Source of the DNA: Hyalangium minutum
GTDB taxonomy: Bacteria; Myxococcota; Myxococcia; Myxococcales; Myxococcaceae
NCBI RefSeq assembly: GCF_000737315.1
Contig: NZ_JMCB01000024.1
Coordinates: 62,001-126,000, forward strand
DNA length: 64,000 nucleotides
Direction: 5' to 3'
In this document: positions 1-64,000 of the stretch, one piece after another
Layout of the letters: every line of letters starts with the position of its first letter
Position numbering within the stretch: position 1 is the stretch's first letter
Notes under the pieces: generated by a model
Database searches by the model: none
The model's input: only the letters and a program-made list of their open reading frames with translations
What the model was told of the DNA's origin: nothing
Position numbers and translations under genes: made by a program

Positions 1-1
1 C

Positions 2-721
2 TGGGAGACTCTGCGGGGACTCGACACCGAGGGTGCCGCCACCCTGGCCGAAGCCGAGGCCACGGCGCTGGTGGCCCAGGGACGGCGCGCCGAGGCGCTG
101 GCGCAGCTGAAGAAGCTCTTCGCGGAGGCGGACCCAAGCAGCCGCGCCGAGGCCGCCGAGGTCTACGCGCGGGTCGCCCACGGTGAGAAGGGCGTCGACC
201 CCGAGGAGCTCATCGCGGTGCTCGAGGCGGAGGGGGGTCAGCAGGAGGAGGAGTCATCGAAGCGGTGGGAGCTCCGCGCGCGAGCGGGGCTGATCCCCGA
301 GGACGCACCCGACATGCCGATGCTGCGCTTCATGTCCTCCGTAGGCCGCGATCCCAAGGCGGCCGTGGACATGGCCCCCCAGTTGAAACCCGCGCTGCTC
401 CGAGCGCTCGGTGGAGCGGGCTGGGCGTTGGCCTACGGCGAAGCGGTGCGCACCGGCGCGACGGAGCCCGAGCAGGCCCTGGCCAAGGCGTACCTGCTGG
501 AGCCACACAGCCTGGAGGTGTTCCGCCAGTTCGTGCGCGGAGAGAGCGTCTCCCTCGAAGCGGCCGAGCTGACACCGGAGTTTCGCGCCGCAGCCTATCT
601 CGTGCGCTCACGCAACACGGCCCTGCCCTCGGAGGAGCGGCGGCGCTTGGTGGAACTGGCCCGGCGCGATGATCTGCTCCACAGTCCTGTCAGCGAGGCG
701 ATCGCATCATGGGCACCGTGA
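2..721 (+). CDS. Hypothetical helical protein, 5'-truncated by the window edge
   Basis: Frame is open from base 2 (WETLRGLDTEG...) through the 71..721 ORF; GC3-rich codons; stop overlaps the ATG of the next gene. Confidence 0.7.
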   Translation, partial: WETLRGLDTEGAATLAEAEATALVAQGRRAEALAQLKKLFAEADPSSRAEAAEVYARVAHGEKGVDPEELIAVLEAEGGQQEEESSKRWELRARAGLIPEDAPDMPMLRFMSSVGRDPKAAVDMAPQLKPALLRALGGAGWALAYGEAVRTGATEPEQALAKAYLLEPHSLEVFRQFVRGESVSLEAAELTPEFRAAAYLVRSRNTALPSEERRRLVELARRDDLLHSPVSEAIASWAP

Positions 722-2172
722 CTTCTCCGAGCACTCCGCGGCGGGCGCTGCTGACGCTCGTGCTCTGGGCCGGCTTCTGGATATTGGGGCTCGCGGTGGT
801 CGCCGCGCTCGCGTGGGTGCCCATCGCCGAGAGCCTCTACTCGGGCGGACTGGGGTGGGCGGGCATCTTCTCCGCCGCGGGCGCGCTCACCGTGCTCTGG
901 GCGCTGCGGCCCCGCTGGTCGTTCCAGAAGCATCAGCAGGACGACGTGGAGTACCTGTCCCCGGAGCGCTTCCCCGCCCTGCACGCGCTGGTCGAGGACG
1001 TGGCCAAGCGCGTGGGCTCGCGGGTGCCGCGCAAGGTGTACCTGGCGGATCAGACCACCGCCTTCATCACCATGCAGCGGCGCTGGCTCGGCCTGCGGCG
1101 CGAGGCCATCGTCGGGGTGGGCTTCCCGCTGTTCGCCATCCTCTCGCGCGAGGAGCTGGCCGCCGTGCTCGCGCACGAGTTCGGCCACCACACGGGCGGA
1201 GACCTGACGCTCGGCCCGTGGGTGTACCGCACGCGATCCGCCATCGCCTCGGCGGTGGACACGCTGGAGGACTCGGCCTTCTTCCTGGACGTACCCTTCC
1301 GCCTCTACGGCCAGATGTTCCTCCGGGTGTCGGGCGCCGTGTCCCGACAGCAGGAGCTGGCCGCGGACGCCCTGTCGGCCAAGACGTGCGGGGCCGACGC
1401 CGCCGCTCGCGCGCTCCACAAGGTGCACGTGCTGGCGCCGCTGTGGAGCGCCTACCTGCACCACGACGTCATCCCGATCATCGAGAAGAGCGTGCGCGTC
1501 CCCTTGCTGGACGGATTCAAGACCTTCCTCCAGGAGAAGACCTGGCGCGCGGAGATCACCCATGACATCGAGGAGGAACTCCGCCGCCCGCCGTCACCCT
1601 GGGACTCGCACCCTCCCTTCGAGGAGCGGCTGAGCTCGCTGGGCCACGAGGGCCCCCGCGAGGGAGAGCCCCTGCCGCTCCAGGAGTTCGAGGCCGGAGG
1701 CTGCATCGATCTGCTCGGGGGCGCAGCCGCCGCGGAGGAGGTCTTCTACGAGCAGAAGACGCGCGGCAGCTTGGTCCACCTGAAGTGGGAGGAGCTGGGC
1801 GAGAAGATCCTCCTACCGGAGATCTCCAAGCACCTCACGGGTGGTGCGCTGGATCCACGCCGCACGCCGCTGACCTCCCTGCCGGAGCTGCTGCGCGAGG
1901 GCTCCACGCTCTGGGACCGGGTGCGGCCCCCGGGGCTGGACATCCTCTCTCCCGAGGCGAAGCGCCTGCGTGCCCGTCAGGTGCTGGTGCAGTGGCTGGC
2001 CGCGGCGTTGGTCGAGCGCGGCTTCGTGGCGGAGCTCCGTCCGGGCATGCACCTGCGGCTTCAGCACGAGGGCCACTTCGTGGAGCCCGCCTCCGTGGTG
2101 GACTGGCTCTCCAAGGGCGTGTGGACGGACGAGCAGTACCGCACCTGGAGCAGCCTCATCGAGCAGCTCTGA
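709..2172 (+). CDS. M48 family (HtpX-like) membrane zinc metalloprotease
   Basis: N-terminal TM helices, LAHEFGH zincin motif, later QQELAAD third-ligand motif and SHPPFEER C-terminal motif typical of M48. Confidence 0.88.
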   Translation: MGTVTSPSTPRRALLTLVLWAGFWILGLAVVAALAWVPIAESLYSGGLGWAGIFSAAGALTVLWALRPRWSFQKHQQDDVEYLSPERFPALHALVEDVAKRVGSRVPRKVYLADQTTAFITMQRRWLGLRREAIVGVGFPLFAILSREELAAVLAHEFGHHTGGDLTLGPWVYRTRSAIASAVDTLEDSAFFLDVPFRLYGQMFLRVSGAVSRQQELAADALSAKTCGADAAARALHKVHVLAPLWSAYLHHDVIPIIEKSVRVPLLDGFKTFLQEKTWRAEITHDIEEELRRPPSPWDSHPPFEERLSSLGHEGPREGEPLPLQEFEAGGCIDLLGGAAAAEEVFYEQKTRGSLVHLKWEELGEKILLPEISKHLTGGALDPRRTPLTSLPELLREGSTLWDRVRPPGLDILSPEAKRLRARQVLVQWLAAALVERGFVAELRPGMHLRLQHEGHFVEPASVVDWLSKGVWTDEQYRTWSSLIEQL

Positions 2173-2256
2173 GGCCGGAGTGGGCTGGCGGACACGGTCC
2201 CCCACGGGCAGACTCGCGTCCACTTCGGATCCACCCCGCCTGCTCGGAGCTGAGCC

Positions 2257-4794
2257 ATGTCCACCTCCACCCGAGAAGCCCTCCCCGAGCCCCTGACGGG
2301 CACGCCCTCGTTCCTCCTGTTCGGCGCGTGGGAGGCGGGAGGCGCGACATACGAGGTCGCCAGCCGCAGCCGGCTCGACACGCGCCAGGTCATCCCCTAC
2401 TTCGAGCACGCGGGCCAGCTGCACGTGGGTGTGCTCCAGCGCCGCCGTGCCTCCCGGGCGGTGCGCGGAGCCCCCTTGGTGGGGCTGGAGCCCGTGGGCA
2501 TCGACTTCGCGGGCGTGGACGAGACCGGGGACATCCTCGAGTACGGCCGATCCGTCTTCAACGCGCGCACCCACGTCACCTTGGACGAGCGGCGCCTCAA
2601 GATTCCCCTGCCCACCTACGCGCGCTCCATCGGCTACCTCACCGAGCTGGCACTGCCCCTCTTCGTCGCAGTGAACCCACCTCTGTCAGCGGACATTGAC
2701 GTGGAGTGGGATGGCGCGCGCCACCGTCTCCTCTTCCGCCCCGTGCAGGCGCTCCTCCAGGAGCTGGAGTCCGGCGCCCATGCCCACAGTGAGGACCTCG
2801 TCCTGCTGCTGCGCGGCCTCGTGGGACCGAAGGCTGCTTCCCGGAGCGCTCCTGCGGAGGACTCTCCCGGCGCCCAGGCCCTGCTGTCACGCGCGGACGA
2901 GCGCGTCTGGGATGCGGCCCGGCTCGCACACTTCGCTGAGCGAGGGCTCGATGCGGAGACAGCCGCCGGGTTCCGGAGACGAGGATCTCCCACGGGCGCG
3001 GACCTGCGCTTCCTCCGCGCTCACCGCGTCCACCTGGATGGCCAGTGGTGGGAAGTCGTCACGCCTGGCACGGGCCAGTCCGTCGTGGTCCTCCCCTTCG
3101 TGCGCCACGGCGGCGAGACGTACTTCCTGCTCTGGTCCGAGATCCGCCCCGCCGTGCTGGAGCGTCGCCTGCTCCAGCCGCTGTACGACGTGCCCATCCA
3201 CCCCCGCTACGGGAACGCCACGGGCTTCTTCCTCTCCGAGACCGAGGCCCGGGCGCTGGAGTCCAACACGGCACTCCCGGGGCTGGTGGAGCGGAGGCTG
3301 AGCGCGGCGCTTGGCCAGCCCGTGGGCGTGCGCTCGCTCCAGCGGCTCGGGCCCGGCGCGGAACCCGCCCCCACCGTGAGCAGCGAGGTGCGCCATCGCG
3401 TCGCCTGTGAGCTGGACGTGTCGCGGCTCCAGGAGCTGCCGGAGGATGTGTTCCTCATCCGTGCCCCCGAGCTGGCGCGCGCGGTGGCCGAGGGCCGGGT
3501 GCGCGATCCGATCATCGTCTCCGGGCTGCTCTCGATGGGCGGGGAGCTGGGCCTGGACCCCTTCCGCGAAGCCCGCACCGCACCGGTGGAGGCCCGGAAC
3601 GCATTCCTCGAGACGATGACGCACGGCTCGACGGTGCAGCGGCGCCTGCAGAGCTACTCCTCCATCGAACAGGAGCAGCTCGAGGCTCCCACCTACGCGC
3701 GGCTGATGACGCTGCTGCAGCACGAGTACGGCGTGCGCGTGGCCTATCCGCAGAACGAGGCGGACCGATCCTTCTTCAAGGCCGCCTTCCGCGTCTTCAT
3801 GGCCGCCGATCGCGGCGAGAACCGGGCGCTCCAGGGGCTGCACTGGTCCCATGACGCGTTCCACTTCTCGCTGGGCAACTACACGCTCCCCGGCCCCGTG
3901 GACTTCGAGCGCTGGTATGTGGAGGGCGAGCCCATCCCGCCCACTCCACCGGCCGAGGGCCCCGTGTGGGAGCAGTACGCCCGCGCGCTGAAGGCCGCAG
4001 AAGACGAGGCCACCTTCTTCAGCTTCTGGACGCTGTACCACGAGAAGTTCTCGCTGAGCCGGTACGTGAGCTCGCTCACCTACTACGCGGCGCTGCGGGA
4101 CATGGGCATCACGGATCGCCCGACGAGCCGGGCCATCTTCGACGCGGTGACGAGCCGCGCGGAGATCCCACCCGAGGTGGAGCGCAACGAGGTGTACCGG
4201 AGCCGCAAGGAGGTGCGGGATCTCTTCGAGTACATGCGCGGCTTCCGCGACTACCACCTGAAGGACATCAAAGAGGCCTGGAAGTACGCCACGCGCGACA
4301 TCTACCGGGGCTCCTTCCTGCGCTTCAGGCTCTATTCAGGAGACGCCGACTCGTACGTGCGCGGCGTGAAGGCCTTCCAGTCCCGGCTGGACGCATACCC
4401 ACCGGGCCTCAACCCGCTGCTCGCCCAGTGCGCGGACGTCCGCGTGGCGCTGGCGCTGCGTGTGTTCGATGGCACCAAGGCGCTGCGCCTGGTCCGCAAG
4501 GCCCTGGGGGGCGCGGGCGAGACCCACCGGCAGCGCCGGAGTGACTTCCTGCACAGCGTGGCCGAGCCTTACTTCACGGAGCTGGAGGCGCAGCAACGCG
4601 CACTGGAGGCGCTCCGGGCCCGGCTGACAAACGCGGAGATGGTGCCGCTCAACGAGCGGCTCCACGCGGACATCCAGGCCCTGGCCGCCACAGTGGAAGC
4701 GCTGCGCGGCCGGCTCTGGGATCAGGTGGCTCAGACGGGCCTGCTCTCCGCCGAGGCCGTCGCCGCCGAGCGCGTCCGCGAGCTGCCGCGCTGA
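2257..4794 (+). CDS. 845-aa hypothetical protein: two degenerate Nudix-like folds plus an uncharacterised C-terminal His/Asp-motif domain
   Basis: Long GC3-biased ORF. Segments ARSIGYLTE and PAPTVSSE resemble the SPG..E loop of ADP-sugar Nudix proteins, but there is no intact Nudix box. C-terminal half contains HWSHDAFH. Confidence 0.6.
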   Translation: MSTSTREALPEPLTGTPSFLLFGAWEAGGATYEVASRSRLDTRQVIPYFEHAGQLHVGVLQRRRASRAVRGAPLVGLEPVGIDFAGVDETGDILEYGRSVFNARTHVTLDERRLKIPLPTYARSIGYLTELALPLFVAVNPPLSADIDVEWDGARHRLLFRPVQALLQELESGAHAHSEDLVLLLRGLVGPKAASRSAPAEDSPGAQALLSRADERVWDAARLAHFAERGLDAETAAGFRRRGSPTGADLRFLRAHRVHLDGQWWEVVTPGTGQSVVVLPFVRHGGETYFLLWSEIRPAVLERRLLQPLYDVPIHPRYGNATGFFLSETEARALESNTALPGLVERRLSAALGQPVGVRSLQRLGPGAEPAPTVSSEVRHRVACELDVSRLQELPEDVFLIRAPELARAVAEGRVRDPIIVSGLLSMGGELGLDPFREARTAPVEARNAFLETMTHGSTVQRRLQSYSSIEQEQLEAPTYARLMTLLQHEYGVRVAYPQNEADRSFFKAAFRVFMAADRGENRALQGLHWSHDAFHFSLGNYTLPGPVDFERWYVEGEPIPPTPPAEGPVWEQYARALKAAEDEATFFSFWTLYHEKFSLSRYVSSLTYYAALRDMGITDRPTSRAIFDAVTSRAEIPPEVERNEVYRSRKEVRDLFEYMRGFRDYHLKDIKEAWKYATRDIYRGSFLRFRLYSGDADSYVRGVKAFQSRLDAYPPGLNPLLAQCADVRVALALRVFDGTKALRLVRKALGGAGETHRQRRSDFLHSVAEPYFTELEAQQRALEALRARLTNAEMVPLNERLHADIQALAATVEALRGRLWDQVAQTGLLSAEAVAAERVRELPR

Positions 4795-5613
4795 TCAGCG
4801 CCCGTTCCCTCCGGGCGTGGAGTCCTTGCTGAACCCGAGCCCCTCGGACACCTCGGGGACACTCAGCTGGCGCCACGCTCCCAGGGGCACATCCAGCGCC
4901 ACGCTCCCCACCGCCTCGCGGTGCAGGGCCTTCACCGGGTGCCCCACCGCCGCGAGCATGCGCTTCACCTGGTGGTGACGGCCCTCGGTGAGCACCAGCT
5001 CCACCCGCTCCGGCCCGAGCAGCCGCGCTCCGGCGGGGCGCGTGGGCCCGTCATCCAGCACCAGTCCCTCTCGGAGCCGCCGAAGGGCCTCCTCCGAGGG
5101 CCGCCCCGCCACCTCCGCCACGTAGCGCTTGGGCAAGTGCGTCTCCGGGGAAGTGCCGTGCTGCACCACCTGCTCGTCATTGGTGAAGAGCAGAAGGCCC
5201 GTGGTGTCGCGGTCCAACCTGCCGATGGCGTACCACTCGAAGCCCTGCAGCTCCGCGGGCAGAACGGCGCGCAGCCGGTCGAACACCGTCCCCACGCCCT
5301 CAGGATCCGTCCCCGCGACGATGACTCCTGCGGGCTTGTGGAACATCAGCACGAGCAACGGAGCATCCAGGCTCCGCACCTGCCCATCCACGCGGACCTC
5401 CACCTCCGGGTGCACCGGCGCGAAGGGCTCCCGCTCCACCCGGCCGCCCACCTCCACCCGGCCGTCCCGGATCGCCCGCTCCGCCTCGACGCGAGGCATC
5501 ACGCCCGCCCGGCCGAGCGCACGCGCCAGCCAGTCTGCCCTCCCTGCAGGAGGAGGCGCGCCTTGGCGCAGCCGTGCCGCCTCCAGCCATCGCGGTGTCT
5601 TCTTCCGAGCCAA
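4795..5613 (-). CDS. rRNA pseudouridine synthase, RsuA/RluB/E/F family (S4 + catalytic domain)
   Basis: S4-like LARALGRAG..R.EAE..I..GRV, HKPAG, GRLDRDTTGLLL (catalytic Asp), EGRHHQVKRM. Start set at TTG 5613 behind GGAG/GAGG; the ORF track extends to 5925. Confidence 0.92.
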   Translation of the reverse strand: MARKKTPRWLEAARLRQGAPPPAGRADWLARALGRAGVMPRVEAERAIRDGRVEVGGRVEREPFAPVHPEVEVRVDGQVRSLDAPLLVLMFHKPAGVIVAGTDPEGVGTVFDRLRAVLPAELQGFEWYAIGRLDRDTTGLLLFTNDEQVVQHGTSPETHLPKRYVAEVAGRPSEEALRRLREGLVLDDGPTRPAGARLLGPERVELVLTEGRHHQVKRMLAAVGHPVKALHREAVGSVALDVPLGAWRQLSVPEVSEGLGFSKDSTPGGNGR

Positions 5614-5830
5614 GGTCTTCCTCGTCTCCCCCCATTTATTCCCCTTGGAGGGCTCGCGTACACCTCCAGCTTTCATTCCCTCGGCGGCGCCTTCGTTCTC
5701 TGCCGCCTGCTCCGCGGCCAGTGCGCCGCTCAAAGCAGGCAGGGTCATTGCCGTGCCTAGCTTTCCCTCATGTGCGCCGTGCATGCGGCCGGAAGCCGCC
5801 CGGCGGCAGGCGTCATTCACAGGAGGAAAC

Positions 5831-6217
5831 ATGGCCAGCGTCATCGAGGGCAGTGGAATCCAGGACTCGAGCTTCGTGAACACGAAGGGCACGAAGGAGC
5901 AGGGGAAGCGCCTCGCCGGCGTCACCCGAGAGCGCGTCTACCAGCAGGTGGACAGCAAGAAGGGCGAAGTCCTCCAGCGCCTCCACGGGCTGGCTGACAC
6001 GCTTCAAGGCGCGGGCAAGGAAGGCAACCTCGGCGCTGCCCAGTCCCTGGTGGACAGCGCCGCCCAGGTCATCCACCGCGTGTCCGACCGGCTGGAGCGA
6101 GGCTCCACCGAGGAGCTGGTACGAGACGCACAGGCACAGATCCGCCAGCGCCCAGGCGTCTTCATCGCGGGCTGCCTGGCAATCGGTTTCCTCGCGGGCC
6201 GGTTCTTGAAGATCTGA
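5831..6217 (+). CDS. ElaB/YqjD/DUF883-like tail-anchored membrane protein
   Basis: AGGAGG RBS before ATG 5831; helical body; C-terminal RQRPGVFIAGCLAIGFLAGRFLK anchor typical of this family. Confidence 0.75.
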   Translation: MASVIEGSGIQDSSFVNTKGTKEQGKRLAGVTRERVYQQVDSKKGEVLQRLHGLADTLQGAGKEGNLGAAQSLVDSAAQVIHRVSDRLERGSTEELVRDAQAQIRQRPGVFIAGCLAIGFLAGRFLKI

Positions 6218-6228
6218 GGGAGCCCACC

Positions 6229-6711
6229 ATGCAACCTCCTTATGACGGTGGATCGGAACTCCCGGGCTTCCAAGGCTCGCGTCCTCGGAGCACGGCGGGC
6301 CAGGAGCCCTCACGCCCCATCAAGGAGCTCGTCTCCGAGTTCCTCGAGCAGGGACGCCGCCTGGTGCGCGCGGAGGTGACGCTCGCGCGGGCCGAGGTGA
6401 AGGACGAGCTCAAGAAGACCTCCGCAGGCGCCGGACTGGCGGCGGGCGGCGGCGTGGTGGTGCTCCTCGGGGCCATCACCTTCGTTGCCTTCCTCGTCAT
6501 CGCCCTGGCGTACGCGATGCCGCTGTGGCTGTCGGCGCTGCTGGTGGCGGTGTTGTTGCTGGCGGGAGGCGCGGGCCTCACCTGGCTCGGCCTGGAGCGG
6601 CTGAAGACGGTTCACGGCCCCACGAAGACCATTCAAACCCTGAAGGAGGACGGCCAATGGGCGAGCAGGACCATGCACTCCATGAAGTCGCAGCGGCACG
6701 GGCACGCATGA
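6229..6711 (+). CDS. Phage-holin-family (holin-X / YqjE-like) membrane protein
   Basis: LVRAEVTLARAEVKDE, two TM helices and P.KTIQTLKED, the characteristic pattern; lies between the DUF883-like and DUF3618-like genes. Confidence 0.8.
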   Translation: MQPPYDGGSELPGFQGSRPRSTAGQEPSRPIKELVSEFLEQGRRLVRAEVTLARAEVKDELKKTSAGAGLAAGGGVVVLLGAITFVAFLVIALAYAMPLWLSALLVAVLLLAGGAGLTWLGLERLKTVHGPTKTIQTLKEDGQWASRTMHSMKSQRHGHA

Positions 6712-7445
6712 GCGAGCTCGCCGATGAGCTGGCGCACCATGCTCGGCCCGAGCACATGAAGGAGCTCGCTGCGGGGAAGGTGGGCGAGTGGAAAGAGCGT
6801 GCCAAGGAGGCGGTGATGCACAGGACCCAGGAAGTGAAGGACAAGGTAGACACCCCGCGCGGCTGGAGCCTCCTGGGCGCCCTGATTGGAGCAGGCGTGG
6901 GCGGCATCCTCATGAAGAAGGCGTTTGCGATGCGCGAGGAGCGACCCATCGGCGTGCACGGAGGCACTCCCGCCGCGGGCGTGAGCGGTGACATCAGCGC
7001 CATGGGGGGCGACATGCCCATCGGGACCATCACGCACACCGACGTAAACCTGAAGGAGCGGGCCTCGGACGTGGTGCAGACGGTGAAGGGCCGGACGAGT
7101 GACTGGTTCGACCGGGCAGTGGAGAACCAACCGCTGATGCTGGCCCTGGGCACCATGGCGCTGGGCGTGCTCGCTTCGCTGATCATCCCCGTGTCCTTCC
7201 GCGAGCGCCAGCTCATCGAGCCGGCCAAGCGCAAGGCGCAGGAGGGGCTCGCCTCCATGGGCATGGGCAGTTCGGGCACGGGCAGCTCGTACCAAGGCGA
7301 CATCGGGGCCATGCGCAGTTCGACGCTGGGCGCCATGGACCGCTCCGAGGACCTGATGGGGGCCGAGCGTCCGGGCTTGGATGGCTCAGGCTCGCGCATC
7401 CCACCGCCACCGCCGCTGGATGACGTGTCGACGAAGATTCACTGA
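6657..7445 (+). CDS. DUF3618-like membrane protein
   Basis: AAGGAGG RBS then ATG 6657 (MGEQDHALHEVAAARARMSELADEL), two hydrophobic anchors (..NQPLMLALG..). Confidence 0.7.
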   Translation: MGEQDHALHEVAAARARMSELADELAHHARPEHMKELAAGKVGEWKERAKEAVMHRTQEVKDKVDTPRGWSLLGALIGAGVGGILMKKAFAMREERPIGVHGGTPAAGVSGDISAMGGDMPIGTITHTDVNLKERASDVVQTVKGRTSDWFDRAVENQPLMLALGTMALGVLASLIIPVSFRERQLIEPAKRKAQEGLASMGMGSSGTGSSYQGDIGAMRSSTLGAMDRSEDLMGAERPGLDGSGSRIPPPPPLDDVSTKIH

Positions 7446-7528
7446 GAGCCGCTCATAGGCTCCAGGGACCACCGCGTGCGGGGCCAATCGCCCTTGAGGA
7501 GTTTGACTCGCCTCGAGGGCTCTGCCAT

Positions 7529-8779
7529 GTGCGGCGCGTGCTCCCGCCCGAACACCCCTCCGCGTTTCGCGAGCCACCTCCTGGCCCGGTGGTGGCGTTC
7601 ATCCTGAGGCTGGGCCAGGCCCTCCACCAATACGGTACGCCGGCCCACCGCCTGGAGGATCAGCTCCACCAGGTGTCGGAGCGCTTTGGCGTGGCCGCTC
7701 GCTTCTTCTCCACGCCCACGTCCATCTTCGCCTCGTTCGGCCCGCCCGAGGCGCTCCAGACCGGACTCATCCGGGTGGAGCCCGGACAGATGGACCTGGA
7801 GCGGCTGACGCTGCTGGATGGGCTCGCGCATGAGGTCATCCAAGGGAAGATCACCCCCGAGCAGGGCGCCGAGCGGGTGGAGTTCATCCTCCGAGCGCCG
7901 CCTCGCTATGGGCGCGCCATCACGCTGCTCTGCTGGATGCTGGCGGCGGGCGCGGCGGCGCGGCTGTTCGGTGGGGGCCTGCGAGAGATTGGCGTGGCGG
8001 GGCTGAGCAGCCTCGCCATCGGCGTGCTGGATCAGCTCACGGATCGCAGCCCTCGGGCGGCGCGGGTGCTGGAGCCGGTGGCTGCGGTGCTGGCTTCGGC
8101 CCTGGCCGTCACGGCGGCGAGCGTCCTGGGCCCGCTGTCCGTCCAGGTGGCCACGCTGTCGGGGCTCATTGTCCTGCTACCGGGGCTCGGGCTGACGGTG
8201 GCCATCAACGAACTGGCCTCGCGCCACCTCATCTCCGGCGCCTCCCGGCTCACGGCCGCGGCGCTCGTGTTCCTCCAGCTCATCTTCGGCGTCGCGCTGG
8301 GGCAACGGCTGGCCGAGGTACTGCCGCTGCCACCGCTCGCCCCACCTCCCGCGCCGCTGCCGTTCTGGACGGTGGGGGTCTCCCTGGTGGTGGTGGCGCT
8401 CGCGGTGAACGTGCTCTTCCGGGCGCGTCCCGCGGACATCGTGTGGATCGTGGCGGCGGGAGCCCTGGCCTTCGGTGGGGCGCGGCTCGGAGCCCGAGGG
8501 TTGGGCGCGGAGCTGGGAGCCTTCGTGGGGGCGCTGCTGCTCGGCATGGCGAGCAACGCGCTGGCCCGGGTGCGCAACAGGCCGTCCGTCGTCACCATCG
8601 TCCCCGGGATGATGCTGCTGGTGCCGGGGAGCTTGGGCTTCCGCAGCCTGGAGTCTCTGCTGGCACGAGACGTCGTCGCCGGCGTAGGTACGGCCTTCTC
8701 CATGCTGCTGGTGGCAGTGGCCATCGCCGCGGGCCTGCTCTTCGCCAACGCGCTGGTGCCCTCGCGCCGGGTGCTCTGA
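7529..8779 (+). CDS. thrE: Threonine/serine exporter family (ThrE) membrane protein
   Basis: LGQALHQYGTPAHRLED, FFSTPTSIF, LLPGLGLT..INEL and LLVPGSLG motifs; about 10 TM segments. Exact start uncertain. Confidence 0.85.
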   Translation: MRRVLPPEHPSAFREPPPGPVVAFILRLGQALHQYGTPAHRLEDQLHQVSERFGVAARFFSTPTSIFASFGPPEALQTGLIRVEPGQMDLERLTLLDGLAHEVIQGKITPEQGAERVEFILRAPPRYGRAITLLCWMLAAGAAARLFGGGLREIGVAGLSSLAIGVLDQLTDRSPRAARVLEPVAAVLASALAVTAASVLGPLSVQVATLSGLIVLLPGLGLTVAINELASRHLISGASRLTAAALVFLQLIFGVALGQRLAEVLPLPPLAPPPAPLPFWTVGVSLVVVALAVNVLFRARPADIVWIVAAGALAFGGARLGARGLGAELGAFVGALLLGMASNALARVRNRPSVVTIVPGMMLLVPGSLGFRSLESLLARDVVAGVGTAFSMLLVAVAIAAGLLFANALVPSRRVL

Positions 8780-8832
8780 AAGCTATTTCCGAGGAGCTGC
8801 CCAACGTGCGGCTCGACAGCGATGCCTTGAAT

Positions 8833-8850
8833 TACCTGCATATGCAGGTA
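8833..8850. promoter_or_regulatory. Perfect 18-bp palindrome TACCTGCATATGCAGGTA, probable repressor operator
   Basis: Seen directly, 40 nt upstream of the hydrolase ATG (8890) and followed by TTGAC; a MarR gene lies just downstream of the hydrolase. Confidence 0.6.
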
Positions 8851-8889
8851 TATTGACGGGCCTGCCGTTCCTTCCCCAGGAGCCTTCGT

Positions 8890-10041
8890 ATGAAGCGCCG
8901 TGACCTGTTCCTCGGAGTGAGCGTTCTGCTGCTGGGTTGCGCATCGGCACGGCCTCCCGTGACAGAGCCCACCGCAGCCATCTCGACGGCGGCGCCGTTC
9001 AGCGCCACCTCCGAGCTGGCCGTGCAACAAGGCGATGCGGTCTTCGCCAACCATCGGCTCCACAATGGGATGACGCTGCCGGAACTCCGCATCCACTACG
9101 CGACGGCCGGAACTCCGCGCCGGGACGCAACCGGTGCCGTGACCAACGCGGTGTTGCTCCTGCATTGGACGGGTTCGAGCGGCGAGGTGCTTCGGAGCAA
9201 GCCATTCGTCGACGCGCTGTTCGCCCCAGGCAAGCCGCTCGACGCGACGAAGTACTACCTCATCTTCCCGGACAGCCTCGGGCATGGGCGCTCCACCAAG
9301 CCCAGTGACGGCCTCCGAGCCCGGTTCCCCGCCTACGGCTACCGGGACATCGTCGAACTCCAGCACCGGCTCGTCACGGAGACGCTCGGCATCCCTCGCC
9401 TCCACGCCATCGTGGGCCTCTCCATGGGCGGGATGAACGCCTGGCTCTGGAGCGAGCTGTACCCGGACGATGTGGAGGCGGTGATGCCCATCGTCTCGCT
9501 GCCCACGCGCGTCTCGGGCCGCAACCTCCTCTGGCGCCGCTTCGTCACCCATCAGATCCGCAATGACCCGGACTGGAGAGGGGGCGACTACACGGCTCCG
9601 CCTCGCGGCTGGTGTGAGGCGTTTCCTGTCTTCCGCATGCTGCTCGACGGAGTGCCCCACCTCCAGGAGACGATCCCCCATGCGGCTGCGGCGGATGCCT
9701 TCGTTCAGGAGGCCATCACCCAAGCGGCCCGAATGGATGCGAACGACATCCTGTACTCGCTTGAGTCGTCGGCCGACTATGACCCGGAGCCCGCCCTCAG
9801 GGACATCAAGGCCAAGGTCTTCGCGCTCAACTTCTCGGATGACGAGTTCAACCCTGTCTCGCTGGGCACGCTGGAGCGCCTCATGCCGCGCGTGAAGCGA
9901 GGGCGCTTCGTGATCCAACCTGGACACGGAGGCTCGTACGGCCACTTCACGCAAGCCCACCCCGAGCAGTGGGCACGGCATGTCGCGGACTTCATGGCTT
10001 ACGTCGAGGAATCCCCCCAGACGGCAGTTCAGAACGAGTGA
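8890..10041 (+). CDS. Exported alpha/beta hydrolase, homoserine O-acetyltransferase (MetX)-like family, probable lipoprotein
   Basis: Lipobox LLGC; LLLHWTG, DSLGHGRS, GLSMGG nucleophile elbow, DDEFNP Asp and GHFT His. Confidence 0.82.
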   Translation: MKRRDLFLGVSVLLLGCASARPPVTEPTAAISTAAPFSATSELAVQQGDAVFANHRLHNGMTLPELRIHYATAGTPRRDATGAVTNAVLLLHWTGSSGEVLRSKPFVDALFAPGKPLDATKYYLIFPDSLGHGRSTKPSDGLRARFPAYGYRDIVELQHRLVTETLGIPRLHAIVGLSMGGMNAWLWSELYPDDVEAVMPIVSLPTRVSGRNLLWRRFVTHQIRNDPDWRGGDYTAPPRGWCEAFPVFRMLLDGVPHLQETIPHAAAADAFVQEAITQAARMDANDILYSLESSADYDPEPALRDIKAKVFALNFSDDEFNPVSLGTLERLMPRVKRGRFVIQPGHGGSYGHFTQAHPEQWARHVADFMAYVEESPQTAVQNE

Positions 10042-10456
10042 CCTTGGACATCAACGCCCGCAGCGCCGCGGCCTCGTCGCTGCCGAACACCCGCTCGAAT
10101 TCCGCTTGGGCACGAAGCCAGAGCGCCCGAGCACGCCGATGAGCGGCCTTCCCCTCCGGCGTCAACGCCACGACACGCATGCGACGATCCTTGCCGACCT
10201 GCAGGACGACGAGTCCGTCCTTCAACAGCGGCCGGAGGTTGTGCGTGAGCGTCGACGGATCCATGACGAGCTGTTCCGCGAGCTCGTTCACCGTCTTGGG
10301 ACCGTGTTGATGGACGCGCTGAAGAATCGAGTACTGCGTCGTCCGGATGCCGCTCGGCAGGAGTGTCTGATCATAGAACTGGGTGATGTGGCGCGAGGCC
10401 TGCCTCAGCGCCAGGCAGGTGCACACGGTCGGAGTGAGGTCTTCGTCTCGAGGCAT
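9992..10456 (-). CDS. MarR family transcriptional regulator
   Basis: CTCLALRQASRHITQFYD, TQYSIL, LAEQLVMDPSTLTHNLRPL..GLV, DRR.RVV.LTPEG winged helix. Confidence 0.9.
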   Translation of the reverse strand: MPRDEDLTPTVCTCLALRQASRHITQFYDQTLLPSGIRTTQYSILQRVHQHGPKTVNELAEQLVMDPSTLTHNLRPLLKDGLVVLQVGKDRRMRVVALTPEGKAAHRRARALWLRAQAEFERVFGSDEAAALRALMSKVTRSELPSGGIPRRKP

Positions 10457-10585
10457 CGCCCATCCGGACGGAGCGAGGGATCATGGCCGCTCCACTGCTG
10501 AGTGTAACCGTTCGCGGCCGGTCGACGGTGCCGGTGAGATCAGCGATACTGCGGGTGCACCCGGTACACCAACGCGAGGCAGCCC

Positions 10586-10792
10586 ATGGCCGTAGCCAAG
10601 AAGCAGACCGCGAAGAAGTCCGCCAGCAAGAAGACGGCGGCCAAGAAGTCCACCGCGAAGAAGGCGGCGGCCAAGAAGCCCACCGCGAAGAAGGCGGCGG
10701 CCAAGAACTCGGCGGCGAAGAGCACCAGCTCCGAAAAGGGGCTCTTCTGCAAACACGGGAACATCGCCAGCGCTTGCCTGCGGTGCAAATAG
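10586..10792 (+). CDS. Small histone-H1-like Lys/Ala-rich protein with C-terminal CxH-x6-CxxC motif
   Basis: 68 aa with repeated 5-aa AKK(T/S/A/P)(A/T) units, then CKHGNIASACLRCK; GAGG RBS upstream. Confidence 0.7.
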   Translation: MAVAKKQTAKKSASKKTAAKKSTAKKAAAKKPTAKKAAAKNSAAKSTSSEKGLFCKHGNIASACLRCK

Positions 10793-10878
10793 CCCCGGAG
10801 AAGCCGCCCCTCCTGGGAGCCGCGTTTCAATAGGACTACTCTGCGTGCGTACCCTCTGCACTCCGTGAGAACGCACGC

Positions 10879-11889
10879 ATGTCCTCGACTGCTCCCCACC
10901 CGGCTCAACTCATTGTCGATCTCGGCTTTGGCTTCATCCTCTCGGGCGCGCTCGCTGCGGTAACCGAGCTGGGCGTCGCGGACCGACTGGCGCAAGGTCC
11001 CAAGAGCCCGTCCGTCCTTGCCGAGGAGCTGAAAGTCGATGCCTCCTCGCTGTACCGGGCGCTCCGCCTGCTGGCCAGCGCGGGCGTATTCACCGAAGAC
11101 ACCGAAGGACGCTTCGGCCTCACGCCCGCCGCGGAGCTGCTGCAGTCCCAGGTGCCCGGCTCGCTGCGCGACGCGGTGCTGATGCTCACCCAGAAGATCT
11201 TCTGGGCCCCGGCAGGCGAGATGGCGGAGACCATCCGGACGGGAGAGACGCCCTTTGCTCGCATCTTCGGCAAGCCGTTCTTCGACTACCTCGCGAGCGA
11301 CGCAGCCGCCGGAGCCACCTTCCACCGCGGCATGTCCAGCCTCTCCGACATGGAGAATGGCCCCATCGCGCGCAGCTATGACTTCAGCCCCTTCCACCAG
11401 GTGGTGGACATCGGCGGAGGACACGGAGGGTTCCTCGTCGAGGTGCTCCAATCCGCACCCAAGCTCCGGGGCGTGCTCTTCGATCACAGCCACGTCCTCT
11501 CGGAGTCGAGGATCGCCAAGGCGGGACTGTCGCAGTCCTGCGAGCACGCCACCGGGGACTTCTTCGAGGCCGTGCCCTCGGGTGCGGATGTCTACGTGTT
11601 GAAGCGCATTCTCCACGACTGGAACGATGAGGACTGCGTCCGCATCCTGCGCAACTGCCGCAGCGCCATGGCCCAGGGAGGGCGAGTCCTCGTCATCGAC
11701 ACGGTCATCCCCCCGGGCAATGCGCCCCATGGCGGCAAGGTGCTGGACGTCATGATGATGGCCTCGCTGCCAGGCCGCGAGCGCACGGAGGCGGACTTCC
11801 GCAAGCTCTTCGCTCAGGCGGGACTCCAGCTCTCGCGCATCCTTCCCACGCCCACGGCGATGAGCATCACCGAGGCCATTGCGGCGTGA
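10879..11889 (+). CDS. SAM-dependent O-methyltransferase (Methyltransf_2 with dimerisation domain)
   Basis: VVDIGGGHG motif I, GDFF, KRILHDWNDE, GRERTEADF. Confidence 0.92.
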   Translation: MSSTAPHPAQLIVDLGFGFILSGALAAVTELGVADRLAQGPKSPSVLAEELKVDASSLYRALRLLASAGVFTEDTEGRFGLTPAAELLQSQVPGSLRDAVLMLTQKIFWAPAGEMAETIRTGETPFARIFGKPFFDYLASDAAAGATFHRGMSSLSDMENGPIARSYDFSPFHQVVDIGGGHGGFLVEVLQSAPKLRGVLFDHSHVLSESRIAKAGLSQSCEHATGDFFEAVPSGADVYVLKRILHDWNDEDCVRILRNCRSAMAQGGRVLVIDTVIPPGNAPHGGKVLDVMMMASLPGRERTEADFRKLFAQAGLQLSRILPTPTAMSITEAIAA

Positions 11890-12852
11890 TCAAGCACGGC
11901 TCCCCGCGGCCTGCGTTACCTTGCGCACCGCTTCGATGAAGCGGCGCAGCTTCGCGGGGTAGATGGGCGCCTGGGGAAAGGCCACGAAGACCGGCAGCGG
12001 TGCGGCACGCCACTCGGGAGCGAGCTGCACCAGGCTGCCTTCGGCCAGCTCGCTGCTCACCACCCAGGCCGAAATCACACACGCCCCGAGCCCGAGAAGC
12101 GCCGCGTTCTTCATCGCGTGCAGGTTGTCGGTGCTCAGGCGCGGCGCGATGGAGAACTCCTGCGTGCGCTTGTCACGGAGGTGCGTCATGGCCACCGTCG
12201 TGCGGTAGAAGGTGCGGAGCGCGAGCCAGGGCAGGCCGCCGAGCTCGCTTGGCTCCCTCGGGACGCTGCTCCCCTGCAGCAGGGAAGGCGCGGCGACCGC
12301 GATCCGCTCCACCTCCGACAGCTTGACGGCCACCAACCCGAGGTCCGTCACCTCCCCCACCCGGATCACACAGTCGATGCCTTGCGCCACCAGGTTCTGG
12401 ACCTCGTCGTTCAGTATCCATTCCACCGACACGCGCGGGTAACGACGCAGGTAGTCCACCACGGCGCCGATGAAGTGCTGCTGACCCAGGGCATGCGGCG
12501 CGACGACGCGCAAGGTGCCGGAGGGCTCCTCCCCTCCACCGTGCATGTCGGACTCGAACGCCTGCCACGCCTCCAGCAGCTCGCGCGCCCGCGCGAAGCA
12601 GCGCTGGCCCTCTTCCGTCAGCACCAATGCGCGCGTGGACCGGTTCAGCAGCCGGGCCCCCAAGCTGCGCTCCAGCGCCTGCAGGCGCCGGCTGATTGTC
12701 GGCTGCGTGGAGCCCAGTTGCTCCGCCGCGGCCGACAGGCTGCCGGCTTCGACGATGCGCACGAAGGTCTCCAGCAGCGAGAGGCGGTCCACACCGGCCG
12801 CGAGTCCGGAGGCGGCGGCCGCTGGCTGCTTGCGTGAAGTCGAGCGATTCAT
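11890..12852 (-). CDS. LysR family transcriptional regulator
   Basis: TFVRIVEAGSLSAAAEQLGSTQPTISRRLQALE HTH, LLNRSTR, substrate-binding domain; divergent from the MFS gene. Confidence 0.93.
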   Translation of the reverse strand: MNRSTSRKQPAAAASGLAAGVDRLSLLETFVRIVEAGSLSAAAEQLGSTQPTISRRLQALERSLGARLLNRSTRALVLTEEGQRCFARARELLEAWQAFESDMHGGGEEPSGTLRVVAPHALGQQHFIGAVVDYLRRYPRVSVEWILNDEVQNLVAQGIDCVIRVGEVTDLGLVAVKLSEVERIAVAAPSLLQGSSVPREPSELGGLPWLALRTFYRTTVAMTHLRDKRTQEFSIAPRLSTDNLHAMKNAALLGLGACVISAWVVSSELAEGSLVQLAPEWRAAPLPVFVAFPQAPIYPAKLRRFIEAVRKVTQAAGSRA

Positions 12853-12865
12853 ACGTACAGCGTAT
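12851..12865. promoter_or_regulatory. LysR-type recognition box ATAC-N7-GTAT (T-N11-A)
   Basis: ATACGTACAGCGTAT overlaps the LysR start codon in the divergent LysR/MFS promoter, the usual position for such a box. Confidence 0.55.
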
Positions 12866-12950
12866 ATCTGTTGTCCGGCCCATGGCAGTTCTCAAAGGAA
12901 GGCCCCGAGGGAACACTGTGCCTCAGCGAATCCGAGCCCGGAGTCTTCCT

Positions 12951-14189
12951 ATGGAAAGCATTCACGAGACGTATCGTCCCTCGCCCCTGCCGGGTGCCAT
13001 GGCACTCAGCGCCCCCGCTCGCGAGCAGAGCGAACCGGGGCTGCCGCTGGTCCTGCTGCTGGCACTCTCGGCCGGGCTGGCCGTGGCCTCGCTGTACTAC
13101 ACGCAACCGATGCTGGCCGTGCTGTCCGAAGACCTGCACGCGTCCACTCGCGCCGTGGGCATGCTCCCGATGCTCACACAGCTCGGCTACGCCCTCGGAA
13201 TCCTGCTGCTGTCCCCCCTCGGCGATCGCCTGGACCGCCGCCGCGTCATCGTGGCCAAGGCCCTCGTGCTGGGTGTGGCGCTGCTGCTCGCCGCCGCCGC
13301 GCCTTCGATCCATGTGCTGCTGCTCGCCAGCCTGGCCATCGGCCTGAGCGCCACCCTGGCGCAGGACATCGTCCCCGCCGCCGCCACGCTCGCGCCCGAG
13401 GCCCATCGCGGCCGGGTGGTGGGCACCGTGATGACCGGCCTGCTCCTGGGCATCCTGCTCTCGCGGGTGATCAGCGGCTTCACTGCGGAGCACTTCGGCT
13501 GGCGCACGATGTTCTTGTTCGCTGCTGCGGGCATCGCGGCGATCGCCGCCGCCGCCTGGAAGGCACTCCCCCGCTTCAAGCCCACCAGCCACCTGAGCTA
13601 CGGGGCGCTGCTGCGCTCGGTGGGCCACCTGTGGAAGGCCCACCGCGACGTGCGCCATGCCGCGATCGCGCAAGGGCTGTTGTCCGTCGGCTTCAGCGCG
13701 TTCTGGTCCACGCTGGCGGTCCTGCTGCACGCGGAGCCCTTCCACCTTGGGAGCACCGCCGCCGGGGCCTTTGGCCTGGCTGGAGCCGCGGGCGCTTTTG
13801 CCGCGCCCCTGGCGGGTGGCCTGGCCGACCGTCACGGTGCCCGCATCGTGACCCGCGTCGGCGCGGTGCTCGCGCTGGTCTCCTTCGCCCTGCTGGGCTT
13901 TTGGCCCTGGCTGGTTCCCAGCGCCCGCCTGGTGTTGCTGGCCATCACCGCCATCGGCTTCGACCTCGGCTTCCAGGTGACGCTGATCGCGCACCAGAGC
14001 ATCGTCTACTCCGTCGATCCCGCTGCCCGGAGCCGGCTCAACGCCCTGCTCATCGTGGGCATGTTCATCGGGATGTCGGTAGGCGCCGCGTTGGGTGGGT
14101 TGCTGCTCGCGCAGTGGGGTTGGCTCGCGGTGGCGGCATTGGCCACCAGCGCCTCGGGGCTGGCGCTGATCATCCGCTTCCGGGCATAG
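12951..14189 (+). CDS. Major facilitator superfamily transporter
   Basis: About 12 TM; SLYYTQPML, PLGDRLDRRR motif A, GGLADRHG. Start is ATG 12951 or 12999. Confidence 0.9.
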   Translation: MESIHETYRPSPLPGAMALSAPAREQSEPGLPLVLLLALSAGLAVASLYYTQPMLAVLSEDLHASTRAVGMLPMLTQLGYALGILLLSPLGDRLDRRRVIVAKALVLGVALLLAAAAPSIHVLLLASLAIGLSATLAQDIVPAAATLAPEAHRGRVVGTVMTGLLLGILLSRVISGFTAEHFGWRTMFLFAAAGIAAIAAAAWKALPRFKPTSHLSYGALLRSVGHLWKAHRDVRHAAIAQGLLSVGFSAFWSTLAVLLHAEPFHLGSTAAGAFGLAGAAGAFAAPLAGGLADRHGARIVTRVGAVLALVSFALLGFWPWLVPSARLVLLAITAIGFDLGFQVTLIAHQSIVYSVDPAARSRLNALLIVGMFIGMSVGAALGGLLLAQWGWLAVAALATSASGLALIIRFRA

Positions 14190-14221
14190 CCAGGCTCTCT
14201 CCCATTCACTAGGGTCATCCA

Positions 14222-14746
14222 ATGGCCGATGAAGCCCGTAGTTACTTGATGCGGCAGTTCGAGACGGCGTGGGAGCTCACCCGGTACCACCTCGACGGGC
14301 TCTCCACCGAGGAGTGCTTGTGGCGCCCGGCCACTCGGGGTCTGCACGTGCAGCAGCTACCGGATGGGAAGTGGCGCGCCGACTGGCCGGAGCACGAGGG
14401 ATATGACCTTGGCCCTCCGAGCATCGCGTGGCTGACGTGGCACCTCGGCTTCTGGTGGTCCATGGTGCTCGACCACTCCTTCGGCGACGGAAAACTCTCC
14501 CGCGAGAACGTCCTATGGCCTGGCAACGCCGACGCCGTCCGCGAGTGGATCGGCCAGCTCAAGGGACAGTGGCAAGGCGCCCTCGAGAAGCTCTCGGACG
14601 AGGACCTGCGCTCGACCCAGCGGACGCGATGGCCTCTCCAGGATCGGCCGTTCGGTGACGTCGTCGCCTGGGCCAATGTCGAGCTCACGAAGAACGCCGC
14701 CGAGCTCGGCTATGCACGCTTCCTCCATGCCGTCAGCGCCCGCTGA
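14222..14746 (+). CDS. DinB family four-helix protein
   Basis: L.GLSTEECLW.P, SIAWLTWHL, ELTKNAAELG pattern of DinB_2-like proteins. Confidence 0.75.
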   Translation: MADEARSYLMRQFETAWELTRYHLDGLSTEECLWRPATRGLHVQQLPDGKWRADWPEHEGYDLGPPSIAWLTWHLGFWWSMVLDHSFGDGKLSRENVLWPGNADAVREWIGQLKGQWQGALEKLSDEDLRSTQRTRWPLQDRPFGDVVAWANVELTKNAAELGYARFLHAVSAR

Positions 14747-14766
14747 GGCTGCCGCGCGCAACGCGC

Positions 14767-15026
14767 TCACGGTTTGGGAGGGCGTCTCTTCCGGCGGTTG
14801 CGGATCCAGCTGACCCCCACCACGAGCAGCGAGAGCACGGTTCCCAGCGCCAACGCGTAGGGAATCTGCGCCAGCCGCTCTGATCGGTCGTGCACGGCTT
14901 GCCTTGCTTCCTGTCCTTGTAACAGCCTCGGGCATTGGCAGGCGGCATGTCCGCCTGAGCCCGCGAGCAGCCGAGCCACGCAATGAGGAAGAGCGCCAGC
15001 CGCCCCGTACCGATTCTCATCGGCAT
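14767..15026 (-). pseudogene. Internally deleted/frameshifted gene for a secreted, C-terminally anchored protein
   Basis: One frame gives a signal peptide plus DMPP..C..K..G.PC; a different frame gives a TM helix and basic tail (IPYALALGTVLSLLVVGVSWIRNRRKRRPPKP*). The frames join near 14880. Confidence 0.5.
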
Positions 15027-15429
15027 GGAGCCTACCAGGCGCTGGCGCCCGTGCTTTTACCCCGCGGAAACGAGACTTTTGGCCGCGCGCGGCACCGCGC
15101 CTCGGCGGCACGCGCCTGGACCGCCTCTTCGGTTCGATGCGCCGCCTTCAGCAGCACCGCCGCGCGCATAGTGGACTCCGATGGCTTCCCCAAGCCGCAG
15201 CCCTTCTCGTTCGAAGCGCCCAGCACGCTGGAGTTCTACAGCGGCTCTTCGCTGAACAGCGCTGACGGGATGGCGAGCGGCAGCGTCGAGCCCCAGTAAC
15301 ACCTCTGGCGCCAAGGCCCGAGCCTTGGCCGCTCCGCGAGCCTCGGGCCCGAGCGCCAGAAGCTGAAGCTTCTGACGACGTATGAGGTAGGATCTCCCGA
15401 GGAGGAGGAGTCAGGTCTCCTCCTTCTCG

Positions 15430-16869
15430 GTGAGGCTCCTCATGAAACGCGCGTCACACCCCACGGGTCTTCTCTTCGGTCCTCCCCTGGGCACCCGGGT
15501 GCACGCATGGCGGCTGGTGGACTGCCTCCGCCATGGCGCCTATGGGGTGGTCTACCGCGCCGTCCGCATTGGCCAGGAGTCCGCGGAGCCCGTAGCGCTC
15601 AAGATGGCCATGTACCCGTGGGATCCGCGCTTCATGCGGGAGGTGGGGCTGCTGTCGCTCGTCCACCACCCAAGCACGCCCCGGCTACTCGGCCATGGCT
15701 TCTGGCAGCACCCGTCGGGCGCGTTCTTTCCCTTCATCGTCATGCAATGGGTGGAAGGCACGCCGCTATACGAGTGGGCGCGCGAGCAACAGCCCACGAG
15801 CCTGCGGGTGCGCCAGGTGCTGGCGCAGTTGGCACGGGCGCTCGAGGCAACGCATGCCGCCGGTGCGGTGCACCGGGACGTCAAGGGCGACAACGTGCTG
15901 ATGCGGCACTCAGATGGCCGGGCGGTGCTGCTGGACTTTGGCGCTGGGAACTACCCCTGTGCCGCGAGGCTGACGTGGGAGCTGCTGCCACCGGGGACAC
16001 CCCCCTACCGGGCTCCCGAAGCGTGGCTATTCGAGCGCCGCTCCGAGCACGTCCAGGATGCCCACTATGTGGCCGGACCTGCGGATGATGTGTACGCGCT
16101 GGGAGTGACGGCCTATCGGCTCGTCACCGGAGAGCATCCCTTCCACGCGAGGCTCCGGCAGGATGACGCGGGAGCCTGGCATGTGGAGGAGAACCCTCTG
16201 CCCTCGCCGCGAGAGCTCAACCTGAGAGTGGATTCCCGGCTCAGCGATTTGATCCTCCGCATGCTCTCGGTGTCACCAGAGGAGCGTGGCACCGCCAGAG
16301 AACTCGCCGAGGCGTTGGAAACTTCGGCGGCGCGTCTGGCTCAGGAAGAAAGAGACGCCCGGCCCTGCTCCGAATCCCCTGCCCCCACCGAACCACCGCA
16401 AGCCGATCCAGAACGCTTGCAGCCTCAAGTGGAGGCGAGGAACTGGAAGGCCAGGAGCGCATGGGCGCTCGCGGGAGCCCTGCTGGCGCTCTGGGCATTG
16501 AAGGCAGTGCACGCGCCACACAACAGTGCCTCCATGAAGGAGCCAGTCACTGGAGGCACCACCCATCTCGGAGAGGCTGCTTCGAAGGAAACGCCGCCAC
16601 CGGTCCAGAGCTCCTTCCAGCGGGAGACCATCAGCCAAGAGCCACCTCCAGAACCCTATCCAGGACAGCTCACACCGAATGCGAAAGGCCGCTGCCCTGA
16701 ACCCAAGCAGATCCCCCTCAATGGAGGCTGCTGGGGGGAGGTCAACACGAAGGATGCCGAGGAGTGCGAGAAGAACGGCTGGGTCCTAACCAAGGGCCGC
16801 TGCTACGCTCCAGCCATGGACACGCGCCGGAAACCTCCGCCCACATCCGCGCCCCCGGACTTTCGGTGA
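15430..16869 (+). CDS. Hanks-type Ser/Thr protein kinase with TM helix and C-terminal Cys-rich domain
   Basis: HGAYGVV, VALK, VHRDVKGDN, DFG, GTPPYRAPE, DDVYALG; TM WALAGALLALWAL; C..KQIPLNGGCW...EC......CYAP tail. Confidence 0.92.
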   Translation: MRLLMKRASHPTGLLFGPPLGTRVHAWRLVDCLRHGAYGVVYRAVRIGQESAEPVALKMAMYPWDPRFMREVGLLSLVHHPSTPRLLGHGFWQHPSGAFFPFIVMQWVEGTPLYEWAREQQPTSLRVRQVLAQLARALEATHAAGAVHRDVKGDNVLMRHSDGRAVLLDFGAGNYPCAARLTWELLPPGTPPYRAPEAWLFERRSEHVQDAHYVAGPADDVYALGVTAYRLVTGEHPFHARLRQDDAGAWHVEENPLPSPRELNLRVDSRLSDLILRMLSVSPEERGTARELAEALETSAARLAQEERDARPCSESPAPTEPPQADPERLQPQVEARNWKARSAWALAGALLALWALKAVHAPHNSASMKEPVTGGTTHLGEAASKETPPPVQSSFQRETISQEPPPEPYPGQLTPNAKGRCPEPKQIPLNGGCWGEVNTKDAEECEKNGWVLTKGRCYAPAMDTRRKPPPTSAPPDFR

Positions 16870-16875
16870 CCATCG

Positions 16876-16920
16876 CGCGATGTAGAGGCGGCGGGAATCG
16901 AACCTGCCGCCTCCATCGCG
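16876..16920 (-). mobile_element. tmRNA-3'-end-like sequence (att-site scar) embedded in a long hairpin
   Basis: Minus strand reads GGAGGCGGCAGG-TTCGATT-CCCGCCGCCTCTAC. It shares the 20-nt core GGTTCGATTCCCGCCGCCTC with 50263-50282; the CGCGATG/CATCGCG flanks extend the stem. Confidence 0.55.
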
Positions 16921-17013
16921 GGTCTGCTGTAGCTTGCTCTCATAGGCCCCGATCCCACAAGCAGGCAGGGGCTCCACGGGGGCCCGTGGGAGGCGAACGG
17001 TAGCGTGTGCCCT

Positions 17014-17097
17014 GGCGAGGTGTGGCTGGAATGCGGAGTGCTGGCGCACGGCTTCGCGCGGGTGCGCTGCGCGTCCTCGCGCAGCCGGGCGGGATGA
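17014..17097 (+). pseudogene. Remnant of an IS91-family transposase zinc-binding domain
   Basis: Frame from 17014 reads GEVWLECGVLAHGFARVRCAS, matching the LECG.LAHGFARVRC motif of IS91-type transposases, then stops at 17095-17097. Confidence 0.7.
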
Positions 17098-17208
17098 TCG
17101 ATTCGATGGTGTCGAGTTTCTGCGCGCCGATACCCACCGGGGATGGGGCATTGCGTCGATGGCTCGGGCTGCTGCGCGCTGGGCGCGCTTTTTGTAGAAT
17201 CCCACGCC

Positions 17209-17763
17209 ATGAGCCTCCTCACCTTCGGTCTCAACGTGACTTTGGACGGGTGCATCGATCACACCCAGGGGATCGTGGACGACGAGCTGCACGACTATTG
17301 GACGCAGCTCATGGATCAGAGCGGGGCGATGCTCTTCGGGCGCAACACCTACGAGCTGATGGAGGGAGCCTGGCCCGCGGTGGCACGCGACGAAAAGGCG
17401 CCGCGCGCGATGCGCGAGTGGGCACAGAAGCTTGAGGCGAAGGCGAAGTACGTCGTGTCGGGCTCGCGGAGCGACTTTCCGTGGCAGAACACGATCAAGG
17501 TGGAGGGTGACCTTCGCGAGGCGATCTCGGCGCTGAAAGCGAAGACCGAGCGGGGTGTCCTCGTCGGAGCGCCCAAGCTCGCGGCTGCGCTCGAGGAGTT
17601 GGGGCTCATCGACGAGTACCGCTTCGTCGTTCATCCCATCATCAGTGGCCGCGGGCCGACGTTGTTTCATGGCCTGTCGAGTGCGCGGCATCTCGAGCTC
17701 CTATCGACGCAGCGGTTCAAGTCCGGCGTGCAGGCGCTCCACTTCCGTCGCAAAGCGGGATGA
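17209..17763 (+). CDS. Dihydrofolate reductase / RibD C-terminal domain protein
   Basis: NVTLDGCID, LFGRNTYE, LIDEYRFVVHPIISGRGPTLF. Confidence 0.88.
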   Translation: MSLLTFGLNVTLDGCIDHTQGIVDDELHDYWTQLMDQSGAMLFGRNTYELMEGAWPAVARDEKAPRAMREWAQKLEAKAKYVVSGSRSDFPWQNTIKVEGDLREAISALKAKTERGVLVGAPKLAAALEELGLIDEYRFVVHPIISGRGPTLFHGLSSARHLELLSTQRFKSGVQALHFRRKAG

Positions 17764-17787
17764 GCGTGGAAGGACCCGACTTGAACA

Positions 17788-18951
17788 TCAATCGGAGATG
17801 GCAGCCTCGCCGGGCTTGGGACGCAGCTCCGTAAGGACAGGGACAAGCTGGTTCTCCTTCACCTCGCAGGTGGCCTGGGCCGGAGAGACATGCCAAACCG
17901 GCGAGAGCGTGACCGCGCGCCCGAACCGGAGCGGGCTGGTGCCCACCATGAGCTCCTGCTTCTTGCCCCCATCGCTGTCGCTGTAGATGACCGTCAGCCC
18001 GCCCGACTTCCCAGGGAGCTGGATCTTCAGGCGCGCGACCTTGCCCTCGCGCACGACTTCGACGGGCAGCGGCTCCTGGGGATTCCCGTACGCTGGGAAC
18101 ACCTGGCCATCAGCGATGCGGATGCCCCACTGGCGGAGCCCGGTCTGCTCTTCCTCATCCGCCTCATCACCGCAGAGCTTGAAGGAAGTCGGGGCCCAGC
18201 CGGACAGCCAGAGTTCCACGTGGTCATCCGCGAGCCACTTCTCCCCCGGCCCCGCCCAGGTGTCGTCCATCACTTCCACCAGGAGCACGTTCTCGTGGGT
18301 GAGCACGGCGCGGATCCGGGCGTCCTCTTTCCCCTGCGCCTTCCCGAGCAGGACGAAGGAGCCGTCCACCGAGCAGCGCCCGAGCGACATGCGCTTCCAT
18401 CCCTCGCTGAGGAAGTTCGCGGGCACCTGGACTCTGGGAACGAGCTGCGCCTCCAGGGCCTGGCAGCCGTCAGACTCCTTGGTCGAGCGGCCCTCGAAGG
18501 TGATGTAGTTGAAGCGCCCCTCCTGGCCCTCGTGCGACAGGACGTCGTAGCTGTATTGTCGGCCGCTGGCCCACGTCAGGGGCACCAGCTGCAACTCCAC
18601 CACGCTCGCCCCCCGCACGCGGGTGCCGCCCGCGTCCGTGTAGCTGAAGCGATTCTTTTGCACGCTCACGTCGTCCTCCATGACGCTGTTGGGATCGTCG
18701 CCGCAGGTGCCGAGCAGCTTGACCACGGACTTGTCGGGCCTGCGCAGCCACCACTCCTTCTGCTCGCACTTGTAGCGTTCGTCGTCCTCGGCCCCCCCCT
18801 GTCCCAGCGACAGCTCGACCACCTCGTGGCCCTTGAGCACGCGCTGGGTGCCCTTCACGATGCAGTCGGGGCGGTCTCCACAGACGTCCTTCGCCCCCTT
18901 CGCCATGGCTGGCACTGCCAGCAACAGCCCGAGCACTACGGTTCGTCTCAT
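17788..18951 (-). CDS. Secreted hypothetical protein; C-terminal CBM9/DOMON-like beta domain suspected
   Basis: Signal peptide MRRTVVLGLLLAVPAMA; several Cys; V.DD...DDHVELWL..RQWGI resembles sugar-binding domains. Confidence 0.6.
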   Translation of the reverse strand: MRRTVVLGLLLAVPAMAKGAKDVCGDRPDCIVKGTQRVLKGHEVVELSLGQGGAEDDERYKCEQKEWWLRRPDKSVVKLLGTCGDDPNSVMEDDVSVQKNRFSYTDAGGTRVRGASVVELQLVPLTWASGRQYSYDVLSHEGQEGRFNYITFEGRSTKESDGCQALEAQLVPRVQVPANFLSEGWKRMSLGRCSVDGSFVLLGKAQGKEDARIRAVLTHENVLLVEVMDDTWAGPGEKWLADDHVELWLSGWAPTSFKLCGDEADEEEQTGLRQWGIRIADGQVFPAYGNPQEPLPVEVVREGKVARLKIQLPGKSGGLTVIYSDSDGGKKQELMVGTSPLRFGRAVTLSPVWHVSPAQATCEVKENQLVPVLTELRPKPGEAAISD

Positions 18952-19169
18952 CAGGTGCACTTGCGTCACGGGGTCTCCTCCAAACTCAGGCAGCAACCGC
19001 TCCCCACGCGGGCGCGGTGACACACACGAGGCACAGCAGCCACATTCGAGGTGCCCTCTGGAGCGGCGAGGGGTGAGCGATCATCGTGAATCGGCAATGT
19101 AGCAAGGACTGTACCAGGAGCATTCCACCTGCATTGACAGGTGCAGCGCAGTGATCATCCACTCAGCCC

Positions 19170-20093
19170 ATGCTCAAGACCGACTCCGAATACCAGTCCT
19201 GCATCCAAAGCTCCGAACGCGTGTCGTGGAAGCTCGACGAAGTGCTCCCCAAGGACACCGTCCTCGACTTCAGCCGGCGCATCCTCTCGGACGCACTGAC
19301 AGGAACGGAAGCCATCAGCTGCCTGAGCGCGGAAGAGAAGCTGATGCTCAATCAGATCCGCTCCAACAGCTATGCCCACCTGTTCCTGTTCCTGGAGGAG
19401 TATGCCGTGGCGCTGTCGGCGACTCGCGCCAACCTCGAGCTCCACGGGAACTCGATCCACATGCGCGCGCTCCTGCGCTTCACCGAGGAGGAGCTCAAGC
19501 ACCAGCACCTCTTCGCCCGGTACACCACTGCGTTCGCTCGCGGGTTCAAGGTCGCCCCCGCCCTCCTCGACAACCATGTACAGGTGGCCAAGGCCATCAT
19601 GGCGAAGTCGAACCTCAGCGTGCTGATCTTCAACCTCCACATGGAGCTCATGACGCAGCAGCACTACGTGGAGACCATCCGCAACAATGAGCGAGAGCAG
19701 CTTGATCCGCTGTTCTGCAACATGCTCAAGCACCACTGGCTCGAAGAGGCGCAGCACACCCGCCTCGACTTCCTGGAGGCCCAGAAGATCCTCGCTCAGG
19801 CGCCCGAGACGCTGGAGGCGGCCATGACCGAGTACGCCGAGCTGCTCCAGGCGCTCCGGGCCACCTTGAACGCCCAGCTCGAGCTGGATCTGCAGACCTT
19901 CGAGAAGGCCGCGGGGCGTACGTTCACGGAGGCCGAGCGGAAGGAGATCTCCGTAGCTCAAGAGCGCTCATACGTCTGGTCCTTCATCGGCATGGGGATG
20001 AAGGCCCCTCTCTACCTCTCCCGCCTGCGGGCGCTCTCCCCGCTCGCCGAGCAGCGCGTCCTCGAGCTCGCCCCTCAGTACTACTGCAACTGA
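19170..20093 (+). CDS. Ferritin-like di-iron protein (AurF-like)
   Basis: Carboxylate/His ligand pattern FLEE...EEELKH...ELMTQQHY...HWLEEAQH (two ExxH). Confidence 0.65.
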   Translation: MLKTDSEYQSCIQSSERVSWKLDEVLPKDTVLDFSRRILSDALTGTEAISCLSAEEKLMLNQIRSNSYAHLFLFLEEYAVALSATRANLELHGNSIHMRALLRFTEEELKHQHLFARYTTAFARGFKVAPALLDNHVQVAKAIMAKSNLSVLIFNLHMELMTQQHYVETIRNNEREQLDPLFCNMLKHHWLEEAQHTRLDFLEAQKILAQAPETLEAAMTEYAELLQALRATLNAQLELDLQTFEKAAGRTFTEAERKEISVAQERSYVWSFIGMGMKAPLYLSRLRALSPLAEQRVLELAPQYYCN

Positions 20094-20175
20094 GCGCCGG
20101 GCTCGCTCATGCGAGGTCACCGCCGACTGCCAGGTGTGGCATTCTCCCCTCCGGCTCAATCCCCCGGAGGCACCC

Positions 20176-21291
20176 ATGCCTGGCAGAACGAACTTCTCTC
20201 GGATCCCCCTGCGCCCAGCCGCGCTGAGCTGGCTCCTCACGTCAGCCCTGATGGGCTGTGGCGGGCCCGAGCTCGAGCAAAGCGCGGAGGCCCCCAAGGC
20301 CGTGCAGTCCTTCGCCCTCAGCTATCCGGATGGCGCCTCCAAGACCGTCACCTCGCGACGCGTCGTCTACAAGGATGCCTCCGGCACCTACCGGTCGGCT
20401 CCGGGCTTCGAGGCATTCCGAGCCGTGGGGGCAGCGGACGGTGATCTCTACCCCGTCCGTATCTCGGAGGTGGATGTGCCCTCCGTGCGCAACGCCTTGG
20501 TGGTGATGTCCGCCGGGCAGAAGATATCGAGCAGCGGCCACACCAGCGGGCTGACGGGACAGGCTTCCAACTGGGATGCATCCTGCGGCGACGTCTCCTG
20601 CCCGAACGTCACGCTCGATGGGCGCTCGCTGGCCATGAAGCTGCGCGCCCTGGGCTGGCTGCCTCCGGCCACCACGTGGATGGCGGTGGTGAACGACAAC
20701 AACTTCGATCACCTCTCCGACAGCGGCACAAAGCAGCAACTGTTGGATGGCTTCGTCCGCTGGCTCGAGGAGCAGGTCCGGCCCGAGACGCGCACCATCT
20801 ACCTGGCAGGCAGCTCCCGCGGCGGCTGCCTGGTGATGCGCATGGCTCAGGCGCTGCGCAACAACCCAAGCCTCGATGGGATCGATCTCTACGTGTCCTC
20901 CTTCGACGGGGTCTGCAAGTACACCCAGGGAGAGTTGGGCACCTTCGGAACGAAGATCAACAACCCGGTGCGCCCGTGGGGTACCGCCTACGGCGGTTGG
21001 GCCACGGACCTGTCCGCGCAGTTCCCCCGCAAGGGGCGGCTCCACATCTTCCACATCGCCGGAGGCGAAGAGGTGGCGCCACTCACGGGGATTCGTGCCT
21101 TCTCGGCGTACTCGGGCACGCCGCCCTCGACAGGCACGGGGCTCGACTGGGGCTGGTACAAGCAGACCTGGGTCCAGTGGAAGCACAAGGAGATCGGTAA
21201 TCCCTACACGGAGCCCTCCAGCTCGAATCAGCCGCGCGTGATTTCGGAGACGCTGGATGCACAGCTGACGTGGCTCGACAGCTTCCTATGA
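20176..21291 (+). CDS. Lipoprotein with alpha/beta-hydrolase-like catalytic motif
   Basis: GGAGG RBS; lipobox LMGC; YLAGSSRGG nucleophile elbow, SFDGV, WKHKEIG. Confidence 0.6.
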   Translation: MPGRTNFSRIPLRPAALSWLLTSALMGCGGPELEQSAEAPKAVQSFALSYPDGASKTVTSRRVVYKDASGTYRSAPGFEAFRAVGAADGDLYPVRISEVDVPSVRNALVVMSAGQKISSSGHTSGLTGQASNWDASCGDVSCPNVTLDGRSLAMKLRALGWLPPATTWMAVVNDNNFDHLSDSGTKQQLLDGFVRWLEEQVRPETRTIYLAGSSRGGCLVMRMAQALRNNPSLDGIDLYVSSFDGVCKYTQGELGTFGTKINNPVRPWGTAYGGWATDLSAQFPRKGRLHIFHIAGGEEVAPLTGIRAFSAYSGTPPSTGTGLDWGWYKQTWVQWKHKEIGNPYTEPSSSNQPRVISETLDAQLTWLDSFL

Positions 21292-21336
21292 GCACCCCGC
21301 CTCAAGTCGCTCCGCTGAGATGAAAGTGCTCGCTGG

Positions 21337-23157
21337 CTAGGGCGAGCACTTCACCGGGCCGAGCGAGGCCTTGAAGAAGTGCGCGTAGGGGTCCGGCGTG
21401 AGCGAGAAGTTGCACGTGTTCACGGCATCCGGATCCAGGCTGGGGTGGGCTTGGATGTAGCGGGCGATGTAGTCGCGCACGCCATCGGCCGAGGTCCACT
21501 CCACCGTGCCCTCCTTGAACATGGTGTAGCCGCCACCGCCGCCGGCCCGGTAGTTGTTGATGGCGATGTGGAACACCTGGTTATCGGTGACATCCGCCCC
21601 GTTGAACTTCAGGTGCGTCAGCCGCGAGCCCGCAGGCTTCGTGAGATCGAACCCGTAGTCGATCTTCGAGTAGATGTCCCAGTTGTAGTTCTGCACGCTC
21701 GCCACCTTGGCAGACTCCGGCTTGGAGGCCTCCGGCGGAGCGCTGGGGTTCCACTGAGCGAAGTACTGAGCGTTGAGCTCCAGCGCGCGGCGCAGGATGG
21801 AGCCGTTGATCCTCATCACGTACAGCGTGTTGTCGTAGATGTAGATGCTGTAGGCATCGCGCAGGGAGACGTCTCCGGCGGGGAGCTTGCCCTCATCGGT
21901 GAACAGGGCGGCGAGCGAGAAGTCCACCGGGTGGCCGCTCTGCTCGGCGGCCTCCTCCTGGACGGTGTTGATGAGGTCGGACAGGGCGCTGTCCACGTAG
22001 CGGGCGGCGTAGCCTCCGGGGAAAGCGGCGCGGGTGGTGCCCAGCTTCGCGCTCACGTACGTCTTCGTATTGTCATGGTAGCTCTGGGTGAGCTGCGCCA
22101 CCTGGGCGTCCTCGGTGACGCTGGCGTCCACCGCGAGCAGCTTGGAGTCCTTGGCCGTGACGCTCCAGTGGCCTCCCTCGTAGGCGACCGCGAGATCCAC
22201 CTGGCCGAGGTGACTGCCCCAGCGATTGGGCTGGATGAGCAGCACGTCCTTGCCCTCGGTGTTCTTGATCAGCATCTTGGGGATGGGCTGGTGGGTGTGG
22301 CCGGTGAGCAGCACGTCGATTCCGGGCACCTGCTGGGCGATCTGCACCGCCTCGTTCTCGCCCTCCAGGTTGCCGCGGTCGGCCCACTTCGTGGGATCGG
22401 AGTAGTCCGCCAGCCAGGAGGCCGGATCCGTCGCCCTTCCGGTGGGCTGCTTGTCCGGGCCGCTGTGGATGGCCACCACGACGATGTCGGCGCCGGCCTC
22501 GCGGATCCTCGGCACATAGGTGCGAGCCGTCTCCAGGGGATCATCGAAGCGCAGCCCGGGGATGTTCTCTGGGCGCTCCCACGTCGTCACGCCCGGGGTC
22601 ACCAGGCCGAGGAGGCCTACCTTCACGCCGCACACGTCCTTGATGAGGTAGGGGGTGAAGGCCTCGGCGCCGTCGGCGCTCTTGCGCACGTTGGCGCCGA
22701 GGAGGGGGAAGTCCACCTCGCCCTTGAACTTGTTGAGGACGTTGAGCCCGTAGTTGAACTCGTGGTTGCCGAACGCCATGGCGTCATAGCGCAGCGCGTT
22801 CATGGCCACGGCCATGGGGTGCTTGGGAGCGTTGTCCACCAGGGCGTAGTAGGTACCCAGCGGCGTGCCCTGGATGGTGTCTCCGGAGTCGATGAGCAGG
22901 TTGCAATCCGGGTTCTCCGCCCGCGCCTTCTGGACGAGCGTGGCCACCTTGGCCAGTCCGCGCGAGGCGTCCGCGGTGCCGGTGAAGTAGTCCCAGGGGA
23001 AGATGTTGGTGTGCAGATCGCTGGTTTGCAGCAGACGGACCGTGCGGGGCTCCGGGGTGGGCTCCGTCGGCGGGTCGGAGGGTTCGCAGGCGACCAGTGG
23101 GAGGAAGGCGCCGACCCCCAGGGCGAGCACGGCTGCGCGCAGACGATAAGGAAGCAT
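21337..23157 (-). CDS. cpdB: Bifunctional 2',3'-cyclic-nucleotide 2'-phosphodiesterase / nucleotidase (lipoprotein)
   Basis: TSDLH, DSGDTIQG, FGNHEFNYG, HSG, GHTH metallophosphoesterase motifs plus 5'-nucleotidase C domain (AINNYRAGGGGGY); lipobox LVAC. Confidence 0.88.
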   Translation of the reverse strand: MLPYRLRAAVLALGVGAFLPLVACEPSDPPTEPTPEPRTVRLLQTSDLHTNIFPWDYFTGTADASRGLAKVATLVQKARAENPDCNLLIDSGDTIQGTPLGTYYALVDNAPKHPMAVAMNALRYDAMAFGNHEFNYGLNVLNKFKGEVDFPLLGANVRKSADGAEAFTPYLIKDVCGVKVGLLGLVTPGVTTWERPENIPGLRFDDPLETARTYVPRIREAGADIVVVAIHSGPDKQPTGRATDPASWLADYSDPTKWADRGNLEGENEAVQIAQQVPGIDVLLTGHTHQPIPKMLIKNTEGKDVLLIQPNRWGSHLGQVDLAVAYEGGHWSVTAKDSKLLAVDASVTEDAQVAQLTQSYHDNTKTYVSAKLGTTRAAFPGGYAARYVDSALSDLINTVQEEAAEQSGHPVDFSLAALFTDEGKLPAGDVSLRDAYSIYIYDNTLYVMRINGSILRRALELNAQYFAQWNPSAPPEASKPESAKVASVQNYNWDIYSKIDYGFDLTKPAGSRLTHLKFNGADVTDNQVFHIAINNYRAGGGGGYTMFKEGTVEWTSADGVRDYIARYIQAHPSLDPDAVNTCNFSLTPDPYAHFFKASLGPVKCSP

Positions 23158-23298
23158 GAAGACCTCAAGAGGGTAAAGGCATCCGGGAGACCGGTTCCCG
23201 GGCTCACGCTCCTACTACCCCAGAGTGGCGCGCTCGTGGCGCGGTCTTCCGCCTTAGAAACCGATTCCTTGCAGGAGAAGGATCGGCCCCTCGTCCAG

Positions 23299-25389
23299 CT
23301 AGCGTAAACCCTGCCCCTTTTCTCGATCGAGCGCCCAGCAATAGAAGCTGAGTTCGTCGACGTCTTGCTCCACGAGCGCTGTCAGCGTGGTGCCGCCGCC
23401 GTGTCCCGAGTCACGGAGCGGCAGCAGGAAATAGGGTCCGCCCAACGGTGCCTCGGCCTGGAGCCGGGCCACCATCTTGAGCGGATCATGCGGCGGCGCG
23501 ATGTGATCGTTCAGCGCGGGCACGAAGACCATCACAGGGTAGCGGCGATCGGCTCGGACGTTGTGGTAGGGCGAGTATCCGGCGAGATATGCGCCCTCCA
23601 CGGGGTCCTCGGGCGAGCCGTATTCCACGGTCGCCGAGCGCATGAAGCCGAAGCTCGGAAAGCGCAGCATGTCCAGGGTGGGCGCGCGGCAGAAGACAGC
23701 TCCGAAGGCGTCAGGCGCCTGCATGGCGGTGACGGCGACGAGCAGGCCGCCGTTGCTGTTGCCGCGCGAGGCCAGCTTGGAGGGCGTCGTATAGCCCGCC
23801 GAGACGAGCCACCGTGCCGCAGCGATGTAGTCATCAAAAGCGTTCTGCCGACGCATCTTGAGTGCCGCCTCGTGCCAGGCCCGGCCGTATTCGCCGCCCC
23901 CTCGCACATTGGCGAAGGCGAGCACACCGCCCAGCTTCAGCCAGGCGGCCTGGAGCGCCGAGAAGCGCGGCTCGATTGAGATGTTGAAGCCCCCATAGCC
24001 ACTCAGCCGCACGGGCTGGCGCCCGTCTCGAGGCAGGTCTTTCCGGTGGGTGATGAACATCGACACCCGCGTCCCGTCGAGCGACTCGTACCAGACTTGC
24101 TCTGTCACATACTCGGACGGATCGAGTCCGACATCGGGAACGTGGTACGGCACCAGGCGATCCGCCTCGTAGTCATACCGGTAGATCGAGGGTGCCTGCA
24201 CATACGACATGAAGCGGACCCACACCGTATCGCCGCTCCAGGAACCGCTGATACCGCTGACAATGCCTTCCCCTTCGTTGCGATTCACAGAGCCGAGCGC
24301 AGGCAGCGCCAGGTCGCGGAGGTAGGTGCCATCCTCGGCGTGGATGCGCACGCGATGCGACGCCGCATGCGAGTAGACGGCGTAGAGCCGGCCGCCGACG
24401 GCGGAGATCGTCTGCAGCGTGTCCGCGCTCTCGGGGATGAGCGTCCGCCACTCCGTCGGCGCTGTCAGCGGCGCGACGCAGAGGCGGCCACGCGGCGCGT
24501 CGAGATCGGTCTGGACGAGCACCGAGTCCCCGATCACCTGCACCTGATTGAGAGACCTCATGCCAGGAGCCACCGGCACGAGCGCGTCATCGGCCAGGCG
24601 CAGCAGGTAGACGGCGTTGGCGTGCACGTAGTCCCACTTGGAGAGCACGGCGAAACGTCGGCACTCGCTGATCTGGACGGAGCACCAGTACTCCTTGTGC
24701 TGGTCGTCGCCGAAGACCCGGCGGGCCGGCGCGCCCGAGCCGAGCCGGTGCTCGTAGATGGCGTTCCAGTAGGCCTCGTCGCCCGCGGGCACCTCGCCTG
24801 GCTCGGGACACGCCGCATAGAAGAACCCGGACCCGTCAGGCCGCCATGCCACCGAGGTGTGGCCCGTACCGCGAGGCCGATCGGGGAGCAGCGTGCCTGT
24901 CTCGACATCGAGCACGTGGATTACCGCGGCATGGGTGCTCCCCACGGACTTGCCGAACGCGACCCGCGTGCCATCGGGAGAGGGCACTGCGAAGACCAGG
25001 ACCTCGCCGCTCGGCCAGATATTGGGGTCGAGCACCGTCTCGAGCGGCGCGTCCTTGCCGCGCCGGAGCATGAACTTGAGCTTGTCGTCGCTGGCATCCG
25101 CTTGCCAGAGGAACTCGCGCCCGTGAGGCCCGGCGGGAATCGGCGGCGAGAGCCGCGCATACCGAGCGGAACGAGCGACCGCGGCCCGAAGCGCCTCGCG
25201 GCCCGGCACCGCGCGCAGCACCGAGTGCGTGACGGCTTCCTGCGCCGCGATCCACGCCTGGGCCTCCGGTGCGTCGAGCTGCTCCAGCCAGGCGTATGGG
25301 TCGTCAAACCGCTTGCCGAGCATCGTGTAGCCGCTCGCCGGTTCACGCCGTGCGGAGGGAAATGTCGGGGACTGGCTCACTTTCCTCAT
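23299..25389 (-). CDS. Prolyl oligopeptidase (S9A)
   Basis: DDPYAWLE, YGGFN, NVRGGGEYG, GNSNGGLL (Ser), D.IAP (Asp), GHGGG (His). Start at ATG 25389 or 25324. Confidence 0.92.
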   Translation of the reverse strand: MRKVSQSPTFPSARREPASGYTMLGKRFDDPYAWLEQLDAPEAQAWIAAQEAVTHSVLRAVPGREALRAAVARSARYARLSPPIPAGPHGREFLWQADASDDKLKFMLRRGKDAPLETVLDPNIWPSGEVLVFAVPSPDGTRVAFGKSVGSTHAAVIHVLDVETGTLLPDRPRGTGHTSVAWRPDGSGFFYAACPEPGEVPAGDEAYWNAIYEHRLGSGAPARRVFGDDQHKEYWCSVQISECRRFAVLSKWDYVHANAVYLLRLADDALVPVAPGMRSLNQVQVIGDSVLVQTDLDAPRGRLCVAPLTAPTEWRTLIPESADTLQTISAVGGRLYAVYSHAASHRVRIHAEDGTYLRDLALPALGSVNRNEGEGIVSGISGSWSGDTVWVRFMSYVQAPSIYRYDYEADRLVPYHVPDVGLDPSEYVTEQVWYESLDGTRVSMFITHRKDLPRDGRQPVRLSGYGGFNISIEPRFSALQAAWLKLGGVLAFANVRGGGEYGRAWHEAALKMRRQNAFDDYIAAARWLVSAGYTTPSKLASRGNSNGGLLVAVTAMQAPDAFGAVFCRAPTLDMLRFPSFGFMRSATVEYGSPEDPVEGAYLAGYSPYHNVRADRRYPVMVFVPALNDHIAPPHDPLKMVARLQAEAPLGGPYFLLPLRDSGHGGGTTLTALVEQDVDELSFYCWALDREKGQGLR

Positions 25390-25699
25390 CCGGAAATCCT
25401 CAGCCACCGAGCCCAGGAATCCCAGCACATTGTGGGCGTCTCCGAGCGGGCCCCTCTCCACGCGAGACGAGGCGAGGAAGAATGCCCCATGTCTGCAGGC
25501 AGAGGCATTTCGCCCCAGACACAGCCTGAAACACGCACTCGGGAATAAAAGAGCGATTCGAAGGCGCCGAGGGAAGACGGTGTCTGGCTGCTGGGAGGAG
25601 GGGCGGCTCCCAGCGACGGAACCGGACATGGCGTGACTCATGCACAGAACGGCTCAAACGCTGCTCTGGGTCTGAAGCCCGGAGCGAAAGGAGCTTGCC

Positions 25700-27172
25700 G
25701 TGTCTTCTCCCTTCTCCTCTCGCTTTGCCGCGCGCGGAGTGCTGTTTCCGTTGATGTTGCTGGCAGCCGCCTGTGCTCAGGCCATCGGCTCGCCTGCTTC
25801 CCCTCCTCCTCCTTCCCAGACGGCGACCACACCCCAGGAGTCCCCCGCCCTTCCCGCAGTCACGGTTCCCACAGCGGGCTCACTCGCCCCGTTGGTGGAA
25901 GCGGTGAAAGGAGCCGTCGTCAACGTCGAGGTGCAGGCACGAGAGCCCGTCGCCGCCCGGGGCCGCCTCCGCCTGCCTCCAGGCTGGGGCTCTCCGTTCG
26001 GCATGCCCGATATGCCCGAGGGTGATGCGCGAGGCCCCGTGCAGCAAGGCCTGGGCTCGGGCTTCCTCATCGACGCCCAGGGGCTCGTCCTCACCAACAA
26101 CCACGTGGTGGAGAACGCGGAGCGGGTGCGCGTGAAGCTCGATGATGGGCGGGCCTTCGACGCCCAGGTGCTCGGGAGGGATCCGCTCACGGATGTGGCG
26201 GTGCTGCAGCTTGAGGGCGCTCCCAAGAACCTGCCCTTCGTCGCGCTGGGGGACTCGGATGCGATGCGCGTCGGAGACTTCGTGCTCGCCATTGGCAATC
26301 CCTTCGGCCTCGCCTCCAGCGTGAGCTCGGGGATCGTCTCGGCCCGTGCGCGCGACATCCACGCAGGCCCCTATGACGAATTCCTCCAGACGGATGCCGC
26401 CATCAACCCGGGCAACTCGGGCGGCCCGCTCTTCAACCTGAAGGGCGAAGTCATTGGCATGAACACGGCCATTGTCCGGGAGGCCACCGGTATCGGGTTC
26501 GCCGTGCCCAGCAACCTCATTCACTCGCTGCTGCCCCGGTTGGAGAAGGAAGGCAGCGTGCGCCGAGGCTGGCTGGGCCTGGCGGCGCAGGACCTCACGC
26601 CGGATCTGGCTCGCGCGCTGAACCTGGACATCGACAAGGGCGCCCTCATCGCCGGCCTCAACCCCGGAGGTCCCGGCGCCCAGGCAGGGCTCCAGGACAA
26701 CGACATCATCACCCGGGTGGACGGCACGCCCATTGTTTCGGCGGGCAGCCTCACGCGGGCCGTGGGGCTGATGCGGCCCGACAGCCAAGTTGCCGTCCAC
26801 GTCCTGCGCGAGGGCAACCCCCTGGAGCTGAAGGTGACCCTCGGCACACGGCCCGCGCAGCCGGGAGAGCCCGCCGTGCCCACGCGCGAGGAGAACAGCG
26901 CGGCCGCGAAGGGGCGCCTGGGAATGAGGCTGGCGGACGATCCCGCCGGCCAGGGCGCCCGCGTGGTGCAGGTGGAGCCGGGCAGCCCAGCGGAGCGGGC
27001 GGAGCTGCCCGCGGGCACCCTGTTGCTCCAGGTGGGCGGCCAGAAGGTCTCGACCGCGCGTGAGGCAGCCGAGGCGCTGCGCTCGGCGAAGCCCGGCAGC
27101 GTGCTCTTGTTGCGCATCCAGCCGCCGGGCTCGGCTGTCTCCCTGCTGCGCGCCCTGCCCGTGCCGTCCTGA
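25700..27172 (+). CDS. htrA: HtrA/DegP-family serine protease with two PDZ domains
   Basis: GSGF, LTNNHV, DVAVL, TDAAINPGNSGGPL; two PDZ segments; N-terminal signal with LAAAC. Confidence 0.93.
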   Translation: MSSPFSSRFAARGVLFPLMLLAAACAQAIGSPASPPPPSQTATTPQESPALPAVTVPTAGSLAPLVEAVKGAVVNVEVQAREPVAARGRLRLPPGWGSPFGMPDMPEGDARGPVQQGLGSGFLIDAQGLVLTNNHVVENAERVRVKLDDGRAFDAQVLGRDPLTDVAVLQLEGAPKNLPFVALGDSDAMRVGDFVLAIGNPFGLASSVSSGIVSARARDIHAGPYDEFLQTDAAINPGNSGGPLFNLKGEVIGMNTAIVREATGIGFAVPSNLIHSLLPRLEKEGSVRRGWLGLAAQDLTPDLARALNLDIDKGALIAGLNPGGPGAQAGLQDNDIITRVDGTPIVSAGSLTRAVGLMRPDSQVAVHVLREGNPLELKVTLGTRPAQPGEPAVPTREENSAAAKGRLGMRLADDPAGQGARVVQVEPGSPAERAELPAGTLLLQVGGQKVSTAREAAEALRSAKPGSVLLLRIQPPGSAVSLLRALPVPS

Positions 27173-27274
27173 GGCAAGCCCCCCGCTCCCCGAGTTCAGG
27201 GGACCGAAGCGCGGGACCTGCGCACACAGAGAGTGAGGAGCGTCAAGCCCAGCAGCAGCGGCGCGCCCGCTCCT

Positions 27275-28372
27275 CTAGTGACAGAGCAGCTCGACCGACT
27301 TGATCCGCACTGCTCCGTCGACGTTCGGGTCGTTCGTCTGGTCACCGATGGCGATGGTGCCGTTCGTCGTGAAGTTGTTCCGCGTGAGCTTCGCGACTCC
27401 GTCGATGCTCACCGTCGCCACCTTGGCTGCGTCCACCGAGAGCTCGTAGACATGATACGCGCCGTCTTTCACCGAGAACGCTGCGGACTGCGTGTCGTCC
27501 GCCCAGCCGATCGCCGCGCTGTCGAGGTAGATCATCTCTGAACGATCCGTGGAGTTGCCGGCCGGCGACGTGAAGCTCCCCAGGATGGCCGCACCGCTGT
27601 CCAACTGGTTGTGGGTGTTCACCGACTCGACCTGCATCGTCACGTGGAACTTGAACGGCTTCGTTCCGTCGAACGCGTTCTCCCGCTTGAGGAGCAGCTG
27701 CCCACTCGTCCGCGCGCCGCTGTTCGTCGACGTCTCGAGGCGAACGTAGTCCGCGCCGTACGTGAGTGTGTTCGGCGTCTGCGAGACCGTCGTCCATCCT
27801 TGCGCCGTGATGTCGTCGCCGCCGACAAGCAGCGGAATGCTCACACGTGCCGTCCACTGCGTCGTCGACGTCGCCGGAGCGCACGTCTCGCAGGAGTTCG
27901 CCGGGTTCGGCGTACCCGCAGCGTAGAGCACGCCGCCGATGAAGCACTTCGGGCTGCACACACCGGCCGAGCAGACCTGTCCCGGGTTGCACTCCGTCCC
28001 GTCAGCACGTTGCGTCCATGCGGTCGCGGACGTCGTCGGCATGCACTGTTCGCACGAATTCGCCGCGTTCACAGTCCCGGCGGCGACTTGCTTGCCGTCG
28101 ATCTGACAGACCGCGACACAGACACTCCGCTCACAAGCCTCGCCGGTCGCACAGGCCATGCCGCAACCACCGCAGTGCTTCGGGTCGCTCTCGGTGCTCA
28201 CGCAGGAGCCACCACACAGTTCGACGCCGGCGCCGTTGCACATCTCCGGCACAGACGCATCCGGGGTGTCACCGGGGCCGGGGGGGGGCTCCTTGTCGCA
28301 AGCAGCTACGAAGCCCAGCATGACGATACAGGAGAGAGCGGTAGAGCGAATGGAGAGCATGGAGCCTGCCAT
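27275..28372 (-). CDS. Cys-rich repeat lipoprotein with C-terminal beta-sandwich (lectin-like) domain
   Basis: Lipobox VAAC; CGGSCVSTESDPKHCGGCGMAC myxobacterial Cys-rich unit; two C.I.G...AAGT.N.ANSCE.C repeats; C-terminal YHVYEL..IAIGD. Confidence 0.7.
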   Translation of the reverse strand: MAGSMLSIRSTALSCIVMLGFVAACDKEPPPGPGDTPDASVPEMCNGAGVELCGGSCVSTESDPKHCGGCGMACATGEACERSVCVAVCQIDGKQVAAGTVNAANSCEQCMPTTSATAWTQRADGTECNPGQVCSAGVCSPKCFIGGVLYAAGTPNPANSCETCAPATSTTQWTARVSIPLLVGGDDITAQGWTTVSQTPNTLTYGADYVRLETSTNSGARTSGQLLLKRENAFDGTKPFKFHVTMQVESVNTHNQLDSGAAILGSFTSPAGNSTDRSEMIYLDSAAIGWADDTQSAAFSVKDGAYHVYELSVDAAKVATVSIDGVAKLTRNNFTTNGTIAIGDQTNDPNVDGAVRIKSVELLCH

Positions 28373-28416
28373 CCTAGGCGATCACACGCCCGCTCGACGG
28401 ACCCGTTCTCAAGAAG

Positions 28417-47204: not shown

Positions 47205-48595
47205 CAGGAGTGATCCCTCCAGTCGCGCTCCTCACGCTGCTCACTGGCCTTGCGCGCCGCGGCCTGAGTCGCAGCTTGCGCCGCGGCCTGGGCCGCCGCC
47301 GCTTCCTGTGCGCTGTCGAGGTCCAGCAGCTTGCTCACCCCGTACGCCGCCAGCCCACCGATGGCGGCTCCGCCCGCGGCGATCGCCGCCACCTCGGCCA
47401 GGGAGCGCTGCGGAGCGAAGTCCCAAGCCGGGACATTCCGAGTGCCCGGATACGCATTGTGGCGATGGGTATACGGATCGAACCCACCCAGCTCGCTCCA
47501 GTGGACCATCCGTCCATTGCCCTCGACGCGCACCTTGACTGGGGGCGGCTGGCCCGCGGCGGCCATGTTCGCGCACGGCGGGCACGCCAGCACGGAGGTA
47601 ACGGTCTCGCCTCGCTTGAGCGGCACCTGCATCCGGAAGGAGGCATTCGCCAGGGGGCGAGCACAGAAGTAGCAGCCCACGCGCTCGCCCTCGGGGGCAA
47701 AGGCCCTGTCTCCAAAGAGCGTCCGGGCCCGCTCCTCCGCGGCCTTCGCGCCCTCTTCGGCCGCGCGGATGGGGACCTCCGCCGCCTCGGGGGTCACCTT
47801 TCCCACGCGGGCCTTCGCGAGCTCATCACGCGCTCGCTGCTCCGCCATCGTGGCCTGGTTGAGCAGCGCGCGCAGGTCGGCGTCCTCCTCCAGGCGCAGG
47901 GCATGCTCCACCGAGGTCAACGCGCTCGCCACCTGTTCCATCCGCTGATCCAGGGGCGACACGTCCACACTGCGCATCGGTGTCTTGGCAGACGTCTTCC
48001 CGGGGGCACGGCGCTGTGGGGGAGCGTCCTCACCCCGAGCCTTCGCCCTCCGGATGAGGAAGCGAATCAAGAAGATGAGGCCACCGACGAACAGGAGCGG
48101 GCCGGCGAAGCAGATGACTCCGGCGATGACGGTGGCCGCCGTGTCGTTCGGCTCAGACTCAGGAGAGGCCGGGCTTGGCGCTGAGGTGCTCCCGTCCGTC
48201 GCTGCCGGAGAGGGATCGGACTGGGAGAACCCCATCTCGCGCAGTTTGTCGTCGATCTCCGCCTTCTTGTACTCCGGGTCCAGCGTCAGCGACTGGAGCA
48301 GGGCCTCGCGTGCCTCGGGGAAGCGGTTCAGCTTCCGCAGGGTGAGCCCACGGTTGTACTGCCACCGGGCCTTGCCGGGCTCCAGGGCAGCGGCCTGGTC
48401 GAACTTCTCCAGGGCGCCCGCATAGTCCTTCGCGTCGTAGAGGCGCTTGCCCTGCTCGTACACCGCGAGCGCCTGCGTGCTGCGCTCCGAGTCCGTTGCG
48501 ACCGAGCCCTCACCCCCCGCTGGCGCCTGGGCCAGCACCACGGGCCCCAGCAACACCCCCAACCCGAGCACCAGTACAGGAACATTCCATCGCAT
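47204..48595 (-). CDS. Signal peptide + TPR + TM protein with cytoplasmic CxxC..CxxC zinc-ribbon-like domain
   Basis: N-terminal signal, TPR-like repeats (YEQG..LYDAKDY..A / YNRG), one TM helix, CYFC...CPPC, Ala-rich tail; stop overlaps the GT start (TGATG). Confidence 0.7.
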   Translation of the reverse strand: MRWNVPVLVLGLGVLLGPVVLAQAPAGGEGSVATDSERSTQALAVYEQGKRLYDAKDYAGALEKFDQAAALEPGKARWQYNRGLTLRKLNRFPEAREALLQSLTLDPEYKKAEIDDKLREMGFSQSDPSPAATDGSTSAPSPASPESEPNDTAATVIAGVICFAGPLLFVGGLIFLIRFLIRRAKARGEDAPPQRRAPGKTSAKTPMRSVDVSPLDQRMEQVASALTSVEHALRLEEDADLRALLNQATMAEQRARDELAKARVGKVTPEAAEVPIRAAEEGAKAAEERARTLFGDRAFAPEGERVGCYFCARPLANASFRMQVPLKRGETVTSVLACPPCANMAAAGQPPPVKVRVEGNGRMVHWSELGGFDPYTHRHNAYPGTRNVPAWDFAPQRSLAEVAAIAAGGAAIGGLAAYGVSKLLDLDSAQEAAAAQAAAQAATQAAARKASEQREERDWRDHS

Positions 48596-48669
48596 CACGT
48601 ACCCACTCCTCCGTCGCACGCTCCCGAGTTAACGCCAGGAGCCGAGGGAGGAGCAATGCACGTCTCTGC

Positions 48670-49506
48670 TCAAGGAGAGGGAAGCGGAGGCGGGGGAGAG
48701 ACCCGTTCCCCCGCCCCGAGCCCGGCGAGGAAGCGCTCCAGGTGCTCCACCACCACCTCGGGCACCTCCAGCGTGGGGAAGTGGCTGCGCGCGTCCAGCC
48801 TCACCCCCTGGAACCAGGGGTGGTCCGCGGCAAAGGATTGCTGAGCCATCTCATACGCCGGATCCGCAGGCTGCGCGTACAGGTGCATCACCGGCACGGG
48901 AGGCACCAGGGCGGAGAGCGCACGGAGAGGATAGGTCTGCTGCGCATAGGCGTTGGCGATCTCCCAGCCGGAGCGATGCCACATCTCTGCGCCGAACGAG
49001 CCCATGTCCTCGCGGACGAAGCGGATGACCTCCTCCGAGTCGACTCCCTCCAGCCACATGCGGAAGAACTCGTCGCGGCTTCCCTTCCACGCCGAGGACT
49101 GGATTCCCTTCAGTGCCTCCAGGAAGGCGCGGGGAGGCTCGAGGACGAGCCAGTCCAGCAAGACCAGCCCCGGGACTCGCTCCCCGAGCCGCCGCCGGAG
49201 CTCCACGGCAAACCACCCCGCGTGGGACAGCGCGACGGGAACCACCTGCCGGGCGCCGCTGGCCTGCACCAGCACCAGGGCATCGTCCACGACGGTGTCG
49301 CTGGTGAAGTCTCCGTCCCCCTGCTCGGACTCGCCGTGCCCGCGCAGGTCCATGGAGAGCACCCGGTGGCGCGCCCTCATCCGGGAAGTGACGGGGCCGA
49401 ACACAGCGCGGCGGGAGCACCAGCCAGGCAGGAAGAGCAGCGCAGGCTCCCCCTGTCCCCCATCGTCGTAGCGAATGCGAGCCCCTCGCGAGCGAACCTC
49501 CGGCAT
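48670..49506 (-). CDS. Alpha/beta-hydrolase-fold protein of the HOD/QDO/AqdC cofactor-independent 3-hydroxy-4-quinolone dioxygenase type
   Basis: LPGWC, RGHG, LSHAGW, LDW, W.RSG.EI..AY, HLYAQP..P.YE, FAA.HPWF and HFP all mirror HOD as recalled. Confidence 0.72.
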   Translation of the reverse strand: MPEVRSRGARIRYDDGGQGEPALLFLPGWCSRRAVFGPVTSRMRARHRVLSMDLRGHGESEQGDGDFTSDTVVDDALVLVQASGARQVVPVALSHAGWFAVELRRRLGERVPGLVLLDWLVLEPPRAFLEALKGIQSSAWKGSRDEFFRMWLEGVDSEEVIRFVREDMGSFGAEMWHRSGWEIANAYAQQTYPLRALSALVPPVPVMHLYAQPADPAYEMAQQSFAADHPWFQGVRLDARSHFPTLEVPEVVVEHLERFLAGLGAGERVSPPPPLPSP

Positions 49507-49630
49507 GGCGACCCTTTCTGCCCACAGGTGGCGCTAACAAGCTGGATACGAGCTGTCCGCCATGCACCATCCGGGCGAAGCGCTCGCTTCCAGAACGCTC
49601 GCTGCTCGCCCCCGGGGGCTCACCCACCGC

Positions 49631-50143
49631 TCAGTCGCTGGTCACGAGCAGCGGAGCTGAGAGGGGACGCTCCTCGCAGTCGCGGGCGGTGCCGTCCTCC
49701 CACGCCAGCATCAGAAAGTCCGCAGGCCCCTCGAGCGCGATGATGGGGTGATGCCAGACGCCCGCGTGGTAGTTGATCCCCTGCCCTGGGCCACACACGA
49801 ACGCGCAGAGCTGCGAGAGCTCCGGCTCTCCCTGCGCGTCACTCGGGCACACGACGATGAGGAAGCGCTGGCACGCCACCGGCATGAACATCTGCGTCGA
49901 GCACGGGTGGCGCTCGACGAGGCGCACCTCGAAGGGCAGCGCCTTGGCCACCGAGCGGAACACCGCCAGGTTCGGCTGTGCCTCCGGCCGGGTGCTGGCC
50001 AGTTGGGCTACCCGGTCATAGCGCCGGGCCGTGCCCTGGTTGGCGCTGGAGCCGCCCGCGCGCTCCACGCTGATGACATCGCCGAACGGCCCGAACGCCT
50101 CGCGCGTGAGGGGTTGCGCCCGGACTGGCTCCTGATTGTTCAT
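49631..50143 (-). CDS. allA: Ureidoglycolate lyase
   Basis: PLTREAFGPFGDVI, LVERHPCSTQMFMP, GQGINYHAGVWHHP. Confidence 0.9.
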   Translation of the reverse strand: MNNQEPVRAQPLTREAFGPFGDVISVERAGGSSANQGTARRYDRVAQLASTRPEAQPNLAVFRSVAKALPFEVRLVERHPCSTQMFMPVACQRFLIVVCPSDAQGEPELSQLCAFVCGPGQGINYHAGVWHHPIIALEGPADFLMLAWEDGTARDCEERPLSAPLLVTSD

Positions 50144-50259
50144 GATGGGGTGTCCTCGTTCTGCTGCCCGCGAATGCGTGGGAGAGCCTCCAGACACGCG
50201 AGTATACGCCCCAGAAGGCCCCCTCAACTCGGGGGCTGGGGCGAAGCTCTCAGGTGGCA

Positions 50260-50285
50260 GTGGGTTCGATTCCCGCCGCCTCCAC
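50260..50285 (+). mobile_element. tmRNA 3'-end duplicate (integrase att-site remnant)
   Basis: GTGGG-TTCGATT-CCCGC-CGCCTCC-AC gives a T-arm plus acceptor 3' strand with U70, as in tmRNA; it directly abuts the 3' end of an integrase remnant. Confidence 0.65.
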
Positions 50286-50300
50286 TTTTTTAGTACGTCT

Positions 50301-50665
50301 TTACGGATGGTTAGCGGCTTCCTCCATCCGTATTGCACGTATGTCGCATGCGGGCGCAAGCGGCAGGGGCCGGTCAAGAACACTGACCGCCTCTCGCCGC
50401 GTGTCGGGGCTCAGATGGGCGTAGCGCTCGGTCATCTCGATCGTGACGTGGCCCATCAGTTCCTGGTTCTCCCTGACGAAGCCCCGTCTTGAGCGCCACC
50501 AGAAGCAATGTCCGCCATTCCGGCTCGGCTGCATCGATCAACCGCTCGGCTTCCTCGAAGGTGAGGAAATCGAAGGTGGGTTTGGGCAGCTTCCCGAAGA
50601 GTCGCACGCGGGGAGCCTGCGGGATGACCCGCTGTTCCTCCGCAAGCGCCAGCAGCTTGCTCCAG
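50301..50665 (-). pseudogene. Tyrosine recombinase/integrase remnant with internal deletion
   Basis: KLLALAEE.RVIP.AP...FDFLTFEEAERLIDAA..WRTLLLVALKTGLRQGE is fused out of frame to QELMGHVTIEMTERYAHL; the HxxR box is missing and the N-terminus is lost. Confidence 0.85.
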
Positions 50666-50754
50666 GCGGATGGCGCCAGCTCGGTCCCGGTGGCGCGCGG
50701 CGGATGGCGCCAGCTCGGTTCGGGTGGCGCCCACGGCGGACAGCTCCAGCTCGG
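50665..50754. repeat. Three imperfect direct repeats GGCGGA(TG/CA)GC(G/T)CCAGCTCGG
   Basis: Units start at 50665, 50699 and 50735 (34/36-nt periods). Confidence 0.6.
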
Positions 50755-50766
50755 CCCAGACCTCCT

Positions 50767-51525
50767 TCAGCCTGGAGTGACGCGCCCGCCGATCTCCGGG
50801 AAGCGCTCGTAGGTCCGCAAGAGCGCTTCTAGATGGGCGGGGTTGTCAAGATCGAGCGGTGCATCCGTGAGCTGCACCACCCACCCGCCCGACGCCGTGC
50901 GCCGCGCTCGCGTGAGCAGCTCGGCGTCGCGGGCCGGGTCCGGGAACCCGATCACTTGCGCGGCAGCGGCGGACCAGAAGTTCAGCCAACCAAGGGAATA
51001 GGGAATCTCTGGCGAGCGGATGTGGTCGAAGAGCTTCAGGGCGGGCAACCCCCGGCGTGGGGATGGCGGTCCTTCCAGCGTGGGTGCTGTCTGATACGCG
51101 ATGTCCAGCGCAGCGGCATCCGGCGTGGCATGCCCCCAGAACGCGCGTGCGCCCTCCGCTACGCCCTCCAGCATCTCCGCCGCTGCCGCGATAACGGCCT
51201 CGTCTAGTGGCAACTTCGCATGAACGTGGAGTTGCGGCTGACCGCCCGGGCTGAGGATTGCTGGGCTCTGTCTCCCCGCAACCGTCACAGGGTAGCTCTC
51301 GTCGCCATTGCACAGGAGCGGGAGCTTTCCGCGTCTTGTCGCCTCAACGAGCCAAGCGTCGCGTTGCGGTAACTCGATGGGGCGCCCTCCTTCGCCCACT
51401 TCCCACTTCAGGCGCAAGCCGGGCAGCGCCCGTTCCATACCACTGACGACAGCAAGTGTGCGGCCGTCATTGGCCACGAGCGCTGGCGCGTAGACGGCCA
51501 GAATGAGGCGATTTCGAGTGGTCAT
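50767..51525 (-). CDS. Putative immunity protein (myxobacterial DUF5953-like)
   Basis: ATGA-coupled to the upstream toxin; LGWLNFWS..AA..IGFPDP.RD.ELL..RTASGGWVVQLTD.PLDLDNPAH..ALL..YERFPEIGGR resembles immunity families paired with REase toxins. Confidence 0.7.
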   Translation of the reverse strand: MTTRNRLILAVYAPALVANDGRTLAVVSGMERALPGLRLKWEVGEGGRPIELPQRDAWLVEATRRGKLPLLCNGDESYPVTVAGRQSPAILSPGGQPQLHVHAKLPLDEAVIAAAAEMLEGVAEGARAFWGHATPDAAALDIAYQTAPTLEGPPSPRRGLPALKLFDHIRSPEIPYSLGWLNFWSAAAAQVIGFPDPARDAELLTRARRTASGGWVVQLTDAPLDLDNPAHLEALLRTYERFPEIGGRVTPG

Positions 51526-52250
51526 CGTTTGCATCCCGTGACGACGATCTTGAGGGAGGGAAGGACCTTGAGCAGCGCGTCTTTGTGCTCTTGGGTGCTC
51601 ACCCCAACAACGAAGTCGTATCCACAGGCCCGCGCAGCGGCAAGTTCCTCGGTCAGTTGCGCCACCTCCTTCTCAATCTCCTGCTCCTGGATAAAGTCAG
51701 GGTAGGTGTCAAATCGGTGGGTCTTGATCTCCCACAGCACACGCACGCCGACTTGCAGCGCATCGAAGCGCTCACCGCCCACGAATACGTCCATGCCGGG
51801 ATAACGGTTGGGCGGAAACTTATCGGCGCACTCGTTATGCGGGACATCCCCGCCCGCGTGCGGCACCAGGATGGGCTGGCACTCCGGGCGGCGCTCCAGC
51901 GTCACTGGGGGAGGCGGGGCGCTCCTGTTCGCTCGGGGCCCCTCCGGTGCGGGGTTCGCCTCCGGATCCTGCGAGGCCCGAGGAGCGTCTCCGGCCCAAA
52001 GGCCCGGCTCCCGGGTGGGCGGCAAGACGCGCTTGTGCGGGCTCCGAGGTAGGGGCTGGGGGCGAACCTGCCCTGGCTGCCCGGGGGTGGGGAGGCCCGT
52101 GCCGGGCACAGCGGGTGGGCGTACGGGCGCCCAAGCGTAGGTCTCAGGCGCCTCTTGAGTCTCAGGCGCCTTTTGAGAAGTGGCGCACCCAGCGACGACT
52201 CCGGCAGCGGCAACGGCTTGGAGGAGTGCGCTGCACGTTCGGAAGTTCAT
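51522..52250 (-). CDS. Lipoprotein polymorphic toxin with C-terminal PD-(D/E)xK-like nuclease domain (DUF6310-like)
   Basis: AAAGGA RBS; lipobox VAGC; Pro-rich linker; FDALQVGVRVLWEIKTH; immediately followed by the immunity-like gene. Confidence 0.72.
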   Translation of the reverse strand: MNFRTCSALLQAVAAAGVVAGCATSQKAPETQEAPETYAWAPVRPPAVPGTGLPTPGQPGQVRPQPLPRSPHKRVLPPTREPGLWAGDAPRASQDPEANPAPEGPRANRSAPPPPVTLERRPECQPILVPHAGGDVPHNECADKFPPNRYPGMDVFVGGERFDALQVGVRVLWEIKTHRFDTYPDFIQEQEIEKEVAQLTEELAAARACGYDFVVGVSTQEHKDALLKVLPSLKIVVTGCKR

Positions 52251-52328
52251 TCCACGTCCTTTCACCGAAGAGAGGGCGGTGCGGGTCAAGGCTGGGCCAC
52301 TTCCCCTCGGGAGTCTGCCAGCATGCGC

Positions 52329-52374
52329 TGACAGCTTGAGCCGGGGGCGCGCGCGTCTGACAGCTCCAGCTCGG
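52329..52374. repeat. Two CTGACAGCT repeats; the second contains GACAGCTCCAGCTCGG, identical to 50739-50754
   Basis: Exact 16-nt direct repeat seen on both sides of the toxin/immunity pair. Confidence 0.55.
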
Positions 52375-52458
52375 GCCGGGGCACGGTGCAGGGCATGTGA
52401 TCTGAAGGGGCGCAGGCGGTGTCCACCACGGTCGCTGGCAGCGTGGAGCGCGGTCACT

Positions 52459-52509
52459 TGACGCGTCAGCCCTTCCGGTTGACACGTCAGCCCTTCGGTC
52501 GACGTGTCA
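52459..52509. promoter_or_regulatory. Second triple TGAC-N2-GTCA array (21/20-nt spacing)
   Basis: TGACGCGTCA 52459, TGACACGTCA 52480, CGACGTGTCA 52500; linkers GCCCTT(C)CGGT repeated. Confidence 0.55.
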
Positions 52510-52589
52510 AAGCGCGTGCTTCGCATGGCCCGGTGCAGGCGGCGCTCACTCCACGCCGCCTGCGTCCGTCAGACAGGGCCTACGGTGGC

Positions 52590-53810
52590 TTAATCACACA
52601 GCCACGGACGGGTGTCGCAGATGGGCGGTTCACACTGCGTAGGGTCCATGTCGCAAGGATCCGGCGGGGTGTCGCCGTACTCTCCCCTCACGGTGATGAA
52701 GACCTGCGGCGTGTAGTCGCCGAACCACTCGACGTTCTCCCGGAGCATTCGCCACTGGAAGGCGATGGTGCTCGTGTAGTCCAGGTTGGGCGCAACGGCC
52801 GTGAACTGGAACGTCTTGGTGCCGCCTGGCGCGATCAGATCGTAGAGGTCGAGCCCCACACGCCCGCCGGCACCCCAGCTGTTGTTGTCCTGAGGTGACT
52901 GCGAGCCGAGCCGATACTCCCGATCCGACGTCCACGCGGCAGCGCCGCTGTTGCGCAGGGTGATGGACACCGTGAACGGCTGCCCGGCCTGGACTTCCGT
53001 GGGAACCGACTGGCTCACGAAGGTCGCCGCATTGGTGGGCTGGATGTTCGAGTAGAACCAGTCGTGGAAGTAGCCCCCCGGGAGCTGGGTGCAGGACGGC
53101 GGCAGGGTCTGCCCCGCCACATAGGAGCATTCGATGGAGATGCCCGCGATGCAGCCCGGAAGGGACTGGAGCGGGCACTGCCAGTCAAAGACGCCACGCC
53201 AGATGCTGGCGCCCCCCGAGTCGCCCTCCGCCAGTTGCTTCCCCGACGTGGGCCGCACCAGCAGGTAATGGGGGGCGTCCGCGTAGCCGTCGACCTTCAG
53301 CTCCGCATAGCGCAGCGTTCCGGCCCCCGTGCCATCCGGGGTGTTGTATCCATACCCGAACACCTGCAGGACATAGTCATCCAGCGACACCGCCGTGCCG
53401 CTGTAGACCGGCCGCAAGAACGAGTGGTCCGAGCTGAAGAGGGTGAAAGGCTCGGTCAACAGGATGATGGCCAGATCCTCGGTGGGGTGGAGGATGAACC
53501 TCCGAGGGCGGCGGGTCTCCGAGCCCATCTTGAGGCTGACCGTGTGCGGGTAGGTCAGGTCGTAGTTCGTGAGGCAGTGCTTCGCCGTGATGAGCCAATG
53601 GTTGGTGTGCAGCGTGGCCGTGCACTTTCCGTGGCTCGTCTGGAGCAGCGCGAAGCCTGAGTCCGCCGAATTCATATCGGTCCCATTGACGACGGCATCG
53701 CTCCGCTGCCCCAGGGCTGGCTGCGACTCCTGGGACTCCGAGGGGTTCTCTTCGCCGCAAGCCATGACGAGGCATGACAGCAGCAACAAGGACAGATGGA
53801 CCCGGTGCAT
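52590..53810 (-). CDS. Trypsin-like serine protease lipoprotein with C-terminal NBR1-type Ig-like domain
   Basis: Lipobox VMAC; TAKHC, DLAI, GDSGG triad; F.SQSVP...GQ.F.V..T.RN.G...W...Y.LG..FQW.M domain; Cys/Pro tail. Confidence 0.85.
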   Translation of the reverse strand: MHRVHLSLLLLSCLVMACGEENPSESQESQPALGQRSDAVVNGTDMNSADSGFALLQTSHGKCTATLHTNHWLITAKHCLTNYDLTYPHTVSLKMGSETRRPRRFILHPTEDLAIILLTEPFTLFSSDHSFLRPVYSGTAVSLDDYVLQVFGYGYNTPDGTGAGTLRYAELKVDGYADAPHYLLVRPTSGKQLAEGDSGGASIWRGVFDWQCPLQSLPGCIAGISIECSYVAGQTLPPSCTQLPGGYFHDWFYSNIQPTNAATFVSQSVPTEVQAGQPFTVSITLRNSGAAAWTSDREYRLGSQSPQDNNSWGAGGRVGLDLYDLIAPGGTKTFQFTAVAPNLDYTSTIAFQWRMLRENVEWFGDYTPQVFITVRGEYGDTPPDPCDMDPTQCEPPICDTRPWLCD

Positions 53811-53839
53811 GTTCTTTCCTGTGCGGTTCGGGTGGCTCA

Positions 53840-55129
53840 TCACTGGGTCACGATCCACACGTCGTGGACGCTCAAGAGATCTTTGATATCGGGGTACACG
53901 ATGCGGTAGCTGCAATCCGTCCGAGCCGAATCCGTGCAGGAGGCAGGGGCACCGCCCGGGTCTCCAGCGCTGATGGTCCCCTTCGCGACGACCATTCCCG
54001 CCGTGGAGGAGAGCGAGAAGACGGGGCCGCCGCTGTCGCCTGGACCGGCGGCGAACTCATGGGACTGCTCCTCGGCCTCGACCATGGGGCCATACCGGTA
54101 GGTGGTGATGTCGTTCCAGTAGATGCCGACGTTGGTCACCATGATGTTGCAGCGGGCGCCAGAGAAGGAGCCCGAGGTGCACACCCAGTTTCCCACGTAG
54201 TTCCTGCTGGCGCCGGCGACCCCCTTGGTGAACTCACCCACCCCGACGCCGCCATCGTAGATATCGCCAGACGCGGCGACAGCAATCCGGACGGTGTCAT
54301 AGGGCTTGTTGTATGCCGTCGTGGACCCCATGACGTTGCCGACCCCCGTGTAGAAGGTGACGCCGTTGCCATGGGCGCAATGCCCCGCCGTGAGCATTCC
54401 CTGGCCGAAGAGGTTGCCCACCGCGAAGCCCGAGGAGCAGGAGACGGTGGAGTTCTTGATGCGAGCGCCTCCGAAATAGGGCGCCCAGTCGTCCAGGCGC
54501 GAGAAGTGGGCGAGAGGCCTGCCTTGCTCGAGCTTCAGATGGACCTTCTGATTGAAGATCGCCATCCGTGAGGCCTCCTCCACCGGCCCACTGATGCTCA
54601 CGGACAGGCCCGACCAGCCCGGAAGAGGAGCCACCTTGTACACCTGAACCCCCGGCGCGACGCCAGGCGCGAGAGCTTCATCGAAGATACGCTCCGCCTC
54701 GGCCCGCAGCTCGGCCTTCGAGTACGCGGCCTCGGCCTGCGCGATCTGGATGCCTTCCCGCGAGGTGAGCTGCTCCACGAGGTGGGCCACCTCGAGCGGA
54801 AGCTTCTGGCCAGCCTTCCAGTACAGCGTGACGAGCCGCTGGGGCACGTCGAGGGTGATTCCCGAGAACCCGCTCAGCCCACGAGCCTCGATGAGCTCGC
54901 TCAGCGCGTCCGCAGCCCGGGTCAGGGGTTCCTGCGCCGCCGCCAGCTCCGCCCACGAGGAGAAACCCCGCGGGGGAGAACTTTGCGGTTCCTGACTCGT
55001 CGCGCGAGGGACCCTGCTGTCCGCGGCTTCCGCCGCCGCACTCAGGATCATGGCTGCACAGGTCATGCTCGAGAGCAGCGCCGACACGAGCCGCGCTCGG
55101 GCGCCGCCGATGACACTCTGCTTCATCAT
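53840..55129 (-). CDS. Secreted S1 (alpha-lytic/streptogrisin-like) serine protease with pro-region
   Basis: Signal and pro-region; CSSGF, LTAGHC, YDTV, VCTSGSFSG, GPGDSGGPVF. Confidence 0.85.
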   Translation of the reverse strand: MMKQSVIGGARARLVSALLSSMTCAAMILSAAAEAADSRVPRATSQEPQSSPPRGFSSWAELAAAQEPLTRAADALSELIEARGLSGFSGITLDVPQRLVTLYWKAGQKLPLEVAHLVEQLTSREGIQIAQAEAAYSKAELRAEAERIFDEALAPGVAPGVQVYKVAPLPGWSGLSVSISGPVEEASRMAIFNQKVHLKLEQGRPLAHFSRLDDWAPYFGGARIKNSTVSCSSGFAVGNLFGQGMLTAGHCAHGNGVTFYTGVGNVMGSTTAYNKPYDTVRIAVAASGDIYDGGVGVGEFTKGVAGASRNYVGNWVCTSGSFSGARCNIMVTNVGIYWNDITTYRYGPMVEAEEQSHEFAAGPGDSGGPVFSLSSTAGMVVAKGTISAGDPGGAPASCTDSARTDCSYRIVYPDIKDLLSVHDVWIVTQ

Positions 55130-55437
55130 TTTCTTCTTTCTCCTGCGGTGATCGTTCAAGGGTTGGATCTGCCTGGATGCACGCACCCAGCTGTGCAGCG
55201 AAGCTTGGTTGCTGCACGTGCCGGGGCGCAGAGCACCCGCCGTGCCAAGACCCGGAGCCTGGGGTGATGTCACCGAGATGCCTGGGGAGCGCTGGGAACG
55301 CAGCACAGGCCAGGAATCGTGCAGCAGGGTTGTGCGCGGAAGGGTTCCGCCGCAGATTCCGGCAACGGGGGCTGCGTGGAGAGACTACTCAGCTGCGTGT
55401 TCGCGACACGCTGGGCTGGAAGGCAGCCGCCCCAACC

Positions 55438-56763
55438 TCAGGAACGCCGCCCGAGGAACTGTGGATCGCTCCAGTCCCACAGCCGCTCGGGGTGGAAGTC
55501 CAGGTCCACCGGGGTGCTGTTCCACTGGTACACCTTGCGCGAGCTGGCACCGTGGATGTGGATGGCCAGGCTCACCAGCGCCAGCACCGCGAAGGTGGCC
55601 GTGAGCGGACGCCGCGCCCGCTCTCCGCTCCAACCCAGCTCGCGCACCACCGGCACCAGGAAGAAGAAGAGGTAGGGCACCATGTCCGTGAAGAAGCGCG
55701 GCCCATACGAGTGCCCTGCCCACCAGTGCGGAAAGGAGGAGATGGCCAGCCAGTGGAGGACGAAGGCCCCCAGCAGGAAGCCGTGCAGCCGCGTGAAGGT
55801 GCCCGCCCGGCGCTCCAGCACCAGCCCCCAGAAGCTCAGCAGCACCAGCGGCGTGAACACCAACAGCCCACGGGCCGGCGAGACGAGGTTGCCCGCGAGC
55901 GCCTCGGCGAAGAGCGCCAGGTTCGTCTCCAGCCGCTGCGAGTCGTAGTACGGCGCCAGCACCGAGCCGTAGTGGGCCAGGTTCAGCGCGCACCATGGCA
56001 CCGCCACCACCAGGGCCCCCGTGCAGAACTTCACCGCCTGCCGCGGGTGCGTCCACAGCACGTACACGGACAGCAGCAGCACGGATACCCCGTTGGTGGG
56101 CCGCATGACGTACGACAGCGCGAGCGGCAGCCCCGCCCACCCCGCATAGCGCGGCTCCGCCCGCGCCTTCACCAGGCACAGCAGCACCCACGACAGGCAC
56201 AGCATGGAGGGCCCGTGCTGCCACAGGGCTCGGCTCGCCGTGGACAGCGCCGGTGTGCAGAAGACAAAGGCTGTGGAGAGCAGCAGCGCCCGGGGACGCG
56301 ACAGCGTCTGTCTCCCCAGCGCGTACATCACCACCCCCGCCAGCGCTACCATCACCGAGGCGAACAAGCGCTGCGGATCATTCCAGTCCTCCAGCGGCAG
56401 CGCTCCCGTGGCGTCGTAGAGGGCCCGCCAGCGCGCCACCGGACGAGAGAAGGAAGGATGTACGTGGCCCAGGGGCTCGGCCAGGCGCGCGGCCCCGTCC
56501 GTGAGCGCTACCAGCGGTAGCGCCGCCAGCGAGGGCCCCAAGGGGAAGAAGTTGTAGAGGTGCCCCTCCCGCTCGTAGAGCCCGTGGCGGTACGTCTCGA
56601 AGGTGGGCGCGTACTCGTCCAGGTTGATGTTCCCCTCGCGCAGCAGGGAGACCGTGGTCGGCAGCGTCAGCTTCGAATCGAACGGCGTGTTGACGGGGAA
56701 GAGCGCCAGCAGCGTCAAGTAGACCGCGAACAGCAGCGCCCGCTCCCGGAGGATTGGCAGCAT
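55438..56763 (-). CDS. Polytopic membrane GT-C-type glycosyltransferase
   Basis: About 10 TM; first-loop Asp (PFDSK), TASRALWQH, YVMRPTN, GNLVSPARGL..FTP, WWAGHSYGPRF. Confidence 0.7.
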   Translation of the reverse strand: MLPILRERALLFAVYLTLLALFPVNTPFDSKLTLPTTVSLLREGNINLDEYAPTFETYRHGLYEREGHLYNFFPLGPSLAALPLVALTDGAARLAEPLGHVHPSFSRPVARWRALYDATGALPLEDWNDPQRLFASVMVALAGVVMYALGRQTLSRPRALLLSTAFVFCTPALSTASRALWQHGPSMLCLSWVLLCLVKARAEPRYAGWAGLPLALSYVMRPTNGVSVLLLSVYVLWTHPRQAVKFCTGALVVAVPWCALNLAHYGSVLAPYYDSQRLETNLALFAEALAGNLVSPARGLLVFTPLVLLSFWGLVLERRAGTFTRLHGFLLGAFVLHWLAISSFPHWWAGHSYGPRFFTDMVPYLFFFLVPVVRELGWSGERARRPLTATFAVLALVSLAIHIHGASSRKVYQWNSTPVDLDFHPERLWDWSDPQFLGRRS

Positions 56764-56828
56764 GGCGGAGCCACATTATCCCGCCCGCCATGTTCCAGAA
56801 GAAGTTCATCCCGAGTACCGTGGCGCGG

Positions 56829-57827
56829 ATGGAATCACAGCGCCTCGCGCCGGAGCAGCAGGCCTGGTTGGCTGAAAACCTCACGCGAGGCGTCCCTCCG
56901 GCGCTCCTGACGGAGCGTCTGGTTCAGGAGGGCGTGGAGTCCGCCACGGCACGGGCGGCGGTAGAGGCCACCCGTCATCACCCAGCGGTGGTGGCGGCCA
57001 CGCGTGTCACCCAGCGGCAGGGCGAGCTGCGCGCATTGTTCGAGACGTACGCCGCGCTGCACCGCCAGTCCGGGTGGAACCAGCGCCTGGAGCGCCGGGC
57101 GGACCTCTCCGCGAGCGAGTTCTTCGAGCGCTACTACTACGCACACCGGCCCGTCATCCTCCAGGGACGGATGAAGGACTGGCCCGCCATGGACAGCTGG
57201 CGTCCCGAGCGCTTAGCCGAGCGTTTTGGGGACATTCCGGTGGAGGTGATGGCCGGCCGGGAGAGCGATCCGAGCCACGACATCGCCCCTGAGCGCTTTC
57301 GCTCGGTGATGCCCCTGCGAGACTTCATTCAGCGGCTGCTGAGCGGCGGTCCCACCAATGATCTCTACCTCACCGCGCGCAACTTCGCCCTGGAGCGGCC
57401 GGAGCTGCGCGTCATGTTCGAGGATCTGCGCCCGCTCGAAGGGCTCTTGCGCCCAGTCCGCGACCGGACCGTGAAGCTCTGGGTGGGCCCCGCGGGGACC
57501 CTCACCTCTCTGCATCACGATCTGTCCAACGTCCTGTTCGCCCAGGTTCACGGGCGGAAGCACTTCAAGCTCATCCCGTCCTTCGAGCTCCACTGTCTCT
57601 ACAATCACCACGGCGTCTGGAGCGAGGTGGACGCCACACGCCCCGACTTCGAGCGGTTCCCCGCCTACCGCGATGTGGATCTGGTGGAGGCCGTGCTCGA
57701 ACCGGGAGAGCTGCTCTTCATCCCGGTGGGCTGGTGGCACTGGGTCCACGCTCTCGACGTGAGCGTGTCGGTGTCGTTCCAGACGTTCGAGGTTCCGGGC
57801 GGTAACACGCCCTGGCGGCTGTTGTGA
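56829..57827 (+). CDS. JmjC/cupin_8 Fe(II)/2OG hydroxylase, paralogue 1
   Basis: YY..RPVIL, WPAM..W, LWVGPAGT.TSLHHD (HxD), KHFKL, PVGWWHWV (His). Start is 56829 or 56790. Confidence 0.88.
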   Translation: MESQRLAPEQQAWLAENLTRGVPPALLTERLVQEGVESATARAAVEATRHHPAVVAATRVTQRQGELRALFETYAALHRQSGWNQRLERRADLSASEFFERYYYAHRPVILQGRMKDWPAMDSWRPERLAERFGDIPVEVMAGRESDPSHDIAPERFRSVMPLRDFIQRLLSGGPTNDLYLTARNFALERPELRVMFEDLRPLEGLLRPVRDRTVKLWVGPAGTLTSLHHDLSNVLFAQVHGRKHFKLIPSFELHCLYNHHGVWSEVDATRPDFERFPAYRDVDLVEAVLEPGELLFIPVGWWHWVHALDVSVSVSFQTFEVPGGNTPWRLL

Positions 57828-57834
57828 GCGTCCC

Positions 57835-58002
57835 TCAGCGCGCGAGCGGCGGCTTGGAGGGCGGAGCGGTCGGCTTGCGCTGGGTGCGCTCGAACGTCTC
57901 CTCGCCGGGGTTCGGCGAAGGATTCGGGACGATGAACGGATTCGGGACGATCATCCAGTTGTTCCGGCCCTGCTTCGACGACGCATCACCGTTGCTCGAC
58001 AT
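57835..58002 (-). CDS. 55-aa peptide with tandem IVPNP/SPNP repeats (candidate precursor/substrate peptide)
   Basis: GAGGA RBS; strongly GC3-biased codons; fills the gap between JmjC genes; 14-nt direct repeat at 18-nt period (57920-57951). Confidence 0.65.
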   Translation of the reverse strand: MSSNGDASSKQGRNNWMIVPNPFIVPNPSPNPGEETFERTQRKPTAPPSKPPLAR

Positions 58003-58049
58003 GAAGTCCTCGCTTCGAAAGCCGCTCCTCCTCATATCATATCCGCGCC

Positions 58050-59090
58050 ATGCCGGTGCGTGAGTGGATCGCCGAGAACCTCGCCCTGGGCGTCCCCCGG
58101 GAGGCGTTGCTCTCCTCGCTGGTCCAGGGGGGCTTGGCGCCTGAGGTAGCGCGCGCGGAGTTGGAAGCCGCCGCGGCCCACCCCGCGGTGCGCGGGGCCT
58201 CGCGTCACCTCGCGCGCCGGGCGCACCTGAGAGCCCTCCTGGACACCTACAGCGCGCTCTACCGGCAGTCCCAAGCGGGACAGGGTGTCGAGCGCCGAGC
58301 CCAGCTCGCCCCCGCCGAGTTCTTCGAGCGCTACTACTTCCAGAATCGGCCCGTGGTCATCGAAGGACTGCTCGAGGACTGGCCAGCGCTGCGGCGCTGG
58401 TCGCCCGGGTTCTTCGCGGACCGCTTCGGAGACGCGCAGGTCGAGGTGATGGCCGGGCGGGATGCGGAGGCCCAGCCGGATCTCCACGTCTCCCGCCTGA
58501 GGACCTCCCTGTCGATGCGCGAGTACGCCGCGCGGATCGAAGCCACCCAAGAGTCGAACGACATCTACATGGTGGCGCGTAACAGCCTGCTGAAGCGCGA
58601 GGCGTTCCAGCCCTTGCTGGAGGACATCCGAGCGCCGAAGGGCTTCATCCGTCCCGACATCCACGTCCCCGACAGCGTCCACCTGTGGTTCGGCCCGGCG
58701 GGAACCTGGGCCGCCCTGCATCACGACCACCTCAACGTGCTCTTCTGCCAGGTGCTCGGACGCAAGCGCTTCCGGCTCATCCCCTCCTTCGAGTTGCCTC
58801 GCGCCTACAACCACCAGGGGCTGTACAGCGCCGTGGATCCCCGGACGCCGGATCCCGCACGCTTCCCCGAGTTCCAGCACGCCACGGTGCTGGACTTCGT
58901 GGTGGGCCCGGGCGATGCGCTGTTGATTCCCGTGGGGTGGTGGCATGCCGTGCACGCCCTGGATGTGAGCATCTCCGTGACGTTCGTGAGCTTTGATTTG
59001 CCCGAGCGGAACACGTACTGGCGCAACTGCTGGATCGGCCCGGACCCGGACAGCGAGGGCGCGGCCATGAGAAAGGTGGAGACTCCATGA
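58050..59090 (+). CDS. JmjC/cupin_8 Fe(II)/2OG hydroxylase, paralogue 2
   Basis: LWFGPAGTWAALHHD, KRFRL, PVGWWHAV; shares the N-terminal W.xENL..G helical domain. Confidence 0.88.
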   Translation: MPVREWIAENLALGVPREALLSSLVQGGLAPEVARAELEAAAAHPAVRGASRHLARRAHLRALLDTYSALYRQSQAGQGVERRAQLAPAEFFERYYFQNRPVVIEGLLEDWPALRRWSPGFFADRFGDAQVEVMAGRDAEAQPDLHVSRLRTSLSMREYAARIEATQESNDIYMVARNSLLKREAFQPLLEDIRAPKGFIRPDIHVPDSVHLWFGPAGTWAALHHDHLNVLFCQVLGRKRFRLIPSFELPRAYNHQGLYSAVDPRTPDPARFPEFQHATVLDFVVGPGDALLIPVGWWHAVHALDVSISVTFVSFDLPERNTYWRNCWIGPDPDSEGAAMRKVETP

Positions 59091-60010
59091 CCCAGGACTC
59101 GGGCAAAGACCCTTCCGCGCTCTCCGCCGAGTGGAGGGAGTGGCTCGTCGAGAACCTGCTGCTCGGGGTGGAGGCGGAGGAGCTGGTGGAGGTGTTGGTG
59201 AAGGGCGGGGTGGACGCGGAGCTGGCTCGCTCGGCCCTGCTGGCCGAGACGCAGGATCCTCACTTCCAGGGCGTCGTGCGGGTGGCCCAGATGCAGCGGA
59301 AGATGGAGACGCTCCTGGACGTCTACGCGGAGTTCTTCCGGCAGGCGGGCGCGCACCAGCAGGTGGACCGCCACGTGGCACTGCCCGCAGAGGCTTTCTT
59401 CGAGCGCTACTACTTTCGCAACCGGCCGGTGGTGATCCAGGGCGCGCTCACGGAGTGGACGGCACGGGGCGGGTGGACACTGGCCCGCATCACCGAGCAG
59501 CTCGGCCCGGTGGCTCGCCCGGGAGAGCCCCTCTCCGTGTCCTTGCTGGAGCGCGCGGAATGGAAGCCGCTGCTGGAGGAGCTCCACCCTCCTCGCGGAT
59601 ACGCCGCCGAGGACCTTCAGGCCAGCGCTCCGCGGCTCTGGCTCGAGCCCGCTGGGGCAGAGCTCCCCTTGGGCCCGCTGCGGAAGAACCTGCTGCGCTG
59701 TCAGCTCTCGGGAAGGAGTGTCCTGCAGCTCGTCCCCTCGTTCGAGCTCCATCGCATCACACGGGAAGAGGCGGGGGGCAGCACCGAGCAGGAGGGAGCC
59801 GCGCCTCCCACCCCCGCGCTGCGACTGACGGTGGAACTGGCGGCGGGCGAGTTGCTGCTACTCCCCGTGGGGTGGTGGTACCGCCTCCATGCGCCGGAGG
59901 ACAGCCTCGCGGTGACCTTCGAGGGGTTCGCTCTCCGTGAACCCAACACCGTCTGGAAGGAGCCTGCCTCGGAGACAGCGCCCTCGGGCCCTCCACCGAG
60001 AGTGCGCTAA
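59087..60010 (+). CDS. Degenerate JmjC paralogue 3 lacking metal ligands
   Basis: Same N-terminal domain and RYYFRNRPVV, but LPLGP replaces LHHD and PVGWWYRL replaces PVGWWH; ATGA-coupled to paralogue 2. Confidence 0.75.
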   Translation: MTQDSGKDPSALSAEWREWLVENLLLGVEAEELVEVLVKGGVDAELARSALLAETQDPHFQGVVRVAQMQRKMETLLDVYAEFFRQAGAHQQVDRHVALPAEAFFERYYFRNRPVVIQGALTEWTARGGWTLARITEQLGPVARPGEPLSVSLLERAEWKPLLEELHPPRGYAAEDLQASAPRLWLEPAGAELPLGPLRKNLLRCQLSGRSVLQLVPSFELHRITREEAGGSTEQEGAAPPTPALRLTVELAAGELLLLPVGWWYRLHAPEDSLAVTFEGFALREPNTVWKEPASETAPSGPPPRVR

Positions 60011-60169
60011 GGCTTCTTCTCGGCCTCTAGAGACGGAGCCCGGCGGGGGTCAAGGCACCCAAGCAAGCGTCGCTCCGGGGTCCCCACGCGGACATGCGTA
60101 TGCCGGGCGAGCCTCTGCTTTACTGGGCACACCGCCAGGGCGACGGCTATGCCCGCCCAGAGGCCCGTC

Positions 60170-63100
60170 ATGATCACCATCCCAGGCTACACCCTTCTTG
60201 GAGCCATCAAGTCGACTGGCGCCAACCTGCTGTTCCACGCCGTCCGCGACTCGGACGGCCTGCCTCTGATCTTGAAAACCCCGGTGGCACCCTCGCCCGG
60301 CCCCCGGGAGCGCGAGCGGTACCGCCGCGAGTTCGGCATCCTGCAGCGGCTCCGGGACGTGCGGGGGGTGACCCACGTCCACACCTGCGAGCAGATCCAG
60401 GATCGTCCAGTGCTCTTGCTCGAGGAGGTCGAGGGTGCCCCCCTGTCCGAGCACACCGGCAAGCCGCTCGAGGTGCTGCGCGCCCTGGAGCTGAGCATTG
60501 CCCTGGCCTCGACGCTCGCAGAGCTCCACCGCCGCGGCATTGTCCACAAGGACCTGAAGCCCTCCAACGTCATCCTCACGCCCAAGGGCGAGACGCGCCT
60601 CATCGACTTCGGCAGCGCCAGCCTTCAGCTCGTGGAGCACGTGGATGCGCTACAGGGCACCCTCGTCGAGGGCACCCTGCCGTACATGTCCCCGGAGCAA
60701 ACCGGGCGCATGAACCGCTCGGTGGACTACCGGACGGACCTGTACTCGCTGGGCATCACCCTCTACGAGCTGCTCACCGGCAGCCGCCCCTTCCACGGGC
60801 GCGACGTGCTGGAGTGGTTCCACGCGCACATGGCGCTGGCGCCACAGCCGCTCACCGAGCGGGTCCCCGGCCTGCCGCCCGTGCTGTCCGCCATCGTCCT
60901 GAAGCTGCTGGCCAAGGTGGCCGAGGAGCGCTACCAGAGCGCCGAAGGACTGAAGGCCGACCTGGAGCGGTGCCAGGACACCCTGAGCCGGGGCCAGCGG
61001 GAGGACTTCCTTCCCGGACTCCACGACTACCCGACGCGCTTCCAGCTGCCGCAGCGGCTCTATGGAAGGGACGCGCAGGCCGCCACGTTGCGCCAGCGCC
61101 TCGAGCGCATCGCCGTCGAGGGCCGGCCCGAGCTGGTCCTCGTGAGCGGATACTCGGGCATCGGGAAGTCCGCGGTGGTGCATGAGCTGCACAAGCCGGT
61201 GGTGCGCCAGCGCGGCTTCTTCCTCAGCGGCAAGTTCGACCAGTTCCAGCAGGACATCCCCTACTCCACCCTGGCCCAGGCCATCCGGGGTCTGACGCAG
61301 CAACTGCTCACGGGCACGGACTCGGAGCTCCTCCGGTGGTCGGAGTATCTGCACGAGGCCTGGGAGGGACAGGGGCAGATGTTGGTGGACATCGTGCCCC
61401 AGCTCGAGCTCGTCGCCGGCCCGCAGCCCACGCTCCCGGAGATGCCGGCCTCCGAGGCGCAAAACCGCTTCAACCGCATGTTCCGCCGGTTCCTCGGCGT
61501 CTTCGCCACCCCCGAGCACCCGCTGGTCCTCTTCCTGGACGACTTGCAGTGGGCGGACATGGCCACCCTCCAGCTGCTCCAGCACCTGCTCACCCACACC
61601 GAGACGCCGCCCATGCTGGTGATCGGTGCCTACCGCGACAATGAGGTGAGCCCCTCACACCCGCTGGCGCTCACGCTCGTGGAGCTGCGGAAAGCCGGGG
61701 CGCGGATGACGGACCTGCGGCTGGAGCCGCTGAGCTTCGAGGACGTTCAGCAGCTCGTGGCCGACACCCTGCCCGGCGCGGGCCTGGCGGTGGTCGAGCC
61801 ATTGGCGGCGCTGGCCCGGGCGAAGACAGGCGGCAACCCTTTCTTCCTCCTCCAGTTCCTGCTCACGCTCAACCAGGACGGCCTGCTGGTGCGCACGCCC
61901 GATGGCACCTGGCGCTGGAATGCCGAGGCCGTCCGCGCCAAGGGCTACTCCGACAACGTCGTAGACTTCATGGTGGGCAAGCTGCGCCAGCTGCCCACGG
62001 ACACGCAGCACCTGCTGCGGCTGGCAGCCTGTGTGGGCAACGCCTTCCCGCTGCGCATCCTCCTCCTCATCTCCGGCTTGGAGGACTCGGGGCAGGTGGA
62101 GCATCGGCTCGAGCCCGCGCTCCAGGAGGGCCTGGTGGCGCTCACCGGCTCGGAGAACTACCGCTTCCTCCACGACCGCATCCAGCAAGCGGCCCACGCC
62201 CTCATTCCCCTGGAGGAGCGCAAGGCCGTGCACCTGCGCATTGGCCGCCTGCTGCTGGCCAGCCTGTCTCCCGAGGAACTCCAGGAGCGGCTCTTCGACG
62301 TGGTGGGCCAGCTCAACGCCGGAGCGGAGCTGCTGACGGACCCGGCGGAGCGCCACCGCGTCGCAGGCCTGAACGCGGGCGCGGGCGCCAAAGCCCAGGC
62401 CTCCACCGCGTTCCGCTCGGCGGCGGCCTACTTCGCGGTGGCCTTCCAGCTCATCCCCAAGGACCCTTGGGAGGTAGACCCCACGCTGGCCTTCAAGGTC
62501 CGGCTGGATCAGGCGCGTTGCGAGTCCATGCTCGGCCATGCCACCGAGGCGCTCCGTCTGGTGGAGCAGCTGCGGCCTCACGCGCGCACGCGGCTCCAGC
62601 TCTCGGCGCTCTACCGCCTCAAGAGCGAGCTCCACATGGCCCGGGGCCAGGTCCATGCCGCCCGCGACAGCCTCCTGGAGTGCCTGTCGCTGCTGGGCAT
62701 GCCCATGCCCGCGCACCCCTCCTGGGAAGAGGTGGTGGCGGCCAATGAGGAAGTCTGGGCACTGATGGGCAGCCGCTCCGTCGACAGCCTGATCCATCTG
62801 CCGCGGATGAACGACCCGGACATGGACGCGGTGATGAGCGTGTTCCCCGCCATGTACGCGCCGGCGCTCCTCACGGACAACAACCTGCTCATCCTTCACG
62901 TCTGCCGGCTCGTCTCGCTCAGCCTCCGGCATGGCAACTCGGCCGCCTCCATCTACGGCTACTCCACCTATGGACTGGTGGTGGGCCACGCCTTCGGGCG
63001 CTACCACGAAGGGTACGCCTTCGCTCAGCTCTCCCTGGCCCTCGTCGAGCGCTACGCGGATCTGGCGCCCTGCCGGCTGCAGGCGACCTACAGCTTGGGG

Positions 63101-64000
63101 CCCATCAGCTATTGGACCCAGCCGCTCGCCCTCTCGATCGATCTGTTCCGGCAGGCCTTCCAGCAGGCGCTTCAGGCCAGCGACGTCCAGCTCGCCTGCT
63201 ACTGCTGTGATCAGCTCGTCACGGTCCGCCTCTCGCTCGGGCACGAGCTGGAGGAGGTCTACCAGGAGTCCGTGGCCCGCTTGGACTTCCTGCGCAAGGT
63301 CCGCTACCAGGAGGTGCAGGACATCGTCCAGTTCACCCAGGCCTACGTCCAGCAGCTCCGGGGGCTCACCCTCTCGTTCAACACCCTGACTTGCAATGAG
63401 TTCAACGAGGAGGCCTTCGAAGCCGCGCTGACGCCCCAGAGCATGACCTTGATGACGTGCTGGTACTGGATCATCAAGATGCAGTCGCGCTTCATGTGCG
63501 GCGACTACGAGCGGGCGCTCCAAGCGGGAGACAAGGCCGCCAGCCTGCTGTGGAGCTCCATGGGCTTCATCGAGATGGTGGACCTCCACCTCTTCCGCGC
63601 CCTGAGCCTGGCGGCCCACTTCCCTGAAATGGGCGCCGAAGCACGGGCGGCGGCCCTCGAGCAGCTCCGCAAGCACCACCGGCAGATGGCGGAGTGGGCG
63701 AGCAACTCCCCCCCGAACTTCCGCGCGCCCGAGCGGCTGGCCTTCGCGGAGCTGTCGCGCGTCGCGGGCGATGAGGACGCGGCATTGCTCGCGTACGACG
63801 AGGCGCTCCAGGCCGCCCGCGAGTACGGCTACATCCAATACGCGGCCATGGCCAGCGAGCTCGCCGCCCGCTTCTGGTTCAAGCGGCGCGTGCCCACCAT
63901 TGCCGAGACCTACGCGCGCAAGGCCCTCGAGGCGTACCTGCGCTGGGGCGCGGGCGGGAAGGCGCAGCAGCTGGCCGCGCAGTGGCCTCACGTCGCCGCG
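60170..64000 (+). CDS. Multidomain Ser/Thr kinase - AAA ATPase sensor protein, 3'-truncated by the window edge
   Basis: Not in the ORF track (no stop in the window). Read from ATG 60170: HKDLKPSN, DFG, GTLPYMSPEQ, Walker A GYSGIGKS, Walker B FLDDLQWAD, and WGA.GKAQQL near the end. Confidence 0.92.
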   Translation, partial: MITIPGYTLLGAIKSTGANLLFHAVRDSDGLPLILKTPVAPSPGPRERERYRREFGILQRLRDVRGVTHVHTCEQIQDRPVLLLEEVEGAPLSEHTGKPLEVLRALELSIALASTLAELHRRGIVHKDLKPSNVILTPKGETRLIDFGSASLQLVEHVDALQGTLVEGTLPYMSPEQTGRMNRSVDYRTDLYSLGITLYELLTGSRPFHGRDVLEWFHAHMALAPQPLTERVPGLPPVLSAIVLKLLAKVAEERYQSAEGLKADLERCQDTLSRGQREDFLPGLHDYPTRFQLPQRLYGRDAQAATLRQRLERIAVEGRPELVLVSGYSGIGKSAVVHELHKPVVRQRGFFLSGKFDQFQQDIPYSTLAQAIRGLTQQLLTGTDSELLRWSEYLHEAWEGQGQMLVDIVPQLELVAGPQPTLPEMPASEAQNRFNRMFRRFLGVFATPEHPLVLFLDDLQWADMATLQLLQHLLTHTETPPMLVIGAYRDNEVSPSHPLALTLVELRKAGARMTDLRLEPLSFEDVQQLVADTLPGAGLAVVEPLAALARAKTGGNPFFLLQFLLTLNQDGLLVRTPDGTWRWNAEAVRAKGYSDNVVDFMVGKLRQLPTDTQHLLRLAACVGNAFPLRILLLISGLEDSGQVEHRLEPALQEGLVALTGSENYRFLHDRIQQAAHALIPLEERKAVHLRIGRLLLASLSPEELQERLFDVVGQLNAGAELLTDPAERHRVAGLNAGAGAKAQASTAFRSAAAYFAVAFQLIPKDPWEVDPTLAFKVRLDQARCESMLGHATEALRLVEQLRPHARTRLQLSALYRLKSELHMARGQVHAARDSLLECLSLLGMPMPAHPSWEEVVAANEEVWALMGSRSVDSLIHLPRMNDPDMDAVMSVFPAMYAPALLTDNNLLILHVCRLVSLSLRHGNSAASIYGYSTYGLVVGHAFGRYHEGYAFAQLSLALVERYADLAPCRLQATYSLGPISYWTQPLALSIDLFRQAFQQALQASDVQLACYCCDQLVTVRLSLGHELEEVYQESVARLDFLRKVRYQEVQDIVQFTQAYVQQLRGLTLSFNTLTCNEFNEEAFEAALTPQSMTLMTCWYWIIKMQSRFMCGDYERALQAGDKAASLLWSSMGFIEMVDLHLFRALSLAAHFPEMGAEARAAALEQLRKHHRQMAEWASNSPPNFRAPERLAFAELSRVAGDEDAALLAYDEALQAAREYGYIQYAAMASELAARFWFKRRVPTIAETYARKALEAYLRWGAGGKAQQLAAQWPHVAA

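Follow-up and report, generated by a model that had tools for sequence, protein, structure and literature searches.

A conserved myxobacterial module of JmjC paralogues and a proline-rich peptide, pepA, their putative dedicated substrate

Why should a short, proline-rich peptide gene lie between two JmjC oxygenase genes in Hyalangium minutum, and does it encode a substrate made for the enzymes beside it? The window (the whole stretch of DNA that was analysed, 64,000 nucleotides) carries three Cupin_8/JmjC paralogues on the + strand at 56829-60010, which we call J1, J2 and J3. A reading made earlier from the sequence only had placed a small peptide gene between the first two. This gene, pepA, is indeed found there, although it lies on the opposite strand (Table 1).

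Table 1. Features of the pepA module and its upstream neighbour in the window
Feature	Position	Strand	Description	Support or sequence
GT-C-type membrane protein (PMT_2)	55438..56763	-	neighbour, judged to lie outside the system	PMT_2 E 7.8e-8
J1	56829..57827	+	predicted active JMJD5/FIH-like Fe(II)/2OG oxygenase, 332 aa	Cupin_8 E 3.7e-44
J1 N-terminal part	56829-57086	+	four-helix domain, followed by the JmjC/Cupin_8 domain	
pepA	57835..58002 (stop codon included)	-	55-aa proline-rich peptide, candidate substrate	MSSNGDASSKQGRNNWMIVPNPFIVPNPSPNPGEETFERTQRKPTAPPSKPPLAR
pepA core, residues 18-32	57907..57951	-		IVPNP-F-IVPNP-SPNP
pepA C-terminal tail, residues 42-53	57844..57879	-	basic, Pro-rich	RKPTAPPSKPPL
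J2	58050..59090	+	second JmjC paralogue, predicted active, 346 aa	Cupin_8 E 1.8e-41
J3	59087..60010	+	JmjC paralogue predicted to be catalytically dead, 307 aa	Cupin_8 E 9.5e-11, partial match

The four-gene module and its neighbour

The start of J1 is set at the ATG at 56829 because its orthologues are 332-335 residues long; the TTG at 56754 is, on the same lengths, an artefact of the ORF caller. The start of J3 and the stop of J2 overlap by 4 nt. The stop of pepA lies 7 nt from that of J1 and its start, the ATG at 58002, 47 nt from that of J2, while a second in-frame ATG upstream, at 58035, would give a peptide of 66 residues if used. Being antisense to the J genes, pepA is left with hardly any space for a promoter of its own, and a promoter and terminator scan for it gave no usable result.

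Is this arrangement peculiar to the window? The module J1-pepA-J2-J3 is orthologous in 10 further loci, including ones from Cystobacter, Hyalangium, Corallococcus, Citreicoccus and Myxococcus, and pepA occupies the same gap on the same strand in 11 of 11 J1-J2-J3 loci (the window, L001, L002, L003, L084, L004-L008 and L089). By best-hit assignment, the orthologues of J1, J2 and J3 stand in the same order in the window, L001, L002, L084 and L004-L008, and the layout of L089 is identical. In the tree, the J1, J2 and J3 clades each reproduce a deep split between two groups of loci, which we take to be Archangiaceae and Myxococcaceae, and the J2 orthologues form a clade of their own that mirrors the species tree. 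The sequence-only reading had treated the peptide and the JmjC genes as one functional unit, and had named homologous JmjC clusters without a similar peptide as the finding that would count against it. That search has been run, and the ten further loci speak for the unit, as does a sister JmjC clade that has its own peptide (see below). A short precursor-type gene beside a modifying enzyme, the two co-occurring across taxa, is what a RiPP system presents. In the searchable literature we found no description of these peptide-JmjC pairs.

The earlier reading also counted a GT-C gene as a component of the system. The gene is divergent from J1, as had been claimed, and the 65 nt between the two ATGs lie within the limit of 70 nt that had been given. 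Its product matches PMT_2 at 33.1 bits against a gathering cutoff of 26.1, and a match to the NCBIfam LA_3751/3752 family is weak and below cutoff. In a phmmer search of 84 sequences, however, this protein is found only in the window and in its ~95%-identical relative L002, where a 1.6-kb insertion separates the gene from J1. It is absent beside the modules L001, L084, L004-L008 and L089 (Cystobacter, Hyalangium, Corallococcus, Citreicoccus, Myxococcus), and catalase, porin or other genes take its position in the other genera. Inspection of the pepA sequence reveals no export signal. We judge the GT-C gene to be an accidental neighbour outside the module. Neither a protease nor an exporter gene is present in the window module or in the Cystobacter/Hyalangium-type and Micromonosporaceae cores, which is atypical for a released RiPP.

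Fold and active sites of the JmjC paralogues

Can all three paralogues be working enzymes, as had been supposed? Pfam assigns J1, J2 and J3 to Cupin_8, and the double-stranded beta-helix JmjC fold of J1 is supported by an AF2 model (pLDDT 93.8) and by Foldseek. The best Foldseek match is JMJD5 (6f4t, E 1.4e-22, TM 0.86 normalised to the target); the top 21 matches are all JMJD5, peptide-substrate complexes among them, and are followed by JMJD7, TYW5, FIH and JMJD6. Human JMJD5 (KDM8, a protein arginyl C-3 hydroxylase; PDB 6F4P and related entries) is the closest solved relative, nearer than FIH: the phmmer match of J1 has an E of 4.8e-34, with 32% identity over the whole JmjC domain, while that to FIH (E 4.6e-17) is weaker and partial, covering residues 217-330 only with a TM of about 0.5. 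JMJD5 shares with J1 the HxD...H triad, the 2OG lysine and the GRK and WxGP motifs, and it acts on peptide and protein substrates. The bacterial proteins differ from it in carrying another N-terminal domain, in having a putative substrate encoded next door and in including an apparently dead paralogue in the set.

The iron triad HxD...H and the 2OG-binding lysine are intact in J1, in J2 and in JB, the sister clade. The HHD (LHHD), GRK and WWH motifs of J1 are retained in 9/9 orthologues and the catalytic motifs of J2 in 10/10. It is J3 that departs from the supposition of three working enzymes. Its HxD has become LGPL or LRPL, its GRK is GRS, GRC or GER, its WWH is WWY, and two segments, VEVMAGRE and TNDxYxxARN, are deleted. 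The loss of the HxD...H iron ligands and of the 2OG-binding lysine recurs together with the deletions in all ten J3 orthologues, with the one exception that the distal histidine is retained in L016. J3 keeps the N-terminal WREWLVENL..G and is, judging from these residues, a pseudo-enzyme that belongs to the JmjC family by descent only.

Which residue might be the target of the active paralogues? The arginine-binding pocket of JMJD5, which we take to be formed by E238, Y243, W248, S318 and W310, is matched in part. In the HMMER alignment, which is uncertain in the loop, E238, Y243 and W248 correspond to M, E and R of J1, S318 corresponds to a threonine and W310 is kept as tryptophan. Because E238, Y243 and W248 are unmatched, the target residue is not transferable from JMJD5; an arginine target appears less likely, and J1 would not be classed as a JMJD5-type arginyl hydroxylase. 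FIH, the model enzyme of the earlier reading and an asparaginyl, aspartyl and histidinyl hydroxylase of the same JmjC hydroxylase clade, hydroxylates asparagine in disordered peptides, and Asn21 of the pepA motif IVPNP is invariant, so asparagine stays a candidate. FIH dimerises via C-terminal helices, which are absent from the bacterial JmjC proteins considered here. The clade-specific residues TARNF, VARNS and VPRNE align with the segment of JMJD5 that holds Q275, the residue that entry 6f4q shows cross-linked to the substrate RPS6.

An extra N-terminal domain common to the three paralogues, also part of the earlier reading, is present in all of them as W..W[LI].EN[LY]..G. In the AF2 model of J1 it is all-helical, with four helices spanning residues 8-81 at a pLDDT >90; it has no Pfam match and, in a Foldseek search against the PDB, no significant fold match (best E 2.6). 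The earlier reading had given it a possible role in recognising the substrate. Family members from cyanobacteria, acidobacteria and other groups, where the peptide profiles matched nothing, have the domain as well, and it is therefore not specific to these peptides. As an RRE it can be ruled out, the lasso B1 RRE 6jx3 being matched at only E 3.7 over 45 columns by Foldseek. Since many RiPP classes have no RRE, its absence does not disqualify the system as a RiPP.

The peptides pepA and pepB

Is pepA translated, or is it an open reading frame by chance? The GC3 of pepA is ~89% by our own count from the sequence, and among four orthologues the substitutions are biased to codon position 3 in the pepA frame only. 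Between the loci L001 and L084 there are 5, 2 and 15 changes at the first, second and third codon positions, and 14 synonymous and 4 non-synonymous changes are counted; the other five frames over the same DNA give 0-6 synonymous changes. The pepA orthologues have 82-93% identity, and a profile built from the Corallococcus and Citreicoccus peptides only matches the window pepA with E = 1.8e-4 when 2290 ORFs are searched.

The earlier description of pepA as a PNP-repeat peptide holds in that a proline-rich motif is repeated; the true pattern is IVPNP twice and then SPNP, with IVPNP as the conserved core. Residues I18, V19, P20 and N21 are invariant among nine pepA peptides. Peptides of the Archangiaceae-type loci and of Myxococcus (L089) have two copies of the motif, those of Corallococcus one. 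In 2.0 million six-frame residues from 84 sequences IVPNP occurs 11 times, and 10 of these occurrences are in pepA or its positional equivalents. Residues 18-32 are predicted to be the most likely site of modification, in a peptide that is probably disordered. No Pfam or NCBIfam model fits pepA, every peptide found, of either kind, is annotated "hypothetical", and we regard pepA and pepB as new peptide families outside the existing Pfam and NCBIfam models.

The sister JmjC clade, JB, adjoins this second family, pepB, whose core is HVKNSYVNC. pepB stands beside JB in 19/19 of the JB loci examined, in two phyla: 12 are from Myxococcaceae or Minicystis, one is L001 and 6 are from Micromonosporaceae. 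In the latter the pepB and JmjC reading frames share 4 nt, and the genes around them are otherwise unrelated. Six tandem pepB genes are found in Minicystis, and pepB of Micromonospora and Allocatelliglobosispora contains 2-3 internal repeats. With these and the doubled IVPNP of the window and L089, both kinds of peptide offer the multiple precursor copies or repeated cores, with variable parts, that are looked for in RiPPs. When the pepA and pepB profiles are compared with hhalign, only ~20 columns of the tail align (probability 59%, E 9.4e-5), a support to be taken as moderate because the pepA tail is of low complexity. Outside this tail no homology between pepA and pepB is detectable, so the parallel between them is one of position and not of sequence. 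The invariant Lys, Tyr and Cys of HVKNSYVNC allow a second reading of pepB, in which they may be oxidatively cross-linked into a macrocycle or a quinone-type cofactor.

JmjC-type Fe/2OG enzymes that act on a ribosomal precursor peptide of their own cluster have been described: BipG, the biphenomycin ornithine hydroxylase (PMC12707348), and CzlI, the curacozole Phe hydroxylase (PMC11575548). These are accessory enzymes in large clusters with MNIO, radical SAM, YcaO, protease and transporter genes, whereas in the pepA and pepB systems the JmjC genes are the sole enzymes of the conserved core, the peptide families are new, and the conserved part has no RRE, protease or exporter. Passages of the JOR/JmjC survey of Iyer et al. 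2010 report myxobacterial FIH/JMJD5-like JmjC proteins such as MXAN_4411, and propose peptide modification for bacterial JmjC members (PMC2938197). The contexts given in those passages are NRPS, ATP-grasp ligase, halogenase and siderophore clusters; a ribosomal small-peptide partner, an ECF/anti-sigma link and a CHAT-TPR link are not mentioned in them (PMC2938197).

A proposed role for pepA and its alternatives

The explanation that we favour, whose parts taken jointly we hold to be slightly better than an even chance, is that the four-gene module is vertically inherited and that cytoplasmic pepA is the dedicated substrate of the JmjC oxygenases. That pepA is probably a substrate follows from the keeping of the four-gene unit across myxobacterial genera. 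J1 and J2, predicted to be competent Fe(II)/2-oxoglutarate oxygenases of the JMJD5/FIH clade, would act on pepA and most likely hydroxylate side chains in or near the invariant IVPNP core, each adding +16 Da. J3 would most likely serve as a non-catalytic partner or scaffold that binds either pepA or J1 and J2. For a docking element we propose the tail RKPTAPPSKPPL as the best candidate, because it is the sole part that pepA has in common with the peptides of the sister JmjC clade. Modified pepA could then be a RiPP-like product or a signal: it may act inside the cell as a signal or regulator, or be released as a natural product.

Could the peptide be a small intracellular signal and not a natural-product precursor at all? 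In such a device, possible but rather improbable in our estimate, hydroxylation of a dedicated peptide by two active paralogues, accompanied by a dead one, would depend on O2, Fe and 2OG, and the mark would be read by the paralogous TPR domains of an anti-sigma factor and a CHAT protease, and by other regulators elsewhere, in the window perhaps the adjacent STAND kinase. The neighbourhoods are suggestive. An ECF sigma factor and a zf-HC2/TPR anti-sigma factor follow pepB on the same strand in 11/11 Myxococcaceae pepB loci, and in 17/17 Myxococcaceae loci, of both the pepA and pepB types, the last JmjC gene faces a convergent gene for a caspase-like CHAT-TPR protein, a linkage confined to this family; the TPR part of the anti-sigma factor has ~40% identity to the CHAT-TPR protein in the N-terminal part of the latter. 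An ECF sigma factor flanks the H. versicolor locus, a LuxR-type regulator the C. ferrugineus locus and two-component systems the Catellatospora and Allocatelliglobosispora loci, and in the window a Pkinase+AAA_16 protein comes directly after J3. A core with neither transporter nor protease, and a peptide that carries no export signal, would also suit an internal signal. Regulators, however, are common beside any gene cluster, these neighbours vary between families and phyla, and no TPR, CHAT or ECF gene adjoins the window module; tandem copies and internal core repeats are more typical of natural-product precursors. If true, the device would give bacteria a counterpart of eukaryotic FIH/PHD oxygen sensing. 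The enzyme-substrate step is common to this account and to the favoured one, and the end function alone differs.

Less probable, and in our view unlikely, is that pepA is not a substrate: the real substrates would be cellular proteins, as RPS6 is for JMJD5 and L16 for YcfD, and pepA would be a translational leader or polyproline stalling ORF, or a small oxygenase inhibitor or chaperone. Several sources auto-annotate these enzymes as 'ribosomal protein L16 Arg81 hydroxylase', PPP and PPS stretches are classic ribosome-stalling motifs, and the overlap of the peptide ORF with the JmjC start in Micromonosporaceae resembles that of regulatory upstream ORFs. A cis leader, however, pepA cannot be, because it is on the opposite strand from J1, J2 and J3. 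Moreover, the non-proline motifs IVPNP and HVKNSYVNC show amino-acid conservation across genera and phyla and recur within single peptides, and every peptide family follows its own JmjC clade.

We give very little credence to the J1-J2 spacer being conserved regulatory DNA or RNA, with the ORF arising only from the high G+C. At ~68% G+C a genome contains many long spurious ORFs, and a pair of Corallococcus species, with 6, 10 and 9 changes at the three codon positions (7 synonymous, 15 non-synonymous), is not clearly coding. Against this stand the position-3 bias and synonymous excess described above, inter-genus indels that preserve the frame while IVPNP and P.PPP..PPL are retained, a spacer for which Rfam has no match, and the calling of the gene by independent annotation pipelines in Cystobacter, Hyalangium and Myxococcus.

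Fainter still are the prospects of the original model as a whole, in which three JmjC enzymes hydroxylate Asn/Pro iteratively and the adjacent GT-C then glycosylates the new hydroxyls: it has the divergent GT-C gene and the invariant Asn21 to its credit, but that gene accompanies no orthologous module except those of the window and L002, GT-C enzymes work on the outer side of the membrane while pepA lacks a signal peptide, and J3, as read from its residues, could not be catalytic. Hydroxylation followed by glycosylation may nevertheless exist in the wider JmjC family, because in another of its branches the JmjC protein carries a fused prolyl-4-hydroxylase domain and a Skp1-type GlcNAc transferase is encoded two genes away.

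The JmjC triad and its peptide gene

Five genes lie at 55438-60010 of the window: a PMT_2-type membrane glycosyltransferase gene (GT-C), the three Cupin_8/JmjC paralogues J1, J2 and J3, and pepA, a proline-rich peptide ORF in the gap between J1 and J2. The features discussed here are collected in the table below. The G+C content of the window is about 68%, and its closest relatives are Hyalangium and Cystobacter, with J1 86% identical to that of H. versicolor and the peptide 84% identical to that of C. ferrugineus; on this ground we place the window in the myxobacterial family Archangiaceae. Scans for promoters and terminators, RNA families (Rfam) and tRNAs find nothing relevant in the region and the window, and no Rfam family in the window. 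The STAND-type kinase gene that follows J3 is missing from the ORF list, as its reading frame stays open to the end of the window.

Features of the JmjC module, its window setting and the relatives' loci
Sequence	Feature	Position	Strand	Remark
Window	M49 peptidase	34474-36648		
Window	Tandem PixA inclusion-body protein genes	36730-37257, 37291-37818	minus	adjoin a 1029-aa protein without Pfam match (whole block 36730-40954)
Window	LodA-like L-lysine epsilon-oxidase (LodA_N, LodA_C) and LodB-like flavoprotein (Trp_halogenase/FAD_binding_3)	40985-44043	minus	adjoining genes
Window	Radical SAM/SPASM enzyme	45079-46269	minus	
Window	GT28/UDPGT-like glycosyltransferase	46116-47204	minus	
Window	TPR protein	47204-48619	minus	
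Window	Variable island	50301-55306		between GT-C and ureidoglycolate lyase
Window	GT-C	55438-56763	minus	
Window	J1	56829-57827	plus	332 aa
Window	pepA	57835-58002	minus	55-aa ORF
Window	J2	58050-59090	plus	
Window	J3	59087-60010	plus	4-nt overlap with J2 stop
Window	Pkinase + AAA_16 STAND-type kinase	~60146 to past window end (64000)	plus	starts 136 nt after J3
L002 (~95% identical relative)	513-aa membrane protein in 1.6-kb indel	3755-5350		equivalent window junction ~56813/56814
L010 (Myxococcaceae)	Example locus, TPR anti-sigma factor and CHAT-TPR protein	5573-11798		
L015 (Minicystis rosea)	Six tandem pepB genes	6628-7908		directly upstream of single JmjC gene
L085	2OG-FeII_Oxy_3 + Cupin_8 fusion and PF11397 protein	3135-7563		fusion of 520 aa
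L086 (Allocatelliglobosispora scoriae)	Split JmjC gene	7245-8266		225- and 115-aa ORFs; adjoins two-repeat pepB

Several independent lines say that pepA is a real gene. Its frame has a GC3 of about 89%, counted from the sequence, and its protein is 82-93% identical among four orthologues (the window, L002, C. ferrugineus L001 and H. versicolor L084). The nucleotide differences among these four sit at codon position 3 of the pepA frame, a pattern absent from the other five frames: [5,2,15] per codon position between L001 and L084 (14 synonymous, 4 non-synonymous) and [6,3,18] between L002 and L084 (15 synonymous, 9 non-synonymous). Annotation pipelines also call the gene in Cystobacter, Hyalangium and Myxococcus. 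The product has no signal peptide and is cytoplasmic.

For the wider family, we fetched 80 loci encoding relatives of J1, and several more via individual proteins. Four clades separate cleanly by best-hit assignment and in an NJ tree, namely J1, J2, J3 and JB, a JmjC clade that is their sister. A deep split between window-like and Corallococcus-like loci is repeated within each of J1, J2 and J3, and the triplication is therefore older than this split. Every adjacent J1-J2 pair has a gap of 180-260 nt that contains a minus-strand ORF of the pepA type; these are found in the window, L001, L002/L003, L084, Corallococcus (L004, L006-L008), Citreicoccus (L005) and Myxococcus (L089). The peptides of C. 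coralloides (MTPPENSYRIVPNPNPPCDP...RKRTPAAPPPTPPPSTPPLPE) and Myxococcus sp. (MTSPTDPLPKIVPNPPPNPPTRRERIVPNPATHP...RPTPPPTTPPLKK) serve as examples. The sequence-only reading called for a search for similar peptides at homologous JmjC clusters, and the presence of one in the J1-J2 gap across genera leaves its proposal unrefuted. The same reading described a PNP-repeat peptide. The repeat is borne out, but its unit is IVPNP and not PNP, and it is double in the window-like loci and Myxococcus and single in Corallococcus.

The invariant positions of pepA are a core, I-V-P-N, and a tail, P-T-x-P-P-x-x-P-P. Of the 11 IVPNP occurrences in the six-frame translation of all the sequences (2.0 million residues), ten are inside pepA ORFs. 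A profile made only from the Corallococcus and Citreicoccus peptides finds the 55-aa window peptide with an E of 1.8e-4 among 2290 ORFs; the window ORF in the form of a 173-aa stop-to-stop segment escapes this profile. Because a direct search with the pepA peptide gives only two close relatives and tblastn of the peptides against 84 sequences adds nothing beyond these two except noise, profiles and positional inspection are needed to follow the family.

The parallel pepB-JB system

A second small-peptide family, pepB, adjoins the JB gene in 19 of the 19 loci examined, each of which has one JmjC predicted to be active. Its consensus is ..[DE]H[IF]PAHVK[NGS][SNT]Y[VP][NDT]C......R.P.PPP..PPL, with V, K, Y and C invariant. 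The family is found in Myxococcus, Corallococcus, Archangium, Cystobacter and Minicystis as well as in the Micromonosporaceae (Micromonospora, Catellatospora, Dactylosporangium, Allocatelliglobosispora), where a 4-nt overlap joins the peptide gene to the start of the JmjC gene and two or three internal core repeats are present in some of the peptides. In C. ferrugineus the pepA triad and a pepB-JB pair stand side by side. Among the tandem pepB genes of Minicystis rosea, the residues following the conserved Cys differ from copy to copy. The JmjC gene of Allocatelliglobosispora scoriae is split by a frameshift or a sequencing error, and this locus has a second pepB (50 aa) past an intervening two-component system.

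Among 5.8 billion proteins, a word-indexed profile search gives about 70 clusters, none with a Pfam domain and, where named, all labeled 'hypothetical protein' except for one UniRef 'Lipoprotein'. Exhaustive scanning of 1.84 billion representatives with HMMER gives only 25 at E <= 0.001; the peptide family is real but narrow. The pepA peptides of Corallococcus and Citreicoccus are absent from the matches of the profile search in the 5.8-billion-protein collection, which shows that part of the family escapes gene callers.

Since a combined pepA+pepB profile is circular with respect to pepA, homology between the two peptides is judged by a pepB-only HMM and by hhalign. The pepB-only HMM fails to retrieve pepA, and hhalign gives an alignment confined to 20 columns of the basic, Pro-rich C-terminus (probability 59%, E 9.4e-5). 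Homology over the full length is thus not demonstrable, and we treat pepA and pepB as two families for these reasons. They can be read as two core types with a putative common tail module, the tail being of low complexity.

Catalytic features and the choice of substrate

Cupin_8/JmjC matches are full-length in J1 (E 3.7e-44) and J2 (E 1.8e-41) and partial in J3. Alignments with orthologues show that J1 and J2 retain the LHHD iron motif, the 2OG-binding lysine of GRK and the distal histidine of WWH. Both proteins, members of the hydroxylase clade of JMJD5, JMJD7, FIH and TYW5, are predicted to have everything that Fe(II)/2OG catalysis requires. In J3, LGPL, GRS and WWY take the place of the three motifs and the segments VEVMAGRE and TNDxYxxARN are missing. 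These losses are common to 10 of 10 orthologues, with the one exception that the distal His is still present in the L016 copy. The earlier claim of three JmjC hydroxylases therefore has to be given up: because the catalytic-motif losses recur in all ten orthologues, J3 is taken as a conserved pseudo-enzyme and not as a third hydroxylase.

All three paralogues keep the N-terminal W..W[LI].ENL..G region, and its AlphaFold model is helical (residues 8-81, three short helices and one long, pLDDT 92-94), which upholds the helical domain that had been proposed for them. This domain has no Pfam match and no significant PDB fold match (best E 2.6), and its identification as an RRE is unsupported. J1-J3 and pepA are without an NCBIfam model.

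The closest relative of the J1 catalytic domain is human JMJD5 (32% identity), both by phmmer (E 4.8e-34 over residues 94-317) and by Foldseek (E 1.4e-22, target-normalised TM 0.86); the match to FIH is weaker and only partial (E 4.6e-17). JMJD5 E238, Y243 and W248, which we take to be the residues that hold the substrate arginine, are unmatched in the JMJD5-J1 alignment, so the target residue is not inferable from JMJD5. Transfer of specificity from JMJD5 (Arg) or FIH (Asn) is dropped as unsupported by the comparison. The residues that set J1, J2 and JB apart (TARNF, VARNS and VPRNE, and a K/H/S position ahead of the W-x-G-P motif) correspond in the alignment to JMJD5 Q275 and N308, the cross-linking positions for substrate peptides in entries 6f4q, 6f4r and 6f4s. 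This alignment fits the idea that each clade may be tuned to its own peptide.

Neighboring genes, proposed mechanism and significance

The glycosyltransferase was earlier suggested to glycosylate the new hydroxyls. The GT-C gene is present only in the window and L002, which are about 95% identical at the nucleotide level, and in L002 the indel, whose membrane protein has no Pfam match, falls exactly between GT-C and J1. Its position is occupied elsewhere by catalase (H. versicolor), a second JmjC-peptide pair (C. ferrugineus), aspartyl-tRNA synthetase and OprB porin (Corallococcus) or unrelated small genes (Myxococcus). Because of this limited linkage, the indel and the lack of a signal peptide in pepA, the glycosylation step is unsupported.

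Counting as Myxococcaceae the loci L004-L014 and L016-L021 (our own family placement, with the window, Cystobacter and Hyalangium modules counted apart), every one of the 17 loci, whether its peptide is pepA or pepB, has a gene for a CHAT-TPR protein of 915-1006 aa that is convergent with its last JmjC gene. In each of the 11 pepB loci, the peptide gene is followed on its own strand by genes for an ECF sigma factor and a zf-HC2/TPR anti-sigma factor. The TPR part of this anti-sigma factor shares about 40% identity with the N-terminal TPR part of the CHAT-TPR protein. None of these genes adjoins the actinobacterial pairs or the modules of the window, Cystobacter and Hyalangium, in which only the peptide and the JmjC are constant. 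Regulators recur nearby (ECF sigma, LuxR-type, two-component systems, STAND kinases).

With a peptide family that tracks its own JmjC clade across two phyla and nothing else constant, the simplest account is that the two form a putative enzyme-substrate pair. The module is classified, from its sequence features, as a candidate peptide-modifying JmjC hydroxylase with a dedicated ribosomal substrate. Based on the catalytic residues, the hydroxylase-clade membership and the clade-specific residues at JMJD5 Q275/N308, we propose that J1 and J2 would hydroxylate pepA within or beside the IVPNP core, at the invariant Asn21 (and Asn27), at Ile/Val/Pro side chains or at the aromatic residue just before. 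J3 would be a non-catalytic partner and the C-terminal tail of pepA a docking element. JmjC hydroxylases that act on ribosomal precursor peptides have precedents in BipG (PMC12707348) and CzlI (PMC11575548), although these are accessory enzymes in large clusters. As to the role of the modified peptide, some points favor an intracellular signal, namely that no protease or exporter is conserved in the module, that the peptide is cytoplasmic and that the Myxococcaceae loci link it to TPR-bearing regulators; other points, the tandem gene copies and the repeated cores, favor a natural-product precursor.

JmjC hydroxylation of proteins and peptides has a central role in the oxygen sensing and the translation control of eukaryotes, and to our knowledge almost no bacterial JmjC enzyme has a known substrate. 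Here a candidate substrate of 47-77 residues with a short invariant core is encoded beside the enzyme, so that activity, site and chemistry should be directly readable. If true, the enzyme-substrate reading would define two new precursor-peptide families, a new N-terminal domain and a clear example of a conserved pseudo-oxygenase partner, together with either a minimal RiPP class with JmjC as its class-defining enzyme or a hydroxylation-dependent regulatory circuit, the latter connected in myxobacteria with CHAT proteases and with ECF sigma/anti-sigma factors. The peptides, the N-terminal domain and the module have no description in Pfam, NCBIfam or the searchable literature (most subscription journals lie outside the search), which does hold JmjC tailoring enzymes in RiPPs and a 2010 JOR/JmjC survey. 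The passages of that survey (PMC2938197) considered here list myxobacterial members, with non-ribosomal contexts only.

Some further observations concern the surroundings. The radical SAM/SPASM, glycosyltransferase and TPR genes stand in a row, as a possible second cluster for peptide modification that is unrelated to the JmjC module. L002, whose sequence stops within the TPR gene, is syntenic with this block at least at its abhydrolase and TPR end. The variable island contains an integrase remnant (a weak Phage_integrase match in two frames), DUF5953, DUF6310 and two trypsin-like S1 proteases, and the equivalent slot in L002 has an Ntox15 toxin and a Tdi1-like immunity gene. In L085, the JmjC family has a branch with a fused prolyl-4-hydroxylase domain, encoded two genes downstream of a GlcNAc transferase of PF11397, to which the Skp1 hydroxyproline GlcNAc transferase belongs. 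This arrangement is a hint that glycosylation follows hydroxylation elsewhere in the JmjC family.

Follow-up and report, generated by a model that had tools for sequence, protein, structure and literature searches.

A conserved 55-residue peptide gene among JmjC oxygenase paralogs of Hyalangium minutum, a candidate substrate of its neighbors

Can a frame of 55 codons, lying antisense between two paralogous oxygenase genes in a GC-rich genome, be a genuine gene, and if it is, what does its product have to do with the enzymes on either side? The question is raised by a stretch of 64,000 nt of the H. minutum contig NZ_JMCB01000024.1 (the window), in which an ORF of 55 codons plus stop on the minus strand (57835..58002) sits in the 222-nt gap between the JmjC genes J1 (ORF 56754-57827) and J2 (58050-59090), both on the plus strand. 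The peptide quoted in the first-pass annotation is the exact minus-strand translation of this ORF. It is convergent with J1, with 7 nt separating the two stops, and divergent from J2, whose ATG (58050) is 47 nt away, as had been claimed. Size alone makes the ORF unremarkable, as 8 kb of this 68% GC sequence contain 59 ORFs of at least 40 aa; it is conservation that lifts it above chance. The GC3 of the peptide frame (0.875) is host-like, as first described, and compares with 0.855–0.888 in the three adjacent JmjC genes. An overlapping plus-strand ORF (57824-58063) has a GC3 of 0.81, and since the two frames share their third codon positions, GC3 and composition cannot decide the strand. An alternative upstream ATG (58035) would give a 66-aa version and is present only in the window and its nearest relative; thus, ATG 58002 is the conserved start. 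The ribosome binding site proposed earlier is a Shine-Dalgarno-like GAGGA (58007..58011, minus strand) 4 nt 5′ of this ATG, and it is retained as GAGGA in four of five close orthologs and as GGAG in the fifth. The gene had been described as hidden, which does not wholly hold: gene calls already exist for a 66-aa product here and for a 55-aa product on a metagenome contig from Logan, and orthologs are annotated as hypothetical proteins, including by NCBI in Cystobacter ferrugineus.

A scan of reference genomes with J2 gave six loci. Three of them (Hyalangium versicolor, Citreicoccus inhibens and a Hyalangium MAG) have a minus-strand ORF 5′ of the J2 homolog whose product carries a VPNP motif and a PP(S/T)(K/T)PP tail. 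Further orthologs were found in an NCBI assembly (L012), in Myxococcus qinghaiensis and Archangium violaceum, and on a soil metagenome contig (L019). Together with the window, the Logan contig (L008) and C. ferrugineus, these make up ten distinct sequences from ten Myxococcota lineages, which we refer to as class 1. Neither Pfam nor NCBIfam has a model that fits the peptides, and NCBIfam lacks a match for the J proteins as well.

The pattern of substitutions indicates which strand is under selection. In a comparison of four close orthologs counted in the peptide frame, 23 variable columns are third codon positions, 10 are first and 3 are second. Read as the antisense frame, the same columns give 23, 3 and 10 on positions 3, 1 and 2, a pattern unlike that of coding-sequence evolution, so the minus frame fits and the plus frame does not. 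In these four orthologs the peptide frame never shows more amino-acid differences than the antisense frame, and mostly it shows fewer. For five close orthologs, dN/dS values of 0.11–0.49 were obtained in the peptide frame, and of 0.22–0.52 in the antisense frame where they could be computed. The positions of start, stop and Shine-Dalgarno sequence are also kept among orthologs. Conservation of the frame in relatives was the check that the first-pass annotation had proposed, and the minus frame is conserved in ten lineages under purifying selection, with stops instead hitting the rival plus frame. That 79-aa plus-strand ORF looks translationally coupled, as its GTG start overlaps the J1 stop as GTGA and its 3′ end reaches 14 nt into J2. 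It was rejected as a gene due to internal stops in two relatives (L094 and L006), a stop at the first codon in L012 and the wrong substitution pattern; it is an artefact that arises from third positions common to both frames.

If the minus-strand ORF were untranslated, its conservation would have to come from the plus ORF, from an antisense or regulatory RNA, or from an intergenic element of a J1-J2 operon. This reading can point to a plus frame that is open in the window, that has a GC3 of 0.81 through the shared third positions and that runs over the J1 stop at one end and over the J2 start at the other. However, that frame is interrupted in the three relatives just named, the substitution order 3>1>2 is compatible with the minus frame only, and the motif is held at the peptide level despite low DNA identity, and even across an inversion in a second peptide class described below. 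Rfam gave no match in 57300-58600 at E≤1, and in relatives it is the minus-strand gene that gene callers and NCBI have annotated. We regard an untranslated ORF as scarcely credible, and it is very likely that the minus-strand ORF is a real, selected small gene. Even in a GC-rich genome, a short ORF that lies antisense between paralogs can thus be a genuine gene.

The ten-peptide alignment shows which parts of the product are constrained. Its fixed columns spell V-P-x-P-x-P, with N or D at x and with I or V ahead of the motif, and a C-terminal P-T-x-P-P-x-x-P-P is invariant. [IV]-P-N-P is found one or more times in each class-1 peptide. The core of the window peptide reads IVPNP-F-IVPNP-SPNP (residues 18-32; 57907..57951, minus strand) and contains a tandem duplication. 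An 18-nt duplication had been reported, and the duplication is real, with an exact repeat of 14 nt (57920-57933/57938-57951); the 18 nt are the spacing of the copies. Since the duplication is common to five lineages it must be old, and in all four relatives that have it the second unit is VPDP. The idea of a multi-core precursor did not hold up in the relatives, which have one or two VPNP units at spacings of 6, 11 or 17 residues, and no recognizable or repeated cleavage motifs flank these units in the class-1 relatives. Similarly, the N-terminal region, read earlier as a leader, is short and variable (8 residues in Citreicoccus), and only the proline-rich C-terminal tail is conserved. This tail (P-T-A-P-P-S-K-P-P, residues 44-52; 57847..57873, minus strand), to which related tails exist in the class-2 peptides and in J3, is a candidate docking element, and judging by its sequence it could be a follower.

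A consensus scan of 57500-58400 detected neither a sigma-70 promoter nor an intrinsic terminator. The divergent gap does contain a near-palindromic AT-rich box (58035..58041), TATCATA on the plus strand and TATGAT on the minus strand, which is a possible −10 element for the peptide gene, J2 or both. TATCAT had been placed 8 nt upstream of the J2 ATG; the hexamer is there (58035-58040) at a spacing of 9 nt. An AT-rich hexamer is found in all ten class-1 loci, 30–37 nt 5′ of the peptide ATG (22 nt in L019), and wherever the J2 start is unambiguous it lies 7–14 nt from the J2 ATG on the opposite strand. Its peptide-strand sequence is TATGAT in the window and TATAAT in Archangium. The box may be the −10 element of the peptide gene, whose transcript would then have a leader of some 25 nt that includes the Shine-Dalgarno sequence, and it fits a leaderless J2 transcript equally well. 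As the stops of J1 and the peptide gene are so close together, overlapping antisense transcription is likely, and this convergence over 7 nt without a terminator may limit expression of the peptide. Two relatives (L007 from C. ferrugineus, and L001) have an insertion of 24–26 nt between the J1 stop and the peptide stop that is missing in the window. The insertion in L007 carries an inverted repeat, GCGCTCC/GGAGCGC, a possible bidirectional terminator hairpin.

What are the neighboring enzymes? J1 (56829..57827, plus strand) is a JmjC/Cupin_8 Fe(II)/2-oxoglutarate (2OG) oxygenase (Pfam Cupin_8, 3.7e-44) in which alignment shows HHD...GRK...WWH to be intact; its ORF opens at a TTG (56754), and the ATG at 56829 is backed by orthologs. 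J2 (58050..59090, plus strand) also has an intact triad, matches Cupin_8 at 1.8e-41 and has JMJD5 as its best PDB match (6.6e-29). An AlphaFold2 model of J2 (pLDDT 91) shows a five-helix N-terminal domain (residues 1–78) followed by the JmjC barrel, and in Foldseek searches the barrel is closest to human JMJD5 (TM 0.87), followed by JMJD7, TYW5, FIH and JMJD6. JMJD5, JMJD7, FIH and JMJD6 are protein side-chain hydroxylases, while TYW5 acts on tRNA. With the triad, the lysine and the modeled fold all in place, J1 and J2 are predicted to be active JmjC/Cupin_8 Fe(II)/2OG oxygenases. The third paralog, J3 (59087..60010, plus strand), still matches Cupin_8/JmjC in Pfam and is identified by alignments and its position in the tree, and it is catalytically dead. 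HxD has become G-P-L, the lysine S and the distal histidine Y, and about 34 aa are deleted. HxD and the 2OG-binding lysine are absent in all five J3 orthologs examined and the distal histidine in four of the five, whereas LHHD, GRK and the distal histidine of WWH are all present in J1, J2 and J(c2), the clade of the enzymes paired with a second peptide class described below. In a neighbor-joining tree the J(c2), J1, J2 and J3 proteins separate cleanly into four clades, and the two peptide classes are each tied to a clade or clades of their own. The J3 start lies inside the J2 stop (ATGA, 59087-59090), and the same 4-nt overlap is seen in L007, L012 and L094, suggesting coupled translation of J2 and J3 and possibly a J2-J3 complex.

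The N-terminal helical domain gave no Pfam match, and a library-wide search with it returned almost only the N-termini of such enzymes. The modeled domain, with five helices and no strands, lacks the fold of an RRE, which has three strands and then three helices (PMC12710340). One protein (P0163, 387 aa) has the helical domain twice, and its catalytic part is a P4H-like 2OG oxygenase (PF13640). This fusion suggests that the domain could be a portable module for substrate recruitment. Two further proteins with multiple matching stretches (P0134 and P0172) were rejected as repeats of the domain; they are low-complexity artefacts (FG-GAP, formin). The C-termini of J3 proteins are proline-rich, resemble the peptide tails and covary with them by lineage: ..ETAPSGPPPR in J3 against ..PTAPPSKPP in the peptide in the window, ..EPTPPPR against ..VPTPPPTTPP in M. 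qinghaiensis, and ..EPTPPPR against ..LPTPPPSTPP in A. violaceum. It is this likeness by lineage that leads us to propose the tail as a docking element.

The layout of J1 converging on the peptide gene, followed by J2 and J3, recurs in the ten lineages, and the J genes are the only flanking genes common to all eight class-1 loci compared. At every locus recovered by peptide look-up, a Cupin_8 gene lies within about 150 nt of the peptide gene, and over all loci examined a JmjC gene is found at 47–150 nt. The peptide gene is tightly and specifically linked to JmjC genes, as would be expected of the precursor of a modified peptide. A gene for a PMT_2 (protein mannosyltransferase-like) membrane protein lies divergent from J1 (55438-56763, minus strand), and a gene for a giant Pkinase-AAA_16 regulator lies 3′ of J3 (60149-64000, plus strand). 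The former was rejected as a member since it recurs only in the closest relative (L008). The latter and the trypsin-like protease genes of the window were rejected as well, since none of them was matched at the six loci that were compared. Conserved with the module, or present in the window, we found neither a protease nor an exporter nor an RRE domain.

A second and larger class of peptides emerged from a profile search. These class-2 peptides have 47–60 aa, with [HN]-V-K-x-x-Y-x-x-C followed by a basic proline-rich tail, and are annotated as hypothetical wherever the source names them. They occur in Myxococcus, Pyxidicoccus, Archangium, Cystobacter, Minicystis and Dactylosporangium, and they are encoded beside a single JmjC gene, that of the J(c2) clade. 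The orientation of the peptide gene to the enzyme gene is divergent in Cystobacterineae and co-directional in Dactylosporangium and Minicystis, and the peptide sequence is retained across this inversion (Myxococcus compared with Dactylosporangium). In Minicystis rosea (L011), six tandem small genes (6972-8156) encode variant VNVK..Y..CW peptides of 50–54 aa with a ..VPPL tail, and the array lies directly 5′ of, and co-directional with, one JmjC gene (8234-9244). In C. ferrugineus both modules are adjacent, giving four JmjC genes and two peptide genes; here the fourth JmjC gene and its own divergent class-2 peptide gene (MMTPAESPQHTSTEADDVNVKSNYVDCW...) occupy 9301-10544 of L007, beside the class-1 module. 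The window has no second, class-2 module.

On balance, we think it probable that the class-1 peptide serves J1 and J2 as their dedicated substrate or precursor and that J3 is a partner without catalytic activity. We infer that the minus-strand ORF is translated and that its 55-aa product is hydroxylated by the flanking JmjC-type Fe(II)/2OG oxygenases, J1 and J2 being the two active hydroxylases. J3, inactive and translationally coupled to J2, would probably be a scaffold or recognition subunit, and the PTxPPxxPP tail would dock either on the N-terminal helical domain common to the enzymes or on J3. Side chains in or near the VP(N/D)P core would be hydroxylated; our first guess is β-hydroxylation of Asn/Asp, with Arg/Lys or Pro as the other candidates. 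JMJD5, the closest solved relative, is an arginine hydroxylase and so gives no pointer to Asn. The hydroxylated peptide could then be a RiPP-like product, or a signal for the regulators that are linked to the module in relatives. Some observations count against a substrate. The N-terminal region is not a conserved leader, and neither a protease nor an exporter nor an RRE is conserved. The two peptide classes also share no obvious target residue, as N/D is missing from several Minicystis class-2 variants, and K, Y and C are missing from the class-1 peptides.

The lack of a common target residue also favors a different role, in which the peptide is a real small protein that stays unmodified and serves the JmjC enzymes as regulator, inhibitor, chaperone or adaptor. 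It might be a pseudo-substrate in the binding site for the proline-rich tail, for instance, or an unmodified ligand of TPR partners. The similar tail of J3 would fit here too, since the motif could be purely an element of protein-protein docking, and the module neighbors in relatives are signaling genes and not a protease or exporter. On the other hand, a tandem array of six variants in front of one enzyme gene, as in M. rosea, is characteristic of substrates or precursors and not of regulators, conservation is as strong in the central motifs as it is in the tail, and two active enzymes have been kept as separate clades specifically with class 1. We find such an unmodified regulator unlikely.

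Prolyl hydroxylases are known to act on proline-rich wall proteins, and by analogy the hydroxylases could act mainly on other proline-rich proteins, with the peptide as one, perhaps incidental, substrate. In soil metagenomes, distant homologs of the J proteins (36–46% identity) have upstream co-directional ORFs with extreme proline-rich repeats, namely VPHP, PTPV, PPHPTPPHEPPYP, IIPPMPPPQDSG and PTPTPTSK (L036 2779-3141; L062 3265-3729; L073 3191-3925; L078 2678-3877; L089 1-351; also L063, L030, L027 and L090). One of these ORFs has a lipoprotein-like signal. A proline-rich stretch lies within 600 nt upstream at 12 of 61 loci, an enrichment of about 2.3-fold over background, although this is a crude measure and GC-rich frames inflate proline. 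The fusion of the N-terminal domain to a P4H-like oxygenase in P0163 would also suit a broad substrate range. In repeat DNA, however, reading frames are ambiguous, and the close family is partnered without exception by a short peptide whose architecture is fixed. A broad substrate range of this kind seems to us improbable.

How does this locus relate to known systems? Two JmjC enzymes that act on ribosomal peptides have been described: BipG, an ornithine hydroxylase of the RiPP biphenomycin (PMC12707348), and CzlI, a Phe-to-Tyr hydroxylase of the RiPP curacozole whose activity depends on core-flanking sequences (PMC11575548). As in those clusters, a JmjC/cupin Fe(II)/2OG gene lies here beside a short ribosomal peptide; action on the peptide is known there, and we infer it here. 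The difference is that the JmjC enzyme is an accessory there, in clusters defined by an MNIO plus rSAM or by a YcaO cyclodehydratase, while here JmjC paralogs, two active and one dead, are the sole conserved enzymes, and the peptides belong to an unrelated family. Among the genes at 47–64 kb of the window, Pfam scans found no MNIO/rSAM and no YcaO cyclodehydratase. Action of JmjC enzymes on RiPP precursors is already known, and what differs here is that JmjC paralogs are the only conserved enzymes. In the literature on JmjC/cupin enzymes in RiPPs, Myxococcus and PF13621, we found no description of the peptide family or of its pairing with JmjC genes. The survey of bacterial JmjC neighborhoods by Iyer et al. 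(2010; PMC2938197), in those of its parts available to us, covers NRPS, ATP-grasp and halogenase contexts and not pairing with a peptide. Judged by its sequence, the locus has two of the generic features of a RiPP system, a selected short ORF and adjacent candidate modifying enzyme genes, and would be a candidate for a JmjC-defined RiPP-like or signaling-peptide system.

The JMJD5/JMJD7/FIH group provides the best sequence and structure matches of J2 and shares the HxD...H triad and the 2OG-binding lysine. Enzymes of this type hydroxylate C3 of Arg, C3 of Lys, or the β position of Asn/Asp/His in peptide segments. The bacterial enzymes differ from them in having only about 30% identity, an additional 78-residue helical domain and a dedicated peptide gene. 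Some RiPP systems pair an active enzyme with a non-catalytic recognition partner, such as the MNIO partner proteins or PqqD-like RREs. The dead J3, apparently coupled to the active J2, resembles such pairs and suggests that active and inactive proteins may handle the peptide as a complex. The difference is that J3 is a degenerate copy of the enzyme, and the N-terminal domain, unlike an RRE-type partner, is all-helical. If the peptide is hydroxylated by its neighbors, this would establish a RiPP-like family defined by JmjC oxygenases, which elsewhere are accessories, with an unusual set of active and dead paralogs and a C-terminal proline-rich recognition tail. Bacterial JmjC peptide hydroxylases would also gain a defined substrate to which they are paired genetically, a rarity of practical value to enzymology, and new hydroxylated peptides or peptide signals of myxobacteria would come within reach.

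The genes that accompany the module in some relatives bear on what the product might do. In loci of both classes there is a partner set consisting of an ECF sigma factor, a zf-HC2 anti-sigma factor and a TPR-CHAT protein of roughly 920 aa (L010 4085-10343; L006 2642-12460; L094 8307-12428; L004, L017, L018 and L019). ECF sigma, TPR anti-sigma and TPR-CHAT genes accompany the peptide gene in L004, L006, L010, L017 and L019. The zf-HC2 anti-sigma factor has one transmembrane segment, and the C-terminal region beyond it is presumably extracytoplasmic. The TPR-CHAT protein has an N-terminal transmembrane segment, and its residues from about 50 to 400 are homologous to the C-terminal region of the anti-sigma factor. 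A partner protein of 423 aa has so far been seen in class-1 loci only. In Archangium lipolyticum (L097 4925-8170), a class-2 peptide gene is followed by co-directional genes for a histidine kinase (His_kinase, PF06580) and a LytTR regulator, a layout reminiscent, by analogy, of peptide-pheromone cassettes. By tblastn, CHAT, ECF sigma, anti-sigma and the 423-aa partner are absent from the whole 64-kb window, and so are the histidine kinase/LytTR partners of the relatives. The partner genes elsewhere may be compatible with a locally regulated natural product or with a signal. Candidate readers of such a signal in relatives would be the ECF sigma factor with the TPR anti-sigma factor and TPR-CHAT protease, or the histidine kinase with LytTR.

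Peptide-signal cassettes with LytTR or with ECF sigma/anti-sigma factors are known from agr-type systems and from the control of microbisporicin by MibX/MibW. The histidine kinase and LytTR genes of L097 and the ECF/anti-sigma/CHAT genes of other relatives resemble these cassettes. The locus differs in that such regulators are absent from the window and an AgrB-like processing enzyme is missing; that the peptide is sensed at all is our supposition. The most far-reaching reading would combine these elements into a new, JmjC-defined class of ribosomal peptides of Myxococcota and some Actinomycetota, subject to O2/Fe/2OG-dependent hydroxylation by an assembly of active and dead JmjC proteins, whose product is a signal for the TPR anti-sigma/CHAT or histidine kinase/LytTR partners. 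We hold this extended reading only tentatively and would sooner expect it to need revision than to stand as a whole. If the signal part were true, it would be a bacterial counterpart of the FIH/HIF type of hydroxylation switching, acting on a dedicated peptide. As a minor observation, a DUF6310 and DUF5953 gene pair is located in the window at 50767-52526 (minus strand), and the same pair is found about 3 kb from the class-2 peptide gene of L097, which may be a coincidence.
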